Part shown: positions 1 to 64,000 of the stretch, in pieces
Position numbering within the stretch: position 1 is the first letter of the stretch
How the letters are laid out: the number at the start of each line of letters is the position of its first letter
Position numbers and translations under genes: made by a program
From: Candidatus Omnitrophota bacterium
GTDB taxonomy: Bacteria; Omnitrophota; Gorgyraeia; Zapsychrales; JBAZNR01
Direction of reading: 5' to 3'
Assembly: GCA_041649175.1 (NCBI GenBank)
Contig: JBAZNR010000001.1
Coordinates: 71,461-135,460 of the forward strand
DNA length: 64,000 bases
Notes under the pieces: model-generated
The model's input: the letters and a program-made list of their open reading frames with translations, nothing else
What the model was told of the DNA's origin: nothing
Databases searched by the model: none

Positions 1-791
1 CAAGAAAACGCTGACTGAACAAATTCTCTTAAGCTGTGCGAAACCCCTGTCGCCACAATATAATCATCGGGCTTTTCTTGCTGAAGCATGAGCCACATCG
101 CCTGAACATATTCGGGAGCATAGCCCCAATCACGCGCAATATCAATATTTCCTAATCGCAATTTCTCTTTTGACCCCAAAGCAATGCGGACAACCGCAGA
201 AAGGATCTTTTTGGTGACAAAATTAGACGGCCGCAACACAGATTCATGATTGAACAATATTCCGCAGCAACAAAATAATTTATATGCCTCTCGGTAATTA
301 ACCGCCAGCCAATGTCCCGTAGCTTTTGAAATAGCATACGGGCTTACGGGATGTAAAACCGTCTCTTCTGTTGCCGGCAAACTTTTGACCGTACCGAACA
401 TCTCGCTTGAAGAAGCTTGATAAAATTTTGTCCTTGGAGATATTGTCCGTATGGTTTCTAAAATATTTAACGCGCTTTGAATATTGATATCTAAAGTACT
501 CATCGGCTCTTTAAATGAAAGCCCCACAGAACTTTGAGCTGCTAAATTATAGATTTCATCGGGACGAATTTGATCAATTGTTCTTTTAACTTTGGATAAG
601 CTCAGCAAATCAACTTTAACAAAGTCAATGTCGCGCGCGACATCTAAATATTTTAAATTCTTGATTTTCTCCGGTGACAAACTGCGCACAACACCGTAAA
701 CCTTATATCCTTTTTCTAACAAGATCCTGGAAAGATACGCGCCGTCTTGGCCGGTGATCCCCGTAATAAAAGCAATTTTATTTTTCTTCAT
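1..791 (-). CDS. gmd: GDP-mannose 4,6-dehydratase, truncated at its 3' end by the window edge (ATG at 789-791)
   Basis: Hand translation from 791 downwards gives MKKNKIAFITGITGQDGAYLSRILLEKGYKVYGV...YQASSSEMFG...SPYAISK...NHES, matching the Gmd short-chain dehydrogenase motifs (GxTGQDG, YxxxK). It is not in the ORF track because it runs off the window. Confidence 0.9.
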   Translation of the reverse strand, partial: MKKNKIAFITGITGQDGAYLSRILLEKGYKVYGVVRSLSPEKIKNLKYLDVARDIDFVKVDLLSLSKVKRTIDQIRPDEIYNLAAQSSVGLSFKEPMSTLDINIQSALNILETIRTISPRTKFYQASSSEMFGTVKSLPATEETVLHPVSPYAISKATGHWLAVNYREAYKLFCCCGILFNHESVLRPSNFVTKKILSAVVRIALGSKEKLRLGNIDIARDWGYAPEYVQAMWLMLQQEKPDDYIVATGVSHSLREFVQSAFS

Positions 792-799
792 AATTCAAC

Positions 800-1939
800 C
801 TAACTTTTGCTGTGTAGCAATTTTTTGTAAATATCCAAAGTTTTTTGGGCGGTCATATCCCAAGAAAAAAGCTTCGCCCGATCAAATCCATCCTGAATAC
901 GGCTGCTCTTACGGCTTTCTGATACAGCTTTGCCCAGCGATCTTATTAATTCGTCCTCATCATTGGGTGAAAAAAATATCGGGATATCTCCCGCTATTTC
1001 TATATTAGAAGGAATTGAAGATGCCACGATAGGACATCCACACGCCATAGCTTCAAGCAAAGGAATGCCAAATCCCTCGTACAAAGACGGATAAACGAGC
1101 GCAACCGCGCGATTATAGATCTGGCAAAGTTTCGCATCATCAATTCCGGATAACAGCTCGACCTTATCAAGAATCCCCATTTTTTTGTGCTGCATCTTTT
1201 CATCTTCGCTTAATGCCGGGCCGACCAATAAAAGATCGATATCATTTCGTAAAGACCATCGGGCATACGTCTTGATGAAAGTATCAAAATTCTTGTAATG
1301 CACCCGTGAGCCTATATAAAGCAGGAATGGTTTTTTTGTTTTCAATTCCGCGGAAATCACTTCAGAATTCAAAGGCTTGAAAATTTCACTACCAGCGAGC
1401 GGAACAACAAACGTCAATTCCTTTTTAACGTTGCAAAGCTTAATAACATCTTGCCGTGTTGTTTCGGAAATGCAAATAACCGCATCCGCCCGCTCCATAC
1501 ATAAACGTTTACGCCGGCAAAACTGTTCATTCATATGCCCTTTAAATAGTCCCGGAAAAAGCTCGTGGATCATATCAGCAGCGGTTACGGCCACCGGCCC
1601 CCGCCAAGAATGCGGCAACGTATAATAAGTAGAGTGCCAGATTTTATTTTTCGTATCGCTGATCCCCTTGGCTTTTAATAATCCATCCGCAATTATCCCC
1701 GCCATTGGCACAAGCGGTTTCCATAATCTCTGAGAGCGCAATAAACGAAATGCTTTAGTAATTTGACAATATTCGATACGTTCATGGATCAGCAATGGAG
1801 AGACTTTTTCGCTTAATAAAATTTGGATCATTAGGCGAGGATCCAACGAACACATGCGCGCCAGTGTTTCATGAAAAATACGCGAAATCCCTCCCTTGGC
1901 CTGTAGCTCGAATATCAATCCGTCGACCAGAACATTCAT
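800..1939 (-). CDS. GT4-family glycosyltransferase
   Basis: 379 aa with the EX7E-type motif EGFGIPLLEAMACGCPIV and a GT-B C-terminal domain. Confidence 0.8.
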   Translation of the reverse strand: MNVLVDGLIFELQAKGGISRIFHETLARMCSLDPRLMIQILLSEKVSPLLIHERIEYCQITKAFRLLRSQRLWKPLVPMAGIIADGLLKAKGISDTKNKIWHSTYYTLPHSWRGPVAVTAADMIHELFPGLFKGHMNEQFCRRKRLCMERADAVICISETTRQDVIKLCNVKKELTFVVPLAGSEIFKPLNSEVISAELKTKKPFLLYIGSRVHYKNFDTFIKTYARWSLRNDIDLLLVGPALSEDEKMQHKKMGILDKVELLSGIDDAKLCQIYNRAVALVYPSLYEGFGIPLLEAMACGCPIVASSIPSNIEIAGDIPIFFSPNDEDELIRSLGKAVSESRKSSRIQDGFDRAKLFSWDMTAQKTLDIYKKLLHSKS

Positions 1940-3168
1940 TGTTGGGATCCCTTTGCCGTTTTTAAAAGCGAATTTTCAATATTCTCGATCGCCTGTTTTA
2001 AATTGAGCTTCTTTTCAACGGTTTGCCGCGCATTAAGACGGATGTTTTCAAACAATTCCTGGTCGTGGAGCAGTCTTGATATTTGCCTCACACAATCACG
2101 CGCATTTTCTTTTGAGAAACACAAAGCATTTATTTCATCCGTTAATATTTCCGGAATTCCTCCGGTTTGCGTAGACACAATGCCTAAACCGCACGACATC
2201 GCCTCCAGTAAGGTAATGCCGAACGGCTCTTCCCAAATAGACGGAAAAACCAAAATATCATTTTGATGATAAATTCCGGGCAATTCCTCTTGCGCCACCG
2301 GGCCCAAAAAAGAAACGCGCTGGCTCAAGTTTAAATCAATAACCATCTGCCGCATTTGACGCTCGTATTCGGGCTGTGTAGAGCCGCCGACAACCTGAAG
2401 ATGAATAGCATCAGATGGATTTTCCCTTAAGAGCACGCCAAAGGCTTCTATGAGAGTGTGCAGGCCTTTGTGGCGCACGATCTGTCCGACATAAAGAATG
2501 CGCCGAGGCACTCGCTTAATAGCGTTATAGGAGAATTTTTCCTGGTCAATGCCCCAATAAATAACTTCAGCTCCTTCGGCTCCCATTTTGTGCGTTATGG
2601 CATTTCGTTTAAGATAATTGCTGGCAAATTGCACATAACGCAAATCCGGTGATTTTACACTCGTCTCTAAACTTAAGAGTCGAGCTATTGGACAAAGTAA
2701 GATTTTTGCTAATGCGACCATAAAGTTATTTTCAGTGTTCGCCCAGAAAGTGTTCCAGGGATTTTGTTGCCAATTTGCCAGCCAATCATCAAAGACGTAG
2801 TAGCAAATTGCCTTTTTCATGCGTTGAGCTACTGAGATCAGCGAAATGGAGATGTTCCCCATGTTCCAAAAATAAACAATATCAGGATCGAATTCGCCGC
2901 AAAGGCGCGAAAAAACGCTTTGATTATTTTTCTCCATACAAAACAACTTAAACAATTTCCCTATTTTACTCATTTCAAAAGGCGGCCGAAGATGTAACCG
3001 CCTTAAAACCTCATCTTGAAAAACCTGCCCGGAAACTCCGTAAGTGCTGGTTAAAACTTTAATGTGATGTCCGCGTTTTTTTAGCTGCTGAACAACATTA
3101 AAGCATCCTAATTCATATCCGCCAATGTGGTATGGCGGATAAAAATTTGAAACAACAAGTATTTTCAA
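1936..3168 (-). CDS. GT4-family glycosyltransferase (probable TTG start; the ORF extends to 3273)
   Basis: Motif EEPFGITLLEAMSCGLGIV. TTG-AAA-ATA-CTT (LKILVVSNF) starts right at the stop of the upstream methyltransferase and is preceded by GGGGA, which avoids a 109-nt overlap. Confidence 0.7.
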   Translation of the reverse strand: MKILVVSNFYPPYHIGGYELGCFNVVQQLKKRGHHIKVLTSTYGVSGQVFQDEVLRRLHLRPPFEMSKIGKLFKLFCMEKNNQSVFSRLCGEFDPDIVYFWNMGNISISLISVAQRMKKAICYYVFDDWLANWQQNPWNTFWANTENNFMVALAKILLCPIARLLSLETSVKSPDLRYVQFASNYLKRNAITHKMGAEGAEVIYWGIDQEKFSYNAIKRVPRRILYVGQIVRHKGLHTLIEAFGVLLRENPSDAIHLQVVGGSTQPEYERQMRQMVIDLNLSQRVSFLGPVAQEELPGIYHQNDILVFPSIWEEPFGITLLEAMSCGLGIVSTQTGGIPEILTDEINALCFSKENARDCVRQISRLLHDQELFENIRLNARQTVEKKLNLKQAIENIENSLLKTAKGSQQ

Positions 3169-3914
3169 GTGTTTTTCCCCGCGTCGATATAAACAGCTAG
3201 CCTCGTTCCCTGAATACGATAAATTTTCTTTTCGGATAATTTTTGATGTAAATAATCGGCAACCCCAGAGCACTCGGCGTGATCTGCCATCCAGATATAG
3301 TCATCCCAAATAATAACTCCGCCGGGACGGATCAACTTAAACGCATGTTCGGAATCAGATTTAACAAACTTGTACGTATGATCGGCATCCACAAAAACGA
3401 GATCCACCGTGCCATAGTAAGAAGAAAAATTAAATGTTCGGGAATCACCGAATAACTGCGTAATTTTTGGGGCAAACGGTGTTTTTAAAAAGAAATCTCC
3501 CGCCATATAGTCGGAAAATCCGCCAACACCTGTTCCGTGCTGATGTGTCGCTCGTGCTTCGGGAGCGATGTCTAATGTGAAGATCTTTGCCTGCGCGGAA
3601 ATATTCATCGCCATAATGAGCGTTGATGTTCCCCGGTAAGTTCCCATTTCAAAAATTTTATTCGGTGACAAGCGACGACAAACCGCGGCTAACGTTAATT
3701 GTCCGGCTAAAGACAAAACCATAGAATCCCCAGATAGAACTTGCGAAGCCGGAAGCTGAAGCGAGGAATCATTGATTCCTGGGAACAAATTCTCTATTGA
3801 TGCCGAAGACAGTAAAAAGCGTCTGTCGCCTTTTAAGTAATCGATCAACTTGCCGTAACGCAATAACTTTTTAACTCTTCGCAATGGCTTTTTTAATGAT
3901 GAGGCAATATTCAT
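3165..3914 (-). CDS. class I SAM-dependent methyltransferase (TylF/MycF-like sugar O-methyltransferase fold)
   Basis: LDIAPEA...VDLVFVDADH...GGVIIWDDY is typical of macrocin-O-MT-like enzymes. Start taken at the internal ATG (MNIASS...), 4 nt after the upstream stop. Confidence 0.6.
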   Translation of the reverse strand: MNIASSLKKPLRRVKKLLRYGKLIDYLKGDRRFLLSSASIENLFPGINDSSLQLPASQVLSGDSMVLSLAGQLTLAAVCRRLSPNKIFEMGTYRGTSTLIMAMNISAQAKIFTLDIAPEARATHQHGTGVGGFSDYMAGDFFLKTPFAPKITQLFGDSRTFNFSSYYGTVDLVFVDADHTYKFVKSDSEHAFKLIRPGGVIIWDDYIWMADHAECSGVADYLHQKLSEKKIYRIQGTRLAVYIDAGKNT

Positions 3915-3918
3915 TGAA

Positions 3919-4623
3919 TTATTCCTTTTGAAGCAATAAACATGCCAGGTGGTGTTTTTCATCCTTTAAAACTTTCTTAACCGGAAAAATGCGTTCTCCT
4001 GCTGACCAAAAGTCGCCCGAAAAGCATTGCCAATATTCCTGATCGATGATCTTCAATCCGCAATTTTTAACCCATCCTAAAACATTGTTCCTGGAAAACG
4101 ATTGCGTGATATACGTTCGGTTTGAACCTGCTGTTGATTCGGGTAGTTTGTAAACATTATCAATGTAGCGATTTTCCGTGTACGGACAGGTTAAAACTAA
4201 GAAACCTTTGGGTTCAAGCAGGTTAGCCATGTTTTTCATCGCGGAATTAAAATCACGGATATGCTCTAAAGTGCTGATACAGGTGATCAGATCAAATTTA
4301 TTTGCAAGTTTCGTATTAGCGATATCATCATTTATTACATAAAAGTGTTTATTGAACATGCCATATTTCGACCAGTATTCATAAATATTGTCAATGGCGG
4401 TAACTTTAAGCCCGCAAACCGACATGAGTTGCGGCAAAGATGATTTTCCAACTCCCACGTCCAAAACTGTTTTTGGGCAAACCTTCGCGATCGCATCAAA
4501 CACGAAACGATACTCAATACTGCGCTCATTGGGTTCAAATTGCTGCGCCTCATATTCTTTCTTGAGCATTTGACGGTAATAAGCTTTGCCGATTTTCTGG
4601 ATCCATGTTTTGAATATATTCAT
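3919..4623 (-). CDS. class I SAM-dependent methyltransferase (Methyltransf_11/12-like)
   Basis: LDVGVGKSSL...DLITCISTLEHI. Start chosen at MNIFKTW because an AGGAT sits 6 nt upstream; the longer ORF runs to 4674. Confidence 0.65.
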   Translation of the reverse strand: MNIFKTWIQKIGKAYYRQMLKKEYEAQQFEPNERSIEYRFVFDAIAKVCPKTVLDVGVGKSSLPQLMSVCGLKVTAIDNIYEYWSKYGMFNKHFYVINDDIANTKLANKFDLITCISTLEHIRDFNSAMKNMANLLEPKGFLVLTCPYTENRYIDNVYKLPESTAGSNRTYITQSFSRNNVLGWVKNCGLKIIDQEYWQCFSGDFWSAGERIFPVKKVLKDEKHHLACLLLQKE

Positions 4624-4636
4624 AACGTATCCTAAC

Positions 4637-5692
4637 TTATAAGTAGTTAACAATGCGTTGAGCAGCTTTTCCATCCCACAACGGCGGAATTCTTCCCTTT
4701 TTTACTTTTCCCGCAAGAATATTATCAACTTCGCGCTGTAATCGTTCGTAGGCAAATCCTATCAATTGATTTGTTCCCATATCAACCGTTACGGGGCGTT
4801 CGGTATTTTCTCTTAAGGTCAAACACGGCACATTAAGAAAAGTTGTTTCTTCCTGAATTCCTCCGGAATCCGTCACGACAACGGTAGCGCCTTTTTGTAG
4901 CTTTAGAAATTCTAAATATCCCAAGGGCTCAACGATCTGCAAAGCCGGATTGTTGGATAATAACTTTTCCATTCTTTGCCTGGTACGCGGATGAACGGGA
5001 AAAATGACCGGAATTTTCTGGCTGACAGCGGCCAGTGTTTTTATGATCTGCGAGAATATCTTTTCATCGTCGACATTGGAGGGGCGATGCAATGTCACTA
5101 AAGCATATTTTTGAGGAACTTTAAAATCTAAATCTTTTTTATCCGCTAATGGCAAAAGCTTAACTAAAGTATCGATCATGACATTGCCCACCAAATGTAT
5201 TTTACTTGCGCTGATTCCCTCTTTTTTTAAGTTTTCATCGGCATCGCTTGACGGCGTAAAAAGCAGGTCGGAAATTCGGTCGGTTACGATCCGATTCACT
5301 TCCTCGGGCATCGTTCGATCAAAAGATCTTAAGCCGGCTTCAACGTGTGCTACGGGAATTAATAACTTGGCGCACACTAAAGCCGCGGCAACGGTTGAGT
5401 TAACGTCACCGTAAACCAAAACCATATCCGGCTTTCTTTCTAAGGCAACTTTTTCAAAGCGCGTCATGATCTCAGCGGTTTGCGCGGCATGACTATTGGA
5501 GCCAACTTCCAGATTAATATCGGGTTTAGGCAGCCCTAACTGCTCGAAAAAGACTTCGGACATTTGCGCATCATAATGCTGACCGGTGTGCACTAAAAAC
5601 TGCTTAAAACCTTTTTGAGCACAAGCCTCGATGACCGGAGCTGCTTTCATAAAATTCGGCCTGGCGCCAACAACGTGTATGATATTTTTCAT
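4637..5692 (-). CDS. wecB: UDP-N-acetylglucosamine 2-epimerase (non-hydrolysing, WecB/MnaA family)
   Basis: MKNIIHVVGARPNFMKAAPV...HTGQHYD...PDINLEVGS...VHVEAGLRSFD...VHPRTR. Confidence 0.8.
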   Translation of the reverse strand: MKNIIHVVGARPNFMKAAPVIEACAQKGFKQFLVHTGQHYDAQMSEVFFEQLGLPKPDINLEVGSNSHAAQTAEIMTRFEKVALERKPDMVLVYGDVNSTVAAALVCAKLLIPVAHVEAGLRSFDRTMPEEVNRIVTDRISDLLFTPSSDADENLKKEGISASKIHLVGNVMIDTLVKLLPLADKKDLDFKVPQKYALVTLHRPSNVDDEKIFSQIIKTLAAVSQKIPVIFPVHPRTRQRMEKLLSNNPALQIVEPLGYLEFLKLQKGATVVVTDSGGIQEETTFLNVPCLTLRENTERPVTVDMGTNQLIGFAYERLQREVDNILAGKVKKGRIPPLWDGKAAQRIVNYL

Positions 5693-5693
5693 A

Positions 5694-6893
5694 TTATTTC
5701 TTTAGGGCGCGTTCAAAATCTTCGATATATCCTTGAGCAACCTTTTGCCAGGAGAATTTTTCCCGCATATTACGCACACCAACTTCTCCCATTTTACGTC
5801 GCACGTCTGCTTGCTGTAATTGCAACAACTTGCTGATCAAATCATCTAAATTATTTTCTTCGTAAAGCAAACCATTGCCGTTTACGCGCTCTACGACTTT
5901 GACACGATCGCTTAAAATTAAAGGCAAACCGCAAGAAGCCGCATCCAGCTGACTGGTTGATTCTTGCTTGGGCCACACCGCGATATCAGCAGCCTGATAA
6001 CACTGAGGAAGCTCATCGATCGTAACAAACGGGACAAAAACACATCCCTGATGTTTTTTTAATTGCTCACGATATTCCTCGGGTCCATCTCCAACAAAAA
6101 TAGCGCGATAAGGTTTCCCTTTTTTTACAAGTTGATCAATGGCCCGCGCTAAAATAAGCGGATCTTTACCTTCATGCAACCTTCCGGTATAAATACAAAC
6201 AATATGGTCGTCTTGAAAACCTAAACTGCGTCGAAAATTTAAACGCGCCTTCTGATCACATTCATACCAGGGTTTGAACATTTGCGTATCCGTTCCCAAA
6301 GAATGAACAACCGTTTTTTTATGGGAAAGCCCAAAATAATCCATAGCGATCTGAGCGGCATCAGTGCTGATCGCGATACAAAGTTCGCAAGTAGCATTTA
6401 ATAATTTTCCGCATAATAATTTATAAACCCGCCAATACAGCCAACGCTTAAGCGAACGTACCTTAACAAGCATCGGCGGAAATACCGACGCGTGAATATG
6501 GCATTCGGCAAATAATTTATATTTGAAAAATGGTTTGGCCAAAGCAAGCTCATAAGTCGGTTCAACCATAAGTCCAAAGCTATGAACAATATCAGGATTA
6601 ATTTCCTTGATCTTTCCGATAAGCCCGCGAATTCCTAAAGCCCGGCGTGGCCCCATGCGATACGGCAGGCGATGGAGCGTAAATCCCTTGTAAGGACGTA
6701 CACAACATTCCACAACCCCGGGACCAATGAACCGCTCAAAAATATCTTTGTAGTCCGGACTACCAAAATAAACTTGTGTATTGGATGTCACCAGATGAAC
6801 CTCATGGCCTAATTCCGCTAAAGCCTTCGGAAGAAAGCTAATGGAATAACCCATTTTTTCTGATAAGGACGCGGAAACAATAACGATCTTCAT
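5694..6893 (-). CDS. GT4-family glycosyltransferase
   Basis: 399 aa with GT-B architecture; C-terminal motifs AIFVGDGPEEY...ADIAVWPKQESTSQLDAASCGLPLI. Confidence 0.7.
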   Translation of the reverse strand: MKIVIVSASLSEKMGYSISFLPKALAELGHEVHLVTSNTQVYFGSPDYKDIFERFIGPGVVECCVRPYKGFTLHRLPYRMGPRRALGIRGLIGKIKEINPDIVHSFGLMVEPTYELALAKPFFKYKLFAECHIHASVFPPMLVKVRSLKRWLYWRVYKLLCGKLLNATCELCIAISTDAAQIAMDYFGLSHKKTVVHSLGTDTQMFKPWYECDQKARLNFRRSLGFQDDHIVCIYTGRLHEGKDPLILARAIDQLVKKGKPYRAIFVGDGPEEYREQLKKHQGCVFVPFVTIDELPQCYQAADIAVWPKQESTSQLDAASCGLPLILSDRVKVVERVNGNGLLYEENNLDDLISKLLQLQQADVRRKMGEVGVRNMREKFSWQKVAQGYIEDFERALKK

Positions 6894-6909
6894 TTAAACC
6901 CTTTATCTT

Positions 6910-7641
6910 TTACTTCTTAACCAGTAAAACATCTCGGCGCGTCAGAGAAAATGGCTGACGGATATCTTGGCGACACACTTTTCCTTCACAGCCCAATTTC
7001 ACTGCCTCACAAACGATATATTCGCAATCTAAAGCTAAATTATTATCCGCCGGTAGCTTTTTAACAAATTCCCTAAAGAGCCGGTCATATTCGCCGCGAT
7101 TCGCCTGAAATTGCTTTAGAATCTTTTCTTCCTCAGGTGTTTTTTTCTTTTGCTCAAATTCTTGACGGGCGCGGACATCGGGGATTTCCGCGATCAAAAC
7201 CCGTCCGCCGGGCTTACACACGCGGATCAATTCACTAACACATTGACTGATCTGTTTTTCATTTTCCAGATAATGGATAACCGCATACATAAGAACATGG
7301 TGAAAAGAATTATCTTCAAACGGCAATTGCAAAGCACTTCCCAAATGATATTCAATATTATTGATCTTCTCTAGGCGACAACGCTCTTTTGCCGCTTCGA
7401 TCACTTTTTGGGCCGCATCCAACGCGTGAATAAATTTACAGTGTTCGGAAAGCGGAATGGTCACAACTCCCGTGCCGCAACCGACGTCTAAAACAACATC
7501 ATTTTTCGTTACCGGTAATTTTGAACAAATATCGTCAATGATGATCTTTGATTCCACCGTAACCGGGCGTCCCGAATCATAATAAGCGCCCATCGCGACC
7601 ATTTGATTGAACATTTCAACCGCATCTCTATTGTCGTACAT
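6910..7641 (-). CDS. class I SAM-dependent methyltransferase
   Basis: VLDVGCGTGVVTIPL motif I, plus CKPGGRVLIAEIPD. Confidence 0.7.
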   Translation of the reverse strand: MYDNRDAVEMFNQMVAMGAYYDSGRPVTVESKIIIDDICSKLPVTKNDVVLDVGCGTGVVTIPLSEHCKFIHALDAAQKVIEAAKERCRLEKINNIEYHLGSALQLPFEDNSFHHVLMYAVIHYLENEKQISQCVSELIRVCKPGGRVLIAEIPDVRARQEFEQKKKTPEEEKILKQFQANRGEYDRLFREFVKKLPADNNLALDCEYIVCEAVKLGCEGKVCRQDIRQPFSLTRRDVLLVKK

Positions 7642-8690
7642 TAATACCTTCCTTTAAAATCCCGGATAAAATCATCAAAGATATGATCCGGCAAAGAAGC
7701 ATAAAGCGGAACGGGAACGCACTTTCTGTAATCAGGCTCAAACATATTGCGATTAACGTCAAAATGATAGATGCCGGTAAAGATATTTCGGGCCGACAAC
7801 CATCTTTGAACTTCTTTTAAGAATACCTCGTCTGAAGATAGGATCGGAAAGCACATCGGCGCCATCGTTTCTTCTTCGTCTAGCGGCAGGATGAAAAAAC
7901 GATGGCGCGCATTCTTTAACAGCGTTAAGAAATGTTTATTCTGCCTTTGAAAAACTTGTTGAATTTCTTGTGCACTGCGCGGCAGCCGGCCCCTGACAGT
8001 TGCCAGCGGAAAACTGACCAAAAGTGTTGCGTACCATTTTAATAGATCGATTTGCATGTCCTGATGTTCGCGATCTTTTAAAGGCGTATTGTAATAATTC
8101 AGATATTCCCACTCACCTAATAATGATTCACAACATTCTTTGACTGACGGTGCTCGGCTCAGCTCCTTCTCAATTACGCCAAGCAAAGAAACATCATTCA
8201 CCTTTAAAGCCCCGGCATAAGTCATCTCAAAGATCTTGGATAAAGAAAATATCGCGGTATCGCCGAAAGACCCCAGGGCTCTTCCCTGAGATTTTCCCCA
8301 TAAACCATGCGCGCAGTCTTCAATAATACGGATTTTCTTAGGGCGTAGAATATTTTCGGCTTTTGAATAGTTCTGTGGATAACCCCAGTGATGATAAAAT
8401 AAAACGGCTTTTGTGCGTTCTGTTAAATTTAACGACGGGCTAGCGATCTGATTCACAGAATCTAAGACGCACGTACTCATAAATCGCGGGACCAAAACTT
8501 CATCTTCTCGCCGAAGGCCAAAAGCTTTTAATGATAAAATAATTCCCGCGCGCCCTGCATTTGTTAGGAAAATGTTCTGGGATTGAAAATCATCCTTTAG
8601 CGCTTTAAGAAAGCGACCTTTATCCTGCCTAAAGAAATTTTTCCAATAAGTTACCCAATCAAGCGTCTCATAATAAAGATGTTGTTTCAT
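7641..8690 (-). CDS. DegT/DnrJ/EryC1-like PLP-dependent enzyme (divergent)
   Basis: FLTNAGRAGIILSLKAFGLRREDEVLVPRFMSTCV resembles the DegT N-terminus; FSLSKIF is a candidate PLP-lysine motif. Short (349 aa) and divergent. Confidence 0.45.
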   Translation of the reverse strand: MKQHLYYETLDWVTYWKNFFRQDKGRFLKALKDDFQSQNIFLTNAGRAGIILSLKAFGLRREDEVLVPRFMSTCVLDSVNQIASPSLNLTERTKAVLFYHHWGYPQNYSKAENILRPKKIRIIEDCAHGLWGKSQGRALGSFGDTAIFSLSKIFEMTYAGALKVNDVSLLGVIEKELSRAPSVKECCESLLGEWEYLNYYNTPLKDREHQDMQIDLLKWYATLLVSFPLATVRGRLPRSAQEIQQVFQRQNKHFLTLLKNARHRFFILPLDEEETMAPMCFPILSSDEVFLKEVQRWLSARNIFTGIYHFDVNRNMFEPDYRKCVPVPLYASLPDHIFDDFIRDFKGRY

Positions 8691-9634
8691 ATTTTTGGTC
8701 CTATTTTTTTGACTTGGAAATACGGAACAATACGCCCGCCATAACTTAATTTATAGGCAGCGCGTAGCGGACTATTGACACCAACCAGATCCAATTCTTT
8801 GCATCCCAACTGCTGGTTCAAGAAAACACAACTATCATGAAAATTCTTTGTCCCAACACCAAGCTCTCTAAATTTTAAATCCGTTCCCATGATCAAATGA
8901 TAGGCGCGATGACGATCATAAGCAAAAAAGCTTATCACCGCCGGCTCTTCATTGACGTAAGTGGCCAACAATTTCCCCGCTTTTACTTTTAGAAAATTCT
9001 CACAAGTTGAAATGAGGCTTTTGGCCTCCTCAGGTGAACGCTCAATCCCTTGGCGCTTAAAATTCATTTCGTGCAGATGATCCAACAATGGGATATCATT
9101 CGTTTCCTTTGTCGAAAATTGATACCCTTCATCTGTGCCTTTACGTAATTCGCGAATACGCAATCGTGCATAACCGTCCGTATTTTGAGGCTGCGAAATA
9201 TCTAACAAACTGGTATAACGGGTGGTGATCTGAAAGTATCCTTTTTCCCGTGTATGATAATTCACCCAGTCAAAGGGGCGCATATCAACAATATCCCAGT
9301 GATTAGGAAAATTAACTTCCTTGTAATGCTCAAAAAGATGATTCGCAAACGCCTCCAAAGCCAGGAAAACTGTTTCATTAAGACGGTACGGCGTATGTTC
9401 ACGTAGGTCTTTAAAGATAATTCCGCTCCAAACACCAAAAGGAGCTAATTTGATCCCTTCGTGGCTGTAAGCAAAACCAAACCCGGCAATAGCCTCCTCG
9501 CCTTTGTAGCAAATAAGATAATCCGTCGGAAGGCCGTCGCTGGACAAAGCAAAACTTTTGTTGAATACCGTGCCCTGCGGCGAGGCATCAACAAAGGCAT
9601 CCCAAAATTCTTGCGTGCATTTCTTAATTTCCAT
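8687..9634 (-). CDS. hypothetical; FemAB/GNAT-like acyltransferase fold suspected
   Basis: 315 aa with no strong motif. The two-lobed composition and its position in the glycan cluster suggest an Acetyltransf_6 (FemAB-like) type. Low confidence. Confidence 0.3.
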   Translation of the reverse strand: MEIKKCTQEFWDAFVDASPQGTVFNKSFALSSDGLPTDYLICYKGEEAIAGFGFAYSHEGIKLAPFGVWSGIIFKDLREHTPYRLNETVFLALEAFANHLFEHYKEVNFPNHWDIVDMRPFDWVNYHTREKGYFQITTRYTSLLDISQPQNTDGYARLRIRELRKGTDEGYQFSTKETNDIPLLDHLHEMNFKRQGIERSPEEAKSLISTCENFLKVKAGKLLATYVNEEPAVISFFAYDRHRAYHLIMGTDLKFRELGVGTKNFHDSCVFLNQQLGCKELDLVGVNSPLRAAYKLSYGGRIVPYFQVKKIGPKI

Positions 9635-9654
9635 AACTGAACCTTTTTTTGATA

Positions 9655-11268
9655 TTAATATTCCGCGCCCTTGCTCAAATAATATGTTTTTCCTGATTCA
9701 ATATATTTGGAGAACTTGGCGCATATGTCTTGATGCTTTTCTTCGCTCCAAGTCTCTAGAAAATATTTAAATATGCTGGTATCCGGATATCCGCTTTTCT
9801 TCATTTCTTCGATATATTGGCGATACGACTTTAAAAAAAGGCTGTCATCGCCCGTGTAATAATAATGCATAAAATAAAATTCGAGGACGCTTTCACGATT
9901 AATGTCTTTTTTAAGCCGCGGCAAGCTTTTAAGAAGATTTTCATATTCCATAACATCTTTCGGATGCCAATTAAAATCATAGGCATAATGAGGATTATAG
10001 CTGGCATTGATAACCTGAACGCCCAAAGCCGCTAACTCGTGGCCCACCGAACCATAAGCCGTTAAAACGAAATTGATCCCTTCTTTGATCAATTGAATAT
10101 GAGATGTTGCCGCCGGGATCATGGTGATCTTTGGATACTGAGCAATGATCTCTTGAATAATTTCTTCTGTTCCCGGCAAAGGATCCGGATGCATTTTAAT
10201 GTACCAGTCATAATCCGTTTGCTCCGATATCTTTCCTAAGAAATGCAGCCATTCGTAAAAATCCACAAAGAACATCTCTCCGTAGGCTTGAGGATTATCA
10301 TAAAAACAATGATTACAGACTAAAACCTTGATCTTGTCGCTTTGGCGCAAAACCGCTGTGTTATTTTCCGAAGATTGAAACGCCGATTTCGTTGAATACG
10401 GCATATCAACGCCAACTTCTCCTTTAAAACGACGTTCTAACTGCCTTCGGGCGATCTCTAAGCCCTGAACTTGTTCGGCCACCGATAGCTTTCTGAATTT
10501 TTTGGGATAATCTCTAAAAAGCGGGTCATAGATGGTATACGGTTTTTTAGCCAGACAAATGCTTTTGATATTAGGCAAATAAACGGGAATATTTTTCTGA
10601 TAGCTAAGCTTGCAGAGAATGTTTTCATAGATATAAGCATCATGTGTTGCGATGACCGCTTTGACATTGTTCTCTTTTAAATAATCCTGCCAAAAGATAA
10701 GGATCTCAACCGCTCTTTCGATCGTTTCAAAAAGTTTTGGATCTTTAAGATCAACGGTTGGCTTATTGAAAGCGCGCAGATATGTTTCATAAATATCAAC
10801 GCCCATCCAAATTCCGTCTACACGAATATCGTAAACATCTTTTTTTGTTTTTATACTCCCTAGAATGCCTTCTAAAATTTCTTTCTTGCGCAATGCTTGC
10901 GAACGATCGAGCGTTGTGACAATGAACTTTCGGATATTGAACGAACGGTAGATCTGATCCCTGGCCCAATAAAAAAGACTGCCCGGAAAACTCTTTCGGG
11001 TGGAAGAAAAAGAAACGATTGCGGCATTATGTTTTTTAGCAAGAATATTAACAAAATAACTTTGACTGATCCACACCGACGGCATTCCGCTGGAATAATA
11101 AAGCAAAATGGTCCCTTGAGGGTCTTCCCTATTCCAGTTTGCCCATACTTTACGGTTATGCTTAAGAAATTCCTGGCAATATTCATCCGGAAAAGCATTT
11201 TTAAGCACGCGATGAACTTTTGCTTTAAATAAGGCCAACTGTTGATTGAGATTCTTTAAAACAACCAT
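9655..11268 (-). CDS. hypothetical GT-B protein with HP motif (Capsule_synth/KpsS-like); candidate CMP-nonulosonate transferase
   Basis: 537 aa. VLVCNHCFYDNPQ...WYIKMHPD resembles the HP motif of KpsC/KpsS/TagF/sialyltransferase enzymes. Confidence 0.35.
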   Translation of the reverse strand: MVVLKNLNQQLALFKAKVHRVLKNAFPDEYCQEFLKHNRKVWANWNREDPQGTILLYYSSGMPSVWISQSYFVNILAKKHNAAIVSFSSTRKSFPGSLFYWARDQIYRSFNIRKFIVTTLDRSQALRKKEILEGILGSIKTKKDVYDIRVDGIWMGVDIYETYLRAFNKPTVDLKDPKLFETIERAVEILIFWQDYLKENNVKAVIATHDAYIYENILCKLSYQKNIPVYLPNIKSICLAKKPYTIYDPLFRDYPKKFRKLSVAEQVQGLEIARRQLERRFKGEVGVDMPYSTKSAFQSSENNTAVLRQSDKIKVLVCNHCFYDNPQAYGEMFFVDFYEWLHFLGKISEQTDYDWYIKMHPDPLPGTEEIIQEIIAQYPKITMIPAATSHIQLIKEGINFVLTAYGSVGHELAALGVQVINASYNPHYAYDFNWHPKDVMEYENLLKSLPRLKKDINRESVLEFYFMHYYYTGDDSLFLKSYRQYIEEMKKSGYPDTSIFKYFLETWSEEKHQDICAKFSKYIESGKTYYLSKGAEY

Positions 11269-11270
11269 TT

Positions 11271-12605
11271 TTATCCTTTAACGTTCTTTGCCCGATAACG
11301 CTTTGAAAGACTTTTTCTGCAATCCCATACTTTTTCAAACGCAGTAGCCACATCGCTTAGGTCTTTGCGACTCATCGGCGAGCGCATCAATTCATGAATA
11401 AAAAGTTCCGAATTGTGCACGCGCTCAGCCGTCGGACAAATCCCTTGTCTATAACTCACTTTTTTTGCTGATGCGGATGAGTTAAAAGGAAAACCTTTCT
11501 TTCCAAAAGCAATTCTTTTCTGATACATCGGCTGAAGATAAAGCGGTTTGACATAGCCGCAGCTTATCAAAACCCCTTCTTGTTCGCGCAACTGAGTGCA
11601 GGCAAGTTCCGCTTTCACTGCTTCGATAAAAATATCGCGGCCAAAACCGGCGATCTCTTCTTTAAATTTAAAAGGATGGACATAATACGCATGCGTACAT
11701 CCCGGCCTCATTTTTGGCGCAACGATACAGGGAATTTGAGAAAGCCTGTGCTCCAAATAACGGCAATTTTCTTGCCTCTCCTTAAGCAACTTTTTTAGCT
11801 TCTTTAATTGGCAACGCGTGATAGCCGCCTCAATTTCCGTCATACGAAAATTAAATCCCACCATATTGGAAATATCTTTGACTTTTTTATCAGCTACAAC
11901 CGCTTCCGCGTGATTACGGATAAGCTGCGTTCTTTCTGCCAGCTGAGCATTATTAGTAACAACAATCCCGCCTTCTCCGCAATGAATATGCTTATGATAA
12001 TTGAGCGAATAAACACCGATATCGGCTAAGGTTCCGGCGTACTTTTTCTTATATAAAGCGCCGGGTGCTTGCGCGCAATCCTCAATAACAAGCAAATGAT
12101 GTTTACGTGCGATTTTATTGATCGCCTCGGCATCGTAAGGCAAGCCAAACAGATCAACAACGATGATCGCCTTTGTTCTTGGTGTAATTTTTTGTTCAAC
12201 CGATTTTGGATCCAGACAAAAATAATCTTCTTCGATATCCGCAAAAACAGGTATTGCGCCATAGACAAGAGCCGCTGTTGCCGAAGCGCTCATGGTAAAT
12301 GGCGACACGATCACTTCATCGCCCGGACCAATACCCGCTGCTCCAACCGCCGCATACAATCCTGATGTGCAGGAATTAACTGCTACGGCATATCGAGCGC
12401 CGAAATAATTCGCCCACTCTTTTTCTAAAGCTTGGATTTGCGGCCCGCCGTAAAAATCTTTGTGCCAACACCCTAAAAACCGCGAAAGAATTCCGGAATC
12501 CAAAACATGGGCTACCGCACGTTTTTCTTCTGAGCCGATAACGCGATAAGCCGGAAAAGGTTTTTTGCGGACAGGTTTACCGCCGAAGATGGCTAATGTT
12601 TCCAT
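11271..12605 (-). CDS. DegT/DnrJ/EryC1/StrS-family sugar aminotransferase
   Basis: 444 aa; ...VNSCTSGLYAAVGAAGIGPGDEVIV...SLNYHKHI (PLP Lys region). Confidence 0.8.
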   Translation of the reverse strand: METLAIFGGKPVRKKPFPAYRVIGSEEKRAVAHVLDSGILSRFLGCWHKDFYGGPQIQALEKEWANYFGARYAVAVNSCTSGLYAAVGAAGIGPGDEVIVSPFTMSASATAALVYGAIPVFADIEEDYFCLDPKSVEQKITPRTKAIIVVDLFGLPYDAEAINKIARKHHLLVIEDCAQAPGALYKKKYAGTLADIGVYSLNYHKHIHCGEGGIVVTNNAQLAERTQLIRNHAEAVVADKKVKDISNMVGFNFRMTEIEAAITRCQLKKLKKLLKERQENCRYLEHRLSQIPCIVAPKMRPGCTHAYYVHPFKFKEEIAGFGRDIFIEAVKAELACTQLREQEGVLISCGYVKPLYLQPMYQKRIAFGKKGFPFNSSASAKKVSYRQGICPTAERVHNSELFIHELMRSPMSRKDLSDVATAFEKVWDCRKSLSKRYRAKNVKG

Positions 12606-13740
12606 GACGTTCTCCTATAAGCTTTTTAATAACCTGTTCAATATTTTGGACAGCATTCTCTAAGAAAGAAAAATCAACTTTATCAAACTGACCTTCACTA
12701 AAAAATGCGGATAAGCGCATTTTGAGATCATCAGCTGAAAGAACTCTTTTGACCTTATCCATTCTGCTTAAAATAAAGGGATCTTGCTGTTTTTGACCGA
12801 TCTGAACGCTTAGAAAAGGCTTTTGAGCAATGGCTGCCTCCAAAAGCAACATGGATGAAGCTCCGAGCAGAATATCCGCTCCACAAATTAGCTCTTCCGA
12901 GGAAGACCCGCGCTCTTTGACCACCTTAATAAAATCATTTTTCATGCCCGCGATCATGTCATCCAAAATATTTTCGTTGTCTTTAGGATGAAGACGGAAA
13001 ACAAGGCAAAAATTTTCTTGAGGAAATTCTTTGTGGATAGCGCATAAGGCATCAAAAGTGTTTTTCAGCAATGAAGCTTCGTCATATCCCCAGTGAGCTC
13101 GGCCTTTATCCCCATACATCGTTCGAACAGCCTCTGAAACAACAACCACAACGTGACAGCCCGAAGCTATGCCAAGTTTCTTCCGGTAATTTTTGTCATC
13201 TGTACTTACACGGGTTAGCCTTTGCCGCACTTCAGATAAATGCGGTTGGCCCGTGATCTCTAAAACATCCGAAGAAAATCCCTCTTTGATCATTTCTTTT
13301 TTCGCAAAATCATCCATGATACAAATTTTATCGGGAAGGCATTTCTTTACGCCGTCTTTTGCATCAACAGTGTCTGCGGCAGAAGAAAATCGTAAGCAAT
13401 AACTATTCCAATAATCGAGAATAGCAACGGAAGGAATTCCGGCCTCAGAGGCTGCCTTCCATAAATATTTCTCCGCTAGATCATCCTCACTTGTTCCCGT
13501 AACAATGCAGACAGGATTAATGCTGTGAACAAACTCGCGAATATGTTCATAGCTGATATTTTCTTTCAGCAAATCCTTAATATCCTTAAAATCTATTCCG
13601 GCTTGGGCGTAACGTTGGCACGCTTTATCTTTTCCAAATAGCAAAATACCATATTCTTTCTTCGCGATCATATGATGCGCGAGGGGAATAATGCAGTTAG
13701 CCCCGCCGGGGTCTCTTGAGAAAAATAATATCTTATCCAT
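12577..13740 (-). CDS. hypothetical GT-B fold protein with HP motif
   Basis: 387 aa; FRLHPKD motif plus a Rossmann-like N-terminus MDKILFFSRDPGGANCIIPL. Function not assignable from sequence alone. Confidence 0.3.
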   Translation of the reverse strand: MDKILFFSRDPGGANCIIPLAHHMIAKKEYGILLFGKDKACQRYAQAGIDFKDIKDLLKENISYEHIREFVHSINPVCIVTGTSEDDLAEKYLWKAASEAGIPSVAILDYWNSYCLRFSSAADTVDAKDGVKKCLPDKICIMDDFAKKEMIKEGFSSDVLEITGQPHLSEVRQRLTRVSTDDKNYRKKLGIASGCHVVVVVSEAVRTMYGDKGRAHWGYDEASLLKNTFDALCAIHKEFPQENFCLVFRLHPKDNENILDDMIAGMKNDFIKVVKERGSSSEELICGADILLGASSMLLLEAAIAQKPFLSVQIGQKQQDPFILSRMDKVKRVLSADDLKMRLSAFFSEGQFDKVDFSFLENAVQNIEQVIKKLIGERHGNISHLRR

Positions 13741-14710
13741 GATTAGCCTCTTGATACATTTTCAAAGCTTGCGCGCATAAACGCTGACTATGGACCCCTT
13801 CTGACAAAGAGCACAAAGAAACTGCCCGCGCCTCGGCCAGATCAGCAACGTGATCAAGAACAAATCCAAAGGCGGCGCCAAAGTTGATCTTTGTTTTCTT
13901 CTGACGCGCCCACTCTTGTTTGCCTTTCCATAATAAGCTTGGCTTCAAAGCAAACTCTTCAATGGACATCTTGATTTCGCTAATGCGAATTAATCTTTTC
14001 TCGAATAAAAGTTCTATTTCAAAAATCGAGCCGAATTTCTGATCAGCTTCCAGTAAATTAAAAACTCCGGACGGTTTAAATCCGACCGCAAACGTCAGCG
14101 TCGGATCTTCTTTAGAAAAATCAACACGTCCTGACGAAACCGAGATAACATGCCCTTCCCCTAAGAAAAACCGCACCAGGTCAACGGCATGCGAACCGTT
14201 ATTCAAAACTCCTTTTGAGTAATAACAATGCCCGGATATAAATGCTCCAAATTCTCCCTTAGAGATCTTTTCCTTGAGGCTTCTAAATTCCGGCATAAAG
14301 CGACGCGTGTAATGAATCAATATCCGATCATCCCAATTCTTGAACTGATCGGCTAATTTTTGTGATTCCTTTAAGTCGTTTGTCACGGGTTTTTCCAAAA
14401 GAATAACTTTAGGACTTTTCTCGATCACTTGCCTTAAGACTGCGGCATGTTCTTTTGTGGAAACACAAATAGAAACAACATCATACGTGAGGTCTCTCAT
14501 GGCATCATTAACCGAAGAAAAAACAGGAACCTTCCACTTCTTCGCCGCTGCCGCCGATTTGAGCGGATCAACATCAACAACTCCGCCAAGTGTAAAATTC
14601 GGGTGAGAAACATAGGCTTGCGCATGGCTAAGAATAGATTTCGTACCTGGTTTTCCGAAAACCGATCCAATGTTGCCGCAACCGACCACTAAGGCCTTAT
14701 ATTTTTTCAT
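13733..14710 (-). CDS. Gfo/Idh/MocA-family NAD(P)-dependent oxidoreductase
   Basis: MKKYKALVVGCGNIGSVFG Rossmann N-terminus and an EKP motif (VILLEKPV). Confidence 0.75.
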   Translation of the reverse strand: MKKYKALVVGCGNIGSVFGKPGTKSILSHAQAYVSHPNFTLGGVVDVDPLKSAAAAKKWKVPVFSSVNDAMRDLTYDVVSICVSTKEHAAVLRQVIEKSPKVILLEKPVTNDLKESQKLADQFKNWDDRILIHYTRRFMPEFRSLKEKISKGEFGAFISGHCYYSKGVLNNGSHAVDLVRFFLGEGHVISVSSGRVDFSKEDPTLTFAVGFKPSGVFNLLEADQKFGSIFEIELLFEKRLIRISEIKMSIEEFALKPSLLWKGKQEWARQKKTKINFGAAFGFVLDHVADLAEARAVSLCSLSEGVHSQRLCAQALKMYQEANHG

Positions 14711-15486
14711 CGTATGGATTTTTGTTGAACATGATTGTTTATTTGCGCTAATTCCGGAGATTTTGAGAATAATTCCAGAATATCTTCGAGACTAAAATTA
14801 GGATCTTTCGAATAAAGGCGGCGTACAACCTCATTTAAAAGACGCCAGTCATCCGCGGTATCTAAGGTTAATCGGATATTTTTTTCAGATTCTTTAAGGC
14901 CGCTTTCGATATTTTTAATGTTAAAGCGGCCTGGTTTTTCATAAAAATAAAGACTGACATGCTCGCGGTCTTTAGGATCAGACGTTTTTTGTTCAATTTC
15001 CCGCAACTTTCTCGCTGGAAAAACCTGAACGTCCATTCCTAAAGGATATGACTGCTGCACGCAATTAGAAACATAATCGTATTCGCCTTGCAGATAAACT
15101 TCAATTGTCTTATCAACAATACGATGATCGATTAGCGGGCAATCTCCGGTAACTTCCACAATAATATCAACATTATTTTTCTCGGCTGCCTCAACAACTC
15201 GCAATAAAACATCATCCTCGCTGCCGCGATAACATTTAACTCCGATTTTTTTAGCCAGTAATTCTATAGGATCGTCGGTTTTGTTTATAGTCGCGGCAAT
15301 AATAATTCCATTTAGATATTTCGAATATTTTAAACGCTCAACTAATAATTCTAAAGCAGGCTTATCCCCCAGCAACTTTAATACCTTGCCCGGTAATCGG
15401 CTTGATGTCATACGCGCTTCAATGACCGCGAAAATATTTTTCTTTATGGGTTGTTTCATGTTTTTTATCGATTCACCATCATCCAC
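14707..15486 (-). CDS. acylneuraminate cytidylyltransferase-family protein (CMP-nonulosonate synthetase / SpsF-like)
   Basis: IFAVIEARMTSSRLPGKVLK..LGDKPALELLVERL. Second cytidylyltransferase in the locus. Confidence 0.75.
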   Translation of the reverse strand: MDDGESIKNMKQPIKKNIFAVIEARMTSSRLPGKVLKLLGDKPALELLVERLKYSKYLNGIIIAATINKTDDPIELLAKKIGVKCYRGSEDDVLLRVVEAAEKNNVDIIVEVTGDCPLIDHRIVDKTIEVYLQGEYDYVSNCVQQSYPLGMDVQVFPARKLREIEQKTSDPKDREHVSLYFYEKPGRFNIKNIESGLKESEKNIRLTLDTADDWRLLNEVVRRLYSKDPNFSLEDILELFSKSPELAQINNHVQQKSIR

Positions 15487-16493
15487 TGAAGCGGCGTACC
15501 CGCTGCTATATCACACGTGGCTTTACGTCCTAAAACTTGCTTTAAGTGTTTTGGCGCAAGTCCATGCGAAGGACGTATCGAGCGGACATTTTCTTCAGAG
15601 AATTTTTCGTTTCTTTTGACATCTTTAACCACGAATAAAGAGCGCCTAAAAGTAACACTACTTTTTTCATCCGGCGTTAATCCATAATGAACTTCTCCTA
15701 TCGAAGATTCGGCCAGGCGAACATCTTCAACAAGTTTCTTAAGTTCCGCGGGTTCGATAGAGAAAAAACTATCCGGCGTTGACAATGTCCTGGAAAGCGT
15801 AAAATGTTTTTCAATGAAACACGCGCCTAAAGCGACCGCAGCCACGGGAACTTGCGTGCCCAGCGTATGGTCAGATAAACCTACCGGGCAATGGAATTTT
15901 CTCGACAAATCATAAATTGTTTTTAAATTCATCTCCTTCGGGCGAGCCGGATAACTACTCACACATTTCAGTAAGAGAATATCTTTGGTTCCGGATTTTC
16001 TTGCCGTGTCAACCGCATCACGGATCTCGCCAACAGTTGCCATTCCCGTTGATAGAATGAGCAGCTTTTTTGTTTTGGCCGCATATTCAATAAGCGGCAG
16101 ATCAACCAACTCAAAGGAAGCGATCTTATGGAAAGGAACTCGAAGGCCCTGTAAAAGGTCCACACCGGGCTTATCAAAAGCTGTAGCAAAGAAAATAATT
16201 CCCTCTTCATCCGCAACTTTCTTTAACTGTTTAAACCACGCAAAAGGCGTGTGCGCTTGTTTATAAAGCGAATAGAGCGTTTGTCCGCCCCATTTAGGAT
16301 GACGAATTTGGAAATATTTATTTTCACAATCAATGGTTAAAGAATCAGCCGAATACAATTGAAATTTAACGGCATCCGCCCCGCAGGCTTTAGCTTTTCT
16401 GATAAGATCGATAGCGCGTTTCAAACTGCCACCATGATTCGCGGAAATTTCCGCCGCAATAAAAACTTTTTTTGCCCATAAAAGTGTTTTCAT
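15465..16493 (-). CDS. pseI: NeuB-family nonulosonate synthase (pseudaminic acid synthase)
   Basis: SANHGGSLKRAIDLIRKAKACGADAVKFQ TIM-barrel motif plus a C-terminal SAF domain. Confidence 0.85.
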   Translation of the reverse strand: MKTLLWAKKVFIAAEISANHGGSLKRAIDLIRKAKACGADAVKFQLYSADSLTIDCENKYFQIRHPKWGGQTLYSLYKQAHTPFAWFKQLKKVADEEGIIFFATAFDKPGVDLLQGLRVPFHKIASFELVDLPLIEYAAKTKKLLILSTGMATVGEIRDAVDTARKSGTKDILLLKCVSSYPARPKEMNLKTIYDLSRKFHCPVGLSDHTLGTQVPVAAVALGACFIEKHFTLSRTLSTPDSFFSIEPAELKKLVEDVRLAESSIGEVHYGLTPDEKSSVTFRRSLFVVKDVKRNEKFSEENVRSIRPSHGLAPKHLKQVLGRKATCDIAAGTPLQWMMVNR

Positions 16494-16506
16494 TAAACAC
16501 CTGTCC

Positions 16507-17949
16507 TTATTTTTTGAGAGTAAATTGCATGCAAATCTTTTTCTTCAGATCTTCTCGGGATTTGATCCTCTCAAACCCAAGACTTTTAAAAAATTCTTGT
16601 GACGATGTATTGTCGCTTTTAATATAAGCAATGATCTTATCGATACGCTTTTGGTATAAAAAGCGAATGCCATCTTCAAAGATCTTTTTGCCGATGCCAC
16701 ACTGCTGGAATAAAGGATCTACACTAATACTGACAACGGCTTTTTTCTTTTGAATGCAAAATCGAATTTGCCCCAATAAGTCATCCTTCGCATAAGCAAC
16801 TAAAAAAAGTGTTTTTGGATCTGACAAGGTCTTTGCGAACCATTTTTGATGTTCCGGCCAGGTGATCTTGCGAGGTGCAAAAGAACCTTGACGGATCATA
16901 GGCTGATTTGACAGCTCGAAAATAGATTTGATATCTTTTTCTTCTACATGCCGAATTTTAATATGTTGTTCGACATAAGATTTCACGCATGCCGCTACGA
17001 TCCTTTTCGCTCCTTGCCCGTCAACCGTTTGTGGCCCTCTTTGCGCGGCTAAGCGGCGAAATGTAAGTGAAGATACTTTATTTAAGCCCAGATCTATCTG
17101 GCTTAAAAAATTCTTATCGTTCGCTTTCCCGACATAAAAAAAGCACTTTGTTTTCGCCCATGCCTTTGCATGTCGTTCTTGATTGTCCGCCACAACAACG
17201 ATAACAGCCGCACAACCACAGCGCGCCAATTCATTAAGGGTTTGTCCTCCGGCGGAAACAGCAAAATCCACATCCTGCATAATTCTTGACATTTGTTTGG
17301 CATTGGACTCAAAAACAAATTTAATATTTTTACTCTTTTGTTTTAAAATGTCTTTTTTGTGAATGAAGTTCTTGCCAATAATCACAATTTTCTGCAATAA
17401 AGGGTATTTTCTGTCAAAAATCCCTAATATCTTCGACGTCATATTTGCCTCATCCGTACCGCCAAACGTAATTAGGATTTTCTTTGCCTTTGCCCGTACT
17501 TTTTTTTCAGGAACATCCCAAAACTCCCGGCGCAAAGAAACATACTGAGGGCCTAACAAAGACTCGAAATGCTTAAATCCTCCATAATTCAATTGATCGG
17601 CATTGATCGCACCGTTAATAATAATTCCCTTGGGATATTTAATCCTGTTGTTATCGTCAAAATATAAAGACACAGCACTATTATTTTGTATTTTCTGAAA
17701 AATCTTTTTAGAAGCTAAGTACGAATCAACGATCGCAATATCGCACCTTGGTTGTTGTCTTTGAAAGGACATCCAGTTTTTATAATCGCCACCGTATACA
17801 TCAAGTTGGCGGGAAATATTCCGGTCGCCATAAACTAACAGTTGGCATTGAACGCCTCTTTCGCGAAAGGCTTGCGCCAAACCGGCACAACGAGACAAAT
17901 GCCCCATACCAATACCTCGCCCTGCCTCTGTAAAAATCGTGATTTTCAT
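16507..17949 (-). CDS. pseG/pseH: fused PseG (UDP-2,4-diacetamido-2,4,6-trideoxy-beta-L-altropyranose hydrolase) and PseH (GNAT N-acetyltransferase)
   Basis: The N-terminus MKITIFTEAGRGIGMGHLSRC is PseG/GT28-like. The C-terminal roughly 150 aa is GNAT-like (VAYAKDDLLGQIRF...QQCGIGKKIF). Start at MKITIF, which abuts the upstream stop; the ORF track extends to 17979. Confidence 0.7.
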   Translation of the reverse strand: MKITIFTEAGRGIGMGHLSRCAGLAQAFRERGVQCQLLVYGDRNISRQLDVYGGDYKNWMSFQRQQPRCDIAIVDSYLASKKIFQKIQNNSAVSLYFDDNNRIKYPKGIIINGAINADQLNYGGFKHFESLLGPQYVSLRREFWDVPEKKVRAKAKKILITFGGTDEANMTSKILGIFDRKYPLLQKIVIIGKNFIHKKDILKQKSKNIKFVFESNAKQMSRIMQDVDFAVSAGGQTLNELARCGCAAVIVVVADNQERHAKAWAKTKCFFYVGKANDKNFLSQIDLGLNKVSSLTFRRLAAQRGPQTVDGQGAKRIVAACVKSYVEQHIKIRHVEEKDIKSIFELSNQPMIRQGSFAPRKITWPEHQKWFAKTLSDPKTLFLVAYAKDDLLGQIRFCIQKKKAVVSISVDPLFQQCGIGKKIFEDGIRFLYQKRIDKIIAYIKSDNTSSQEFFKSLGFERIKSREDLKKKICMQFTLKK

Positions 17950-17950
17950 A

Positions 17951-18685
17951 TCAAATTGCCTTTTGCCGAACCGCTTCATTAATCTTGATCAGATCAGGGT
18001 TATCTTTAAGCAACGCAACAATATCGTTTAGAAAAAACTGTTCCTGGCCCCGTTTGAGCATCATTTGATAAATCTCTCTTACGAAACGCAAGTCATCCAC
18101 CTCATCAACAGTCCAGCGAAAATGAGATAGATCCTCATTGTTTTTCACGCTTTGCATTTTAAATAATTTGGGATGCTCATAAACAAAACTGGTCACATGT
18201 TCCCGATGATGCGGTTTTTGGGATTCTTTCCAGGATTTTTCTAAAGCATCCATCGAGATAACTTCCGTATCTAGGCCTCGGGGATAACTCCTCTCGATAA
18301 CATTGCTCGCGCCGGATGCATGAGAAACGTTTTTTTGATACGCGGCAATAACTTTGTCCACCACCTGTGGGTCAATGAGCGGACAATCCGAAGTGATTCG
18401 AACAACCGTCTGCGCCTTATATCGTAAAGCCGCTTGGTAATATCGGCCTAAAACATCCATTTCACTTCCCCGAAAACAAAGCGTATTTTGATTTTGGCAA
18501 AATTGTTCAATAAGATCATCTTCTGTTCTTTCCGTCGTTGCGACAACAATGTCTTCTATTAAAGAACATAATTTTAAGCGCGAAATAACTCTTCCTAACA
18601 TCGGCATTCCCAAAATATCCATCATGGCTTTACCGGGAAGCCTGGTTGAACCCATTCGAGCTTGAATGATAGCAATTGTTCTCAA
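17951..18685 (-). CDS. pseF: CMP-pseudaminic acid synthetase-like cytidylyltransferase
   Basis: MRTIAIIQARMGSTRLPGKAMMDILGMPML. Confidence 0.75.
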   Translation of the reverse strand: MRTIAIIQARMGSTRLPGKAMMDILGMPMLGRVISRLKLCSLIEDIVVATTERTEDDLIEQFCQNQNTLCFRGSEMDVLGRYYQAALRYKAQTVVRITSDCPLIDPQVVDKVIAAYQKNVSHASGASNVIERSYPRGLDTEVISMDALEKSWKESQKPHHREHVTSFVYEHPKLFKMQSVKNNEDLSHFRWTVDEVDDLRFVREIYQMMLKRGQEQFFLNDIVALLKDNPDLIKINEAVRQKAI

Positions 18686-19440
18686 ATCCGCACCTTGATC
18701 TCGTGATCAGTTAAATATTTTTTCACTTCCAACGGCGTTGTTTGCGTAAAGTGATACATGCTTGCCGCAGCCGCAGCCGAAGCTTTGCCTTCCTTAAGAA
18801 CATCAAAAACATGTTCCGGACTTCCTGCTCCTCCGGAGGCAATGACCGGAATAGAGACAGCATCGCTCACTTTTCGAGTCAATTCAACATCATAACCAAG
18901 CATAGTGCCGTCGCGATCAACAGATGTTAATAAGATCTCCCCCGCGCCTAAGTCTTGCATTTTCTTGGAAAATTCCACCGGGTCAAGCCCTGTTGTTTTA
19001 TTTCCTGACAATACAGCCGTTTCATATGTTCCCTTTGATGTTTTTTTGACATCAACGGAAACAATGATACACTGCGAGCCAAATTCTCTTGCGGATTCTT
19101 TAATAAGATCCGGCGTTAGAAATGCCGCCGTATTAATGGCTACTTTGTCAGCTCCGCAAGCCAAGAGGCGGCGCACATCTTCGACCGATCTTATTCCGCC
19201 GCCAACAGTCAAAGGCATAAAACATTCATCGGCAATATCATCAATGAGATGAAAATCAGGCATGCGATTTTGCTGCGACGCCGTAATATCTAAAAAGATG
19301 AGCTCGTCAACTTCCCTCACACAATACACCTTTACCGACTGCAGAACGTAACCCACGCAACGCCAGCTGTCAAAGCTCACACCTTTCACTAAAACAGTAT
19401 CTCGATATAAAAGTGTTGGAATAATTCTTGTTTTGATCAT
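18682..19440 (-). CDS. imidazole glycerol phosphate synthase cyclase-subunit homologue (HisF/WbuZ-like)
   Basis: IPTLLYRD...VGGGIRS... (beta/alpha)8 HisF motifs. Confidence 0.8.
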   Translation of the reverse strand: MIKTRIIPTLLYRDTVLVKGVSFDSWRCVGYVLQSVKVYCVREVDELIFLDITASQQNRMPDFHLIDDIADECFMPLTVGGGIRSVEDVRRLLACGADKVAINTAAFLTPDLIKESAREFGSQCIIVSVDVKKTSKGTYETAVLSGNKTTGLDPVEFSKKMQDLGAGEILLTSVDRDGTMLGYDVELTRKVSDAVSIPVIASGGAGSPEHVFDVLKEGKASAAAAASMYHFTQTTPLEVKKYLTDHEIKVRI

Positions 19441-19461
19441 TTGTTTTAGCTCCTGAAGCGG

Positions 19462-20085
19462 CTAACACATGGCAATAAAATTGCGTATTAAATTAAGCCC
19501 GACGGATAAACTTTTTTCCGGATGAAATTGCACGCCGAACACATTATCTTTTTGAACAGCAGAGACAAAATCATTTCCGTAACTCGTCGTTGCTAAAACA
19601 TCATCCCTTTCCCGGCAAACAACATGAAAGCTGTGGACAAAATAAAAATCTTTTCCGCTGGCAATGCCATTCCACAAAGAAGATGCCTTCGCGTGATGAA
19701 CTTCATTCCAACCCACATGAGGGATCTTTAGTGATTTTGACGAGAGCTCAAAGCGTTTTACATCCGCATTGATCCATCCAAGCCCTTTTGTCCGCCCGCC
19801 TTCTAAACCCAATGTCGCGATCAACTGCATCCCTAAACAAATCCCCAAAAATGGTATTTTATTATTTAAAACCTGCTCGTTTAAGATTTGATCGAGCCCT
19901 TTGGCGCGCAAATTATTCATTCCCGAAACAAAAGACCCCACCCCCGGCAAAACGATTCCCTGGCAAGTCGTAAAGTCTTCCGGCTTTGCCGTTATTTGCG
20001 GCTTGGCTCCGCCTTCTTCGATGGCGCGCGCAACCGAATCAATATTGCCCATTCCATAATCAACAATAACAATTCTTTTCATCAA
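19462..20085 (-). CDS. glutamine amidotransferase HisH/WbuY-like
   Basis: IVIVDYGMGN...GICLGMQ (catalytic Cys)...HPE (His/Glu). Confidence 0.8.
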   Translation of the reverse strand: MMKRIVIVDYGMGNIDSVARAIEEGGAKPQITAKPEDFTTCQGIVLPGVGSFVSGMNNLRAKGLDQILNEQVLNNKIPFLGICLGMQLIATLGLEGGRTKGLGWINADVKRFELSSKSLKIPHVGWNEVHHAKASSLWNGIASGKDFYFVHSFHVVCRERDDVLATTSYGNDFVSAVQKDNVFGVQFHPEKSLSVGLNLIRNFIAMC

Positions 20086-21240
20086 TTAGCTGGGATTATC
20101 ATAGTTGATCTTAGTTAAATTACCGTGGCGATCTTTGACCAAATGACCGCGCGCATCGCAAACAAACAATTTCTTGTTGGTAAAACGATCGCAAATACTT
20201 GTAAATTCTTCGACCGTCATATCCAATGGTTCTAGGATCGCTTCCAAAGAATACCCCAGATAAGATTTTGGAAATCTTCCGTCGTGACGGCGCACGAGCA
20301 TCATAGCCTCTTCACGCGTCAAACGTCCTCGACGCAAATGAAGGCAGGCCAGATCCGTCGCGCGGCCAAATCCGAACTTAAGGAACTTAAAATAATCGTG
20401 AATGCCCATCTGGCAATTATCCAAGTTTTCATAATTGACTAAAGCGCCTTCAATCGCCGAATGATAGGTTTGCATTCCATGGGCTTGCGCGATCAAAACA
20501 TTTGTATATCCGTCCCACGGCACGTAATATCCTAAAAATAAACCCGTCACGCCCACGCGTTTAAGCTCCTCGTCCGTCGGATAGGTATACTGGATAAGAT
20601 GCTTAGGTTCAATACCTTCCTGCCCGGTAAGATCGGTAACGCGTAAGCCCAGTAACCCTCCAAATTCCTCCAGCCATCTTCGGTCTAAAATATTATGCTC
20701 GGCTGCGGCCGCCGGCCCGCCATATTCGTTCTGAGAATTTTCTCCCCAGATCAAAAGCGGAATATTCATTTGCACGGCCACACGCACCGGAATCGTAAAA
20801 ATAGTTAAGTGTTCCGGCCAAGAAATATCTCCGATCTGTTTAAGCGCAAAACGGTTTATCCGGCGGCGGACAACCGGATTGGTCGTCACTTCGATATAGT
20901 CAACGCCGAGTTTCTTCATATTCTCGATATTTTTTCGCCCGATATCGGATAAATGATCGGTTGTTGCGGTCACGCACAAAGGATTCATTCCAAGTTCCAG
21001 CATTTTAATGACTTGGAAATGACTGTCTTTGCCGCCGGAAACCGGAACCAAACAATCGTAATTATTGCCGTTACGCGAGCGATAGCGCTCTAAAACATTC
21101 AAAAGTTCTTTTTTTCTTACGTTCCAGTCTACCTCTTTGCGTTTTTCAAATGAACGACAAGCATTGCAAATTCCCTGTTCATCGATTTTCAGGTCCGGGC
21201 GGGTTTCCGGCATAACACAGCGACGACAATAGCGCAACAT
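20086..21240 (-). CDS. N-acetyl sugar amidotransferase (WbuX/WbpG/PseA-like, PP-loop ATPase)
   Basis: MLRYCRRCVMPETRPDLKIDEQGICNACR zinc ribbon plus the PP-loop VPVSGGKDS. Confidence 0.75.
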   Translation of the reverse strand: MLRYCRRCVMPETRPDLKIDEQGICNACRSFEKRKEVDWNVRKKELLNVLERYRSRNGNNYDCLVPVSGGKDSHFQVIKMLELGMNPLCVTATTDHLSDIGRKNIENMKKLGVDYIEVTTNPVVRRRINRFALKQIGDISWPEHLTIFTIPVRVAVQMNIPLLIWGENSQNEYGGPAAAAEHNILDRRWLEEFGGLLGLRVTDLTGQEGIEPKHLIQYTYPTDEELKRVGVTGLFLGYYVPWDGYTNVLIAQAHGMQTYHSAIEGALVNYENLDNCQMGIHDYFKFLKFGFGRATDLACLHLRRGRLTREEAMMLVRRHDGRFPKSYLGYSLEAILEPLDMTVEEFTSICDRFTNKKLFVCDARGHLVKDRHGNLTKINYDNPS

Positions 21241-21244
21241 AGCG

Positions 21245-22402
21245 TTACCTCCGTATGTATTTTTTAAGAATGGAAAGAATGTTTAAAACTTTTCTTTTTT
21301 GGGATAAAGTCATGGACGCAAAAAGCGGAATGCTGAGTTCGCGCGCGTAAAAGTCTTCCGCCATAGGACACAATCCCTTTTGATAGCCCAGTTGTTGATA
21401 AAAGGGTTGCAGATAAACCGGAATATAGTGAACCTGAACACCTAAACCATTTTTACGCAGCAGATTAAAGATTTCCTTTTTCATCGTAATATCTTTGTTC
21501 TTAAAACGGATGGAATACAAATGCCAAGAAGAATGCGCGTCATTTTTTTCAACGGGTAAATCAAAGAATGGATTATTCCTAAATACTTGTGAATACTGTC
21601 TGGCTAAATTTCTACGCTTCTGGATAAAAGTATTAAGTTTTTTTAGTTGTGATATTCCTAAGGCGCATTGCAAGTCGGTTAATCGATAATTATATCCCAG
21701 TGTTTGCATTTCGTAATACCACGGCACATTAGACATGCCTTTTGTTTTGTAAAGTTTTCCATTACGTGTGACACCGTGGTGGCGGAACATGAGAAGCTTT
21801 TCATAATATTTCTTCTCATTTGTTAAAACCGCGCCGCCTTCCCCGGTTGTGATCGATTTGACGGGGTGAAAACTTAAAACAGTCATGTCCGAATAGCGGC
21901 AACAGCCGATCTTTTTGCCTTTATATTGCGCGCCCAAAGCGTGGGCGGCATCTTCGATCACAATAAGTTTATTTTTACGCGCAATGCGCGAGATCTTTTC
22001 CATATCACAGGAATGCCCCGCAAAGTGAACAGGAACAATACCTTTGGTTTTCTTCGAAATATTTTCTTGGATCAAATCGGCATTGATGTTCCCTGTTTCT
22101 TTTTCCACGTCGACAAAAACAGGTTTTGCACCGCAATAAAGCGCCGCATTGGTTGTTGCCAAAAATGTGATTGGTGACGTTATGACCTCGTCATCTTTTG
22201 AAAATCCGGCCGCCGTATAAGCCGCATGAAGCGCCGCTGTTCCGCTGGAAAGAACAACCGCATAACGCGACCCTGCATAGCGGCAAAGCGCCTTTTCAAG
22301 TTTTTGAACAGCAGGCCCCTGGGTTATTAGGTCAGATCTCAAAACCCGGGCAACCTGCGCAATATCTTTCTTGTCGATAGATTGACGGCTATAGGGAATC
22401 AC
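21245..22402 (-). CDS. pseC: UDP-4-amino-4,6-dideoxy-N-acetyl-beta-L-altrosamine transaminase
   Basis: MIPYSRQSIDKKDIAQVARVLRSDLITQGPAVQKLEKAL...SFHPVKSIT (PLP Lys). Confidence 0.85.
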   Translation of the reverse strand: MIPYSRQSIDKKDIAQVARVLRSDLITQGPAVQKLEKALCRYAGSRYAVVLSSGTAALHAAYTAAGFSKDDEVITSPITFLATTNAALYCGAKPVFVDVEKETGNINADLIQENISKKTKGIVPVHFAGHSCDMEKISRIARKNKLIVIEDAAHALGAQYKGKKIGCCRYSDMTVLSFHPVKSITTGEGGAVLTNEKKYYEKLLMFRHHGVTRNGKLYKTKGMSNVPWYYEMQTLGYNYRLTDLQCALGISQLKKLNTFIQKRRNLARQYSQVFRNNPFFDLPVEKNDAHSSWHLYSIRFKNKDITMKKEIFNLLRKNGLGVQVHYIPVYLQPFYQQLGYQKGLCPMAEDFYARELSIPLFASMTLSQKRKVLNILSILKKYIRR

Positions 22403-23375
22403 TTTTGATCACCTTTTGCAGATCTTTAATGGTTAGCCACTTTTCGTTTTTGTCGCTGCAATACACAAAGTTTTCCGGAACAAAAGGAAATTTATCGTAA
22501 ACTTTGTGGACATCTTCATTCTCGTAAAATTGCGGCATGATCACATAAGAGCCTTTAAAAATCTTTGTTTTTCTCGCCTCATCTTCCGAGACAAGCGTTT
22601 CGTGGATCTTTTCTCCGGGGCGGATACCGATTTTCTTGAACGTACATTTTGGCTCAATAGCCAAAGCCAGATCCGTGACCTTCATCGACGGGATCATCGG
22701 GACAAAGGTCTCACCGCCAACCGTATTTTCTAAAGCCTTCAAAACCAGATCAACGCCTTCTTCTAAGGTGATCCAGAACCGCGTCATTTTTTCATCCGTA
22801 ATAGGAAATTCTTTAATACCCTGCTTTTTAAAATTCAAAAATAGCGGGATGACACTTCCGCGCGAACCGACAACATTGCCATAACGGACAACGGAAAACT
22901 TCACCCGCCCGCCCGCATAGGCGTTAGCCGCAACAAAGGTTTTCTCGGCAACTAATTTCGTCGCGCCATAAAGATTGACCGGATTAACAGCCTTATCGGT
23001 CGAAAGCGCGATGACTTTTTTTACACCGACATCAATGGAAGCTTCCACGATATTGTCAGCACCCAAGATATTTGTTTTAACGGCTTCCATCGGATTATAT
23101 TCAAGTGCCGGCACTTGCTTTAAAGCCGCGGCATGAATTACATAATCCACACCTTCAAAGGCGCGAAATAAACGGCTTCGGTCTCGAATATCTCCGAGAA
23201 AATAACGAATGGGGTATTTTTTCTCCGGAAATTCTTTCGACATTTCACTTTGCTTAAATTCATCCCGGCTAAAAACAATAAGCTTCTTTGGTTTAAACTT
23301 CTTAAATATAACCTGCGTAAATTTCCGGCCGAATGACCCTGTCCCACCGGTTACTAAGATCGTCTTATCGTTCAT
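22389..23375 (-). CDS. pseB: UDP-N-acetylglucosamine 4,6-dehydratase (inverting)
   Basis: MNDKTILVTGGTGSFGRKF...LGDIRD...YGATKLVAEK. Confidence 0.85.
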   Translation of the reverse strand: MNDKTILVTGGTGSFGRKFTQVIFKKFKPKKLIVFSRDEFKQSEMSKEFPEKKYPIRYFLGDIRDRSRLFRAFEGVDYVIHAAALKQVPALEYNPMEAVKTNILGADNIVEASIDVGVKKVIALSTDKAVNPVNLYGATKLVAEKTFVAANAYAGGRVKFSVVRYGNVVGSRGSVIPLFLNFKKQGIKEFPITDEKMTRFWITLEEGVDLVLKALENTVGGETFVPMIPSMKVTDLALAIEPKCTFKKIGIRPGEKIHETLVSEDEARKTKIFKGSYVIMPQFYENEDVHKVYDKFPFVPENFVYCSDKNEKWLTIKDLQKVIKSDSL

Positions 23376-23406
23376 CGCTTACGCTCCTTTATTATTTCCT
23401 AAGAAA

Positions 23407-25251
23407 TTATTGTAAAGAATCTAGGTAATGGAATTTTCCCTTGCGCTCTAATAATTGCTGATAGCTTCCGGATTCGCACACCTTTCCATCGTCAATGACA
23501 TAGATCATATCAGCCAGCTTTACGGTTGATAGACGGTGCGCGACCATAATGATCGTTAATTCCTTTTTCAATTCACTGATAGTTGACTGAATCATCGCTT
23601 CCGATTCTAAGTCTAATTCGCTGGTCGCCTCATCAAGAATTAGTATCTTTGGCTTCATAAATAAAGACCGTCCTAAAACCAACCGTTGGCGCTGGCCGCC
23701 GGAAAGCTTAATGCCGTTTTCACCGATCAACGTGTTAAGCCCTTGCGGTAGTTGGTCAACAAATTGATCAATACGCACTTTACGGCAAACATCGAGGATC
23801 ACTTCATCAGTTACAGAAGATGCGCCGATCGTCAGATTTTCTTTGATCGTTCCGTCCAAAAGCGACGGCTGTTGATTGACGTAAGCAACGCCATTTCGAA
23901 ACAAATTCTTATCTAGCTCATCATGCCGGATATCCCCATAATAAATAGCGCCTTGGTTGGGTTGGATCAATCCTAAAAGCAGATCGAGCATCGTTGATTT
24001 TCCGACACCGGAACTTCCCACAAAAGCCACGGTTGTTTTAGGCTTAATCGAAAAATTAAGCCCTGTTAAAACCTGCTGTCCGGACGGGTAAGCAAAATGA
24101 ACATCTTGAAACACAATAGGCTGATCACAGAAGAATTTCTTAGAACCGCTTTTTTCTTTATGCTCATCGAGGTCACGCAAATGCTTTTGAAGAGATTTGT
24201 GCATCGGAATATTGCTATCGAGCGCGGCATAGATATCAGAGAGGGCAACAAATTGCGGCGCGATCCGCAAGAAAACAAATAAGATCAAAAGCAGTGTTGC
24301 ATAATTGAGCGAAAGTTGTTGATGGAAAAATAAAAGCCCTATTAAAAATAGCGACGTGCCTAAAACGCTCCAAGAACGCTGGATCTCGATCAAAACGCTT
24401 TGACGCTTGATCTGGCGGCATAGATTTCCGACGATCAAAGAAATCGCATCGGTTAATTTTCCGCTTAAAACGGAAGCCTTAAAGAATTTCTTATTCTGTT
24501 GAAATCCGATAATATCGTTGGAAAGTTTTTTATAATTCTCATTGTAGCTTTCTGCGACCTTTAAAACACGGTTTGAAATTAAAGCGCTCACCAGCAATAA
24601 AAAGGCATAAACAACTGTTGCGGTCATCGTAACAATAAAGGATAACTTCATGGCAATACCAAGAAACGTAATAACTTGAACGAAGTTGATGAAAACCCTT
24701 TGGGCATTGAGATTACATTCGCTGGCAAACTGCGCTTCCCGGATAATGGCATAATACATTCCGCCTGAGTGTTTATCGGTAAGCCACAACCAATCGGCGT
24801 CGGCATAAGCCTTAATGACCTTTTCTCGATACTTTAGCAATAATTCCTCTTTAGCAAAGGTGGCAATAAGCGAAGAAAGAAATACCAAAGCCTGCCCTAT
24901 CAAAATAAGGACGCCTGCTGTCAATAAAACCGAATGGAATGTTAGGTCAATACCTAGAAATTTTAAAGGCACGGCAATGACTTTTAGATAGCTTGTACTG
25001 TCCGCCGCAAAACTTTTTTCCTGCATAAATTCTAAAACCGGGATAAGGATTGGCAGCCCGATAAAACTGGCCAAACTACTGACGATCTGAAAGAAGATCA
25101 CCCAGCGGTAGTTAGGCGACGTCACAATAAGATAGGCGATATACTTAAGCTTAGCCGCCGTTATTTGGCACCCCTTTCGCAACAAAGCAAATAAGCTAAA
25201 AAATATATTAAAAGGTTTTTGAATGGCTTCCATATCGTTATGAGTCTTCAT
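23407..25251 (-). CDS. ABC exporter, fused transmembrane domain and ATPase (MsbA-like type I exporter)
   Basis: 614 aa; six-TM N-terminal half; Walker A GSSGVGKST; signature LSGGQRQRL; Walker B ILILDEAT. Confidence 0.8.
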   Translation of the reverse strand: MKTHNDMEAIQKPFNIFFSLFALLRKGCQITAAKLKYIAYLIVTSPNYRWVIFFQIVSSLASFIGLPILIPVLEFMQEKSFAADSTSYLKVIAVPLKFLGIDLTFHSVLLTAGVLILIGQALVFLSSLIATFAKEELLLKYREKVIKAYADADWLWLTDKHSGGMYYAIIREAQFASECNLNAQRVFINFVQVITFLGIAMKLSFIVTMTATVVYAFLLLVSALISNRVLKVAESYNENYKKLSNDIIGFQQNKKFFKASVLSGKLTDAISLIVGNLCRQIKRQSVLIEIQRSWSVLGTSLFLIGLLFFHQQLSLNYATLLLILFVFLRIAPQFVALSDIYAALDSNIPMHKSLQKHLRDLDEHKEKSGSKKFFCDQPIVFQDVHFAYPSGQQVLTGLNFSIKPKTTVAFVGSSGVGKSTMLDLLLGLIQPNQGAIYYGDIRHDELDKNLFRNGVAYVNQQPSLLDGTIKENLTIGASSVTDEVILDVCRKVRIDQFVDQLPQGLNTLIGENGIKLSGGQRQRLVLGRSLFMKPKILILDEATSELDLESEAMIQSTISELKKELTIIMVAHRLSTVKLADMIYVIDDGKVCESGSYQQLLERKGKFHYLDSLQ

Positions 25252-25804
25252 ATATCAGCTTCGATTTGTCTTTTACTAGGTTTTCAATGATATTAACTTG
25301 ATTGCGGCCAGAATATTTTCCGTTTTTTATGCCCTCTTTACAAATAAGAATGGTACCGATAACTTCTTGTTGAGGAAATTCTGCCAAGTGTTGTATCGTA
25401 TAGTCATGGATCTGCTTTTCTTTAAAAACCATTTCAATCAACAAGGTCAGATCGGATTCGCCGACAACAAAAAAATTCCGCTCTCCTTTTTCATAAAGCG
25501 GAATAACGATTCTTTTGATGGCTTCCTTGATAAGGCCGATAGACCTTAACGTTTTCATCGTGTAGTTCATGGATTTTTGCATCTTTTCGGAGAGCCCTTT
25601 AGAGGTAAGGATGTACTTGACTTTCTTTTGATTTAATTGCTTGATGCGGATAAAACCTTTGGCGATAAGCCGGCGCACCAGCATATTGACCATCCCTAAA
25701 GAAACCTTCATCTGAAGAGACAGATCACGCTGATTCGAAGCCAGATCGGCTCCGATGATATTGACAAGCTCAAATTCCCGTTCGTTGAGTGTGGGTTTAG
25801 GCAT
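25238..25804 (-). CDS. putative winged-helix transcriptional regulator
   Basis: 188 aa; the N-terminal roughly 70 aa are HTH-like (SLQMKVSLGMVNMLVRRLIAKGFI); the C-terminal domain is unknown. It sits directly downstream of a consensus promoter with a palindromic operator. Confidence 0.45.
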   Translation of the reverse strand: MPKPTLNEREFELVNIIGADLASNQRDLSLQMKVSLGMVNMLVRRLIAKGFIRIKQLNQKKVKYILTSKGLSEKMQKSMNYTMKTLRSIGLIKEAIKRIVIPLYEKGERNFFVVGESDLTLLIEMVFKEKQIHDYTIQHLAEFPQQEVIGTILICKEGIKNGKYSGRNQVNIIENLVKDKSKLIYEDS

Positions 25805-25808
25805 GGGT

Positions 25809-25857
25809 TATGTTCAATGAGTGAACATAATTATACAAAGGTCCTAATTTTTGTCAA
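25809..25857 (-). promoter_or_regulatory. sigma70-type promoter (TTGACA-16 nt-TATAAT) with an overlapping perfect 9-bp inverted repeat (TTATGTTCA-N5-TGAACATAA) operator
   Basis: The minus-strand read is ccTTGACAaaaattaggacctttgTATAATTATGTTCActcatTGAACATAAcccATG. The hexamers match consensus; the palindrome spans +1 and ends 5 nt before the regulator's start codon. Confidence 0.5.
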
Positions 25858-25923
25858 GGATAAAAGATGTTGCGGGGAAACGAGTTGCGGAAGCCTTTGA
25901 AGCTTAGATAAAGACAAGAACAA

Positions 25924-27069
25924 TCATTTTGTTTTAATTTTCTTGTAAAAAGTCTGCGCGGACACATCCCAACACCAGCCCAAAAAGAAAGCAAAAAGCG
26001 GCATTGTCCAGCCAAATTGTCGCTGAAGGAACCAATATTTATTAATCAAATCTATGGCAATAACACATCCTATTCCAAAAACAATAAAAACGGCGAAAAA
26101 AACGATCTGTGGCCATTTATCTTTATGCGGAATCAACAAGGAAGCCAACATGCCTAAAAGCAGGAAATATAAAGCCTTATTGCCTATCAAATTACCTAAA
26201 ATACCTTTTAGAAAGCCGACAAGATTAGTTACCGGGCTTGGGATAAATTCAAACGTCGGTACAGCGCCAAAGAAAATCCTTTTCTCTTGGGAAAACCCAA
26301 GATTAATAGACGCATACCACAGCCATATTGCAATGGCGAAAACAAAAAACACTCCGAAGAATTTAATGATCGGATAGATTATTTCTTTAGAAAGGTTGCC
26401 TTTATGCCAATTTAGAAATAATGCATAAATAACCGATAGGCCTATAAACAAAATCCCATAAACATGGAAAATGACGACAAAAATCAGAAAAGCACTGATC
26501 CAAAGCTTTCTCGACAAGCTCATTTCCTTATATTTTTCCATCAAAAGTTCAGTAAAATACAGCGTTCCTACGGCGAGTGCTGGCAAAACAGCATAAGATC
26601 TAAATTCAAAAGCCTGAAATATCAATGTCTGATTTAAACAAACAATGCTAAACGCAACCAAATATCCCCAGATTGTCCGATAATACCTATTGCAGAGCAA
26701 ATACAAGAAGTAAAACAGTAAAATGGCCGACAAGACATGTGGGATCGCTAAAAACCATTTGTTCGCCTCGGCAACACGCTCTGCGAGAGCATAATCACGG
26801 ATCAAGGCATCACCAGCAATTCCCTGTTGAGCAAAAATCTTGATAAAAGGATAGGTTAGGATATAGTCGCCGGGAAAACTCGAAAAATCACCATAATGAT
26901 GCCGCAACCAAAAAGGCTTAAACGGCCCTGCAGAAGATTGGAATTGATACATCTCATCATTGGACAGTGTCCGGGAATTCAATTCGTGAGCCCGTAGCCC
27001 CAAAGCCCCAATAAAAAGAAGCGCGCAGATCAGGATCTTTTTATATCGATCATTCCATTTCATAGCCAA
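25924..27069 (-). CDS. polytopic inner-membrane protein; GT-C-like glycosyltransferase or polymerase/ligase suspected
   Basis: 381 aa with at least 10 predicted TM segments; N-terminal periplasmic-loop acidic motif (NDEMYQ). Family not certain. Confidence 0.35.
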   Translation of the reverse strand: MAMKWNDRYKKILICALLFIGALGLRAHELNSRTLSNDEMYQFQSSAGPFKPFWLRHHYGDFSSFPGDYILTYPFIKIFAQQGIAGDALIRDYALAERVAEANKWFLAIPHVLSAILLFYFLYLLCNRYYRTIWGYLVAFSIVCLNQTLIFQAFEFRSYAVLPALAVGTLYFTELLMEKYKEMSLSRKLWISAFLIFVVIFHVYGILFIGLSVIYALFLNWHKGNLSKEIIYPIIKFFGVFFVFAIAIWLWYASINLGFSQEKRIFFGAVPTFEFIPSPVTNLVGFLKGILGNLIGNKALYFLLLGMLASLLIPHKDKWPQIVFFAVFIVFGIGCVIAIDLINKYWFLQRQFGWTMPLFAFFLGWCWDVSAQTFYKKIKTK

Positions 27070-27121
27070 TGCCTTCCTTGAAACTTTTTAGATAGATAAA
27101 GATTTTTACAAAGCTCTTTTC

Positions 27122-27149
27122 TTGCAGAAATGCGTCTTGTGTTATAATA
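27122..27149 (+). promoter_or_regulatory. sigma70-type promoter for metF (TTGCAG-16 nt-TATAAT)
   Basis: cTTGCAGaaatgcgtcttgtgtTATAATacaaccaatcATG. The -10 element ends about 9 nt before the ATG, so the mRNA is near-leaderless with no SD. Confidence 0.4.
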
Positions 27150-27158
27150 CAACCAATC

Positions 27159-28031
27159 ATGCGTAAACTAACAGATATTTTTAAAGAAAAACAGCAGACA
27201 TTCTCTTTTGAACTTTTTCCACCCAAGACGGAAGAAGGCTATCAGAAATTGCTTTCAACGATAAAGCAGCTTTCGGAACTTAAGCCGGATTTTATTTCTG
27301 TCACCTGCGGCGCCGGAGGCGGAACTCGCGCCCGGACTAAAGACATTGTTGACCACATTCAAGAAACCTACCAGATAACCGGCGTTGAGCATTTAACCTG
27401 CATCGGAAATACCAAGGCCGAGATCAAGAAATCACTAGATGATACACAAGCGCGCGGTATTTACAATATCCTAGCTCTTCGCGGCGATCCTCCTCCCAAT
27501 AGCCCGGCTGTTAAACTTGGGAAGGATAATTTTAAATACAGTTATCAGCTTTGTAAATTTATCCGAGCGACTTATGCGGATGATTTTTCAATAGGCGTTG
27601 CCGGCTTTCCGGAAGGACATGTTCTATGCCCGGACCGAGAGCTTGATGCCGATTACTTAAAGATCAAAATGGATGCCGGAGCTGATTATGTCATTACCCA
27701 GCTTTTCTTTAATAACAAAGATTACTTTGATTACGTTAAGCGTTTACGCCGACGAGGAATTTTTGCCCGCGTCATTCCCGGAATTATCCCCATCACGGAT
27801 TATCTCGGCATTTTAAGATTCTGCCAAAAATGTGGAACAAGCGTACCCAAAGAAGTTCAAGAAGTTTTTGCGCCGATCCAAACTGACCCGCAAGCTGTAA
27901 GCGAGGCCGGAATAAAATTTGCTATTCGTCAATGCCGTGAATTATTGGAAAATGGCGCTCCGGGTTTGCATTTTTACACGCTCAATAAGGCTTCACCGGT
28001 AGACATTATCTTAAAAGAAGTAAGAAAATAA
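27159..28031 (+). CDS. metF: 5,10-methylenetetrahydrofolate reductase
   Basis: MRKLTDIFKEKQQTFSFELFPPKTEEGYQKL...SVTCGAGGGTRA. Only plus-strand gene in the window. Confidence 0.9.
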   Translation: MRKLTDIFKEKQQTFSFELFPPKTEEGYQKLLSTIKQLSELKPDFISVTCGAGGGTRARTKDIVDHIQETYQITGVEHLTCIGNTKAEIKKSLDDTQARGIYNILALRGDPPPNSPAVKLGKDNFKYSYQLCKFIRATYADDFSIGVAGFPEGHVLCPDRELDADYLKIKMDAGADYVITQLFFNNKDYFDYVKRLRRRGIFARVIPGIIPITDYLGILRFCQKCGTSVPKEVQEVFAPIQTDPQAVSEAGIKFAIRQCRELLENGAPGLHFYTLNKASPVDIILKEVRK

Positions 28032-28041
28032 TTCTGAAAAC

Positions 28042-28082
28042 AAAAAAAGGCGCCCCGACATTTTGTCGGGGCGCCTTTTTCA
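28042..28082. terminator. bidirectional Rho-independent terminator (shared by metF and gap)
   Basis: aaaaaaaGGCGCCCCGACattttGTCGGGGCGCCttttt: an 11-bp GC-rich stem with an A-tract on one side and a T-tract on the other. Confidence 0.7.
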
Positions 28083-28094
28083 TTATTCCTTTTC

Positions 28095-29114
<1,020 letters not shown>

Positions 29115-29119
29115 TTACT

Positions 29120-30133
29120 TTAACTTTTGGTTTCTAAATTAACTTCCCGTAAATATTTTGCCGCCAAATCAGGCGATGTCGGTACCAGATAAAATCCCGT
29201 TCCCCATTCAAATCCGGCCACGCGTGTTAATTTCGGAATAATTTCAATATGCCAATGATAACTTTCGTTATTTTCATAACCGACCGGTGCCGTATGCAAA
29301 AAGAAATTATACGACGGATTATTTAACGCTACCTTCATCCGGCGCAGCACCTCGCCTAAACTGCAAGACAGATGATACTGCTCCTCTTCGGTAATGCTGT
29401 TAAACGGTGCGCTGTGTTTCTTGGGGATGATCCAGGTTTCAAAGGGATATCGCGGAACGTAGGGGCAGAAACAAATAAAATCCTTATTCTCGGCAACGAT
29501 CCTTTCTTTATCCTGATACTCCTGATTGATCATATCGCAGAAAATGCACCTCCCGCGATATTCATAATAATACTTCGAACCTTCCAATTCTTCAAGAACA
29601 TATTTGGGGACCATCGGAAGAGCGATGAGTTGTGTATGCCCATGCTCCAAGGAAGCACCGGCAGAATCGCCAAAATTCTTGAAAATAAGGATATATTTAA
29701 AACGTTTATCTTCGGCTAAGCTTTTAGACCGGCTTTGATATTTCTTAACAACCGATAAAATCTCTTCATTGGTAAGATCCGCCAAGCTTTTACGATGATT
29801 CGGTGTTTCAATGATGATCTCATGAGCCCCGATGCCGTTCATCGTATCAAAGATCCCAAGACCAGAACGTTTCAATTCCCCTTCGATCCTTAAAACCGGA
29901 AATTTATTAGGGATCACCCGAACCATCCAGCCTTGCGTATCCGCTTTTGTATTGTGCGGACGAACGGCTTCGATTTCCGACGGAGTTTGATGTTCCCGGC
30001 CATAGCAAAATTGACAGATCGCTTCCTGCTTATAGTGATGTTCTTCTTTGTCGAAGTCTTGCGGGCCCCAAGAATCTTTTGTGTTAACAACCACCCAGCG
30101 GCCGACAATGGGATCTTTGCGTAATTCCGCCAT
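29120..30133 (-). CDS. galT: galactose-1-phosphate uridylyltransferase-family HIT enzyme (paralogue A, catalytic motifs intact)
   Basis: CQFCYG zinc motif; FKNFGDSAGASLEHGHTQ aligns with E. coli FENKGAAMGCSNPHPHGQ (HxH nucleophile present). Confidence 0.8.
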   Translation of the reverse strand: MAELRKDPIVGRWVVVNTKDSWGPQDFDKEEHHYKQEAICQFCYGREHQTPSEIEAVRPHNTKADTQGWMVRVIPNKFPVLRIEGELKRSGLGIFDTMNGIGAHEIIIETPNHRKSLADLTNEEILSVVKKYQSRSKSLAEDKRFKYILIFKNFGDSAGASLEHGHTQLIALPMVPKYVLEELEGSKYYYEYRGRCIFCDMINQEYQDKERIVAENKDFICFCPYVPRYPFETWIIPKKHSAPFNSITEEEQYHLSCSLGEVLRRMKVALNNPSYNFFLHTAPVGYENNESYHWHIEIIPKLTRVAGFEWGTGFYLVPTSPDLAAKYLREVNLETKS

Positions 30134-31162
30134 TTAGATCTCTACCCTTCTTAGGAATTCCGCCGTCTTTTCCGGCGGAATTGAACAAATATAAAATCCG
30201 GTACCTTTTTCAAATCCGGCTACATGCGTTAAGCGAGGCATCACTTCAATGTGCCAATGATAATCTCCTTCAATGGTGTTCCACTCGGTGCTTTTTGATT
30301 TTCCTCGTCGAAACGGTGCTGAATGGATCACGTAATTGTAGGCCGGGTCATTTAATCCTATTTTTAATTTCTGTAAGACTTTTTTCATCATTTCGGCTAA
30401 ATCATATTCAAATCCAATGATCCCTTTGGAAAAATCACAACTATGTTTCTTGGGTAAGATCCATAGCTCGAACGGAAATCTGGCGGCAAAAGGCGAAATA
30501 GCCAAAAAATGGTCGGATTCTAAAACCACTCTGGCTTTAGACTCAAGTTCCTGCTTAATGAGATCGCAATAAACGCATCGTTCGTGGTAAGAGAAATACC
30601 GTCGAGCTCCGACCAATTCTTCTTTAACGCGCATCGGATTAACGGGAGTGGCGATGATCTGAGAACGCGTGTGGCGGATATTTCCTCCGCCGGCTGACCA
30701 TCCGTAATTTTTAAACGGCAGGACATATTTAAAACGCGGATCCTTTTCCAGATCGTTGATGCGCACAACATATGTTTCAAAAACAAGCTTGATCTGCGCG
30801 GCATCTAGATCAGCCATATTGGCAATGTGTTCGGGGGTTTCAATGATAACCTCATGTGCCCCGACATTATCCATCACATCATAAAGCCCATGGCCGCGGC
30901 GCTGAAGATTGCCTTCGATCTTTAAAGCCGGAGCTATGTTAGGGACAACACGGACTTTCCAGTGAGGACTGTTGGGCGCAAAATGGCTTCTGACCGCGTA
31001 AATCTCGGGGGGAGTTTTTGACTCTTTATGTTCGCAAAATGGGCATTCACCTTCATCGATGGTTTTATGATTAGAATCGATGAAGGTTCCCGGCCGACGG
31101 GCTCGTTCCGTGGAAACAATGATCCATCGTCCGATTATAGGGTCTTTGCGTAGTTCTGGCAT
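30134..31162 (-). CDS. GalT-family HIT protein (paralogue B, nucleophile motif altered)
   Basis: CPFCEH zinc motif; FKNYGWSAGGGNIRHTRSQ has only one His where HxH is expected. Directly abuts paralogue A. Confidence 0.75.
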   Translation of the reverse strand: MPELRKDPIIGRWIIVSTERARRPGTFIDSNHKTIDEGECPFCEHKESKTPPEIYAVRSHFAPNSPHWKVRVVPNIAPALKIEGNLQRRGHGLYDVMDNVGAHEVIIETPEHIANMADLDAAQIKLVFETYVVRINDLEKDPRFKYVLPFKNYGWSAGGGNIRHTRSQIIATPVNPMRVKEELVGARRYFSYHERCVYCDLIKQELESKARVVLESDHFLAISPFAARFPFELWILPKKHSCDFSKGIIGFEYDLAEMMKKVLQKLKIGLNDPAYNYVIHSAPFRRGKSKSTEWNTIEGDYHWHIEVMPRLTHVAGFEKGTGFYICSIPPEKTAEFLRRVEI

Positions 31163-31191
31163 AAATTTAGATGAAATGAATAATGTGATGG

Positions 31192-31219
31192 ATTATATCA
31201 CAAAGGGAGGGTGGTGCAA
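31192..31219 (-). promoter_or_regulatory. sigma70-type promoter upstream of the galT pair (TTGCAC-16 nt-TATAAT)
   Basis: The minus-strand read is gatTTGCACcaccctccctttgtgaTATAATccatcacattattcatttcatctaaatttATG. Confidence 0.4.
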
Positions 31220-31225
31220 ATCAAT

Positions 31226-32161
31226 TTATCCAAGTTTGAAGCCCTCTTTGATCCGCGACCCCATCAAAAAGCTTTGCGTACTCATCGGTTTTGCGGATTC
31301 AAGATGAACTTGGCGGACTAACAAAACCCCTTTTCCTGTCGCCACCGCAAAGTTTTCCTTTGCGATTGAGATAATTTTCCCGCAGTCAGCTTTTGAAAAA
31401 CTTCCCTCCCCGCAATCCGCCTCCAAAATCTTGAGGACTTTCCCGCTACAATGCGTAAATGCCGCCGGCCAAGGCAAAAGCCCGCGAACCAAACGATGAA
31501 TAGCCGCGGCATCCTTATTCCAATCAATCATCCCATGTTCTTTAGTTAATTTTGGCGCTAATGTCACTAATTTTTCATTTTGGGCAACACATTGATGAGC
31601 ATTATCCCTGATCTTTTCTATTATTTCACACAGAAGTTTAGAACCGAGAGAGACCATTTTAGCTCGAAGCGTTATGGATGTGTCTTTTGAGTCGATAGGA
31701 AGTTCTTTTTGCGCAATAATGTCACCGCCGTCCATTATTTCATTCATTTTTATAATGGAAATACCCGTTATCTCATCTCCGTTAACGATCGCCCAATTGA
31801 TAGGAGCCGCTCCGCGGTATTTAGGAAGAAGTGACCCGTGAACATTAACGCAGAATAATTTTGGCAGGACAAGAATTTCTCTAGGCAAGATCTTTCCATA
31901 AGCGACGACAACAAATAAGTCAGCTTCAAGATCTTTTAATTTCTTTTGAAAATGAATTTCCTTTAAATCGACAGGCTGGAGAACCGGAATATGATATTTT
32001 AAAGCGCATTCTTTCGTTGCCGGCGCCGCCACCTGAAGTCCTCTGCCCTTTGGTTTATCGGGCTGAGCAATGCAGGCAGCAACTTCATATCCGCGTTCGA
32101 CAAGCTCTTTTAAGTGAGCAACCGCAAAATCATCGCTTCCAAAAAAAATAATTCGCATCAA
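31226..32161 (-). CDS. fmt: methionyl-tRNA formyltransferase
   Basis: MMRIIFFGSDDFAVAHLKELV...NVHGSLLPKYRGAAPINWAIVNGD. Confidence 0.9.
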   Translation of the reverse strand: MMRIIFFGSDDFAVAHLKELVERGYEVAACIAQPDKPKGRGLQVAAPATKECALKYHIPVLQPVDLKEIHFQKKLKDLEADLFVVVAYGKILPREILVLPKLFCVNVHGSLLPKYRGAAPINWAIVNGDEITGISIIKMNEIMDGGDIIAQKELPIDSKDTSITLRAKMVSLGSKLLCEIIEKIRDNAHQCVAQNEKLVTLAPKLTKEHGMIDWNKDAAAIHRLVRGLLPWPAAFTHCSGKVLKILEADCGEGSFSKADCGKIISIAKENFAVATGKGVLLVRQVHLESAKPMSTQSFLMGSRIKEGFKLG

Positions 32162-32170
32162 TCATCACCT

Positions 32171-34024
32171 TTATGAATCTACATTAATACTGATATTAAC
32201 ATCTTTTTTTCGTTTAAATGATTTTAACGCTTTTTGAAGCACAAGCCGCATTTTTTTATGGGATTTTGATTTCAAAAGGATCGTAAACCGGTATTTGCCG
32301 CGCAACCTCGGAATAAAATCCGGTTGCGGATCCAAGATCTCAACTTGTTTTCCTTTATTGTGTTCATTCAACAACTCATGGAAAATTTGGATCTGTTCAC
32401 GGGCTATTTCTTCTTTAACCGCGCGCAACCCAACGGAAACAAAACAAAATAGCGGCGGAAACTTCAGTTCCTTACGAAATTTGATCTCTTCTTTGTAAAA
32501 TTTATCAAAATCTGACTTTAAAGCCGCCTGTAGGCAATAGTTATCCGGAACATGCGTTTGAACGATCAGCTTTTCTTTTGCCATGTGCCGAAAATCCATC
32601 AGCAAGGCAAATGTTTTTTGGCCAGAGCGAAAATCCGCACGGTTTAATTCCGCATCAAGCTGCATAATGCCGATCAAATCAACCGATAATGCGTCATGCA
32701 TTTTTAAAACCGCTTGAGTCGCGATAAGAATATCAAAATCTTGTGGAAATATCGCTGATTCCTTGTCAAAATGCGCCACCTTAGAGCCCGGAAAAAGACG
32801 GGCGATCTCGCTTTCCAACTTCTCAATTCCCATCCCGCTATAACGCAAATAAGAAGTATTACAGCTCGGACAAATGGTCGGCGCGGCGGCTGTAAACTGG
32901 CAATAACGGCAAATCATTTTCTTTTCTTCGAAAAGATAAGTTAAATGCGTATCGCACCTTCGGCATTTCATGGTATATCCACACTTGGTGCAACGGATAA
33001 GCGTGCTAAAACCTTTGCGATTCATAAAAAGAACGGTCTTGCCTTTTTTGCTTAAGATTTTCTCAATAGCCGCTCGCAGAGGAAAAGAGATCAGAGAAGT
33101 TTTTCGCGGATTAAACGCCGACATATCAACAACTTGTACCGGCGTCAAAGGTAAATTCTGAGCGGAAAGATCGACAAATCTTATCTTCTCTTTTGATGCT
33201 TGATAAAGCATTTCTACCGATGGGACCCGGCTTACGAAAAGAATATCCGCGTTCTCAATATCTGAGCGCATAAAAGCGATTTGGCTTACATGATAAAACG
33301 GCGATTGATCCTGCTTATAGGCCGCATTATTTTCATCCATAATGACAATAAGCCCTAAATTGACAACAGGAGCAAAAATGGTGGAACGCACACCAACGGC
33401 AACTTTAACTTTTCCTTCTTTGATCTTGGTCCACTTTTCCAGCTCTGCTTTGGGCGTTGAAGCGCGGTCTAAAACAACGATTTCTTCGGTCAAATTCTCT
33501 TTTAATACCCTCACCGCATCATCTAAAAGCCAATTTTCTGGAACGAGAAGAATAATGCCTTTTTTATTAAGTAATGTTTTTTGAATATTTTCCAAGACAA
33601 AGGCCCAGGTTTTGTTTTGATCCTGGCCGCGCAAAAGAATAATTTCTTTTTCTTTTGAAACAACCGGAGGATTTTCACCGCCGATCATTTCCGTCGGTTT
33701 AGGTTTTCGCAAAGCAACCGGAAGGCTTAATTCGATCGCTTCGCCCCAAGAACAAAAATAATATTCGGCCATCTGTTTTGCCAAAAGAAGGTGCGAAGGG
33801 CCCAGAAGTGGGGTTACATCCAGCAGAGAAAGGATTGGCTTTAAGAATTTAAATTTACTTTTTTGGGATAATCCGACAATGAATCCAACCCGCTTTGTCT
33901 TTCCGAAAGAAACGACAACACGTTTTCCGACGGAAATTCCCTGAGAAAGAGATTCGGGAATTGAATAGTCAAACGGGCCTTCCACCGGAAGGCCGACTGT
34001 AACCTGGGCTACCGCATACTTCAT
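32171..34024 (-). CDS. priA: primosomal protein N' homologue (PriA) with degenerate helicase motifs
   Basis: N-terminal 3'-DNA-binding domain; Cys4-Cys4 zinc region (CTKCG...CRRC...CRYC...CPSC). Walker A is replaced by LLRGQDQNKTW, DExH by IMDENNAAY, motif III by FVSRVPS, and the motif VI arginines are absent. Confidence 0.85.
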   Translation of the reverse strand: MKYAVAQVTVGLPVEGPFDYSIPESLSQGISVGKRVVVSFGKTKRVGFIVGLSQKSKFKFLKPILSLLDVTPLLGPSHLLLAKQMAEYYFCSWGEAIELSLPVALRKPKPTEMIGGENPPVVSKEKEIILLRGQDQNKTWAFVLENIQKTLLNKKGIILLVPENWLLDDAVRVLKENLTEEIVVLDRASTPKAELEKWTKIKEGKVKVAVGVRSTIFAPVVNLGLIVIMDENNAAYKQDQSPFYHVSQIAFMRSDIENADILFVSRVPSVEMLYQASKEKIRFVDLSAQNLPLTPVQVVDMSAFNPRKTSLISFPLRAAIEKILSKKGKTVLFMNRKGFSTLIRCTKCGYTMKCRRCDTHLTYLFEEKKMICRYCQFTAAAPTICPSCNTSYLRYSGMGIEKLESEIARLFPGSKVAHFDKESAIFPQDFDILIATQAVLKMHDALSVDLIGIMQLDAELNRADFRSGQKTFALLMDFRHMAKEKLIVQTHVPDNYCLQAALKSDFDKFYKEEIKFRKELKFPPLFCFVSVGLRAVKEEIAREQIQIFHELLNEHNKGKQVEILDPQPDFIPRLRGKYRFTILLKSKSHKKMRLVLQKALKSFKRKKDVNISINVDS

Positions 34025-35109
34025 ATGATGAGTTTAATAATATCGCTGGTCGCAAAGGGACGCGCCAGACTTTTGGTTCGCCCTTTCGCAGAGAGAAGAT
34101 ATTCCGGATTAGAGCTGAGTTTTTTTAATTCGGCGATAACATCCTTTAGCTGAGTACTGCTGCTGCCGATCCCATAACTGCGCAAGACCAAAACATTGTT
34201 CATTTCCTGCCCCGGAATAGGGCAAATTAAAATAAGAGGAAGTTTGCTAACTAACGCCTCGCAAATGGATAAGCCGCCGGGCTTTGTCACCATAACATCG
34301 GCAACTGCCATTAATTCATTCATATTATTGACCAGGCCGAATACTTTAACGCCCGGAAGATTTTTTTTGCTCAAGCGTTCAAATAATTCCTGATTTCGCC
34401 CGCATACCACAAGCACCTGGTAATCACAAAGCGCTTGCGCGATCTCTTCTAAGGGGCCCATCCCAAAAGAGCCCGTCGCTAATAAAACGGTAAAAACACC
34501 TTTTTTGATCTGTAGTTTATCTTTAAGTGCCTCGCGGTCAGGATGATTTGAGAATTTATCATCCGTCGGGATCCCCGTCACAAAGATCTTTTCTCGCTCA
34601 ACGCCTAATTCCAAAAGTTTGTTTTGAGTATATTCGCAGGCTACCGCGTACTTGTCAACTCCATCAGCTAACCAAATTCTGTGCGCGTCAAAATCCGTCA
34701 CCACGCAGATGATCTTTGATTTGATCAAGCCTTGTTTTTTTAAAGAGCTTGCAACTTCATGAGGGAAAAAATGAGTTGATACGATGTAATCAAATTGCTC
34801 CGCAATGAGAAAGCGGTTCAACTTCTTGGCATTGATCTCATTAAAGATCCGTCGTGACGCTCTTACAAAGGATTGCATGCACGGCAGGTCCGTTAACCAA
34901 AAAACAAATCCCCAGGCCCAAGGAAATTTGGTAACAAGAATAGTGTATGTTTTCTGATAAGAGTTCTTATAAAATTGGCTGGTATAATCCAAGGCATCGG
35001 CAAAAACAACTTGCGGACCACCGGGTGAGGCTTTAAGAAGATTGGCGACAGCTTCAGCAGCTTTAGTGTGCCCTGCTCCCGCAGCAGCATGAATGGCAAG
35101 TATTTTCAT
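34021..35109 (-). CDS. GT28-family glycosyltransferase (MGDG synthase/UgtP/MurG-like)
   Basis: MKILAIHAAAGAGHTKAAEAVANLL N-terminus plus a C-terminal GT-B domain. Confidence 0.65.
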   Translation of the reverse strand: MKILAIHAAAGAGHTKAAEAVANLLKASPGGPQVVFADALDYTSQFYKNSYQKTYTILVTKFPWAWGFVFWLTDLPCMQSFVRASRRIFNEINAKKLNRFLIAEQFDYIVSTHFFPHEVASSLKKQGLIKSKIICVVTDFDAHRIWLADGVDKYAVACEYTQNKLLELGVEREKIFVTGIPTDDKFSNHPDREALKDKLQIKKGVFTVLLATGSFGMGPLEEIAQALCDYQVLVVCGRNQELFERLSKKNLPGVKVFGLVNNMNELMAVADVMVTKPGGLSICEALVSKLPLILICPIPGQEMNNVLVLRSYGIGSSSTQLKDVIAELKKLSSNPEYLLSAKGRTKSLARPFATSDIIKLII

Positions 35110-35653
35110 TGAGAATAATCCTGGTTGCTTCCAAAAGGTTTTTAACCGTGTAATCGGGCTTGACGCCTAGTTTTTTCATTTCTCGTCGGTGGTCAATACC
35201 CGATAAAACAAGGATCGTTTTTAATCCCGCGTTGCGCCCGGCTTGCATATCAAAGTGAGCATCCCCGACAAAGAAACTTTTGTCGGCACTGCGGATATCC
35301 TTGTTGATCATTCCAAATGCACGTTTAATGGAGCCGATCTTGGGCTTACGGCAATCGCAATTTTGTTCGGAGGTATGCGTACAATAAAATATCTTTTTAA
35401 TTCGGCCGCCTGTTTTCTTAATTTCTTTAAGCATATGTGCGGTGATCTGATCAAGCTTAGCCTTTGTATAGACGCCACGGGCAACGCCGGCTTGATTAGA
35501 AACAATAAAGATCATATATCCGGCATCAGTTAAATCTTTGATAGCCTTTAAAGCCCCTGGAATAAAATGGAAATCCTTCACCTTCGTCACATATTTTCCA
35601 AGCCCGGGAAATTTATTAATAACGCCATCTCTATCTAAAAAAATGATTTTCAT
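35063..35653 (-). CDS. gmhB: D-glycero-D-manno-heptose 1,7-bisphosphate phosphatase (HAD-IIIA)
   Basis: MKIIFLDRDGVIN...SNQAGVARG...GDAHFDMQAG...CDCRKPK zinc site. Confidence 0.75.
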   Translation of the reverse strand: MKIIFLDRDGVINKFPGLGKYVTKVKDFHFIPGALKAIKDLTDAGYMIFIVSNQAGVARGVYTKAKLDQITAHMLKEIKKTGGRIKKIFYCTHTSEQNCDCRKPKIGSIKRAFGMINKDIRSADKSFFVGDAHFDMQAGRNAGLKTILVLSGIDHRREMKKLGVKPDYTVKNLLEATRIILNENTCHSCCCGSRAH

Positions 35654-35656
35654 CGC

Positions 35657-36418
35657 CTATTGTTTAATTCCCTTTTTGATTTCCCAATATTTCGCGTAGC
35701 TCATAATTTGATAAAGGGAAGCAAAAAACGCGATCATAAAACCAATAAAGCCGTCCTTGTATCCTTTTTTACCAAAGAAACTTCTGGGAAAACGGTCGAT
35801 GGTGCGCCAAACGGCTTTTCCTAAAGACATTTCGCGCCCTGTTTCAATCCATTTCTTCGCTTCCAAAGTTGTTTGCCGGTTTAAACTTGCCAGAAAATGT
35901 TCAAAATCAGGATAACCTTTATGAATAATATCTTTGGTCAAATGGCCTGTCTGTCCGTCCAGGAAAACTTTCGGATGGACACCAACTTCTTCATACTTGA
36001 ACCGGCTTTTCATAAAAAGCCGCAATTTTCCCGCCGGATACCAGCCGCCATGCTTCACCCAATAATTTCCGATGTAATTACGTAGAGGAATGGAAAACGC
36101 GTGAAACGTTGTTGCCGGTAAAATAGCCGAAATCTCACTCTTTAGCTCGCTGCTGGCAATTTCGTCGGCATCTAGGCTTAAAACCCATTCGTTTTTTGCT
36201 TGGAGATACGCCCAATTACGATGCGAGCCTTCATTATCCATTTTACGATGAAAGATTTTTCCGGCATAAGACTTGGCTAATTCAACCGTGCGGTCCTTAC
36301 TTTCATCGTCGACAACAATGATCTCATCCGCCCAGCCATAAACACTTCCTAGGCAGTCTTTGATATTATTTTCTTCGTTTTTCGTGATAACGACAACGGA
36401 TAGCGCGAGTTTACTCAT
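35657..36418 (-). CDS. GT2-family glycosyltransferase (WaaE/KdtX-like)
   Basis: LSVVVITKNEENNIKDCLGSV...IIVVDDESKD...SLDADE. Confidence 0.75.
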   Translation of the reverse strand: MSKLALSVVVITKNEENNIKDCLGSVYGWADEIIVVDDESKDRTVELAKSYAGKIFHRKMDNEGSHRNWAYLQAKNEWVLSLDADEIASSELKSEISAILPATTFHAFSIPLRNYIGNYWVKHGGWYPAGKLRLFMKSRFKYEEVGVHPKVFLDGQTGHLTKDIIHKGYPDFEHFLASLNRQTTLEAKKWIETGREMSLGKAVWRTIDRFPRSFFGKKGYKDGFIGFMIAFFASLYQIMSYAKYWEIKKGIKQ

Positions 36419-36426
36419 AGGTAAAA

Positions 36427-37539
36427 TTATTTTGCTTTCACAAGTTCTTTGATGGAGCTTGCAACCGCTTCGATCTGTTCTTTTTTCATATGTGGGAACA
36501 TCGGTAACGATAAAATTTCATCCGCCACTTGTTCGGATACGGGAAAATCACCTTTTTTATGTTTCAACTCTTGATAGGCTTCCTGTAAATGTAACGGGAT
36601 CGGATAATGGATAAGGACGCCAATTCCTTTTTTGCGCAGCTCATCATGAATTTGGTTACGGTTTTCCTTGATGCGGATAGCGAATGTTTGATAGACATGC
36701 GTACGCCCCTCTTTGGTAATTGGAGTCACAATGCCATCAACATCTTTAAGAAGTTTGCCGTAATATTCAGCGTGCTGGGCGCGCATTTTATTCCATTTAT
36801 CCAAGCGCTTCAATTTGGCGCTTAAAACAACCGCTTGAAGCGTATCAAGTCGGGAGTTATAACCTTTAATTTTGTGATTGTATCGCCCGACCCGTCCGTA
36901 ATCGCGCAACATCAGGCATTTTTCATAAAGGTCTTTATTGGCGGTGACGATCATCCCTCCATCGCCAAAAGCCCCTAAGCCTTTGGTCGGATAAAAACTA
37001 AAACAAGCGATATCCCCCAGAGAGCCTATTCTTTTGCCGTTATACGCCGCGCCGTGTGCCTGTGCCGCGTCTTCGATCACTTTAAGGTTGTGTTTTTTGG
37101 CAATCTGATTGATCTCATCCATATTGGCGGCTTGTCCATAAATATGGACCGGGATAATGGCTTTTGTTTTCTTAGTGATGGCTTTTTCGATCTTTTTAGG
37201 GTCAAGATTGTAAGTGTCTTTTTCAATGTCGACAAAAACAGGTGTGGCACCGGTGTAAGAAATGCACAGGGCTGTGGCGATAAATGTGAACGTCGGAATA
37301 ATAACTTCGTCGCCTACACCGATATCGAGAGAATCTACGGCTAAATATAAGGCATCCGTGCCGGAGTTAACACCAACGCCATATTTAGATTCACAAAACT
37401 TAGAGAATTCTACCTCAAACTCTTCTTCTTCTTTGCCTAGAACAAAATCTCCGTGCTTGAAAACTGTTTTAAATCCAACGTCGATCTCGTTTTTAATTTC
37501 TTCATATTGCTCGCTAAAATCAAGAAACGGAACCTTCAT
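36427..37539 (-). CDS. DegT/DnrJ/EryC1/StrS-family sugar aminotransferase
   Basis: VNSGTDALYLAVDSLDIGVGDEVIIPTFTFIATA...FSFYPTKGLGAFGDGG. Confidence 0.85.
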   Translation of the reverse strand: MKVPFLDFSEQYEEIKNEIDVGFKTVFKHGDFVLGKEEEEFEVEFSKFCESKYGVGVNSGTDALYLAVDSLDIGVGDEVIIPTFTFIATALCISYTGATPVFVDIEKDTYNLDPKKIEKAITKKTKAIIPVHIYGQAANMDEINQIAKKHNLKVIEDAAQAHGAAYNGKRIGSLGDIACFSFYPTKGLGAFGDGGMIVTANKDLYEKCLMLRDYGRVGRYNHKIKGYNSRLDTLQAVVLSAKLKRLDKWNKMRAQHAEYYGKLLKDVDGIVTPITKEGRTHVYQTFAIRIKENRNQIHDELRKKGIGVLIHYPIPLHLQEAYQELKHKKGDFPVSEQVADEILSLPMFPHMKKEQIEAVASSIKELVKAK

Positions 37540-38630
37540 AAAATGCTCTCCACCTTTCTTAAAACTTCATCAACGGTAATAAGATTTAAGCAGCTGTGAT
37601 GTTCGCAGCGTGCCATTCTAAACTGCCGGTAACATGGCCGACAAACTAAATCCTTTGTTACGATCTCATGGCCTTGCGCCGGATACGGCCCATAAACTTT
37701 TTCATCTACAGGTCCAAAAATAGAAACTGTTTTAGCCCTGACGGCAACGGCCACATGTAAAGGTCCGCCGTCGTTGGCAACAACTAAGGAGCTTCGCGCC
37801 AAAAGAGCCGCGCATTGAGTTATGGTTATTTCATTGCAAATTGCGGCTGGGGCATTTTTCATGGTTTGCGCGATATGATCGCACAAACTTTTTTCTTTTA
37901 AGTCACCCAACAGTATAACGGCCGCAGAAAATTTTTCAATCATTTTGTCGGCTAAAATAGCGAAGTTTTCTGATGTCCAGCGTTTAAAAGAAGCATCCTT
38001 GCCCCAGCTGGCCCCACCACCCGGGATAATCACGATCAAAGGTTTTTTAGGGCTTATGTTAGCTTTGCTAAGAAACTCCTCCGCCCATATTTTATCCGAA
38101 TCCGACAAAACAAGCTCGAATTCCTTATACGGCGTTGGAATTCCAAGCTCTTTAAGCAGATCTAAATAATATTCAGCGACGTGGCGGCCTTCATATCCAT
38201 TTCTTAAAAAAATTTTCCTTGTTAAAAACCAGCTTCGGTTACGATAGTTAAAACCAACCCGTTTTTTGATTCCGGCGGCCCACAATAAAAAAGAGGTCGA
38301 GTTATTAAACGACAAGTTGATGGCTAGATCAAAATTCTCTTTTTTGATCTCGCGCAAAAATGAGATCATTTTCTTCAAAAAAGCTATTTTTGATCGGCGA
38401 TACACAGCCTGAAATTCATCCCGCTCATAAATAAATAATTTATCAATTCTAGTATTCTCGCTTAATAGAGGTGCCGTCCTTTTATTGCACACATAACCGA
38501 CAAAAGAATCAGGATCGTGGCTCTTAATATTTTTTAGTAGTGGCGTAGTGAATAAAATATCGCCGATGCCAAAAATATTAATGATAAGGATTTTATTTTT
38601 TGAAGGATTGTTTTGCGCAGTTGCCATCAT
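37536..38630 (-). CDS. GT9-family ADP-heptose:LPS heptosyltransferase
   Basis: KILIINIFGIGDILFTTPLLKNIK...GGGASWGKDASFKRW...GPLHVAVAV. Confidence 0.8.
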   Translation of the reverse strand: MMATAQNNPSKNKILIINIFGIGDILFTTPLLKNIKSHDPDSFVGYVCNKRTAPLLSENTRIDKLFIYERDEFQAVYRRSKIAFLKKMISFLREIKKENFDLAINLSFNNSTSFLLWAAGIKKRVGFNYRNRSWFLTRKIFLRNGYEGRHVAEYYLDLLKELGIPTPYKEFELVLSDSDKIWAEEFLSKANISPKKPLIVIIPGGGASWGKDASFKRWTSENFAILADKMIEKFSAAVILLGDLKEKSLCDHIAQTMKNAPAAICNEITITQCAALLARSSLVVANDGGPLHVAVAVRAKTVSIFGPVDEKVYGPYPAQGHEIVTKDLVCRPCYRQFRMARCEHHSCLNLITVDEVLRKVESIL

Positions 38631-38635
38631 GGATT

Positions 38636-39478
38636 TTATATGATCTTTTCTTTCACACGGCGAAATGTTTTCGCCCGGACCTTAAGGATGCGAAACGGAT
38701 GCCACCAATATTTTCCTCGAATACTGTCAAGGTCTTTACGACTTAGCTCATGGCTTGAAACTCTTTTGTTCATAACACACGGATGTGATCCAAAGTAAAC
38801 CGGAAAGCGATTTAAATCGCCGTACGAGTAGCTCGCTTGGCGCTCTTGATCTGTCAATGAGGCAAAGCCGATCTGTTCGGCATTTTTCCGGCGCTGACTC
38901 ATGACTTCCTGCGGATGGACCCAGCCGTAATGATATAGTAATTTCCCTGTGTTGATCCTTCGCATAGGTGCGAGGTCTTTGCGCCGAAATCCATAGGCAT
39001 CATCGTAGGATTCCATCTGACGATTATTTTTAATGATCCTATCTTGTTTTTGGAACCATCCGCTATCAATGCGATAGCGATAATAGCTTCCATAAAAATG
39101 CATCCAGGCAAAGCGTAGCGCATCAACTTTCTCGCTATGCTGATATTTCTGCATGTATTTTCTTAAGGGCCCTAGATCTTTTTCATGGATCACTTCATCT
39201 GCTTGCAGATAAAAAGCCCAATCTCCTTTACATTCTTTCAAAGCTAAATTCGTTTCTGCGGATAAAACAGACTTACCTTGAGAAAAATCCCATTTGCGCT
39301 GGATGATCTTTATTTTGGGATCACGCAGCGATCTGATCATGCTTAGCGTCTCATCTTCCCCTTCTCCAACATTAACAATAAATTCATCACAGATCGGTAA
39401 AATCGATTTGATCGATTCAAGGGCTGGATAATTGAATTTGACGGCATTGCGGACAATGGTAAAGCCACTGACTTTCAT
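38636..39478 (-). CDS. putative GT-A-fold glycosyltransferase
   Basis: MKVSGFTIVRNAVKFNYPALESIKSILPICDEFIVNVG...YLQADEV (DxD-like). Weak assignment. Confidence 0.4.
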   Translation of the reverse strand: MKVSGFTIVRNAVKFNYPALESIKSILPICDEFIVNVGEGEDETLSMIRSLRDPKIKIIQRKWDFSQGKSVLSAETNLALKECKGDWAFYLQADEVIHEKDLGPLRKYMQKYQHSEKVDALRFAWMHFYGSYYRYRIDSGWFQKQDRIIKNNRQMESYDDAYGFRRKDLAPMRRINTGKLLYHYGWVHPQEVMSQRRKNAEQIGFASLTDQERQASYSYGDLNRFPVYFGSHPCVMNKRVSSHELSRKDLDSIRGKYWWHPFRILKVRAKTFRRVKEKII

Positions 39479-39487
39479 TAAATTACG

Positions 39488-40606
39488 CTAACCTTTCGAA
39501 TGATAAACTTCACCATAAACTTTTAATGTCTCTTCGGCTGTTTTCAAAAAAGAAAAATCTTTTGCCCGCACCCTTGCTTTTTGCTGAAGGTTTTCTTTTA
39601 AGCGTTGATCACCGATAGTCTGGGCCATCGCATCCGCGATGGCCCGAGGATCCATAGGATCTACGGTTAAAGCAGCACCGCCAGCAATTTCCGGGCAAGA
39701 AGACACATTAGACGTAATAACCGCCGCGCCGCAACTAAACGCTTCCACAATAGGAAATCCAAAACCTTCATAGAGAGATGGAAAAACAAATACTTCCGCT
39801 AAATTATAAAGATATCTAAGTTCTTCGTCGGTCAAATAGCCCAAAAAGACTACATCATTTTTTAGTTTCAGATGATCAACGAAATAATAAATACTTTCAT
39901 TCATCCAGCCTGACATTCCGGCAATCACCAGCTTTCCGTTAAATTGTTTCTTTTCCTTAAGAAAGAAAAAAGCGCGAATAAGATTGTTAAGATTTTTTCT
40001 AGGTTCAATGGTCCCGACAAAAAATATGAACGGATCGCTGATCCCCTTTTCTTCGATCACCTTTTTTGCTTTTTGCCTTTGTTCGCTATCAAGAGGGTAA
40101 AAAATATTCTTATCAACACCTTGATGGACCATGCAAATCTTACTTTTATCAACAGAAAAATAACGCTCTAGATCATCCATGGTGCTTTGCGAGCAACAGA
40201 TGATCTTTGAGGCCTTTAAAACAGCTTCGTGAATATGGCGATCTGTTATTTCAATGGTGCTCTGCGTATGACTTTGTGGAAAGGCCTTATAAATAAGATC
40301 ATGGACGGTAACAACAATTTTGGCTTTCTCGATCGGAAGACTGTCGGGGCTGGGTGAATGATAAATATCAATGGCGCCTAAAGTCTCTTGAAGGCCACGA
40401 TTGAACCGGTCGATCTTAACAGAGAAATTCTTTTGGGTAAAAACGGGGGTCTTTCTTTTTGTGTCGAAGAGTTTCTTTTGAACGTAAAGCAGATATTCGT
40501 TTTGAGGATCGATCTGGCTTAAAGTATTCACCAGATTGTGCGCATAGCGGCCGATGCCGGTATATTTCTTATTTAAAAAGGAGCGGCAGTTGATCGCCAC
40601 GCGCAT
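39488..40606 (-). CDS. GT4-family glycosyltransferase
   Basis: EGFGFPIVEAFSCGAAVITSNVSSCPEIAG. Confidence 0.8.
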   Translation of the reverse strand: MRVAINCRSFLNKKYTGIGRYAHNLVNTLSQIDPQNEYLLYVQKKLFDTKRKTPVFTQKNFSVKIDRFNRGLQETLGAIDIYHSPSPDSLPIEKAKIVVTVHDLIYKAFPQSHTQSTIEITDRHIHEAVLKASKIICCSQSTMDDLERYFSVDKSKICMVHQGVDKNIFYPLDSEQRQKAKKVIEEKGISDPFIFFVGTIEPRKNLNNLIRAFFFLKEKKQFNGKLVIAGMSGWMNESIYYFVDHLKLKNDVVFLGYLTDEELRYLYNLAEVFVFPSLYEGFGFPIVEAFSCGAAVITSNVSSCPEIAGGAALTVDPMDPRAIADAMAQTIGDQRLKENLQQKARVRAKDFSFLKTAEETLKVYGEVYHSKG

Positions 40607-40610
40607 ACGG

Positions 40611-41753
40611 CTATTTTCCTTTTGATTTTAGGAATTTTTTAATTACTTCGATGACATATTTAAGATTTTCAATGCCTAAATCTTGGTGAACACCGATATG
40701 AAAACCATAATTGCCGAAATATTCAGCCTGAGGAAAATCACCCAATTTATAGCCTAAGAATTTATACCCCGGACATTGGGTCGGCATGGAATAAAAAAGA
40801 TTGCGGGAATCAATTCCGGCTTTATCAATATACGCGACAATTTCATCTCTGGTAAATGGCGCTTCTTCCGTTAAAGTCACCGGAAAAGCATGCGGCCCAA
40901 GCTTCTCATAGGGCTCTTCTTGAATAGAAAAAAGATAACGGTCAAATTGCTTGAAATTCTCGATAAGAAATTTCATATTCCGACGGCGCTTAGCGAGGAT
41001 CTTCGAAAATATCTTTATATTGCCCAGCCCAACAGCCGCTTCGATCTCATTCATTTTCGAAGAAAATCCCACGCGCTTAAAAACAAATTTATGTTCCATG
41101 CCGTGATTGCGCAGTGACCTTAAAATTCCCGCCAAACGGCTGTCATTGGTTGTGATGATCCCGCCTTCAATGGTCGTAACAATGTGCGCCGCATAAAGGC
41201 TAAACGCCGCCATATCCCCAATTGAGCCTATCAATTGGCCGCGATACTCGGCTCCATGAGCCTCCGCGGCATCTTCGATAACGAAAAGTTTATATTTCTT
41301 AGCGAGCGCCATGATCTTGCCCATGTCAGCGGGTTTTCCCATCAAATGAACCGGCATAATAGCTCTTGTCTTGGGCGTGATCGCGGCTTCGATTTTTTCG
41401 GGATTAATATTAAGTGTTTTTCGCTCAACATCCACAAAAACCGGATTAAATCCCGCGTTTAAAACAGCATTGCCGGTGGCTATAAAAGATAGCGCCGGAA
41501 TAATGACCTCATCTCCTCGTTTGGCTCCAAAATCATAAAGTGTCGCCAAAGCTAAAGTATCGGCGTCGGTTCCACTACTGACCGCAACGGCTTCTTTGAC
41601 GCCGAAAAGTTTCGCGAATTTTTCTTCAAAAGAGCGAACGTATTGCCCTTGCGTCACCCACTTTGTTTTTAAAGCTTTGTCGATAAGTTTACGTGCATCA
41701 CTGGTGACCGAAACAGTTCCGAAAGGAACTCGATAATTTGTTTTATGCGCCAT
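40611..41753 (-). CDS. DegT/DnrJ/EryC1/StrS-family sugar aminotransferase
   Basis: VSSGTDADTLALATLYDFGAKRGDEVIIPALSFIATGNAV...AAFSLYAAHIVTTIEGG. Confidence 0.8.
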   Translation of the reverse strand: MAHKTNYRVPFGTVSVTSDARKLIDKALKTKWVTQGQYVRSFEEKFAKLFGVKEAVAVSSGTDADTLALATLYDFGAKRGDEVIIPALSFIATGNAVLNAGFNPVFVDVERKTLNINPEKIEAAITPKTRAIMPVHLMGKPADMGKIMALAKKYKLFVIEDAAEAHGAEYRGQLIGSIGDMAAFSLYAAHIVTTIEGGIITTNDSRLAGILRSLRNHGMEHKFVFKRVGFSSKMNEIEAAVGLGNIKIFSKILAKRRRNMKFLIENFKQFDRYLFSIQEEPYEKLGPHAFPVTLTEEAPFTRDEIVAYIDKAGIDSRNLFYSMPTQCPGYKFLGYKLGDFPQAEYFGNYGFHIGVHQDLGIENLKYVIEVIKKFLKSKGK

Positions 41754-42468
41754 GGATACCTGCTTTTCTTAGGAATTGTTGTACTTGGTTATAACGTTCG
41801 GGGGTCCCAATATCGATAAATTCCCCTTTGGCCATATAGGCGAAAAATTCTTCACCGATCAGCTTCGGGAAAAAATCATATTCAATGGAAAATTGTTCGC
41901 TTGTTTTCACAGAAGAGAAGATGTTCTTGTTCAAACAATACGTCCCGGTGTTTACGTAAGCGGATTTACCGGAGGCTATTTTTTCCTTAAAAGCTAAGAT
42001 CCGATTGTTGTGATCAAATTCAATGGTCCCAAAATCACCGCTTTCCAGAACCTTATTAACGGCAATCGTTGCTACAGCTTTATGGCTTTCATGAAACTTG
42101 GCCAGATCCTTGTACTCTAAAGTGCAAAAACAATCCCCGTTCATGGCGATAAAATGTTCGCTTTGAACAAGCGATGCTCCCTTTTTGATAGCACCGCCTG
42201 TCCCCAGGGGGCTTTCTTCTCGAGAAAAAACAATATCTAAATGTTGAAATGTTTTTTTAAAATACGCTTCAATGACATCAGCGCCGTATCCGGTGCATAA
42301 AATAAACCGCTTCCCGCCTTGCGCGGCAATATAGTCGATCAGGACATTTAAAAATGGTTTTCCGTTAACCTCGGCAAGAACCTTGGGCGCATCGCCTGTC
42401 ACAGAGCGCAGGCGCTTTCCCAGTCCACCGCAAAGAATAACAAAATCTATTTTTGATAAATTGTTCAC
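41743..42468 (-). CDS. hddC: sugar-1-phosphate nucleotidyltransferase (HddC-like, D-glycero-D-manno-heptose-1-P guanylyltransferase suspected)
   Basis: IDFVILCGGLGKRLRSVTGDAPKVLAEVNGKPFL. It lies next to the GHMP heptose kinase and gmhB. Confidence 0.65.
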   Translation of the reverse strand: MNNLSKIDFVILCGGLGKRLRSVTGDAPKVLAEVNGKPFLNVLIDYIAAQGGKRFILCTGYGADVIEAYFKKTFQHLDIVFSREESPLGTGGAIKKGASLVQSEHFIAMNGDCFCTLEYKDLAKFHESHKAVATIAVNKVLESGDFGTIEFDHNNRILAFKEKIASGKSAYVNTGTYCLNKNIFSSVKTSEQFSIEYDFFPKLIGEEFFAYMAKGEFIDIGTPERYNQVQQFLRKAGIHGA

Positions 42469-42479
42469 AGGAAAGTTTT

Positions 42480-43484
42480 TTAGCGAACCTTGCCGCTATC
42501 GGGCTGATAGAAGATGATCTGACTTCCTAAGCTTTCAAAGCGAAAAGGAATTTCTAAATATTTCTTTAGCTTTTCTCGGATCTTTTTTTGTTTTTCAGGC
42601 TGTGCGAACAGAAGAACGAAGCCGCCGCCGCCAGCGCCTAATAATTTTCCACCCAAAGCCCCTGCCCGGCGAGCTGTATTGTATAATTCATCAATTTGAG
42701 GAGTGGTGATCTTATCGGAAAGGCTGCGCTTCAATTTCCAGCTTTCATGAAGAAGTTTTCCGAAACGCGAAAGATCTTTTCCCTCCACAATATCAAACGC
42801 CTCTTTGACCATCTCTTGCATGGCCCCCAGCTCTTTTCTTTTACTAGGGATATTTTTTATTTGATGTTCGGCGATCTCGGAGGCCATCCGCGAAAATCCC
42901 GTAAAAAACATCATCAAATGATCTTGCAAAGACTGCAGCCGTTCTTGCGGAATAGTGATCTTTCGGACAGACAAGTGACTGCTTCCGCCAAATTCAATAT
43001 AGTTAAATCCGCCATAAGCCGCTAATGTTTGATCTTGGCATCCGACATTTTCTTTGCATTTTTTCTGCTCGATATAGATCGCCTCTTTGGCTAAACGCTC
43101 TTTGGTCGGCATGGTTCCTTTAAGAGCATACAAGGCATTCAGAAGCCCAACGGTAAACGATGAGCTGGAACCGAGTCCAGTGCGCGCCGGTAAATCACCG
43201 TCGTGATGGATTTCGATCCCTTCTTTGATCTTTAAGAATTTTAAAACTTCACGAACCGCCGGATGGCGAATATCTTCAGTTTCCTGAATATGTTCAATCA
43301 CAGAATAAATAATGCGGGATTTGTGCTCAAAAAATGGCGGTAAATGGCGGCATGTAATATAACAATATTTATCAATGGTGGTCGCTAAAACAGCGCCTTT
43401 ATTTTCCTTGAACCAATCAGGATAATCGGTGCCGCCGCCAAAAAAAGAAACACGAAAAGGTGTCCGGCTAATGATCATACACAA
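42480..43484 (-). CDS. hddA: GHMP-family sugar kinase (HddA-like, D-glycero-D-manno-heptose-7-P kinase)
   Basis: ISRTPFRVSFFGGGTDYPDW...PARTGLGSSSSF (GHMP motif II). Confidence 0.7.
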   Translation of the reverse strand: MCMIISRTPFRVSFFGGGTDYPDWFKENKGAVLATTIDKYCYITCRHLPPFFEHKSRIIYSVIEHIQETEDIRHPAVREVLKFLKIKEGIEIHHDGDLPARTGLGSSSSFTVGLLNALYALKGTMPTKERLAKEAIYIEQKKCKENVGCQDQTLAAYGGFNYIEFGGSSHLSVRKITIPQERLQSLQDHLMMFFTGFSRMASEIAEHQIKNIPSKRKELGAMQEMVKEAFDIVEGKDLSRFGKLLHESWKLKRSLSDKITTPQIDELYNTARRAGALGGKLLGAGGGGFVLLFAQPEKQKKIREKLKKYLEIPFRFESLGSQIIFYQPDSGKVR

Positions 43485-44986
43485 ACCCTTTCTTCAAGAA
43501 TTTTACGGCGTAATTTTATTTTGGTTGATTTTAACGTTTCGTCGACGGCTGTTTGTCCAAATTTGTCTTTGAGTAAAGCGAGAAATTTTGGGTTGGTATG
43601 GTAAGTATGCCACGCTTTATCACGAAATTCCAAAACCTGTTCGGCGCTTAAATATTTTGTCGGCAAAGGCTGGCACGCATAAGAATGTTGGGAAAATCCC
43701 GCGTATGTATCAGGCAATTTCCACCCTTCTTTCTTGGCAATTCCATATAAAGGGCTGCCCGGATAAGCCATGGCAGAGTAAAAGTTCGCCATTTCCGTAT
43801 TAAGCTCAAGGGCTAGGTCAAGTGTCGCTTGCATGGTTTCAAGATTATCCTCGGGAAGTCCAAAAATATAATTCGCGGCAACATTGATGCCGTGATCGCG
43901 GATCTTTTTGACAATACCTCGGATATCAACATCTTCGAACCGCCCCTTAGTGACATCTTTTCTTACCTTAGTATTGCCGCTTTCAATGCCGAGTGCCAGA
44001 TAATTAATGCCGGCTTTTTTAAGAGTTTCCAAATACTGTTCTTTGACCGTATCAATACGCGAATAACACCAAATATTAAACTGATAATCACGCTCAATAA
44101 GCAGTTCACATAAACGCATAAAATGATTCGTGTTTAAAACAAAAAGTTCGTCAGCGATCTTAATATTTCGAATGCCAAGTGTTTGCAGTTTATCAAATTC
44201 CTTAACAATGAATTCCGGATCCCAATACCTAAAAACCGCGCTTCCATCGGAATATTCATTTTCCTGCCGATTGATGATGTTGATCATGCAAAAAGAACAT
44301 TTCATCGGGCAACCCAAGCTCGTATAGATCGCCCCGAAAGGTTCCCGGTCGGCGCTATTAGGAAGCGAGTGCCAAAGCGCCGTGCGATATCTGGACATAG
44401 ATAATTTATCCCAGGCAACGCCGGGCAATTCAGTTGCCAGATCTTCCTTGGACACGATCGGCGACGGGCTATTAAGAACGATTTTCCCATCTTGACGATA
44501 CCCTAGCCCAAGAACTTGGTCCAACTTATCTTCCAAATTAGTTTTAAGAAGATTGGAAATAGTGTAGACGCCTTCATTCTGGCAAACCATATCAATATAG
44601 GGATGTTTTTCAAGGACTTCGCGCGATAAAGCGCTGACATGCCCGCCGACAAAAAGTATTTTGATTTCCGGAGAATTTTTCTTGAGCTCTTCCGCTAAAG
44701 AAACAGCCCCATCCATATTTTGCGAACTGGCGCTGGGTTGTTGCCCGTAAACAACAAAACAGGCAACCTTGGGGTTAAAACCTTTGATCATCATCGCCGC
44801 GTGAAAATCATCCAGGCGCAAGGCTTCACAGTCTAAAATCTCGGCGCTAAACCCTTTTTTAAGGCAATGATTGGCTAACATCCCCGCCCAAATAGGCGGC
44901 TCAATGGCGGAATAATATTTGCTAAGCCCCTGATAAATTTTCTCGGAGGCATTAGGCTGGATAAAAAGAATATCGAGTTGCTTCAT
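43475..44986 (-). CDS. B12-binding radical SAM enzyme (class B; methyltransferase-like)
   Basis: N-terminal Rossmann-like B12-binding domain (ILFIQPNA...EILDCEA); TSLGCPMKCSFCMI CxxxCxxC; 503 aa. Confidence 0.8.
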   Translation of the reverse strand: MKQLDILFIQPNASEKIYQGLSKYYSAIEPPIWAGMLANHCLKKGFSAEILDCEALRLDDFHAAMMIKGFNPKVACFVVYGQQPSASSQNMDGAVSLAEELKKNSPEIKILFVGGHVSALSREVLEKHPYIDMVCQNEGVYTISNLLKTNLEDKLDQVLGLGYRQDGKIVLNSPSPIVSKEDLATELPGVAWDKLSMSRYRTALWHSLPNSADREPFGAIYTSLGCPMKCSFCMINIINRQENEYSDGSAVFRYWDPEFIVKEFDKLQTLGIRNIKIADELFVLNTNHFMRLCELLIERDYQFNIWCYSRIDTVKEQYLETLKKAGINYLALGIESGNTKVRKDVTKGRFEDVDIRGIVKKIRDHGINVAANYIFGLPEDNLETMQATLDLALELNTEMANFYSAMAYPGSPLYGIAKKEGWKLPDTYAGFSQHSYACQPLPTKYLSAEQVLEFRDKAWHTYHTNPKFLALLKDKFGQTAVDETLKSTKIKLRRKILEERVCV

Positions 44987-44998
44987 GAATTAAAAACC

Positions 44999-45931
44999 TT
45001 ATATATTGGCGTATTGGTTACGTTTGATGACCTGATAACCCTTAATAAGCTCTTGAATACCTTTAGAGATCGAAACATCCGGTTTAAAACCGGTTTTTTC
45101 GATCTTTTCGTTACTGACGATGTAATCACGTTTATCGGGATCTTCGCCTATTTTAGATTCAACAAAATAGAATTCCTTAACATGTTTCTTGATCTCTTCG
45201 CAAAGTTCTAATTTACTTAAATTCGCATCACTTAAGCCAACATTGTAAGGCTCATTTTTCATCTTGTCAAAATTGTTAAGTGAATGGATAAAGGCTTTAG
45301 TGATATCGCGCACATGAATATAGTTACGCTTAAAATGGGCTTCGAATAAAACGACAAAACGGTCAAAAACCGCGCGATAAACAAAATCATTCACCAGTAA
45401 ATCCAAGCGCATGCGCGGACTAACGCCAAAGGCCGTTGCTAAACGCAATGTAATTCCATGGCCGGAATTAAGGATCGTTTCTTCTGCCTGAACTTTAAGC
45501 TTTCCATATAAAGAAACAGGACGAAGCGGAGTTTGCTCGGTGCAAAACTTTCCTTTTTCTCCGATGCCATAACCGCTATTGGTCGTCGGAAAAATAAGGA
45601 TTTGATTTTTACTTGTCATGTCGACGATCGTTTTAACGGCATCCGCTAAAATAGTTTGCGCACCAACGGGGTCTTTGGCGCATAACGGCGCGCCTGTCAA
45701 GCAGGCCAAGGGGAAAATAGCGTCAGATTGCTTAACCAATTTCTCCATTAAATTCTTATCGCGCGTATCACCGCGAATGATCGTTAAATTGTCGCTATGA
45801 CAACAATCTAAAAGCGACGGTTGATTATACATAAAATTATCCAAGGCAATGACTTGATGATTTTCCTTGAGCAAGGCCGGTGTTAAAACCGAGCCGATGT
45901 ACCCCGCTGCGCCTGTTACCAAGATTTTCAT
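44999..45931 (-). CDS. NAD-dependent nucleotide-sugar epimerase/dehydratase (SDR)
   Basis: MKILVTGAAGYIGSVL...YGKLKVQAE (YxxxK). Start at MKILVTG, making an ATGA overlap with the fcl stop; the longer ORF runs to 45967. Confidence 0.75.
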   Translation of the reverse strand: MKILVTGAAGYIGSVLTPALLKENHQVIALDNFMYNQPSLLDCCHSDNLTIIRGDTRDKNLMEKLVKQSDAIFPLACLTGAPLCAKDPVGAQTILADAVKTIVDMTSKNQILIFPTTNSGYGIGEKGKFCTEQTPLRPVSLYGKLKVQAEETILNSGHGITLRLATAFGVSPRMRLDLLVNDFVYRAVFDRFVVLFEAHFKRNYIHVRDITKAFIHSLNNFDKMKNEPYNVGLSDANLSKLELCEEIKKHVKEFYFVESKIGEDPDKRDYIVSNEKIEKTGFKPDVSISKGIQELIKGYQVIKRNQYANI

Positions 45932-46872
45932 TTTTTTAACTCCGCTGTTTTTTGTTTTAAATACCAATCGTATGTTTTTGTGATGCCTTCTTTTAAATCG
46001 ACCTTTGGTTTCCAGCCTAATTTTTCAATCTTTTGATTATCCAACAATTTACGCATCGTTCCATCGGGCTTCGTCTTGTCAAAAATAATCTCCCCTTTAA
46101 ACCCGGATATATCCGCGATCAACGAAGCTAGCTCTTTGATGGAAACATCTCTCCCGCAACCAATATTGATCGGCTCCTCATCTTTGTATTTTTCCATTAA
46201 AAATAAACAGCTTTCAACAAAATCATCCGCGTAAATAAATTCCCGTTGTGGTTTTCCCGTCCCCCAGACTACAACGCTTTTTTCATTACGCAATTTGGCT
46301 TCGGTAAATTTCCCGATGAGCGCCCCAATAACATGCGCTGTTTCTTGATTGGCATCACTTCCGGGGCCGTAAATCGTCGCTGGAATTGCAACGATCGCGT
46401 CAAATTTGTATTGCCGCTGATAAGCTTGACAAAGCTTTATTCCGGCGATCTTGGCCACCGAATAGGCTTCACTCGTTTCTTCCAGGGGTCCTGTTAACAA
46501 ATATTTTTCTTTGATGGGCTGTAAACTTTCTTTAGGGTAAACGCAAGAGCCAGCCAAAAACAAAAGCTTTTTAACTCCAAAAGTATACGCCGCATGAACG
46601 ATATTGTTCTGAGCTTCTAGATTTTCGTAAATAAATTCGGCGGAAAATTTTTGATTAGCGGCAATTCCACCGGAACGCACCGAGCCCAAGAAAACATATT
46701 CCGGCCTTTTTTCTTCAAAGAACTTTTTTACGTTTGCCTGATTTAAAACATCCCACCCGATCATCCCGGATAAAAAAACATGATCAAATCCCTGTCGGGC
46801 AAAATACGACCCTAAGGAGTTTTCAATAACGTCTTGATGGCCGATAACTAGGATTTTACTACTTTTTTGCAT
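45928..46872 (-). CDS. fcl: GDP-L-fucose synthase (GDP-4-keto-6-deoxy-D-mannose 3,5-epimerase/4-reductase)
   Basis: KILVIGHQDVIENSLGSY...LFLAGSCVYPK...YSVAKIAG is the typical Fcl/WcaG signature. Confidence 0.8.
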   Translation of the reverse strand: MQKSSKILVIGHQDVIENSLGSYFARQGFDHVFLSGMIGWDVLNQANVKKFFEEKRPEYVFLGSVRSGGIAANQKFSAEFIYENLEAQNNIVHAAYTFGVKKLLFLAGSCVYPKESLQPIKEKYLLTGPLEETSEAYSVAKIAGIKLCQAYQRQYKFDAIVAIPATIYGPGSDANQETAHVIGALIGKFTEAKLRNEKSVVVWGTGKPQREFIYADDFVESCLFLMEKYKDEEPINIGCGRDVSIKELASLIADISGFKGEIIFDKTKPDGTMRKLLDNQKIEKLGWKPKVDLKEGITKTYDWYLKQKTAELKK

Positions 46873-46875
46873 GAA

Positions 46876-47412
46876 CTACTTTTGATTATAGAAGTTTCCG
46901 TGTTCTATCAGAAGAGTGGATTTATTATCTTTGCGCTCAAAGGCATGTTTGTAGGCCGGAAAAATATCTTCCGGTTCATTGAGCTCAACAACATCAATGG
47001 TGGTAAACATTTTTCTAAAGGCATCCGCGTAGTTTCCGACGTGCTGATGGCCGGGATGCACGGGGCTATCGGGTCCGGTTGCCACCCGAATTAAGACTTT
47101 AGGAATCAACTGATTAGCGCTGATCGCCGGTATTTTATCCAGCATATTGACCATATCTGAAACCGCAATGAGCAGAAAATTTTGCCGCGGATAAACCGAG
47201 ATAGGAATATACCCCGCTAGGGATAATCCGATCGTAAATTGCATTTGAAAACTTTCATTGATCGGCATTTCTAAAGTCCGCTCGGGCGATACATCGCGAA
47301 GCGTTTGGAACATAAAAGTCCCTGGCCCGGCAACAGTTTGCCCGACAAAAATAGACTTAGGCTGCTGGGCCAACCATTCCATCGTGCGTTTTAATTCGTC
47401 AAAATATTTCAT
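46876..47412 (-). CDS. thiamine-diphosphate enzyme, pyrimidine-binding subunit (E1-beta / transketolase C-section-like, minimal)
   Basis: 178 aa; Pyr-domain-like; lacks the C-terminal TK_C domain of canonical E1-beta. Confidence 0.6.
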   Translation of the reverse strand: MKYFDELKRTMEWLAQQPKSIFVGQTVAGPGTFMFQTLRDVSPERTLEMPINESFQMQFTIGLSLAGYIPISVYPRQNFLLIAVSDMVNMLDKIPAISANQLIPKVLIRVATGPDSPVHPGHQHVGNYADAFRKMFTTIDVVELNEPEDIFPAYKHAFERKDNKSTLLIEHGNFYNQK

Positions 47413-47413
47413 A

Positions 47414-48025
47414 TTAAAATTTAATGAGTTTTCCTAGCCCAGAATGCGGATAACCGTTTAGATATTTAAAATAGATGATCTTGGATTCAAATTTTGTATC
47501 TTTAAACCACGGCTCAGCGCAATTCCAGACTTCTCTGGTTTTTGTCATAACGCTAAGCCCATTATCGCAAACAATGAATTTAACCGGCAGGTCAAAGTGG
47601 ACGGCGTATTTCACCGATTCGTGAAAAATCCCCGTTTCAGCTGACATATCACCGCAAAAAATGTAGGCTTTTCCTTTTTTTCCTTGGCGTTTTAAAGCCC
47701 ATGCAACGCCGACCGCTGTTCCTAAAAGGCTTCCGACAATACCTGAACAGAGAATTTTCTGCCCCGGAAAACACAAAGAAATGCTTTTGCCTTCCTGAAT
47801 AGCCTTCTTAAGCTCTTCGCGCCCAACCCCTTTTAGAAGAGCCAGTTCGTGAGAATCCCAGAAGCCGAAGACATAGTCATCCGAGCCAATGGCATTTTCC
47901 TTAAAAATCCGGATGAGCTCGTCTTCCCGCCCGGCACGTAAATGGACAGGAGCCCGAATACTGCCAGTGGCAAAAATGTCGGCTATTTCCTTCTCAAAGC
48001 TGATGATTTCTTCTTTGGTAACCAT
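47414..48025 (-). CDS. thiamine-diphosphate enzyme, PP-binding subunit (E1-alpha-like, minimal)
   Basis: CGDMSAETGIFHESVKYAVHFDLPVKFIVCDNGLSV matches the GDG-X25-30-NN TPP motif and aligns with E1-alpha GDGA...FVCENNQYAM. The printed sequence has an extra C at 48000/48001 relative to the ORF track. Confidence 0.65.
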   Translation of the reverse strand: MVTKEEIISFEKEIADIFATGSIRAPVHLRAGREDELIRIFKENAIGSDDYVFGFWDSHELALLKGVGREELKKAIQEGKSISLCFPGQKILCSGIVGSLLGTAVGVAWALKRQGKKGKAYIFCGDMSAETGIFHESVKYAVHFDLPVKFIVCDNGLSVMTKTREVWNCAEPWFKDTKFESKIIYFKYLNGYPHSGLGKLIKF

Positions 48026-48058
48026 AGCAATTTAGACGTTTTAATGAAACGATAGTGT

Positions 48059-48087
48059 AGTATAGCGAAAACTTATCCTAAACTCAA
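48059..48087 (-). promoter_or_regulatory. candidate internal sigma70-type promoter (TTGAGT-17 nt-TATACT) upstream of the E1-alpha-like gene
   Basis: The minus-strand read is TTGAGTttaggataagttttcgcTATACTacactatcg..., 27 nt upstream of the ATG. It lies in the only large gap (about 270 bp) of the glycan operon. Confidence 0.3.
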
Positions 48088-48111
48088 ATAATAATATTTG
48101 GATTTTAGGGC

Positions 48112-48270
48112 CTAAAATAAGGCGTAGATAAACGGAGCTACGGCCGAACTTTGGGCCAAGATCATTAGCGATCCTAGCAGAATAAGGACTACAACGATCG
48201 GCATCAGCCAATACTTCTTTCTCACGCTTAAAAATTCCCATAATTCTTTCAGAATAGACAACTTCGACAT
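48112..48270 (-). CDS. small membrane protein, DUF5989/SxtK-like (52 aa; below the ORF-track length cut-off)
   Basis: Hand-translated as MSKLSILKELWEFLSVRKKYWLMPIVVVLILLGSLMILAQSSAVAPFIYALF*. AGGAGA sits 7 nt upstream of the ATG. There is one TM helix and a C-terminal APFIY(T/A)LF-type motif recalled from DUF5989 proteins. Coordinates are within 1 nt. Confidence 0.55.
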   Translation of the reverse strand: MSKLSILKELWEFLSVRKKYWLMPIVVVLILLGSLMILAQSSAVAPFIYALF

Positions 48271-48293
48271 GAATAGCTCTCCTTTTTTATTTC

Positions 48294-49925
48294 CTACTGG
48301 GCTAGTTTTTCTAAAATAACATCCGCCAACCGATCAGCGATCAGCTGATTACCCTTACGCGTACAATGCCCAAAATCTCCGGCAAATTGATCCACAAAAT
48401 ACTCATCATAACGCCCTGTTTTTAAGGCTTTCTCAAATACTTCTTTATTTTCAACAAAGATTATATTACGTTTCTGACCTAACATTTCCTTCAACGGCAG
48501 GATATCGCGCAAAGGATACTGCATACAGATCAGTTTCACCCTACTGCGTAAAATGCGGTCGACAATGTCGAGATAATGTTTGACGGTGAATGAATTATAC
48601 GTCCGAGAAGATGTCACTTTGCTTTTTTCGGCATATTCTTTGGCTAAATCGGATTTTCCTTGTCTTTCGTAACATCGAATCAAATATTCATAAAGACGCA
48701 CATCTTTGGGATTCAGCGCGATCGCTTTTAAATAAAGGCTTTCTGCTTTCGCATATTGCTGTTCCTCCTCGTAAAGAGAACCGAGCTGTTGATAGACCCA
48801 GTGATTTTGCGGATTGATCTCAAGAGACCTCAAGAAAGCTTCTTTAGCTTGGGCGTTTTGCCCCTGAATCTTTAGCCATTGGCCCATTTCGCCGTACGCC
48901 CAAAAGTTATTTGGATCTATTTTTAGTAAATCGCGATAAACCACAATGGCCTTTTCATGATTTCCCACTTCGTTATTGCATCGGCCTAATTCAAGGCGAG
49001 CCCAAAATAATTCCGGATCAAGCGCGATCGCTTTTTCAAAGACCGTTATTGCTTGATCAAATTTTCTTTGAACCTTATAACAACGGCCCAAGCCCGCATA
49101 GGCAACCGCATCTTGCGGGCTGATCTCGATCGCTTTTTGATAAGCACTTTCAGACTGGAGGAATTCTTCACGCTCCCGATGCCAGCGCCCTAACTCTGAA
49201 TAAAGATCTCCCAGGGCAAGATTAAGCTTCTGCTCTTGTTCTTGCGCTTTCTCAACACCTGCCAAATTTCCGCGTTTTTCATAAGCCTTTTTGATCTCTT
49301 GAATTAATTGATGGTTCTTTGTTATCTGCGTTATTTGGAAACGAATGACCGCGATCTCTTTAACTGGCACAACATCTTCCGGAATGTCGGAATATTGCTT
49401 TGGCCTCGTCTTAAATCCAAATCTAATTTTATGAGATACGTGCAATGCGAGAAGCTTGGCAAGTTTATAAACACGCAGGTCTCCCGCAAGAGAACGAATT
49501 GGTGCTTTTCTGTCCTGGCCGGCAAGGCCGTCATATTTGTCATCATTGATCCCCATCATCACAATGACTGCCTGCGGTTTGTACTTGGCCAAATTGGCTT
49601 CGAGCTGCGCGGCGATATCGCCCGAGTCTTTAGCCGGAAGTCCCTTATTGATAATTTTAAATTTAATTTTTCTGCTTCTTTCATTGAGAGTTTCTTCAAG
49701 CAAAAAAGGATAGGCATATTCTCCGCCTAAGGCTGTTGTTGATTCTCCTAAGCATAAAATACGATATTCGCTGTCACCTTGAAGAGAAATCTTATTTGAC
49801 CGCTCCTGCAGATAAAAGAATGCCGCGCCGCTTAAGCGCAATCCTGACTCCAAAAGAATAACGGATAAAGCTAGGCCTAAAAAAATGAGGGATATTTTCT
49901 GGATCAATGTTGTTTTCATGATCAT
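48294..49925 (-). CDS. membrane-anchored SGNH/GDSL-family hydrolase interrupted by a TPR-repeat domain (paralogue 1)
   Basis: N-terminal TM anchor; block I ILCLGESTT (Ser nucleophile); block III MMGINDD; about 280 aa of TPR repeats (AYAGLGRCY, WARLELGRC, WAYGEMGQW, WVYQQLGSLY...); C-terminal block V DFGHCT (DxxH). Confidence 0.7.
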   Translation of the reverse strand: MIMKTTLIQKISLIFLGLALSVILLESGLRLSGAAFFYLQERSNKISLQGDSEYRILCLGESTTALGGEYAYPFLLEETLNERSRKIKFKIINKGLPAKDSGDIAAQLEANLAKYKPQAVIVMMGINDDKYDGLAGQDRKAPIRSLAGDLRVYKLAKLLALHVSHKIRFGFKTRPKQYSDIPEDVVPVKEIAVIRFQITQITKNHQLIQEIKKAYEKRGNLAGVEKAQEQEQKLNLALGDLYSELGRWHREREEFLQSESAYQKAIEISPQDAVAYAGLGRCYKVQRKFDQAITVFEKAIALDPELFWARLELGRCNNEVGNHEKAIVVYRDLLKIDPNNFWAYGEMGQWLKIQGQNAQAKEAFLRSLEINPQNHWVYQQLGSLYEEEQQYAKAESLYLKAIALNPKDVRLYEYLIRCYERQGKSDLAKEYAEKSKVTSSRTYNSFTVKHYLDIVDRILRSRVKLICMQYPLRDILPLKEMLGQKRNIIFVENKEVFEKALKTGRYDEYFVDQFAGDFGHCTRKGNQLIADRLADVILEKLAQ

Positions 49926-49939
49926 AAAAGCGCTTTAAC

Positions 49940-51559
49940 TTATTTAATATTTTTTAGTATGGCTTTAGAAATATTTTCAGCCAATAATTTATTTCCCTGG
50001 GCCGTGCAATGGCCAAAATCACCGGCAAAACGATCGTAGAAATACTGGTCATATCCGTTTTTGTTAACAGCGTCCTGAAAAACTGCCCGATTATCAACAA
50101 AAATAATTCCCGTGGAAGATAGATCTTTTCTCAATAGCGCAATATCGCGCAAAGGATACTGAGCGCAGATAAGCTTTATTCCTTTTTTAAGGACAATTTC
50201 TTTTAATTGTTGGTAGTTGGACATCGTTGGAGAATCATGTTTGACCAGCCTTTTCTGCCGTAAATTGATCAATTGGTTTGCCAAATCTTTCTTTCCCTGA
50301 GACTCATAATAGGAAGCCAGCCGCGCATAGATATCGGCCGACGAACCGGAAAACTGCCCGGACGTTAACCTCAAAAAAAGATCCTGAAAAACTTTTTGCG
50401 CTTCTTCCGGTTTATTATTTTCCTGCAAAATAAAACCTAGTTCCAAAATCCAGACCGGAACCTGTACAGATTCGGGATTAGCATCAATGGCTTTTTTAAA
50501 TAAATCCTCCAGGAGATCTTCTTTGGCGTTTTTCCGATAACAATAGGCTATCTTGCCGTAAACCCAAACATTTTCAGGATTAGTTTCCAGTTGTTTTTGG
50601 TACATCAGTTCTGCTTCATGATATCTTTGCTGTTCTAAATAAACATCGGCCAAATTACCGTAAATCTCTAAATTATCCGGAACAACAGCCAAGATCCGCT
50701 TATAAAGATTTTCGGCTTGAGAATATTTCGCCTGCATTTTATAGCAGTTTGCTAATTGATACGTTGCCACGAACTGATGTTCATCCGAGAGCTTTCCCAA
50801 TTCGATGACTTTTTTAAACGCGTCTTCACCTTTTTTGTAATCCGCCCATTCACGATAATAAAGGCCTAAATAAAAGTAGGCTTGCGCATTATTGCCATCC
50901 AGCTCGATTGCTCTTAAATAAGCTTCTTTCTCCTTGTCGAACTTTTGGACCATTTTATACATACGCCCTAATTCCATGTATTTTTCTGATGATGGAGACA
51001 GAGAGATCTTTTTTTCAAAATCTTTGACTTTTCTCTCCAATGTTTCCATAATCAATTCCTCTTTTTTGTGCTCCGCATGAGACCAGATCAACCTAGCCAA
51101 CTTATAAACCTTCAATCCATCCAAGAAAGACCTCTGCAGATTTTTCTCTTGAGCTTTAAATCGCAAGGTATCCGAAGAGTCATTAATGCCCATCATCGTA
51201 ACGATCATCTTTGGATGATATTCGTCGATCCAGGTTTCCAAATACGAAACGATATCGTATGTATTCATCGCCGGGACACCTTTATTGATAACGGAAAAAC
51301 GAACGGAAGGATTTTTGGCATTGAGGATTTCTTCTAATTGCCGAGGATACGCGTGCGCGCCGCCCAAAGCCGTGGTAGATTCTCCCAGACAAAGGATCCG
51401 GTATTCTCCGTTGCCGCAGGCAGAAGCACGGTTAAGGCTTTCCTGAAAGAACAGAAAAGCAAATCCGCCGATCCTTAAAGCTATTTCAAGGAAAGCAATA
51501 GCTAAGAAAAGGCCGAAACATATAAGGAATAACTTTTGTCTTAAAGTAGTTTGAGGCAT
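49940..51559 (-). CDS. membrane-anchored SGNH/GDSL-family hydrolase interrupted by a TPR-repeat domain (paralogue 2)
   Basis: Same architecture: YRILCLGESTTALGG, MMGINDS, central TPR repeats, FAGDFGHCTAQGN. The catalytic segments are about 55% identical to paralogue 1. Confidence 0.7.
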   Translation of the reverse strand: MPQTTLRQKLFLICFGLFLAIAFLEIALRIGGFAFLFFQESLNRASACGNGEYRILCLGESTTALGGAHAYPRQLEEILNAKNPSVRFSVINKGVPAMNTYDIVSYLETWIDEYHPKMIVTMMGINDSSDTLRFKAQEKNLQRSFLDGLKVYKLARLIWSHAEHKKEELIMETLERKVKDFEKKISLSPSSEKYMELGRMYKMVQKFDKEKEAYLRAIELDGNNAQAYFYLGLYYREWADYKKGEDAFKKVIELGKLSDEHQFVATYQLANCYKMQAKYSQAENLYKRILAVVPDNLEIYGNLADVYLEQQRYHEAELMYQKQLETNPENVWVYGKIAYCYRKNAKEDLLEDLFKKAIDANPESVQVPVWILELGFILQENNKPEEAQKVFQDLFLRLTSGQFSGSSADIYARLASYYESQGKKDLANQLINLRQKRLVKHDSPTMSNYQQLKEIVLKKGIKLICAQYPLRDIALLRKDLSSTGIIFVDNRAVFQDAVNKNGYDQYFYDRFAGDFGHCTAQGNKLLAENISKAILKNIK

Positions 51560-51579
51560 TTAAACTGTGGGATGCTTTT

Positions 51580-52536
51580 CTAAGCTAACGGCCGGCTGTG
51601 ATCTTTAAACCACTGTACCGTTTCTTTTATTCCGTCTTCCAGACCGATCTTGGGTTGCCAACCAAGTTTTGTTTTCGCCAGGGCAATGTCCGGCCGACGC
51701 TGCTTGGGATCATCGATAGGAAGCGGTTTATAAACGATCTTGGCTTTAGCCTTAGAAAACTTTACTATCAGTTTGGCAAATTCTAAAATAGTAAACTCGT
51801 TAGGATTACCGATATTAACTGGGCCGGGAAGTTTAGAAAACAAAAGCCGAGTGATCCCTTCAACCAAGTCAGAGACATAACAAAACGACCTGGTTTGCTT
51901 ACCATTGCCATAAACAGTTAGCGGCTTGTTGTGCAACATTTGGTATATAAAATTCGGGACAACACGTCCGTCAAGCATACGCATGCGAGGGCCATAGGTA
52001 TTAAAGATCCGGACGATCTTAGTATCGATTTTGTGAACGCGCCGATATGCCATGGTAATGGCTTCGGCAAACCGCTTGGCTTCATCATAAACTCCGCGCG
52101 GGCCGATGGGATTAACGTGTCCCCAGTAAGTCTCTTTTTGCGGATGAACCAGCGGATCGCCATAAACCTCTGACGTCGACGCTAAAAGGAACTTTGCTTT
52201 CTTCGCTTTTGCCAGCCCTAATGCATTATGTGTCCCTAACGCGCCAACCTTAAGTGTTGGGATAGGAAAATTGAGATAGTCAACCGGGCTTGCCGGTGAC
52301 GCAAAATGCAGGACATAATGAACAGCTCCCTCGATATGAAGAGGCTTTGAAACATCATGATGAACAAATTCAAAGCTCTTGTTATCCAACAGATGTTTAA
52401 TATTGTCCTTGGAACCGGTGATCAAATTATCAACGCACAAGACCTTAAATCCGGATGAAATAAAACGGTCGCATAAATGACTTCCTAAAAATCCCGCCCC
52501 GCCGGTGATCAATATCGTTTTTTTCTGTTTTGACAT
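51580..52536 (-). CDS. UDP-glucuronate decarboxylase (UDP-xylose synthase, UXS/ArnA-C-like)
   Basis: [20 protein letters not shown]...[16 protein letters not shown]...YDEAKRFAE is the UXS signature. Confidence 0.85.
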
Positions 52537-52553
52537 TTATTTTCGCCTTTTGA

Positions 52554-53855
52554 TTAAAATTTAATGATTTTAGAACTTTTTTCTTTTTGATAAATATTTC
52601 GGATATCAAAGATATTCTTGGAACACTTTAAGATCAAAGAGTAATCAACGCCATCATGATCAACGGCAATAACAACACAATCAAATTGAGATAAGGTATC
52701 TTTGTTCAAAATGACCGATCTCAGGTCGATCGTCCCAATTTTTAAATACGGAACAATGGGGTCAAAATATTTCACGTTGCACTTTGCCTTCTGCAGAAGT
52801 TCAATGAGGGTCAGCGGCGGAGATTTCCGCAAGTCTTTTACGTTCTTTTTATAAGTAGCGCCCACAACCAAAACCTTAGATTTATTTAAAGCTTTCCCCT
52901 GCTTTCGAAGGATATCCTCAATTCGATGCAAAGCAAAAAGCGGCATATGGGAATTAATGTCAGCGGCAAGTTTTATGAATTTAGATGAAAATCCATGCAG
53001 TTTAGCTTTCCAATACAAATAGATCGGATCATCGGGAATACAGTGCCCTCCGACGCCCAAACCCGGATAAAACGGCATAAAACCAAACGGCTTTGTTTTC
53101 GCCGCATCAATCACTTCCCAAATATCAATACCAAGCTTATGGCACATCATAGCGATCTCATTGATCCAGCCGACATTAACAATGCGAAAAGAATTTTCCA
53201 AAAGCTTGGTCATTTCTGCCGCGCGTGCCGATGAGACTGAATGCACATTTCTAATAATTTGGCGGTATAACGCTTGCGCCAGTTCGCCGGAGACACTGCT
53301 TAAGCCCCCAACGATCTTCGGAATGCGCGTTACCGGATATTTCTTATTGCCGGGATCAATGCGCTCCGGAGAAAACGCCAAAAAGAAATCCCGCTCGGCC
53401 TTGAGCCCGCTTTTTTCTAATTCAGGACAGATAAGCTCTTCGGTCGTTCCGGGATAGGTTGTACTTTCCAGAACGATCAGCATATCTTTTCTTAAAAACT
53501 GCCGAATAGTGCGCACGGCTTTTAAAATGAAAGAAATATCCGGCGTATATTTACGCTTTAACGGCGTGGGAACACAAATAATGATAACATCCGAAGATGC
53601 CAAAAGACGAAAATCATTAGAGGGTTTAAATCGATTTTTTGCGATCAACTTTGATACAAGCGTCGACGGAATATCTAAGATATAGCTCTTTTTTTCTTGA
53701 AGCCTTTTGACACGGTCATGATCGCTGTCTAAGCCAAAAACTTTAAAACCGGCTTTGGCAAAATTAACCGCCAAAGGGAGCCCCACATAACCTAATCCCA
53801 CAATCGCGATATTAGCTTTTTTATGCTGAATTTTTTCGAGCAAGATTTTACTCAT
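52554..53855 (-). CDS. nucleotide-sugar dehydrogenase (UDP-glucose/GDP-mannose dehydrogenase family; WbpA/TuaD-like)
   Basis: IAIVGLGYVGLPLAVNFAKAGFKV Rossmann N-terminus; central catalytic Cys region GGHCIPDDP. Confidence 0.8.
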   Translation of the reverse strand: MSKILLEKIQHKKANIAIVGLGYVGLPLAVNFAKAGFKVFGLDSDHDRVKRLQEKKSYILDIPSTLVSKLIAKNRFKPSNDFRLLASSDVIIICVPTPLKRKYTPDISFILKAVRTIRQFLRKDMLIVLESTTYPGTTEELICPELEKSGLKAERDFFLAFSPERIDPGNKKYPVTRIPKIVGGLSSVSGELAQALYRQIIRNVHSVSSARAAEMTKLLENSFRIVNVGWINEIAMMCHKLGIDIWEVIDAAKTKPFGFMPFYPGLGVGGHCIPDDPIYLYWKAKLHGFSSKFIKLAADINSHMPLFALHRIEDILRKQGKALNKSKVLVVGATYKKNVKDLRKSPPLTLIELLQKAKCNVKYFDPIVPYLKIGTIDLRSVILNKDTLSQFDCVVIAVDHDGVDYSLILKCSKNIFDIRNIYQKEKSSKIIKF

Positions 53856-53870
53856 ATCATTTCCTCAGAT

Positions 53871-54830
53871 TTAGCGACTGTTTCTTTTCTTCCACCACGA
53901 TTGATTTTCACCATACCACGAAATTGTTCGGCCTAAACCCTCAACAAAAGAAATCTTTGGGCTAAATCCAAGTTTACGGATCTTGGCGCAATTGATCGCG
54001 TAACGAAAATCATGCCCCGGTCGATCTTGAACATGCTGGATCATAGATATAGGCTTTTTCATGGCCCGTAAAATAGCCTTGGTCAGAAAAGCATTCGTTA
54101 AATAATTTTCTGCGGCAATATTGTAAATTTCGCCGATTGTTCCCTTGCGCAAGGCTAAGTCGATCGCCCGGCAATTATCTTCCACATAGATCCAATCACG
54201 GATATTTGATCCATCCGCATAAAGAGGAACTTTCTTCCCTTTTAATAAACGGGTAATAAAAAGCGGAATTACTTTTTCCGGATATTGATTAGGCCCAAAA
54301 TTATTGGAACTGCGCGTAATAATAACCGGCAAGCCATACGTTGTAAAATATGACTTAACGAGGAGGTCGGCTGAGGCTTTGCTGGCTGAATAAGGACTGC
54401 TGGGAGAAAGCGAATCTTCTTCTTTGAAAAACCCTTTTCGCCTGCTGCCGTAAACCTCATCGGTACTCACATGTACAAAACGCTTGATCTTTTCCTTCCG
54501 GGCCGCTTCTAAAAGAACATGTGTTCCCAAAATATTTGTCTCGATAAAATTGTTCGCATTTTTTATAGACCGGTCGACATGCGTCTCGGCGGCAAAATGG
54601 ACAACACTGTCACATCCGGCCATTGCCTTTTTAACTTGCTGGGCGTTTCTGACATCTCCTTTGATAAAACGATAATTCTTTAACGATGAAACTTCTTTGA
54701 GATTATCTCGTCCGCCAGCATACGTCAACAGGTCAAAGTTAATAACCTTGCCATTGGGATGAGCCTTAACAAGAAGCTTGATGAAATGAGAGCCAATAAA
54801 CCCTGCGCCGCCGGTAACAAAAATCTTCAT
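53871..54830 (-). CDS. rfbB: dTDP-glucose 4,6-dehydratase
   Basis: MKIFVTGGAGFIGSHFIKLL...VSTDEVYG...YSASKASAD. Confidence 0.85.
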   Translation of the reverse strand: MKIFVTGGAGFIGSHFIKLLVKAHPNGKVINFDLLTYAGGRDNLKEVSSLKNYRFIKGDVRNAQQVKKAMAGCDSVVHFAAETHVDRSIKNANNFIETNILGTHVLLEAARKEKIKRFVHVSTDEVYGSRRKGFFKEEDSLSPSSPYSASKASADLLVKSYFTTYGLPVIITRSSNNFGPNQYPEKVIPLFITRLLKGKKVPLYADGSNIRDWIYVEDNCRAIDLALRKGTIGEIYNIAAENYLTNAFLTKAILRAMKKPISMIQHVQDRPGHDFRYAINCAKIRKLGFSPKISFVEGLGRTISWYGENQSWWKKRNSR

Positions 54831-54837
54831 AGGTAAA

Positions 54838-55572
54838 TCACAGATTGGGATTTTGGGGAAATTTCTTCGCCATCAGGCGATTGGCGCGATAAAGTGATGC
54901 AAACGTGCCGCAATCCGTCCAATTGCCCTCTAAGATATTAAACCGAAGCTCATTTTTCTTAAGATACATATTATTGACATCTGTGATTTCTAATTCACCG
55001 CGCTTAGAAGGCTTCAATTTTCGAATAAAATTAAAAACTAAGCTGTCATACATATAAATACCGGTCACGATATAATCCGAGGGAGGATTTTTCGGCTTTT
55101 CGACAATGGCGGTAATTTTATCGCCGTTGAAGCGCACAACACCAAAACGCTTAGGATCAGGAACCTTTTTAACTAAGATCCGAGCACCTGTTTTTTGCTT
55201 AGAAAATTCTTTCACGTAAGGCCGAATGGAAACATCAATAACATTATCTCCTAGCATAACAACAAACCGGTCTTTGCCGATGAAGTTCTCCGCCAAGCGA
55301 AGCGCATCGGCAATGCCGCCTTCACCTTGTTGATAGGCATAATGAATGTCATGAATACCGAATTCTTCTCCGTTACCTAAAAGCTTTAAGAAATCCCCCG
55401 CATTATTGCCGCCGGTAACGATCAAAATCTTTGTGATCCCGGCGTCAACAAGTGTTCGAATGGGATAATAGATCATCGGTTGATTATAAACAGGCAAAAG
55501 ATGCTTGTTAGTAACTCGCGTGAGCGGTTCCAACCGCGTTCCCAAGCCACCGGCTAAAATAACACCTTTCAT
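54838..55572 (-). CDS. rfbA: glucose-1-phosphate thymidylyltransferase-like nucleotidyltransferase (short form)
   Basis: MKGVILAGGLGTRLEPLTRVTNKHLLPVYNQPMIYYPI. Confidence 0.75.
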   Translation of the reverse strand: MKGVILAGGLGTRLEPLTRVTNKHLLPVYNQPMIYYPIRTLVDAGITKILIVTGGNNAGDFLKLLGNGEEFGIHDIHYAYQQGEGGIADALRLAENFIGKDRFVVMLGDNVIDVSIRPYVKEFSKQKTGARILVKKVPDPKRFGVVRFNGDKITAIVEKPKNPPSDYIVTGIYMYDSLVFNFIRKLKPSKRGELEITDVNNMYLKKNELRFNILEGNWTDCGTFASLYRANRLMAKKFPQNPNL

Positions 55573-55575
55573 AAA

Positions 55576-56025
55576 TTAGTCCTTATTCCAATCATAAGAA
55601 ATATTCGCATCAAAGGCATCAGCTCTAAATTCGTCGGGATTTTGATGATCATACGCTTTAGTAACGGTATTAATGACCATGGCTTCAGTCTTGCTGACAC
55701 ATTTAAATCCATGGTAAACCATTTTAGGGATGTGAACTAACTTGGGCTCGTCCAAGCTCAAGTAAAACTCATTTACTTCACCCTTGGTAGGAGAATTTTC
55801 TCGCGGGTCATAAAGGGCAACTTTGACTTTTCCCAGAATACAAACAAAGTTGTCGTCTTGGTAGCGATGATAGTGCCAAGCCTTGATAACGCCCGGAAAA
55901 GCCGTGGTAAAATAAACCTGGCCGAAAGATTCTAGAAGATTATCGTCGCAACGAAGCATTTCCATTAATCGACCGCGTTGATCAGCAATGATCTTGAGCG
56001 ATTTAATGCTGACACCTTTGATCAT
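55576..56025 (-). CDS. cupin-fold dTDP-4-keto-6-deoxyhexose epimerase/isomerase (RmlC/FdtA-like)
   Basis: 149 aa; FGQVYFTTAFPGVIKAWHYHRYQDDNFVCILGKVKVALYD. Shorter than canonical RmlC, and no RmlD is present in the window. Confidence 0.6.
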   Translation of the reverse strand: MIKGVSIKSLKIIADQRGRLMEMLRCDDNLLESFGQVYFTTAFPGVIKAWHYHRYQDDNFVCILGKVKVALYDPRENSPTKGEVNEFYLSLDEPKLVHIPKMVYHGFKCVSKTEAMVINTVTKAYDHQNPDEFRADAFDANISYDWNKD

Positions 56026-57329
56026 ACTCCCCCTCGCCCTACGCCAAAATATTCAAATCCCGCTTTTTGAGCCGCTTCTTTATTTAAGAAATTCCTTCCG
56101 TCAAAAATAACAGGCTGTTTGACAGCCCTTTTCAATTTTCCATAATCTATTCTTTTAAATTCACTCCATTCGGTCAAAAGCAAAAGACAATCACAACCAT
56201 CGGCTGTTTTGTAAACATCCTTGCAGAAAGAAACGCCTTTTAAAACTTCTTTTGCTTTTTCGACCGCTTGAGGGTCATAAGCTTTTATCTTCGCCCCTTC
56301 TGCCTGCAAAACCTCAATGATCTCCACCGAAGAGGCATTGCGCATATCATCTGTTTCCGGCTTAAAAGCTAACCCTAAAACGCCGATGGTCTTTCCTTTT
56401 AAGATCCATAATTTGTCTTCGATCAATTTAAGAAAAGATCTCTTTTGCTCAGCATTGACTTCGCGGACAGCCTTTAGGATCGTAAAATCATAGCCGCTTT
56501 TTTCGCTTAGACGGATAAAGGCGTCCACATCTTTAGGAAAACAGCTTCCACCAAAACCGATACCGGCATTTAGAAATTCCCGGCCGATCCTTTTATCATA
56601 GCCCATGCCTTCAGCTACTTTTAAAACATCCGCTCCAACCCGGTCGCAAATTTGCCCTACCGCGTTAATAAAAGAAATCTTTGTCGCCAGGAAAGAATTT
56701 GAGGCGTGTTTGATCATTTCCGCCGAATTGATATCCGTGACGATAACATGAGCGCTTTTAAGGGGTTTGTAAATATCTCGCAAAATTGATTCTGCTCTTT
56801 GAGATTCAACGCCGATAACGATCCGATCAGGGTTCATAAAATCATGGACCGCGGATCCTTCGCGCAAGAATTCGGGATTGGAAGCGACGTCAAATCCGTA
56901 AATATTTTTTTTAGGCATATTGAGGCGAATGGTGCGCTCAATGCGCTTTCCGGTGGCCGCCGGAACAGTGGATTTCTCAACGACAAGCTTATAACTATCC
57001 ATACTACGCGCGATTTCCCGAGCGACATTTTCGACATAGGTTAAGTCGGCATCGCCATTTTCCTTGGAAGGAGTCCCCACCGCAATAAAAATAACCGTGG
57101 AACGCTTGGCGGCCTCGGCAATTGATGAATTAAAACTTAAGCGCTTACGTTCAACATTACGTTTTAAAAGCTCTTCTAATCCTGGCTCAAAAATCGGCAT
57201 TTTAAGCTTTTTGAGCGAAGCAATCTTTTCGCGGTCATTATCCACGCAAATAACTTTATGCCCTATCTCCGCCAAGCAAACTCCGGTCACCAGGCCAACA
57301 TATCCTGAACCAACAATAGCAATATTCAC
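56022..57329 (-). CDS. ugd: UDP-glucose 6-dehydrogenase (GTG start)
   Basis: GTG-AAT-ATT-GCT (VNIAIVGSGYVGLV) preceded by AGGAGA at 7 nt. The ATG-initiated ORF to 57389 would overlap lptD. Confidence 0.85.
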   Translation of the reverse strand: MNIAIVGSGYVGLVTGVCLAEIGHKVICVDNDREKIASLKKLKMPIFEPGLEELLKRNVERKRLSFNSSIAEAAKRSTVIFIAVGTPSKENGDADLTYVENVAREIARSMDSYKLVVEKSTVPAATGKRIERTIRLNMPKKNIYGFDVASNPEFLREGSAVHDFMNPDRIVIGVESQRAESILRDIYKPLKSAHVIVTDINSAEMIKHASNSFLATKISFINAVGQICDRVGADVLKVAEGMGYDKRIGREFLNAGIGFGGSCFPKDVDAFIRLSEKSGYDFTILKAVREVNAEQKRSFLKLIEDKLWILKGKTIGVLGLAFKPETDDMRNASSVEIIEVLQAEGAKIKAYDPQAVEKAKEVLKGVSFCKDVYKTADGCDCLLLLTEWSEFKRIDYGKLKRAVKQPVIFDGRNFLNKEAAQKAGFEYFGVGRGGV

Positions 57330-57333
57330 GTTT

Positions 57334-59478
57334 TTATTCTCCTGCTTGCGATCCGGCTTTTCTTTTATTAAAACCATTTCCAAAATCAATAGATAAATCC
57401 GGAAAAGCTTTTAAGCGAAAGACAAACCAAATTTCGCTACCCGAACCGCGCGTTTCGTTAAAATTAATATCCATTTCCCAACAATGCAAATCCCGCGTCA
57501 CCCTAAACTCTTGTTCTTTTAATGAACCGCTATTAATGTCATGCCGCTCATAAATACTGAATTTCCATTTTGGGTTGATCACATAGTTAAACCCTGTTGT
57601 GATCTGGTCATCAACATCTAAGGCATAACGCTTCCCAAAATCAAGAGACCATTTGTGGCCGGTAAGATAAATGTCAAAATTAGCCGAGATCAATTTATCT
57701 TTCGTAGTATCAAAATTGGCATCGGAATTAAATGTCAGCCAATCGTTGGGCTTAAATTCAATATCGGAAGCAATGCTACCAAACCCGCCGGTCCCGCTAT
57801 GCTCCTTAAGAAAGAAATCTGTGCTGGTAAGAACCCGCAACAAATCTACGGCAATGCCTTTGCGTTTTGTTTGTAGTTTATTTTCCAGAGAAAAATGAAT
57901 CTTGTGATCATTGGTAATAGCGTCAATATCGTCAAAATAATCTAATGAAGACGCCGGGATCGTCGGGTCATGCCGATACTCATAAGCAACACTTGGCGTA
58001 ACAACATGTCTGAGGCGATTAATATCCATCCCCCAATAATGCCCTTGGACATCGAACATCCGGAAAAATCTAGTACTAAGATCCGCGCCTGTCCTGAAAA
58101 TTCCCCGCATAACGCTATACTGAGAAGCATTCATCGTTTTTGTATAATAAGTCTCCCGGCCGCCGACAAAAGGTTTAAATTCTAAAAAGCTGATCTTCAT
58201 CGGGTAAGAGATCTCATTATTCGTGTCAAAACGTTTGGTTTCTTTTCTTACCTCAGTCGGCGACGGGTCTTTCTTCGAGAAATTATCAAATCCGTTTTCA
58301 CTTTTTAGATAAAATCCGCTGTTACCAATCTCTTGGCTGGTAACGTCGTAACGGATCCCCGGAAGCCGCTCAACAGTCGAAGTAAAACGATTCACCCGAA
58401 CATCACTGCGAAAGCTGAACGTTCCATTAGATAAATTTCTAGTTAAAAGGAAATAACTGGTAGGATCTTGGTCCTTCTGGTATTCCCGCTTAAGATAATC
58501 TTTAACGACGCCCGCATCACTCAACTTATAAAATTGCCAAATGGCCTCTGTCTTGTTATCAATGCTCCATTTATGACGCCACTGAGCTCTAAACCGTTCC
58601 CGTTCGATCGTCGGGCTTGGCCTCTCTTGCCAAGCATATTTTGACGTAATATTGCGTTCGTTCATATAATAGGTTCGGATAGAACCGCCGCCCATATTTT
58701 TCGTGTTATAGTTTAAATCAACACCGGAAGCAAAATCTTTTCGTTCGCGATAATCTAAATGAATGATACCTTTAAAATCCTCGCTAAAATAATATCGCCA
58801 TGATTGAAGTAAAAACGCGCCCCATTCCCTGTCGAAACCGGGCGTATAAGTAACACGAGGCTTATCATTAAGGATCTGAGAATATTTAGGAATATACATA
58901 ACCGGTACTTTACCAAAACGCATAGTGACATTGCGCGCAACAGCCTTTTTCCCGGGATAAATATCAAGCTTCTTCGATGCTAATTTGAAATGCGGTTTTT
59001 CAAGATCGCAGGTCGTTAAATAACCTTTTTTCATTTGGATTTGATTCTCAGCAACCTTGGAAACAGATTCTCCAGCGCCGTAATACGGGTGAGACGCGAT
59101 TGTCGCCCCGTGAAAATCCCCCGTCATCGTTTCGAAATTATAAACCAGTTGGTCTCCGGAAATACTTCCCTGTGGCGTTCTTAAAACGACATGCCCCTGG
59201 GCGGTGGCAAGATTCGTATCGCGGGAAAATTCAACCCGGTCACAGGTTAGTTTTGTATCATTCTGAAGAATAGAAACATTTCCGGTGGCAATGACCATAT
59301 TTTTTTCCACAATGAACTCGACCTGGTCGCCGTTAATTTCAACCGGAGTTTTGGACTCTTGCGCAAAAGCCTGAGTTGAAACCAAAAACAAGAAACAGGC
59401 TACCCAGCAACCCTTGCCAAGAAATTGATGCAGAAGATTAGACATAAAATTAGAAATCTTACTTTGCCGAAACAGCAT
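57334..59478 (-). CDS. lptD: LPS-assembly outer-membrane protein LptD (OstA family)
   Basis: Signal peptide; OstA N-terminal domain (VEINGDQVEF...ATGNVSI...LTCDRVEF...AQGHVVL...GDQLVYNF); about 550-aa beta-barrel. Confidence 0.8.
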   Translation of the reverse strand: MLFRQSKISNFMSNLLHQFLGKGCWVACFLFLVSTQAFAQESKTPVEINGDQVEFIVEKNMVIATGNVSILQNDTKLTCDRVEFSRDTNLATAQGHVVLRTPQGSISGDQLVYNFETMTGDFHGATIASHPYYGAGESVSKVAENQIQMKKGYLTTCDLEKPHFKLASKKLDIYPGKKAVARNVTMRFGKVPVMYIPKYSQILNDKPRVTYTPGFDREWGAFLLQSWRYYFSEDFKGIIHLDYRERKDFASGVDLNYNTKNMGGGSIRTYYMNERNITSKYAWQERPSPTIERERFRAQWRHKWSIDNKTEAIWQFYKLSDAGVVKDYLKREYQKDQDPTSYFLLTRNLSNGTFSFRSDVRVNRFTSTVERLPGIRYDVTSQEIGNSGFYLKSENGFDNFSKKDPSPTEVRKETKRFDTNNEISYPMKISFLEFKPFVGGRETYYTKTMNASQYSVMRGIFRTGADLSTRFFRMFDVQGHYWGMDINRLRHVVTPSVAYEYRHDPTIPASSLDYFDDIDAITNDHKIHFSLENKLQTKRKGIAVDLLRVLTSTDFFLKEHSGTGGFGSIASDIEFKPNDWLTFNSDANFDTTKDKLISANFDIYLTGHKWSLDFGKRYALDVDDQITTGFNYVINPKWKFSIYERHDINSGSLKEQEFRVTRDLHCWEMDINFNETRGSGSEIWFVFRLKAFPDLSIDFGNGFNKRKAGSQAGE

Positions 59479-60403
59479 GATTAACTAAAACTTGCGCGCC
59501 GATAATTCCGGCGTCTTCCCCTAATTGAGCTTTTACGATTTTTGCCATCCGCGCCGGGATTTTCATGGCGCGCTGAAGGATCGTTTTTTTGATGGCAGGA
59601 AAAAGATAACGGTGATTATTCGAAACGCCTCCGCCTATCACAATGCGATCCGGATTTAGGATGTTGACCACACCGGTTAACCCGATCCCTAAATGAAAGC
59701 CGACTTCTTCCCAAAATGCAATGGCCTTTCTGTTGCCTTTCGCCGCAAGCCGTGTTATTTCCGGAAAGGAAATTGTTTTGCCACGAAATATTTTTTTCGA
59801 TTTTTCTAATAGATATTTGTTGCCAACATAACGCTCTAGACACCCCGTTCCGCCGCAATTACAACGCGGGCCATTTTCATTGATCGGGGTATGCCCAATT
59901 TCTCCGGCCGAAAATCCTTCCCCGCGATAAAGAGCATTATTGATAATAAGGCCGCCGCCAACACCTGTTCCAAGCGTAATACATACAACATTTTTTACAC
60001 CGCGTCCCGCGCCAAATTTCCATTCGCCTAAGGCCATAAGATTGACATCATTGTCAACAAATGTAGGAATTCCAATTTCTTGTTGAATGATCTTTTTTAC
60101 AAAAACATTTTTCCATCCGGGAATGTTCACCAAGCAATGCACCATCCCTTTTGGGAAATCAACTAACCCGGGAAAACCAATACCGATCCCTAGAATATCT
60201 TTCTTGCCAATGTCGTTTTGGGTTATTGTTTTTTGAGCGCAAGACACCAAGGCCTTGATCAAAGCGCTTTTGCTTTGCGCAAAACTCTTTGTAGGGAAAG
60301 CAGTTCGAAGAGATATCTTGCCGGAAGGATCAACCAACCCGCATTTGATATTCGTTCCGCCAACATCAATTCCTAAAACAAATCGGCTCATAAACGGGTT
60401 CAT
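59459..60403 (-). CDS. ROK-family sugar kinase (glucokinase/GlcNAc kinase-like)
   Basis: LGIDVGGTNIKCGLVD...zinc motif CNCGGTGCLE. Confidence 0.8.
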   Translation of the reverse strand: MNPFMSRFVLGIDVGGTNIKCGLVDPSGKISLRTAFPTKSFAQSKSALIKALVSCAQKTITQNDIGKKDILGIGIGFPGLVDFPKGMVHCLVNIPGWKNVFVKKIIQQEIGIPTFVDNDVNLMALGEWKFGAGRGVKNVVCITLGTGVGGGLIINNALYRGEGFSAGEIGHTPINENGPRCNCGGTGCLERYVGNKYLLEKSKKIFRGKTISFPEITRLAAKGNRKAIAFWEEVGFHLGIGLTGVVNILNPDRIVIGGGVSNNHRYLFPAIKKTILQRAMKIPARMAKIVKAQLGEDAGIIGAQVLVNHAVSAK

Positions 60404-60515
60404 TCTACATCAAAACCCCAAGGGATTCAAGAAGTTGTGCGAGTTTTGCTCTTATAAGAAAAGTCATCTGGAGGGTTGTGAAAAAAACGGGAAAATGTCT
60501 TAAAGCGGTTTGATT

Positions 60516-61529
60516 TTAATACAGCCCGAACGTACAAATGCAATTACGCCCTTTTTTCTTAGCCCGGTACAAAGCCCAATCAGCTTTGTCAATAAGCTCC
60601 GCGACTAGCTTCCCATCTGAAGGGAATGTGGAAACACCGATGCTCACGGTCACCTTCACATTCGCATCATAGGCTTTGATGTTCTCCCCCGCTACGGCCG
60701 AACGGATACGTTCTGCCGCAAATTGCGCTCCGTCTTGATCGGTATCGGGCAAAACAACCGTAAGCTCTTCTCCTCCGTAACGGCCTACAATATCGATCTC
60801 TCGAATATTATCCTTCACGATACCGCCAATGGTGCGTAAAATTTGATCACCCACCAAATGCCCGTATTTATCATTAAAACTTTTGAAGTGGTCAACATCG
60901 ATCATAAGAAATGACAGATTTATTTTTCGCGTTATGGAACGCTTCAATTCTTCTTCAAACCGCTCCAAAAAATACCGGCGCGTATGAACTCCTGTCAAAC
61001 TATCTGTGATCGCCGATTCTTCGATCTCTTGATAAAGCTTAACGCGGCGCAATGCCAAGGCAAATTGATGGCCTAGAATAGCCAGCTTATCTTTATCTTT
61101 CGCGGATAAACCCTTAACCACAAGATACCCGAGTTTACGATTTTTCTCCTGGAGAGGAAAAACAAAATGCCTTTCGGATAAAATATGGATCTCATGTTCA
61201 CTGGACAGCGCGTCAATAAACTGACAATCTTCGAAGACGATATTTTCTTTTAATTTTTCTTTAAAGATCTCAAAGGCTTCTTCTTCATTGAGCTTTTTGG
61301 TGATCTCTCTGGTCATTTCATACAAGATGAAGATCTCTCTGGCCGAATGCTCAAGCTGGCTGCGTTCTTGGAGTATTTGGTTTCGCTTTTCTAGCAGATC
61401 TTCATGCCGGTTTATCACCTGAGACGTGGCCTCATCAGCCGCGAACTCTAGGCTGTAAGAAACTTTCTTAAGCCCGTAGATAACGGCTCCGACAAATAGC
61501 GCCAAACAAAATGTCATTCCATAAAACAT
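60516..61529 (-). CDS. membrane-anchored diguanylate cyclase (GGDEF; GGEEL variant)
   Basis: N-terminal TM, coiled coil, GAF-like region, RYGGEELTVVL. Confidence 0.8.
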   Translation of the reverse strand: MFYGMTFCLALFVGAVIYGLKKVSYSLEFAADEATSQVINRHEDLLEKRNQILQERSQLEHSAREIFILYEMTREITKKLNEEEAFEIFKEKLKENIVFEDCQFIDALSSEHEIHILSERHFVFPLQEKNRKLGYLVVKGLSAKDKDKLAILGHQFALALRRVKLYQEIEESAITDSLTGVHTRRYFLERFEEELKRSITRKINLSFLMIDVDHFKSFNDKYGHLVGDQILRTIGGIVKDNIREIDIVGRYGGEELTVVLPDTDQDGAQFAAERIRSAVAGENIKAYDANVKVTVSIGVSTFPSDGKLVAELIDKADWALYRAKKKGRNCICTFGLY

Positions 61530-62818
61530 ACGCGATTTCTTCCCTTGGCTTTTGCCCGGTACATGGCATTATCCGCAACTGCGATCAATTCTTCGCGTAA
61601 ACGAGCATCCGATGGAAATGTCGCCACCCCGATCGAAACAGTAATACGCGTTTTTTGCTTGCGCAGAATGATCTCTTGTTTCTGAATTCGTTTGCGCACT
61701 TCGTCTGCCAGTTCAATGGCTTTTTCCTTCGAACAATCCGGCAAAAGGACGGCAAACTCTTCCCCGCCAAAACGCGATACCAAATCTCCGGGATTTTTGA
61801 ACGTTTCCTGTAAGATCATCGCCACGGTCCTTAGCAAAATATCTCCGGCCATATGCCCATAGTGATCGTTGTAATCTTTGAACTTGTCTAAGTCAACCAT
61901 CAAAAATGACAGCTCTCTTTTACTGCGGAATTCCCGGCTGATCTCTTCGGTCATACGCGCTAAAAGATAACGGCGAAGATATAATCCCGTTAATCCATCT
62001 TTGATAGCCAGTTCTTCAACGCGCTCATAAAGTTGCGCATTTTCAATAGCCACCGCCCCTAAATCACCGATCGTCGATAGAAACCGCAGATCATCCGACT
62101 TAAAACAATTTTCTTGGGGCGTATCAACGCGGAGGATCCCTAAGGCCTTATTGCCGATCATCAAAGGCGTGCTGATCAAAGAACCGATGGCGCGAGCTTC
62201 TTCAGAGACTGCCTTGTCCATATCAAAACGAAAATCGTTTTTTGCGGCTTCGACCAAAAGCGGCTGCAAGGTCTTGACCACCCAGCCGTCAAAGAGATCG
62301 CCTTTCTTAGATTTGATATTGATCCGCATTTGCCCTTTTTGAGAAGATGTTAACCCTAGCTCACCGGTGCGGGAATGAAAAAGATAAAGGATCGTAGTGA
62401 TATCGCCATCGCCAAACAAGCGGTCTGTTTCGGCAGAAAGCGTTTCGGAAGTGTCTTCCAGGGAAAGACAGCGGCTTAATTTCTCCGTCAAGTCCTTAAG
62501 CTTAGAATAGTTGATGATCTTTTCTTGGAAGGCTTTTAAAACGGATGTTTCGGTTTCAATTTCGGCCTCCAGCAGATTATTCTTTTCCAAATAATCTTGG
62601 CGCTTGACCTCAGCTTCCGCCCGCTTCTTTTGAATACGCAAACGAACGGCAAAAAGAAACGCGATCAGAATGATCTGCGCAATGGCAACAAAAAATAAAA
62701 ACCCGGTGTGGGCACGAAGAGAAAAACTAAAGAAAAAGATCTGGAAGAAAATAAAAAAGAAGAAAAAGAGAGGCAAAAGCGCGGAGTTAGATAATTGTTT
62801 TTTCGGTTTCCTTGTCAA
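61514..62818 (-). CDS. membrane-anchored GAF-GGDEF diguanylate cyclase (GGEEF)
   Basis: Poly-Phe TM N-terminus, coiled coil, GAF-like region, SRFGGEEFAVLL, RAKAKGRNR. Confidence 0.8.
   Translation of the reverse strand: MTRKPKKQLSNSALLPLFFFFFIFFQIFFFSFSLRAHTGFLFFVAIAQIILIAFLFAVRLRIQKKRAEAEVKRQDYLEKNNLLEAEIETETSVLKAFQEKIINYSKLKDLTEKLSRCLSLEDTSETLSAETDRLFGDGDITTILYLFHSRTGELGLTSSQKGQMRINIKSKKGDLFDGWVVKTLQPLLVEAAKNDFRFDMDKAVSEEARAIGSLISTPLMIGNKALGILRVDTPQENCFKSDDLRFLSTIGDLGAVAIENAQLYERVEELAIKDGLTGLYLRRYLLARMTEEISREFRSKRELSFLMVDLDKFKDYNDHYGHMAGDILLRTVAMILQETFKNPGDLVSRFGGEEFAVLLPDCSKEKAIELADEVRKRIQKQEIILRKQKTRITVSIGVATFPSDARLREELIAVADNAMYRAKAKGRNRVCFME
62700..62790. repeat. A/G-rich low-complexity tract (encodes the poly-Phe N-terminus of the GGDEF protein on the minus strand)
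   Basis: The plus strand reads aaaaataaaaacccggtgtgggcacgaagagaaaaactaaagaaaaagatctggaagaaaataaaaaagaagaaaaagagaggcaaaag. Confidence 0.4.
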
Positions 62819-63890
62819 AAAAGTGCACCTTGCTCATGTCAAACACAAGATCCATATCACGGTTAACTTCAGGCCTGTCGTGAGCGCCGACGCGGGCAAT
62901 AAAGGTATGCCGGCCGGTATTCAAATAAAGATAAACTTCCGATCCCATCGGCTCTACGACTTCACAAGTTGCCCGGGCTGTATTTTCCGGGGAGGCCTCA
63001 GAGGCAAACAACTTATCATAAATATCCTCGGGCCGAATGCCAAAAGTAACCTCTTTACCTTCAAAAGGAGCGATAGCGTCAAACATCTCCTCTATAAGCT
63101 TAACCTGAAATTTACCTTCGTCAAAGTAGTATTTTCGCTCTTTTTTGATGATTCGGCCGTTTAGAAAATTGATCGGCGGCGACCCGATAAACCCGGCAAC
63201 AAACTTATTGGCCGGATTATCATAAACCGCGATAGGGTCATCACATTGCTGGATCTTGCCGTCTTTCATGACCACAATACGGTCCCCCATGGTCATGGCT
63301 TCGGTTTGATCATGAGTAACGTAAATGAACGTCGTCTGAAGGCGTAAGCGAAGTTTGTGGATTTCGGTGCGCATTTGTACGCGCATTTTAGCGTCTAAAT
63401 TACTCAATGGTTCATCGAATAAAAACACCATTGGCTTACGGATAATGGCGCGTCCAACCGCCACGCGCTGTCGTTCGCCTCCGGACAATTCCCGCGGACG
63501 GCGGCCTAAGAATTTCTTGATCCCTAAGATCTCCGCCGCTTCTTGAACGCGGCGGACAATTTCAGCTTTTGGATAACCGCGCAACTTTAATCCAAAGGCC
63601 ATATTCTCAAAAACGGTCATATGGGGATATAAAGCATAATTCTGAAAAACCATGGCGATATTTCTATCTTTGGCAGGAGTATCATTGACAACGCGATCTC
63701 CAATAGAGATCGTCCCTTGAGTCGCTTCTTCTAATCCGGCGATCATGCGAAGCGTCGTCGATTTACCGCAACCCGACGGGCCAACGAGGACTAAAAACTC
63801 TTTATTTTCAACGCTTAAGTTGACGTTGTCGACGGCCTTAACACCGCCTTTGTAGATCTTGCTGACATTTTTTAAGCTAACTTGGGCCAT
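62787..63890 (-). CDS. ABC transporter ATP-binding protein (MalK/UgpC-type sugar importer ATPase)
   Basis: LVGPSGCGKSTTLRMIAGLEE...LSGGERQRVAVGRAI...VFLFDEPLSNLDA plus a C-terminal TOBE-like domain. Confidence 0.85.
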   Translation of the reverse strand: MAQVSLKNVSKIYKGGVKAVDNVNLSVENKEFLVLVGPSGCGKSTTLRMIAGLEEATQGTISIGDRVVNDTPAKDRNIAMVFQNYALYPHMTVFENMAFGLKLRGYPKAEIVRRVQEAAEILGIKKFLGRRPRELSGGERQRVAVGRAIIRKPMVFLFDEPLSNLDAKMRVQMRTEIHKLRLRLQTTFIYVTHDQTEAMTMGDRIVVMKDGKIQQCDDPIAVYDNPANKFVAGFIGSPPINFLNGRIIKKERKYYFDEGKFQVKLIEEMFDAIAPFEGKEVTFGIRPEDIYDKLFASEASPENTARATCEVVEPMGSEVYLYLNTGRHTFIARVGAHDRPEVNRDMDLVFDMSKVHFFDKETEKTII

Positions 63891-64000
63891 GAGTTTATTT
63901 TTCTTTTCGCGAGAATTCTAAAACGACGGCTTATTATAACAAAACTGACTCTTAGCGTAAAAATAAATTCTCAAAGGCGAACAATTTATGAGGGACGGGT

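What the first reader, a model, noticed from the sequence alone, without database searches (positions are those of the whole stretch)
41743..44986. B12-dependent radical-SAM enzyme embedded in a GDP-heptose module
A class-B (cobalamin-binding) radical SAM protein directly follows hddA/hddC, with gmhB nearby. Such enzymes perform C-methylation or other radical chemistry on unactivated carbons, as GenK/Fom3 do. The placement suggests a C-methylated or otherwise radical-modified heptose (or nonulosonate) in this glycan, which would be an unusual sugar.
Basis: inference. Interest (0 to 1): 0.55.

Follow-up and report, generated by a model that had tools for sequence, protein, structure and literature searches.

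The report
Radical enzyme in a heptose-tailoring operon
A radical-SAM enzyme of an uncharacterised but very widespread family sits in a conserved operon that turns GDP-heptose into a 3-deoxy-4-keto sugar and then, with a thiamine enzyme, into an unknown and probably new higher sugar of the cell envelope.

Summary
ORF 43475..44986 (- strand, 503 aa) has a B12-binding-type domain plus a radical-SAM core with an invariant CX3CX2C. It lies next to HddA- and HddC-like genes, with a GmhB-like gene 6 kb downstream. It is transcribed before them, and its stop overlaps the kinase start (ATGA).

- The upstream gene is about 60% identical to the solved chain 6VO6, which I take from memory to be Cj1427, the GDP-heptose C4-dehydrogenase.
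- The "aminotransferase" downstream carries His in place of the PLP lysine, so it is a ColD-type 3-dehydratase.
- An Fcl-like enzyme and a minimal two-subunit thiamine (E1-like) enzyme complete the set.

The cassette is syntenic across 72 Omnitrophota genomes. It recurs in Elusimicrobia, Nanopelagicus, Azospirillum and Solidesulfovibrio magneticus.

No curated family claims the rSAM. The best is HpnJ (160 bits against a cutoff of 577). The best structural match is AprD4, which needs no B12. C-methylation is therefore possible but unsupported.

My preferred reading, at about 0.35, is radical C-C bond formation acting with the thiamine enzyme, giving a caryose-like carbocyclic nonose. The family appears uncharacterised, and it is testable in cultured hosts.

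The parts
47414..48025 (-). Minimal ThDP enzyme, E1-alpha-like subunit (203 aa, PP domain)
   Evidence: PF00676 E1_dh 43.5 bits and TPP_enzyme_C. PDH E1-alpha is the only NCBIfam hit. A GDM...x27...DNG ThDP motif is visible in the sequence. Median identity across Omnitrophota is 77%. Full-length E1 or split transketolase replaces it in other clades.
46876..47412 (-). Minimal ThDP enzyme, E1-beta-like subunit (178 aa, Pyr domain only, no Transketolase_C domain)
   Evidence: Transket_pyr and PDH E1-beta hits. The 'PINES' Glu loop is present. Median identity 79%.
45928..46872 (-). GDP-L-fucose-synthase/ColC-like SDR with a degenerate dinucleotide-binding loop
   Evidence: NF047922 380 bits (cutoff 500). 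264-282 bits to solved GDP-fucose synthases. Ser/Tyr/Lys and the Cys/His epimerisation dyad align with E. coli GFS (the residue roles are from memory). GxxGxxG reads GHQDVIE, and GHxDxxE/D in almost all Omnitrophota orthologues.
44999..45931 (-). [quoted passage not shown]
   Evidence: 407 bits, full length, about 60% identity to PDB 6vo6/6vo8. The next solved hit scores only 81 bits. That 6vo6 is Cj1427 rests on my memory and on the matching deposited name. Function of Cj1427: PMC10680097. Adjacent to the rSAM in 54 of 65 loci.
43475..44986 (-). The radical-SAM protein of the finding (B12-binding-type domain plus rSAM core)
   Evidence: 100% identical protein in a Candidatus Omnitrophota MAG.
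42480..43478 (-). HddA-like GHMP sugar kinase; its start overlaps the rSAM stop (ATGA)
41743..42468 (-). HddC-like sugar-1-phosphate (GDP) nucleotidyltransferase
40611..41753 (-). ColD-type PMP-dependent sugar 3-dehydratase (DegT fold, His190 in place of the PLP lysine)
   Evidence: Its best NCBIfam family is RfbH. Its best solved relative is GDP-perosamine synthase, with the catalytic Lys aligned to His190. The His is invariant in every clade's cassette copy. It has only one Cys, so no 2Fe-2S site.
37536..40606 (-). Three glycosyltransferases (GT4, GT2, GT9 heptosyltransferase-like) that follow the cassette
   Evidence: Syntenic in most Omnitrophota loci.
35063..35653 (-). GmhB-like HAD-IIIA phosphatase
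   Evidence: PRK08942 168 bits against cutoff 178. Conserved further down the same gene string.

Best explanation
[quoted passage not shown] In Omnitrophota that glycan is probably part of the LPS core, because the operon lies between lptD and a GT9 heptosyltransferase and is fixed phylum-wide.

Steps supported by homology to characterised enzymes:
1. The HddA-like kinase, GmhB-like phosphatase and HddC-like transferase make GDP-heptose.
2. The Cj1427-like dehydrogenase oxidises C4 and keeps the 6-OH.
3. The ColD-type His enzyme removes the 3-OH, giving GDP-3-deoxy-4-keto-D-glycero-heptose.

Inferred steps:
4. The E1-like thiamine enzyme decarboxylates pyruvate and adds the C2 (acetyl) unit to the sugar, most simply at the 4-ketone, as YerE does in yersiniose biosynthesis.
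5. The radical-SAM enzyme abstracts a hydrogen from the retained C6/C7 side chain.

The step I commit to is that the C7 radical closes onto the new acetyl carbon. This forms a cyclopentane ring and a caryose-like 4,8-cyclo-3,9-dideoxynonose.

My probabilities: about 0.85 that the enzyme acts in this GDP-heptose pathway; about 0.6 that it works directly with the thiamine enzyme; about 0.35 for ring closure as the actual chemistry.
For: Pathway:
- Four independent pointers to GDP-sugars and heptose come from solved or characterised relatives: heptose kinases, HddC, Cj1427 at 407 bits, and GDP-fucose synthase and GDP-perosamine synthase as nearest relatives.
- The Lys-to-His change is invariant in all clades.
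- Cj1427 plus a C3-dehydratase make GDP-3-deoxy-4-keto-heptose in vitro (PMC10680097).
- Cj1427 turns alpha-ketoglutarate into L-2-hydroxyglutarate. An L-2-hydroxyglutarate oxidase or DAO gene sits in the cassettes of S. magneticus, L079 and L080.
- GmhA/SIS genes flank the cassette in L071, L080, L083 and L086.

Coupling to the thiamine enzyme:
- A two-subunit ThDP gene pair lies near the rSAM in 62 of 84 loci, in three non-orthologous forms.
- One natural rSAM-E1alpha fusion protein exists (P0302).

Ring closure:
- HpnJ, genetically linked to cyclopentitol formation from a sugar, is the top family for all 41 family members tested (PMC9092360). BchE, a C-C cyclase by its NCBIfam name, is second.
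- The pathway uses a C4-dehydrogenase rather than a 4,6-dehydratase, so the C6/C7 diol survives.
- Each structural feature of caryose maps onto one enzyme: C7 + C2, 3-deoxy, 9-methyl, tertiary OH at C4 and C8, 6-OH kept.
- The origin of caryose is stated to be unknown.
- The Omnitrophota Fcl-like protein keeps the epimerase dyad but has lost the Gly-rich NADPH loop. That would leave the 4-ketone unreduced.
Against: - No biochemical data exist for any member of the family.
- Caryose is known from a single species, whose genome I could not query.
- In several other clades the Fcl-like enzyme has an intact NADPH loop. There C4 may be reduced, and the thiamine enzyme would have to act elsewhere.
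- Azospirillum Az39 and L074 carry a transketolase-type ThDP enzyme, and transketolases prefer aldehyde acceptors.
- Magnetospirillum (L085) and one Omnitrophota locus (L062) show no ThDP gene in view.
- Radical addition to a ketone is chemically unusual.
- Most characterised class-B rSAMs are methylases.
- The fusion protein is a single metagenomic contig.
Confidence: 0.4

Rival explanations
1. Fom3/GenK-type cobalamin-dependent C-methylation. The enzyme would methylate an unactivated carbon of the GDP-heptose intermediate. The most likely target is the C7 hydroxymethyl group, giving an 8-deoxy-octose. The thiamine-installed branch is the other candidate.
For: - The two-domain class-B architecture is present.
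- Solved methylases TsrM, CysS, TokK and MgmA are all good structural matches.
- The N-terminal domain has many invariant residues (Y80-G81-Q82, G114, H116 and others). This suggests a cofactor site that is still in use.
- From established knowledge, most characterised class-B rSAMs are methylases, and GenK and Fom3 methylate hydroxymethyl-type carbons.
- MtnA and MTA phosphorylase lie beside the Azospirillum cassette. This fits stoichiometric SAM consumption, although it fits any rSAM.
Against: - Methylase families score lower than HpnJ and BchE: PhpK 92 bits, MCR Gln methylase 80, HpnR 62, KedN5 52, TsrM 44.
- The best structural match is the non-methylating AprD4.
- Methylation does not explain the strict partnership with, and one fusion to, a ThDP enzyme.
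- Cobalamin binding cannot be read from the sequence.
Confidence: 0.3
2. AprD4-like radical dehydration or oxidation of the C6/C7 diol. The rSAM would make a 6-deoxy-7-aldehyde or a 7-deoxy-6-ketone. The thiamine enzyme would then extend it by two carbons, in a DXS- or transketolase-like reaction, to give a linear deoxy-nonose.
For: - AprD4 is the best match by both sequence and structure among solved proteins (67.6 bits; TM 0.69/0.76). It acts on a sugar vicinal diol.
- Some clades use transketolase-type ThDP enzymes, which need aldehyde acceptors.
- An intact Fcl-like reductase in those clades could finish C4 independently.
- The rSAM-E1alpha fusion fits consecutive steps.
Against: - The AprD4 NCBIfam score is only 88 bits against a cutoff of 500, and it covers the rSAM core only.
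- HpnJ is consistently the closer family.
- The conserved 3-deoxy-4-keto chemistry (ColD-type enzyme) is the classical set-up for ThDP branching at C4 (PMC9306805). It would have no obvious purpose in this scheme.
Confidence: 0.18
3. The rSAM is a passenger with a non-glycan role (lipid, tetrapyrrole or peptide modification) that merely sits among sugar genes.
For: The best curated families are HpnJ (hopanoid) and BchE (bacteriochlorophyll).
Against: - Both scores are far below cutoff.
- Identity to plasmid-borne BchE and other rSAMs is 28% or less, with a gap up to the 39-44% of cassette-type copies.
- Synteny with the same sugar genes holds in Omnitrophota, Elusimicrobia, Actinobacteria, Alphaproteobacteria and Desulfovibrionia.
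- The stop and start codons overlap with the kinase gene.
Confidence: 0.03

Closest known systems
Campylobacter jejuni capsular GDP-heptose modification pathway (HddA/HddC/GmhA/GmhB, Cj1427 C4-dehydrogenase, HS:5 C3-dehydratase, Fcl-like C4-reductases; Raushel/Holden laboratories, PMC10680097)
   Same: Same activated sugar and same enzyme families. The C4-dehydrogenase is about 60% identical to 6VO6, which I take to be Cj1427. A PLP/PMP 3-dehydratase and an Fcl-like SDR are also shared. The combination of Cj1427 plus C3-dehydratase was shown in vitro to give GDP-3-deoxy-4-keto-D-glycero-heptose.
   Different: C. jejuni has no radical-SAM and no thiamine enzyme in these pathways. The 3-deoxy-D-glycero-heptoses were made there only by mixing enzymes and were described as novel. 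Here that enzyme pair is naturally co-encoded and is followed by two further C-C/C-H chemistry enzymes.
ThDP-dependent C4 acyl-branching of 3,6-dideoxy-4-keto sugars (YerE/YerF for yersiniose; ErwE and MyGE for erwiniose, caryophyllose and gastriose; PMC9306805). Also, from my own knowledge, the E1alpha/beta-like pairs proposed for avilamycin and paulomycin branched sugars.
   Same: A ColD/E1-type 3-deoxygenation creates a 3-deoxy-4-keto nucleotide sugar next to a ThDP carboligase.
   Different: YerE and ErwE are single-chain acetolactate-synthase-type enzymes acting on CDP-hexoses. Here the ThDP enzyme is a two-subunit E1-type (minimal 203 + 178 aa), the sugar is a GDP-heptose that keeps its 6-OH, and a radical-SAM partner is obligatory.
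HpnJ, and the analogous calditol synthase Cds and PtmC: radical-SAM enzymes implicated in making cyclopentitols from sugars (PMC9092360)
   Same: HpnJ is the best-scoring curated family for every family member tested. It has the same B12-binding plus rSAM architecture and a sugar substrate. Radical C-C chemistry is proposed for it.
   Different: The score is 160 bits against a cutoff of 577. There are no hopanoid genes nearby. HpnJ itself has no biochemical characterisation. The substrate here would be a nucleotide sugar.
AprD4/AprD3 (apramycin C3' deoxygenation)
   Same: It is the closest solved structure and sequence. It has an rSAM core with an N-terminal B12-like domain, acts on a sugar diol, and works with an SDR.
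   Different: Identity is 20%. The NCBIfam score is 88 against a cutoff of 500. AprD4 acts on a pseudodisaccharide, not an NDP-sugar, and needs no cobalamin (from my own knowledge).
GenK / Fom3 / TokK / CysS class-B methylases
   Same: Shared fold, and shared logic of functionalising an unactivated sp3 carbon next to oxygen.
   Different: Only remote similarity (14-17% identity in structural alignments). There is no evidence here for methyl transfer.
GDP-L-colitose pathway (ColB, ColD, ColC)
   Same: The ColD-type His enzyme plus the Fcl/ColC-like enzyme on a GDP-4-keto sugar.
   Different: The starting sugar is a heptose oxidised by a dehydrogenase, not mannose dehydrated by GMD. In Omnitrophota the ColC-like protein has lost the Gly-rich NADPH loop.

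Membership tests
Class B (cobalamin-dependent) radical SAM | N-terminal Rossmann-type B12-binding domain fused to a radical-SAM TIM-barrel core | tested here: met
   PF02310 45.3 bits (cutoff 32.1) plus PF04055 68.7 bits. AlphaFold model pLDDT 86, pTM 0.89. The model matches AprD4, TsrM, CysS, TokK and OxsB over both domains.
Class B (cobalamin-dependent) radical SAM | CX3CX2C motif for the SAM-binding [4Fe-4S] cluster | tested here: met
   C226, C230 and C233 are invariant in 41 sequences. There are no further invariant Cys, so no auxiliary cluster.
Class B (cobalamin-dependent) radical SAM | Actual binding of and dependence on cobalamin | not testable with these tools
   The domain hit alone is insufficient. 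The best structural neighbour, AprD4, has the same domain but works without B12 (from my own knowledge). Conserved loop residues (Y80-G81-Q82, G114, H116) are only suggestive.
Class B rSAM methyltransferases (GenK/Fom3/TsrM/TokK type) | Membership of a curated methylase family, or methyl transfer shown | tested here: not met
   PhpK 92/600, MCR-Gln methylase 80/360, HpnR 62/650, KedN5 52/700, TsrM 44/500. Catalysis is not testable.
HpnJ (TIGR03471) | Score at or above the curated cutoff of 577.6, and a hopanoid gene neighbourhood | tested here: not met
   160.4 bits. It is the top family for 41 of 41 members but always far below cutoff. The neighbours are sugar genes.
BchE (TIGR02026) | Score at or above 481, and a photosynthesis gene context | tested here: not met
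   119 bits. 23-25% identity to annotated bchE genes on plasmids.
AprD4 radical-SAM diol dehydratase (NF033070) | Score at or above 500 | tested here: not met
   88 bits, core only. It is nevertheless the best solved match.
[quoted passage not shown] | HddA kinase and HddC guanylyltransferase | tested here: inconclusive
   Below the NCBIfam equivalog cutoffs (144/600 and 166/300). Heptose kinases and HddC are clearly the closest solved proteins.
[quoted passage not shown] | GmhA sedoheptulose-7-P isomerase and GmhB phosphatase | tested here: inconclusive
   GmhB-like at 35063..35653 scores 168 against a cutoff of 178. There is no GmhA in the window with two different queries. GmhA/SIS lies next to the cassette in L071, L080/81, L083 and L086.
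Cj1427-type GDP-heptose C4-dehydrogenase | Close full-length similarity to the characterised enzyme | tested here: met
   407 bits, about 60% identity over 308 residues to 6vo6. The next solved protein scores 81 bits. That 6vo6 is Cj1427 rests on my memory and on the matching deposited name.
Cj1427-type GDP-heptose C4-dehydrogenase | NADH recycling with alpha-ketoglutarate to L-2-hydroxyglutarate | not testable with these tools
   Indirect support only: LhgO/DAO genes occur in the cassettes of S. magneticus, L079 and L080. Mechanism from PMC10680097.
ColD/E1-type PMP-dependent sugar 3-dehydratase | Active-site Lys of the DegT aminotransferases replaced by His | tested here: met
   His190 aligns with the Lys of GDP-perosamine synthase. 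It is invariant in all clades, while the second DegT (36427..37539) keeps Lys.
ColD/E1-type PMP-dependent sugar 3-dehydratase | 2Fe-2S cluster motif (E1 subtype only) | tested here: not met
   Only one Cys in 380 aa, so this is the ColD subtype.
YerE/ErwE-type sugar-branching ThDP enzymes | Single-chain acetolactate-synthase-like ThDP enzyme | tested here: not met
   The window enzyme is a two-subunit E1_dh plus Transket_pyr type. It may work like YerE but is not a member of that family.

The most novel reading that the evidence does not exclude
The cassette is the missing biosynthetic route to caryose-type carbocyclic sugars (4,8-cyclo-3,9-dideoxynonoses).

- A heptose is oxidised at C4 and deoxygenated at C3.
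- A thiamine enzyme gives it a pyruvate-derived acetyl group at C4.
- The radical-SAM enzyme then closes C7 onto that carbon to make a cyclopentane fused to the pyranose.

If so, carbocyclic sugars are not a curiosity of one plant pathogen. They would be a fixed component of the envelope of a whole phylum (Omnitrophota) and common in freshwater Actinobacteria, Azospirillum and sulfate reducers.
Probability: 0.3. Interest if true: 0.85.

Novelty: new variant of a known kind. Interest (0 to 1): 0.62.

Why it matters
- **Family size.** The rSAM family is large: 787 cluster representatives at 50% identity score E<1e-30. Three separate queries each returned at least 120 clusters at about 63% identity or more. 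No member is characterised, and no curated model covers it.
- **New combination.** The enzyme is locked to a defined, chemically interpretable pathway. Half of the steps have characterised relatives in Campylobacter. The other half, a thiamine enzyme plus a radical enzyme acting on a nucleotide heptose, has no precedent that I found.
- **Scientific payoff.** Solving it would add a new reaction to nucleotide-sugar chemistry. It would also name a sugar that appears fixed in the envelope of Omnitrophota, a phylum known to me only from metagenome-assembled genomes. It might explain how carbocyclic sugars such as caryose are made, which a 2022 review lists as unknown.
- **Tractability.** Complete cassettes sit on plasmids of Azospirillum lipoferum 4B and Solidesulfovibrio magneticus RS-1, both of which can be cultured.

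Tried and rejected
1. **Phosphonate pathway (Fom3-like rSAM plus phosphonopyruvate decarboxylase).** The small split ThDP subunits suggested it. I rejected it because the upstream ORFs are GDSL/TPR proteins and sugar enzymes with no PEP mutase, and the ThDP subunits hit E1, not Ppd.
2. **Erwiniose as the product (heptose plus C7 methylation plus C2 branch).** I dropped it after reading PMC9306805. Erwiniose is made from a CDP-3,6-dideoxy-4-keto-hexose and a C4 keto acid by ErwE.
3. **Link to the nonulosonate (NeuB) cluster in the same window.** It is not co-conserved.
[quoted passage not shown] No radical-SAM or transketolase genes are mentioned for it.
5. **Looking for the cassette in Trinickia/Burkholderia caryophylli.** This was impossible. 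The third protein search, with the Azospirillum homologue, named only Azospirillum, Ferrovibrio, Arenibaculum and Magnetospirillum. The plasmid collection has no such record.
6. **AlphaFold-database fold search for named relatives.** The library was unavailable.
7. **Literature searches for the cassette.** Six term sets found no paper describing it.
8. **Promoter and terminator scan of the operon.** Counts did not exceed shuffled expectation in a useful way.
9. **Reading cobalamin dependence from sequence or model.** No reliable motif exists.

Full report
**What is at the coordinates.** The span 41743..44986 contains three tightly packed minus-strand ORFs.

- The largest, 43475..44986 (503 aa), has a Pfam B12-binding domain at residues 28-146 (45.3 bits, cutoff 32.1). 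It also has a Radical_SAM core at residues 221-392 (68.7 bits).
- Its cluster motif is GC226PMKC230SFC233. These three cysteines are the only invariant ones in an alignment of 41 homologues reaching down to 45% identity. So there is one [4Fe-4S] cluster and no auxiliary cluster.
- An identical protein is on record from a Candidatus Omnitrophota MAG, on a 1.2-Mb contig.
- Because everything is on the minus strand, the rSAM is transcribed first. Its TGA stop overlaps the ATG of the next gene (ATGA).
- That next gene is a GHMP kinase. Its best curated family is HddA, and its closest solved relatives are the heptose kinases 3k85, WcbL and 4n3o (about 128 bits, against 63 for mevalonate kinase).
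- Next comes a nucleotidyltransferase. Its best family is HddC. Its closest solved relatives are 6jq8/5xhw, deposited as a 6-deoxy-D-mannoheptose pathway protein, which I take to be HddC.
- A GmhB-like HAD phosphatase lies 6 kb further down the same strand.
The caveats are that these three assignments are best hits below NCBI's equivalog cutoffs, and that no GmhA gene is in the window.

These decide what the substrate is.

- Immediately upstream, 44999..45931 matches PDB 6vo6/6vo8 over its full length with 407 bits and about 60% identity. The next solved protein scores 81 bits.
- Cj1427 makes the 4-keto sugar without removing the 6-OH. It recycles its bound NADH with alpha-ketoglutarate, producing L-2-hydroxyglutarate (PMC10680097).
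- Downstream of the transferase, the "DegT aminotransferase" 40611..41753 has its best NCBIfam hit in RfbH, and its closest solved relative is GDP-perosamine synthase. The catalytic lysine of that enzyme aligns with His190 (FSLYAAH).
- Lys-to-His is the signature of the PMP-dependent 3-dehydratases ColD and E1. With a single cysteine the protein cannot carry E1's 2Fe-2S cluster, so it is ColD-like.
- A second DegT in the string (36427..37539) keeps the lysine.
- Further upstream is a GDP-fucose-synthase/ColC-like SDR (380 bits to NF047922).
- Beyond it is a pair of very small thiamine-enzyme subunits. One is E1-alpha-like (203 aa) with a recognisable ThDP motif. The other is E1-beta-like (178 aa) and consists of the Pyr domain only.

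**Conservation.**

- A scan of one genome per species returned 77 loci. Seventy-two are from Omnitrophota, with the rSAM at 63-83% identity.
- The gene order is shared: UDP-sugar dehydrogenases, SDR, ThDP alpha, ThDP beta, Fcl-like, Cj1427-like, rSAM, kinase, NTase, His-DegT, glycosyltransferases, GT9, DegT, GT2, GmhB-like.
- Where flanks allow, the kinase is adjacent in 60 of 63 loci. The His-DegT is present in 54 of 54. The NTase is present in 53 of 54. The minimal ThDP pair is present in 47 of 53, and three more loci carry a full-length E1 pair.
- Median identities are 75% for the rSAM, 79% for the Cj1427-like gene and 77-79% for the ThDP subunits. LptD (41%) and GT9 (47%) are far less conserved.
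- This is not a variable O-antigen island. It is a fixed, strongly constrained part of the phylum's envelope machinery, located between lptD and priA.

**The same set of functions travels with the rSAM far outside the phylum.**

- Elusimicrobia: full-length E1 alpha/beta, His-DegT, two SDRs, kinase and NTase.
- Candidatus Nanopelagicus: HAD, GmhA, Cj1427-like, kinase, minimal ThDP pair, His-DegT and rSAM.
- Unnamed 4-Mb and 40-kb contigs, which add DAO-family oxidases and SIS plus HAD genes.
- Solidesulfovibrio magneticus RS-1 plasmid pDMC1 has the complete set. It includes genes annotated as L-2-hydroxyglutarate oxidase and SIS protein.
- Azospirillum plasmids. In A. lipoferum 4B the set is split into two blocks 20 kb apart. 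The second block holds the His-type DegT, E1 beta, E1 alpha, the Cj1427-like gene, a HAD-IIIA gene and a SIS gene.
- The histidine of the DegT member is invariant in every clade.
- The L-2-hydroxyglutarate oxidase is exactly what a Cj1427-type enzyme would need to regenerate alpha-ketoglutarate. This independently supports that assignment.

**What is therefore shown and what is inferred.**

- The Raushel laboratory obtained exactly this product in vitro by mixing Cj1427 with the HS:5 C3-dehydratase. The product is GDP-D-glycero-3-deoxy-4-keto-D-threo-heptose, and they described the resulting 3-deoxy-heptoses as novel. Here the pair is naturally co-encoded.
- Everything after that intermediate is inference. 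It concerns the two components without precedent in heptose pathways: the thiamine enzyme and the rSAM.

**What the rSAM resembles.**

- No curated family claims it. Scores against cutoffs: HpnJ 160/577, BchE 119/481, ApyD 113/750, PhpK 92/600, AprD4 88/500, and all methylase families lower.
- HpnJ is the top family for all 41 members tested.
- Among solved proteins, AprD4 is best by sequence (67.6 bits, core only).
- AprD4 is also best by structure, using a confident AlphaFold model (pLDDT 86, pTM 0.89). Foldseek gives TM 0.69/0.76 at 20% identity. The cobalamin methylases TsrM, CysS, TokK and MgmA follow, then OxsB.
- In the plasmid collection, identity drops from 39-44% for cassette-type copies to 28% or less for everything else, including annotated bchE. 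The family is discrete.
- It is also large. 787 cluster representatives score E<1e-30. Three different queries each returned 120 clusters at about 63% identity or more.

**Link between the rSAM and the thiamine enzyme.**

- A two-subunit ThDP gene pair lies near the rSAM in 62 of 84 loci held. Of the loci I inspected that lack one, only L062, L082 and L085 have long flanks. For L082 (A. lipoferum 4B) an E1 pair sits 20 kb away on the same plasmid.
- Three non-orthologous forms fill the role: minimal E1, full-length E1 and split transketolase. This suggests selection for the function rather than for a particular gene.
- One metagenomic protein (P0302, 829 aa) is a direct fusion of the rSAM with an E1-alpha domain. 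It sits next to an SDR gene. It is a single contig, so I count it as supporting evidence only.

**Mechanism.**

- ColD/E1-type 3-deoxygenation followed by ThDP-dependent addition of an acyl anion equivalent to the 4-ketone is the established logic for yersiniose. It has been extended to erwiniose, caryophyllose and gastriose (PMC9306805).
- Applied here, the E1-type enzyme would place a pyruvate-derived acetyl group on C4 of a 3-deoxy-heptose that still has its C6/C7 diol.
- The rSAM then has three reasonable jobs.
- (a) C-C ring closure. Abstracting a hydrogen at C7 and closing onto the acetyl carbon gives a cyclopentane comprising C4, C5, C6, C7 and C8. The product skeleton is 4,8-cyclo-3,9-dideoxynonose, that is, caryose (structure quoted in PMC9092360).
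  - Every feature of caryose is then accounted for by one enzyme. Seven carbons come from the heptose. Two carbons and the 9-methyl come from pyruvate. The ColD-type enzyme explains the 3-deoxy position. Ketone additions explain the tertiary hydroxyls at C4 and C8. The 6-OH is retained because a dehydrogenase, not a 4,6-dehydratase, is used.
  - By my reading of the configurational prefixes, only C5 needs inversion relative to D-glycero-D-manno-heptose. That would fit the Fcl/ColC-type epimerase.
  - The same review states that the origin of caryose is unknown. It also says other sugar-derived cyclopentitols (BHT cyclitol ether via HpnJ, calditol via Cds, pactamycin via PtmC) are attributed to rSAM enzymes.
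- (b) Fom3/GenK-type methylation, for example of C7.
- (c) AprD4-like dehydration or oxidation of the C6/C7 diol. This would provide an aldehyde or ketone that the ThDP enzyme then extends.
- I estimate (a) 0.35, (b) 0.30, (c) 0.18, and the remainder for other chemistry.

**Points for and against ring closure.**

- For (a): the consistent HpnJ/BchE affinity, the ThDP partnership and fusion, and the retained diol.
- Also for (a): in Omnitrophota the Fcl-like protein keeps the Ser/Tyr/Lys triad and the Cys/His epimerisation dyad, but its GxxGxxG loop reads GHxDxxE/D in almost all orthologues. It may epimerise without reducing the 4-ketone.
- Against (a): in several other clades that loop is intact.
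- Against (a): some clades carry transketolase-type ThDP enzymes, which favour aldehyde acceptors.
- Against (a): caryose is known from one species, which I could not check.
- Against (a): radical addition to a ketone is unusual.
- Against (a): most characterised class-B enzymes are methylases.
- Cobalamin dependence cannot be decided here. The domain is present and well conserved, but AprD4 shows that this is not sufficient.

A radically modified heptose is well supported. C-methylation and B12 dependence are not established. The nonulosonate alternative is not supported.
- The stated refutation, orthology to a lipid or pigment rSAM with other synteny, was looked for and not found.

**Novelty and interest.**

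- I found no paper describing this cassette.
- It combines known kinds of nucleotide-sugar chemistry with an uncharacterised rSAM family and an unusual minimal E1 enzyme. I rate it a new variant of a known kind.
- It would rise to something more if the product is a carbocyclic sugar.
- Complete cassettes in culturable Azospirillum lipoferum 4B and S. magneticus RS-1 make it directly testable.

Noticed in passing
Homologues P0262, P0264, P0268, P0273-P0276, P0281, P0283, P0294, P0296, P0307, P0308, P0319, P0321, P0322, P0331, P0355 (site = window rSAM residue 229/230); P0279 (site 335/336); P0339 and P0390 (about 405-430): About 20 of the 150 best cluster representatives of this rSAM family carry inteins (Hint/LAGLIDADG domains). 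Most are inserted inside the CX3CX2C cluster motif, in the form GCPxK|intein|C230xxC, with C230 as the +1 residue. Two further insertion sites exist. I have not seen an intein hot-spot in the iron-sulfur motif of a radical-SAM enzyme described before.
   Followed up: partly
L087:1234-3723 (protein P0302, JGI metagenome contig of 3.8 kb): A natural fusion of the rSAM (B12-binding plus Radical_SAM) with a ThDP E1-alpha domain (residues 526-814). It is preceded by an SDR gene. It is a single contig.
   Followed up: partly
window 45928..46872, and orthologues in L001-L077: The GDP-fucose-synthase-like protein of Omnitrophota has the Gly-rich dinucleotide loop replaced by GHxDxxE/D in almost all orthologues. 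It keeps the Ser/Tyr/Lys triad and the Cys/His epimerisation dyad. It may be an epimerase that no longer reduces. The loop is intact in several other clades (Elusimicrobia L055, L074, L079, A. lipoferum L082, Magnetospirillum L085) and altered again in others (L080/81, S. magneticus L083).
   Followed up: partly
window 46876..48025: The ThDP enzyme is unusually small. The alpha subunit is 203 aa and the beta subunit 178 aa, with no Transketolase_C domain. Normal E1 subunits are about 330 and 340 aa. Nanopelagicus and contig L079 have the same minimal form. Elusimicrobia, S. magneticus and A. lipoferum have full-length E1.
   Followed up: partly
window 48294..51559: Two tandem paralogous ORFs (543 and 539 aa) with an N-terminal GDSL/SGNH-lipase-like domain and C-terminal TPR repeats are inserted between the SDR gene and the ThDP genes. 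A copy is seen in only three related loci (L002, L029, L058).
   Followed up: no
window about 3700..25000 (seen as L078): A second large sugar cluster of nonulosonic-acid type lies here. It has NeuB, two CMP-sugar-type cytidylyltransferases, UDP-GlcNAc 2-epimerase, several DegT enzymes, a HisF/HisH-like pair, methyltransferases and an ABC transporter. It also includes four ORFs of 315-537 aa with no Pfam hit.
   Followed up: no
window 53871..56025: An RmlA-like gene, an RmlB gene (436 bits, above cutoff) and a small 149-aa cupin (RmlC/FdtA-like) sit between the two UDP-sugar dehydrogenase genes. Most Omnitrophota relatives lack these three genes at that position.
   Followed up: no
L082 (NC_016588.1 about 27800-35100) and L086 (40744-43009), Azospirillum lipoferum 4B plasmid p6: Next to the cassette lies a gene set resembling, from my memory of the Cj1415-Cj1418 genes, the Campylobacter O-methyl-phosphoramidate pathway. 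It comprises a PEP-utilising enzyme, a GATase-type hydrolase, a cytidylyltransferase, an adenylyl-sulfate-kinase-like gene and a methyltransferase. MtnA and MTA phosphorylase genes are also present and could salvage 5'-deoxyadenosine from the rSAM.
   Followed up: no
L083 27453-28655 (S. magneticus pDMC1); L079 4459-5655; L080 11635-12792: An L-2-hydroxyglutarate oxidase or DAO-family gene is embedded in several cassettes. It matches the by-product of the Cj1427-type dehydrogenase. None is present in the window's cassette.
   Followed up: partly
window 1..64000: Among ORFs of at least 120 aa, the only plus-strand ones not overlapped by a longer minus-strand ORF is MTHFR (27159..28031). GC skew is negative in every 2-kb bin across the window.
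   Followed up: no
L084 9126-10871 (Azospirillum argentinense Az39 plasmid p5): A second, distant 'cobalamin-dependent protein' (25% identity to the window rSAM) and a class I methyltransferase lie beside a split transketolase and the cassette-type rSAM. The region is rich in IS elements.
   Followed up: no

What the first reader, a model, noticed from the sequence alone, without database searches (positions are those of the whole stretch)
46876..48025. Minimal split E1-alpha/E1-beta thiamine-diphosphate enzyme next to fcl, consistent with two-carbon branched-sugar chemistry
A 203-aa PP-domain subunit (GDG...N TPP motif aligning to pyruvate-dehydrogenase E1-alpha) and a 178-aa Pyr-domain subunit, both far shorter than canonical E1-alpha/E1-beta (no TK_C domain), lie between fcl and the nucleotide-sugar genes. 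E1-like pairs in glycan or antibiotic clusters (for example AviB1/AviB2) attach acetyl or hydroxyethyl branches to keto-sugars. The intermediate that Gmd makes and Fcl consumes is such a keto-sugar.
Basis: partly seen in the sequence, partly recalled or inferred. Interest (0 to 1): 0.55.

Follow-up and report, generated by a model that had tools for sequence, protein, structure and literature searches.

The report
Mini split thiamine enzyme, heptose-sugar cassette
Two small adjacent genes encode a stripped-down two-subunit thiamine-dependent enzyme that travels across many bacterial phyla with genes that make and modify a seven-carbon nucleotide sugar, so it most likely adds a small carbon unit to that sugar for the cell surface by a pathway nobody has characterised.

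Summary
Minus-strand ORFs 47414-48025 (203 aa, PP domain) and 46876-47412 (178 aa, Pyr domain) form a minimal E1alpha/E1beta-derived ThDP enzyme. It lacks the C-terminal half of E1alpha and the whole E1beta C-terminal domain.

The window has no gmd and no PEP mutase. The pair belongs to a huge uncharacterised family (at least 7,900 clusters; Omnitrophota, Nitrospira, Burkholderiales, Verrucomicrobiota, SAR11, CPR, archaea). Its conserved partners are:
- an HddA-like kinase and an HddC-like nucleotidyltransferase, with GmhA and GmhB in some loci;
- an SDR about 65% identical to PDB 6VO6, which I recall is Cj1427, the GDP-heptose C4-dehydrogenase;
- a DegT-family protein with His replacing the PLP lysine in 55/55 loci, the ColD-type C3-dehydratase signature;
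- a B12-radical SAM enzyme.

Fcl-like is optional.

Best reading (about 0.45): a stand-alone carboligase adds a C2 unit from a 2-oxoacid to GDP-4-keto-3-deoxy-heptose, analogous to YerE and AviB1/B2. This is inferred, not shown.

Speculative extension: with the rSAM, the product could be a C9 branched or carbocyclic, caryose-like sugar.

Novelty: new variant of a known kind.

The parts
47414..48025 (-). E1alpha-like PP-domain subunit of the minimal ThDP enzyme (203 aa). Mg-ThDP motif G125-D126-M127...D154-N155. Family-conserved residues H28, H59, E130, H194.
   Evidence: Pfam E1_dh 43.5 bits, profile positions 9-175/300. NCBIfam PDH E1alpha 56 bits. PDB 1w85_A 2e-6. AF2 pLDDT 87, with all top 50 Foldseek hits being E1alpha. 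Conservation.
46876..47412 (-). E1beta-like Pyr-domain subunit (178 aa). Cofactor-activating Glu E53 and Q123-H124 are conserved. No C-terminal (TK_C / E2-binding) domain.
   Evidence: Transket_pyr 21.5 bits and NCBIfam E1beta 33.7 bits. 1um9_B alignment. AF2 pLDDT 69, top Foldseek hits E1beta with TM on the target about 0.43. At least 95% conservation of E53 and H124. Natural alpha-beta fusions P0272, P0364 and P0370.
45928..46872 (-). Fcl-like GDP-4-keto-sugar epimerase/reductase. It is an optional cassette member and could be a C4 reductase/epimerase or a reductase of the branch ketone.
   Evidence: NF047922 380 bits, below the cutoff of 500. PDB hits: GDP-fucose synthases 8du0 and 1bsv (264-282 bits) and C. 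jejuni heptose C4-reductase MlghC 7ANH (261 bits). Present in 8/8 Omnitrophota loci but only 12/22 other loci.
44999..45967 (-). [quoted passage not shown]
   Evidence: 408 bits, E 2e-121, about 65% identity over the full length to PDB 6VO6/6VO8. That these entries are Cj1427 is from my memory; the depositor's name is generic. Cj1427 chemistry is described in PMC10680097. It has the motif TTNSGYG and lacks the acid pair of 4,6-dehydratases (read from the sequence). Found in 18/22 and 8/8 loci.
43475..44986 (-). B12-binding-domain radical SAM enzyme (503 aa). Function unknown: candidate for a radical C-C or C-H step on the sugar (ring closure, dehydration or methylation).
   Evidence: Pfam B12-binding plus Radical_SAM. 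Nearest NCBIfam models are HpnJ (160 bits), BchE (119) and AprD4 (88), all below their cutoffs. Best PDB hit is AprD4 6fd2, 7.5e-18. CxxxCxxC (C226/C230/C233) is conserved. Orthologues at 44-50% identity lie next to E1ab in bacterial and archaeal loci.
42480..43484 (-). HddA-like GHMP sugar kinase (heptose-7-P to heptose-1,7-bisphosphate).
   Evidence: NF049969 HddA is the best NCBIfam model at 144 bits, below its cutoff. It is 54-60% identical in most Proteobacteria, Verrucomicrobiota and Nitrospira loci (38-49% in SAR11 and a few others) and present in 21/22 and 8/8 loci.
41743..42468 (-). HddC-like sugar-1-phosphate (probably GDP-forming) nucleotidyltransferase.
   Evidence: NF049965 HddC is the best model at 166 bits, below the cutoff of 300; Man-1-P guanylyltransferase scores 148 bits. 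Present in 16/22 and 7/8 loci.
40611..41753 (-). DegT-family enzyme with His190 in place of the PLP-binding Lys. This predicts a ColD/E1-type sugar C3-dehydratase, not an aminotransferase.
   Evidence: Aligned to GDP-perosamine synthase 3bn1, the query reads YAAH where the synthase has FGNK. His occupies this column in 55/55 cassette partners from two lineages. The Herbaspirillum-type partner is closest to ColD 2gms, with His aligned to the ColD His. In vitro, Cj1427 plus a C3-dehydratase make GDP-4-keto-3-deoxy-heptose (PMC10680097).
39488..40606 (-). GT4 glycosyltransferase directly downstream. Candidate transferase for the modified sugar, but only in the Omnitrophota arrangement.
   Evidence: Pfam Glycos_transf_1 / Glyco_transf_4. 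Orthologues at 46-60% identity follow the cassette in Omnitrophota loci.
35063..35653 (-). HAD phosphatase, a possible GmhB (heptose-1,7-bisphosphate 7-phosphatase) serving the pathway.
   Evidence: Pfam Hydrolase_like / PNK3P / HAD_2. Homologues at 27-37% identity sit inside the cassette in other phyla, e.g. L042 14674-15258. The assignment is tentative.

Best explanation
The two genes encode the PP and Pyr halves of one stand-alone, heteromeric ThDP enzyme descended from 2-oxoacid-dehydrogenase E1. It has been stripped of everything E1 needs to work with E2 and lipoate.

It is one step in a conserved pathway that modifies GDP-heptose:
1. [quoted passage not shown]
2. The Cj1427-like SDR oxidises C4.
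3. The His-type DegT enzyme removes the 3-OH, giving GDP-4-keto-3-deoxy-heptose.
4. The mini-E1 decarboxylates a 2-oxoacid (most simply pyruvate) to a ThDP-bound acyl-anion equivalent and adds it to that ketone. This creates a C-branched (4-C-acetyl type) nine-carbon sugar.
5. The B12-radical SAM enzyme, and where present the Fcl-like reductase/epimerase, finish the sugar.
6. A neighbouring glycosyltransferase puts it into LPS or a surface glycan.

Shown here: the architecture, the conserved cofactor residues, the membership of the cassette, and the Lys-to-His substitution. Inferred: the heptose substrate, the donor, the position of attack and the order of steps.
For: (1) Enzyme identity:
- E1_dh, E1beta and Pyr matches, E1alpha/E1beta as the best structural neighbours, and conserved GDM...DN, E53 and H124.
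- Natural fusions of about 400 aa with E1_dh followed by Transket_pyr show that the two halves work as one PP+Pyr enzyme.
- The E2-binding beta C-terminal domain and the alpha C-terminal half are absent, and no E2 or E3 gene is nearby, so it is not a dehydrogenase-complex component (the window map).

(2) Pathway context:
- In 22 well-flanked non-Omnitrophota loci, the genes within 8 kb of E1alpha are E1beta 22/22, HddA-like 21/22, Cj1427-like 18/22, His-DegT 17/22, rSAM 16/22 and NT 16/22. Gene order differs from the Omnitrophota arrangement.
- Unbiased clustering of neighbouring ORFs finds no other recurrent family apart from SIS/GmhA, HAD, NUDIX and an RmlC-like epimerase.
- In cultured Herbaspirillum the operon contains GmhA, HddA-like, GmhB-like and HddC-like genes together with the pair.

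(3) Acceptor logic:
- The SDR scores 408 bits against 6VO6/6VO8.
- His replaces the PLP lysine in 55/55 DegT partners, and the second lineage is closest to ColD.
- Cj1427 plus a C3-dehydratase yield GDP-D-glycero-4-keto-3-deoxy-heptose in vitro (PMC10680097).
- The one biochemically proven sugar-branching ThDP enzyme, YerE, uses just such a 3-deoxy-4-keto nucleotide sugar as acceptor (PMC9306805).
- E1-type pairs (AviB1/B2, Pau11/12) are genetically tied to C4 acetyl branches (PMC4425429, PMC4753412).

(4) Compact cassettes without any Fcl-like C4 reductase (L041, L060) fit the 4-keto group being consumed by C-C bond formation.

(5) Strong constraint: E1beta is the most conserved protein of the region among Omnitrophota, e.g. 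88% against 62% for LptD in L001.
Against: - There is no biochemical datum for any family member. The donor, the acceptor and even the direction (ligation or cleavage) are inferred.
- The archaeal and some CPR loci keep E1alpha/beta and the rSAM but lack the heptose, Cj1427-like and DegT genes. The acceptor therefore cannot be the same everywhere, and the enzyme may be more tightly coupled to the rSAM product than to the 4-keto sugar.
- The window cassette contains an Fcl-like enzyme that would normally need the same 4-keto group.
- The identity of 6VO6 as Cj1427 could not be confirmed with the tools.
- The beta model is only moderately confident (pLDDT 69).
- Known E1-type branch enzymes are full length (Pau11 325 aa, Pau12 345 aa), and I could not test orthology to them.
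Confidence: 0.45

Rival explanations
1. Side-chain extension rather than a C4 branch. The radical SAM enzyme acts like the diol-dehydratase AprD4 on the C6/C7 diol of the heptose and creates a side-chain aldehyde or ketone. The mini-E1 then adds a C2 unit there, giving a linear 8/9-deoxy nonose. The Cj1427-like, DegT-His and Fcl-like enzymes independently perform a colitose-like 3-deoxygenation and C4 reduction.
For: The closest solved relative of the rSAM is AprD4 (6fd2, 7.5e-18), and NCBIfam also lists AprD4. E1alpha/beta plus the rSAM is the most persistent pairing, including archaeal loci without Cj1427-like or DegT genes. An Fcl-like C4 reductase is present in this window and in all 8 Omnitrophota loci.
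Against: Similarity to AprD4 is weak, and HpnJ and BchE score higher in NCBIfam. About 10 of 22 cassettes lack a recognisable C4 reductase, which this scheme would need. There is no precedent for ThDP-dependent extension of a heptose side chain.
Confidence: 0.15
2. Transketolase/DXS-like role. The pair transfers a ketol or hydroxyethyl unit to or from a sugar phosphate to build an unusual sugar-phosphate skeleton before the kinase and nucleotidyltransferase act.
For: Some family members also hit DXP_synthase_N at about 30 bits. Split transketolase 6yak/6yaj and DXS appear among the sequence and fold hits. The kinase/NT logic resembles lincosamide octose and MEP-type pathways (from my own knowledge).
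Against: E1alpha/E1beta are consistently the best matches by sequence and by fold. GmhA, HddA-like, GmhB-like and HddC-like genes inside the cassette already give a complete route from the primary metabolite sedoheptulose-7-P. A 2-ketose product would be a poor substrate for an anomeric GHMP kinase. No isomerase other than GmhA recurs.
Confidence: 0.1
3. A plain 2-oxoacid decarboxylase that supplies a small aldehyde or acyl substituent, or, a phosphonopyruvate/sulfopyruvate decarboxylase for a phosphonate decoration. In this reading it forms no C-C bond on the sugar.
For: Small two-subunit ThDP decarboxylases exist (ComDE-type; AzcB/AzcC 9u8q appears among the fold hits). The decarboxylation half-reaction is common to all E1-like enzymes.
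Against: The family is E1_dh/Transket_pyr, not TPP_enzyme_N/C. There is no PEP mutase, phosphonate gene or acyl/aldehyde-handling gene in the window or recurring in 56 other loci. The tight linkage to enzymes that generate a keto-sugar would be unexplained.
Confidence: 0.08
4. A degenerate remnant or pseudogene pair of a housekeeping pyruvate/acetoin dehydrogenase E1, as suggested by automatic annotations such as 'pyruvate dehydrogenase E1 component alpha subunit'.
For: JGI names. About 30% identity to classical pdhA over residues 9-175.
Against: Lengths are invariant (203/178 aa), with 78-88% identity across hundreds of contigs and at least 95% conservation of catalytic residues. The location is always a glycan operon, never next to E2/E3.
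Confidence: 0.01

Closest known systems
AviB1/AviB2 (avilamycin) and Pau11/Pau12 (paulomycin): E1alpha/E1beta-like pairs proposed to install C4 acetyl branches on deoxysugars
   Same: Two-gene E1alpha/E1beta-derived ThDP enzyme encoded inside a sugar-modification cluster without E2/E3. The proposed chemistry is a pyruvate-derived C2 unit added to a 4-keto sugar (PMC4425429, PMC4753412).
   Different: Those proteins are full-length (Pau11 325 aa, Pau12 345 aa), occur in actinomycete antibiotic clusters, act on TDP-hexose-derived or already-attached sugars, and their mechanism is still described as unknown. Here the subunits are 203 + 178 aa, the setting is Gram-negative/environmental LPS-type loci, and the scaffold is a GDP-heptose.
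YerE / ErwE / MyGE (ALS-like ThDP, partly flavin-containing, carboligases for yersiniose, erwiniose and caryophyllose-type branched sugars)
   Same: It probably works like these: the acceptor is a 3-deoxy-4-keto nucleotide sugar made by a PMP/PLP-dependent 3-dehydratase, the donor is a 2-oxoacid, and the product is a tertiary alcohol with an acyl branch that is later reduced (PMC9306805).
   Different: A different branch of the ThDP superfamily. YerE is a single chain with Pyr-TH3-PP domains of the decarboxylase/ALS family. Here there are separate PP and Pyr subunits of the E1/transketolase-like family, and a GDP-heptose scaffold instead of a CDP-hexose.
Heterotetrameric 2-oxoacid dehydrogenase E1 (PDH, BCKDH, acetoin dehydrogenase E1 alpha2beta2)
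   Same: Closest relatives by sequence and fold. Same PP/Pyr split, Mg-ThDP motif, activating Glu and a His-containing stretch in beta.
   Different: It lacks the E1alpha C-terminal half and the whole E1beta C-terminal domain, which in 1W85 binds the E2 peripheral-subunit-binding domain (established knowledge). There are no E2/E3 neighbours, identity is only about 30%, and the context is glycan biosynthesis.
Campylobacter jejuni capsular heptose-modification pathways (HddA/HddC, Cj1427/MlghA, HS:5 C3-dehydratase, MlghC/Cj1428 reductases)
   Same: The partner genes look like these enzymes: the SDR scores 408 bits against 6VO6, the Fcl-like protein scores 261 bits against MlghC 7ANH, there is a His-type 3-dehydratase, and HddA/HddC are the best NCBIfam models.
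   Different: No C. jejuni heptose pathway described in PMC10680097 contains a ThDP enzyme or a radical SAM enzyme: both terms have zero occurrences in that paper. The cassette here adds those two activities.
Small split ThDP decarboxylases (sulfopyruvate decarboxylase ComD/ComE, phosphonopyruvate decarboxylase, AzcB/AzcC)
   Same: A comparable minimal architecture of about 170-200 aa per subunit, one carrying PP and one carrying Pyr, with no third domain.
   Different: They belong to the decarboxylase (TPP_enzyme_N/C) family rather than to E1/TK-like. No PEP mutase or coenzyme M context is present, and they give only marginal fold or sequence similarity.
Split-gene transketolase (PDB 6YAK/6YAJ)
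   Same: A two-gene PP / Pyr arrangement in the same TK-like superfamily. It gives weak sequence (2e-5) and fold hits.
   Different: The transketolase C-terminal subunit keeps the TK_C domain and its N-terminal subunit is about 300 aa. E1 is the better match at every level.

Membership tests
2-oxoacid dehydrogenase E1 (alpha2beta2 type) | PP domain with a Mg-ThDP binding motif GDG-X(25-30)-N(N) | tested here: met
   G125-D126-M127-X26-D154-N155. G125 and N155 are invariant and D126 is at least 90% conserved. Aligned to the 1w85_A motif.
2-oxoacid dehydrogenase E1 (alpha2beta2 type) | Pyr domain with the cofactor-activating glutamate and the E1beta catalytic-His region | tested here: met
   E53 (PINES aligned to 1um9_B PLSEA) and Q123-H124 (GHQH aligned to GHHHSQ). 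Both are at least 95% conserved in 76 sequences.
2-oxoacid dehydrogenase E1 (alpha2beta2 type) | E1beta C-terminal (transketolase_C-like) domain that docks E2 | tested here: not met
   Beta is 178 aa, has no Transketolase_C hit, and its model covers only about 43% of E1beta chains.
2-oxoacid dehydrogenase E1 (alpha2beta2 type) | Complete E1alpha (about 320-400 aa), including the C-terminal loops used for reductive acylation and regulation | tested here: not met
   The match covers E1_dh profile positions 9-175 of 300. TM is 0.42-0.46 when normalised to E1alpha.
2-oxoacid dehydrogenase E1 (alpha2beta2 type) | Genomic association with E2 (lipoyl acyltransferase) and E3 | tested here: not met
   None among the window ORFs scanned with Pfam (nearly all ORFs of at least 120 aa) or among recurrent neighbours in 56 loci.
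AviB1/AviB2-type sugar-branching E1-like pairs | E1alpha/E1beta-like gene pair inside a sugar-modification cluster that also generates a 4-keto sugar | tested here: met
   The pair lies in an operon with a probable GDP-heptose C4-dehydrogenase and a 3-dehydratase.
AviB1/AviB2-type sugar-branching E1-like pairs | Sequence orthology to AviB1/AviB2 or Pau11/Pau12, with comparable length | not tested
Lengths differ (Pau11 325 aa and Pau12 345 aa against 203 and 178 aa).
AviB1/AviB2-type sugar-branching E1-like pairs | Transfer of a pyruvate-derived C2 unit to a keto-sugar | not testable with these tools
   This needs an enzyme assay or glycan chemistry.
YerE-like (ALS/decarboxylase-family) branching enzymes | Single polypeptide with TPP_enzyme_N, TPP_enzyme_M and TPP_enzyme_C domains | tested here: not met
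   Two polypeptides, best families E1_dh and Transket_pyr. TPP_enzyme_C is only marginal at 22.8 bits, and there is no N or M domain.
Phosphonopyruvate / sulfopyruvate decarboxylase module | Decarboxylase-family subunits plus a PEP mutase (or coenzyme M genes) nearby | tested here: not met
   No PEP mutase or related family in any scanned window ORF or among recurrent neighbours.
GDP-heptose modification cassette (C. jejuni type) | HddA-type kinase and HddC-type nucleotidyltransferase, with GmhA and GmhB | tested here: inconclusive
   HddA and HddC are the best NCBIfam models but score below their equivalog cutoffs (144 against 600; 166 against 300). GmhA(SIS) and HAD genes are inside the cassette in Herbaspirillum and about 5-7 other loci, but no SIS gene was found in this window.
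GDP-heptose modification cassette (C. jejuni type) | Cj1427-type C4-dehydrogenase | tested here: met
   408 bits and about 65% identity over the full length to PDB 6VO6/6VO8. Caveat: that this entry is Cj1427 is from memory, not from a tool.
ColD/E1-type PLP/PMP sugar 3-dehydratases | His in place of the Schiff-base Lys of DegT aminotransferases | tested here: met
   H190 aligns to the Lys of perosamine synthase. His is present in 55/55 partners. The Herbaspirillum-type partner is closest to ColD 2gms, with His aligned.

The most novel reading that the evidence does not exclude
The cassette makes a nine-carbon carbocyclic or bicyclic sugar of the caryose type.

The arithmetic fits. A GDP-heptose (7 C) is made 4-keto and 3-deoxy. 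The mini-E1 adds a pyruvate-derived acetyl unit (C8-C9) at C4. The HpnJ/BchE/AprD4-like radical SAM enzyme then closes a five-membered ring by joining C7 to C8. On paper that gives the skeleton of 4,8-cyclo-3,9-dideoxy-nonose (caryose).

A 2022 review states that the biosynthetic origin of caryose is unknown and that comparable sugar-to-cyclopentane conversions are attributed to radical SAM enzymes (PMC9092360).

If this is right, such carbocyclic sugars would not be a curiosity of Trinickia caryophylli. They would be widespread surface components in Omnitrophota, Nitrospira, Verrucomicrobiota, SAR11 and others.

The reading is not excluded, but it is untested. T. caryophylli did not appear in the capped top-120 list, and its genome could not be searched with the tools available.
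Probability: 0.12. Interest if true: 0.85.

Novelty: new variant of a known kind. Interest (0 to 1): 0.62.

Why it matters
ThDP-dependent construction of branched or extended sugars is known from only a handful of cases: YerE-type enzymes, and E1-type pairs whose mechanism is still described as unknown.

This finding defines a much smaller two-subunit version, PP + Pyr only and about 380 aa in total. It is very common in environmental bacteria: at least 7,900 sequence clusters at 90% identity, across many phyla including SAR11, Nitrospira and candidate phyla. It is under unusually strong constraint, and it is locked to a GDP-heptose / C4-dehydrogenase / C3-dehydratase / B12-radical-SAM cassette.

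That predicts an uncharacterised, widespread higher-carbon surface sugar. It also gives a concrete, testable route, since all the presumed upstream enzymes have characterised C. jejuni counterparts.

It corrects likely misannotations as well. "Pyruvate dehydrogenase E1 alpha" and "hypothetical protein" should be read as the two subunits of this enzyme, and "DegT aminotransferase" should be read as a probable 3-dehydratase.

The minimal enzyme could also be a compact biocatalyst for making tertiary alcohols.

Tried and rejected
Rejected: no PEP mutase anywhere, and the subunits are E1/TK-like, not decarboxylase-family.
- **GDP-mannose/Gmd/Fcl scaffold.** Rejected: no gmd in the window, and Fcl-like is an optional partner.
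- **DegT as an aminotransferase making an amino sugar.** Rejected: Lys is replaced by His in 55/55 partners.
- **The cassette SDR as a 4,6-dehydratase.** Rejected: it lacks the acid/base pair (TTNSGYG) and scores 408 bits against 6VO6/6VO8.
- **Locus scan with a 45-sequence alignment.** The alignment was too diverse for pattern design. A 10-sequence alignment worked.
- **Looking for the caryose producer T. caryophylli.** It is not in the top 120 of at least 7,900 hits. The cluster-member listing gave no organism names. The plasmid collection holds only classical pdhA at about 30% identity. Result: inconclusive.
- **Confirming that 6VO6 is Cj1427 from papers.** The papers are not held, or the code is not mentioned.
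- **Literature searches for a characterised member.** Nothing found.
- **Operon signals.** Promoter-like sites are below the chance expectation and there are no Rfam matches, so there is no regulatory RNA upstream.
- **My own ORF caller.** It produced antisense shadow ORFs in high-GC loci, so neighbour clusters without an annotation were not over-interpreted.


Full report
**1. What is in the sequence**

On the minus strand, ORF 47414-48025 (203 aa) is followed one base later by ORF 46876-47412 (178 aa).

The first ORF matches Pfam E1_dh above its gathering score (43.5 bits against 22), but only over profile positions 9-175 of 300. It also matches TPP_enzyme_C marginally, and the NCBIfam PDH E1-alpha models at 56 bits. 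The second ORF matches Transket_pyr (21.5 bits, below the gathering score) and the PDH E1-beta subfamily model at 33.7 bits, with no Transketolase_C domain.

Against PDB sequences the best hits are PDH E1alpha 1w85_A and 2-oxoacid dehydrogenase E1beta 1um9_B.

The AlphaFold2 models agree:
- Alpha: pLDDT 87, pTM 0.87. All top 50 Foldseek PDB matches are E1alpha chains, with TM 0.72-0.80 on the query but 0.42-0.46 on the target.
- Beta: pLDDT 69. The best matches are E1beta chains (TM about 0.75 and 0.43), then DXS and split transketolase.

The cofactor motif reads G125-D126-M127...D154-N155. The Pyr subunit keeps the activating Glu (E53) and a His (H124) in the stretch that aligns to the E1beta His-rich catalytic loop.

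**2. It is a real and very large family**

The window comes from a Candidatus Omnitrophota MAG. Both subunits have hundreds of full-length relatives at 78-88% identity with almost invariant lengths.

An exhaustive search of cluster representatives at 50% identity finds 1,503 relatives (300 at E<=1e-10). Most are about 200 aa at 35-50% identity.

A search started from the Herbaspirillum homologue hit the scoring ceiling of 7,900 clusters. It also revealed a second clade that is 82-91% identical between Betaproteobacteria (Herbaspirillum, Massilia) and Nitrospira. That means strong constraint together with horizontal transfer.

Named genomes that carry the pair span Omnitrophota, Nitrospirota, Burkholderiales, Verrucomicrobiota, Planctomycetota, Elusimicrobia, Acidobacteriota, SAR11, SAR116, CPR bacteria, Woesearchaeota and Methanosarcinales.

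Several family-level features are informative:
- Natural fusions of about 400 aa carry E1_dh followed by Transket_pyr, so the two halves act as one enzyme.
- One representative is fused to an APH-type kinase, and two carry inteins.
- Across 76-80 orthologues, at least 95% conservation holds for alpha residues H28, H59, G125, E130, D154, N155 and H194, and for beta residues E53, Q123 and H124.
- The only relatives on plasmids are classical full-length pdhA genes at about 30% identity, so the family is clearly separate from housekeeping E1.
- No NCBIfam or Pfam model is specific for it, and sources call it 'thiamine pyrophosphate-dependent enzyme', 'PDH E1 alpha' or 'hypothetical protein'.

**3. 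Genomic context in the window**

The pair opens a tightly packed minus-strand operon:
- E1alpha, E1beta;
- Fcl-like (45928-46872);
- SDR (44999-45967);
- B12-binding radical SAM (43475-44986);
- GHMP kinase (42480-43484; best model HddA);
- nucleotidyltransferase (41743-42468; best model HddC);
- DegT-family protein (40611-41753);
- GT4, GT2, a GT9 heptosyltransferase, a second DegT, another GT2 and a HAD phosphatase.

Upstream lie two TPR/GDSL proteins, UXS-like, UGDH-like and RmlBAC-like genes, UGDH and LptD.

The rest of the window holds housekeeping genes and a separate nonulosonic-acid module. There is no gmd, no PEP mutase and no E2/E3.

**4. The cassette is conserved across phyla**

I compared the window proteins with 86 fetched loci. 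In the 22 non-Omnitrophota loci with at least 8 kb on both sides, the genes found within 8 kb of E1alpha are:

| Gene | Loci |
|---|---|
| E1beta | 22/22 |
| HddA-like kinase | 21/22 (54-60% identity in most) |
| SDR | 18/22 |
| DegT-family protein | 17/22 |
| radical SAM | 16/22 |
| nucleotidyltransferase | 16/22 |
| Fcl-like | 12/22 |

The gene order differs from the Omnitrophota arrangement. For example, in Nitrospira and Herbaspirillum the order is rSAM, kinase, Fcl, E1a, E1b, DegT, NT, SIS, SDR, HAD. So this is conserved gene content, not inherited synteny.

An unbiased clustering of all neighbouring ORFs found no further recurrent family except SIS (GmhA-like, 7 loci), HAD (GmhB-like), NUDIX and an RmlC-like epimerase.

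In cultured Herbaspirillum the operon holds GmhA, HddA-like, GmhB-like and HddC-like genes. [quoted passage not shown]

Among Omnitrophota loci E1beta is the most conserved protein of the region, for example 88% against 62% for LptD in L001.

**5. What the partners say about the substrate**

The SDR is about 65% identical (408 bits) over its full length to PDB 6VO6/6VO8. From memory these entries are C. jejuni Cj1427; I could not confirm this with the tools. [quoted passage not shown]

The 'aminotransferase' aligns best with GDP-perosamine synthase, but it has His exactly where the synthase has its Schiff-base Lys. The same His is present in 55 of 55 cassette partners. These belong to two lineages (YAAHI in Omnitrophota, YYAHHM elsewhere), and the second is closest to ColD itself. 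This is the signature of PLP/PMP-dependent sugar 3-dehydratases.

PMC10680097 reports that Cj1427 plus a C3-dehydratase convert GDP-heptose into GDP-D-glycero-4-keto-3-deoxy-heptose in vitro.

A 3-deoxy-4-keto nucleotide sugar is precisely the acceptor of YerE, the only biochemically proven sugar-branching ThDP enzyme, and it is the proposed acceptor for its relatives ErwE and MyGE (PMC9306805). E1-type pairs (AviB1/B2, Pau11/12) are genetically implicated in C4 acetyl branching, although by 'an unknown mechanism' (PMC4425429, PMC4753412).

Compact cassettes such as L041 and L060 lack any Fcl-like C4 reductase. This fits the ketone being consumed by C-C bond formation.

**6. Most likely mechanism**

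*Shown:* a heteromeric PP+Pyr ThDP enzyme with intact cofactor residues, no E2-docking elements, and a fixed association with enzymes that should make a GDP-4-keto-3-deoxy-heptose.

*Inferred:* it decarboxylates a 2-oxoacid (pyruvate by analogy with E1, YerE and AviB) and adds the resulting acyl-anion equivalent to the C4 ketone. The product would be a 4-C-acetyl-type branched nine-carbon sugar, which the radical SAM enzyme and the optional Fcl-like enzyme process further before transfer by the adjacent GT4. I put this at about 0.45.

The main rival, at about 0.15, is that the radical SAM enzyme creates a side-chain carbonyl and the ThDP enzyme extends it. The closest solved relative of the rSAM is the sugar diol-dehydratase AprD4. 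This rival is favoured by archaeal loci that keep only E1alpha/beta and the rSAM among glycan genes.

Less likely readings are a transketolase/DXS-like skeleton-building role (about 0.1), a plain decarboxylase (about 0.08) and a degenerate housekeeping E1 (about 0.01).

**7. The most novel reading**

The nearest named relatives of the rSAM are HpnJ (160 bits), BchE (119 bits) and AprD4, all below their family cutoffs. None is a methyltransferase, and two of them form five-membered carbocycles.

[quoted passage not shown] According to a 2022 review its biosynthesis is unknown (PMC9092360).

I could not test whether the producer, Trinickia caryophylli, carries the cassette. I rate this reading at about 0.12.

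**8. Verdict**

A ThDP enzyme working on a keto-sugar is the best reading, and the phosphonate alternative is excluded. However, the scaffold is a GDP-heptose rather than the Gmd/Fcl intermediate, Fcl is peripheral, the 'aminotransferase' is probably a 3-dehydratase, and the radical SAM partner was overlooked.
- Relative to known systems this is a new architectural variant, half the size of known E1-type pairs, placed in a new and very widespread pathway context.
- No family member has been characterised in the literature I could search.

Noticed in passing
L005 10633-11252; L014 7836-8452; also L013, L015, L020 between the E1alpha and E1beta genes: In several Omnitrophota genomes the alpha-beta junction is interrupted. 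An MNT/HepT (nucleotidyltransferase/HEPN) toxin-antitoxin pair sits between the two subunit genes in L005/L006 and, at 80% identity, in L014. Other inserts of 0.3-3.3 kb occupy the same junction in L013, L015 and L020.
   Followed up: partly
Family members P0283 (550 aa), P0269 (553 aa), P0328 (552 aa): Some E1alpha-like proteins carry an intein (Intein_splicing/Hint in P0283, a LAGLIDADG domain in P0269). One is fused to an N-terminal APH-type phosphotransferase domain (P0328), which hints at a functional link to a kinase step.
   Followed up: partly
window 40611-41753 versus L042 11218-12387 and 53 other loci: Two different DegT lineages serve as the cassette partner: a perosamine-synthase-like one in Omnitrophota and a ColD-like one elsewhere, only about 30% identical to each other. 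Both carry the Lys-to-His substitution, possibly through independent recruitment or convergence.
   Followed up: partly
P0391-P0510: The E1alpha-like proteins of Herbaspirillum/Massilia (Betaproteobacteria) and Nitrospira (Nitrospirota) are 82-91% identical. This implies recent cross-phylum transfer of the cassette.
   Followed up: no
window 48294-49925 and 49940-51559 (minus strand): Two paralogous proteins of about 540 aa, each with an N-terminal GDSL/SGNH-like hydrolase region and many TPR repeats, are inserted between the UXS-like gene and E1alpha. Other Omnitrophota loci mostly lack them; L007 has a 37% identical relative and L001 has an asparagine-synthase-like gene at that position. They could be glycan O-acyl esterases or acyltransferases.
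   Followed up: no
window 800-23375 (minus strand): A separate glycan module with a nonulosonic-acid pathway: a PseB/Polysacc_synt_2-like dehydratase, DegT enzymes, NeuB, two CMP-sugar synthetase-like genes, a PseG+GNAT fusion, a HisH/HisF-like pair (as used for acetamidino groups), a UDP-GlcNAc 2-epimerase, three methyltransferases and several GT4s.
   Followed up: no
window 29120-30133 and 30134-31162 (minus strand): Two tandem paralogous GalT/HIT-family (galactose-1-phosphate uridylyltransferase-like, DUF4921/DUF4931) genes next to GAPDH.
   Followed up: no
window 8687-9634, 9655-11268, 12577-13740, 20086-21240, 25924-27069 (minus strand): Five sizeable ORFs (315-537 aa) inside or beside the glycan clusters have no Pfam match at E<=1e-5.
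   Followed up: no
L031 13790-14665, L057 13699-14697, L040 10355-11143: In Verrucomicrobiota cassettes an ORF of about 260-330 aa without any Pfam match directly follows the radical SAM gene in 6 loci. It may be an additional, unrecognised pathway component.
   Followed up: partly
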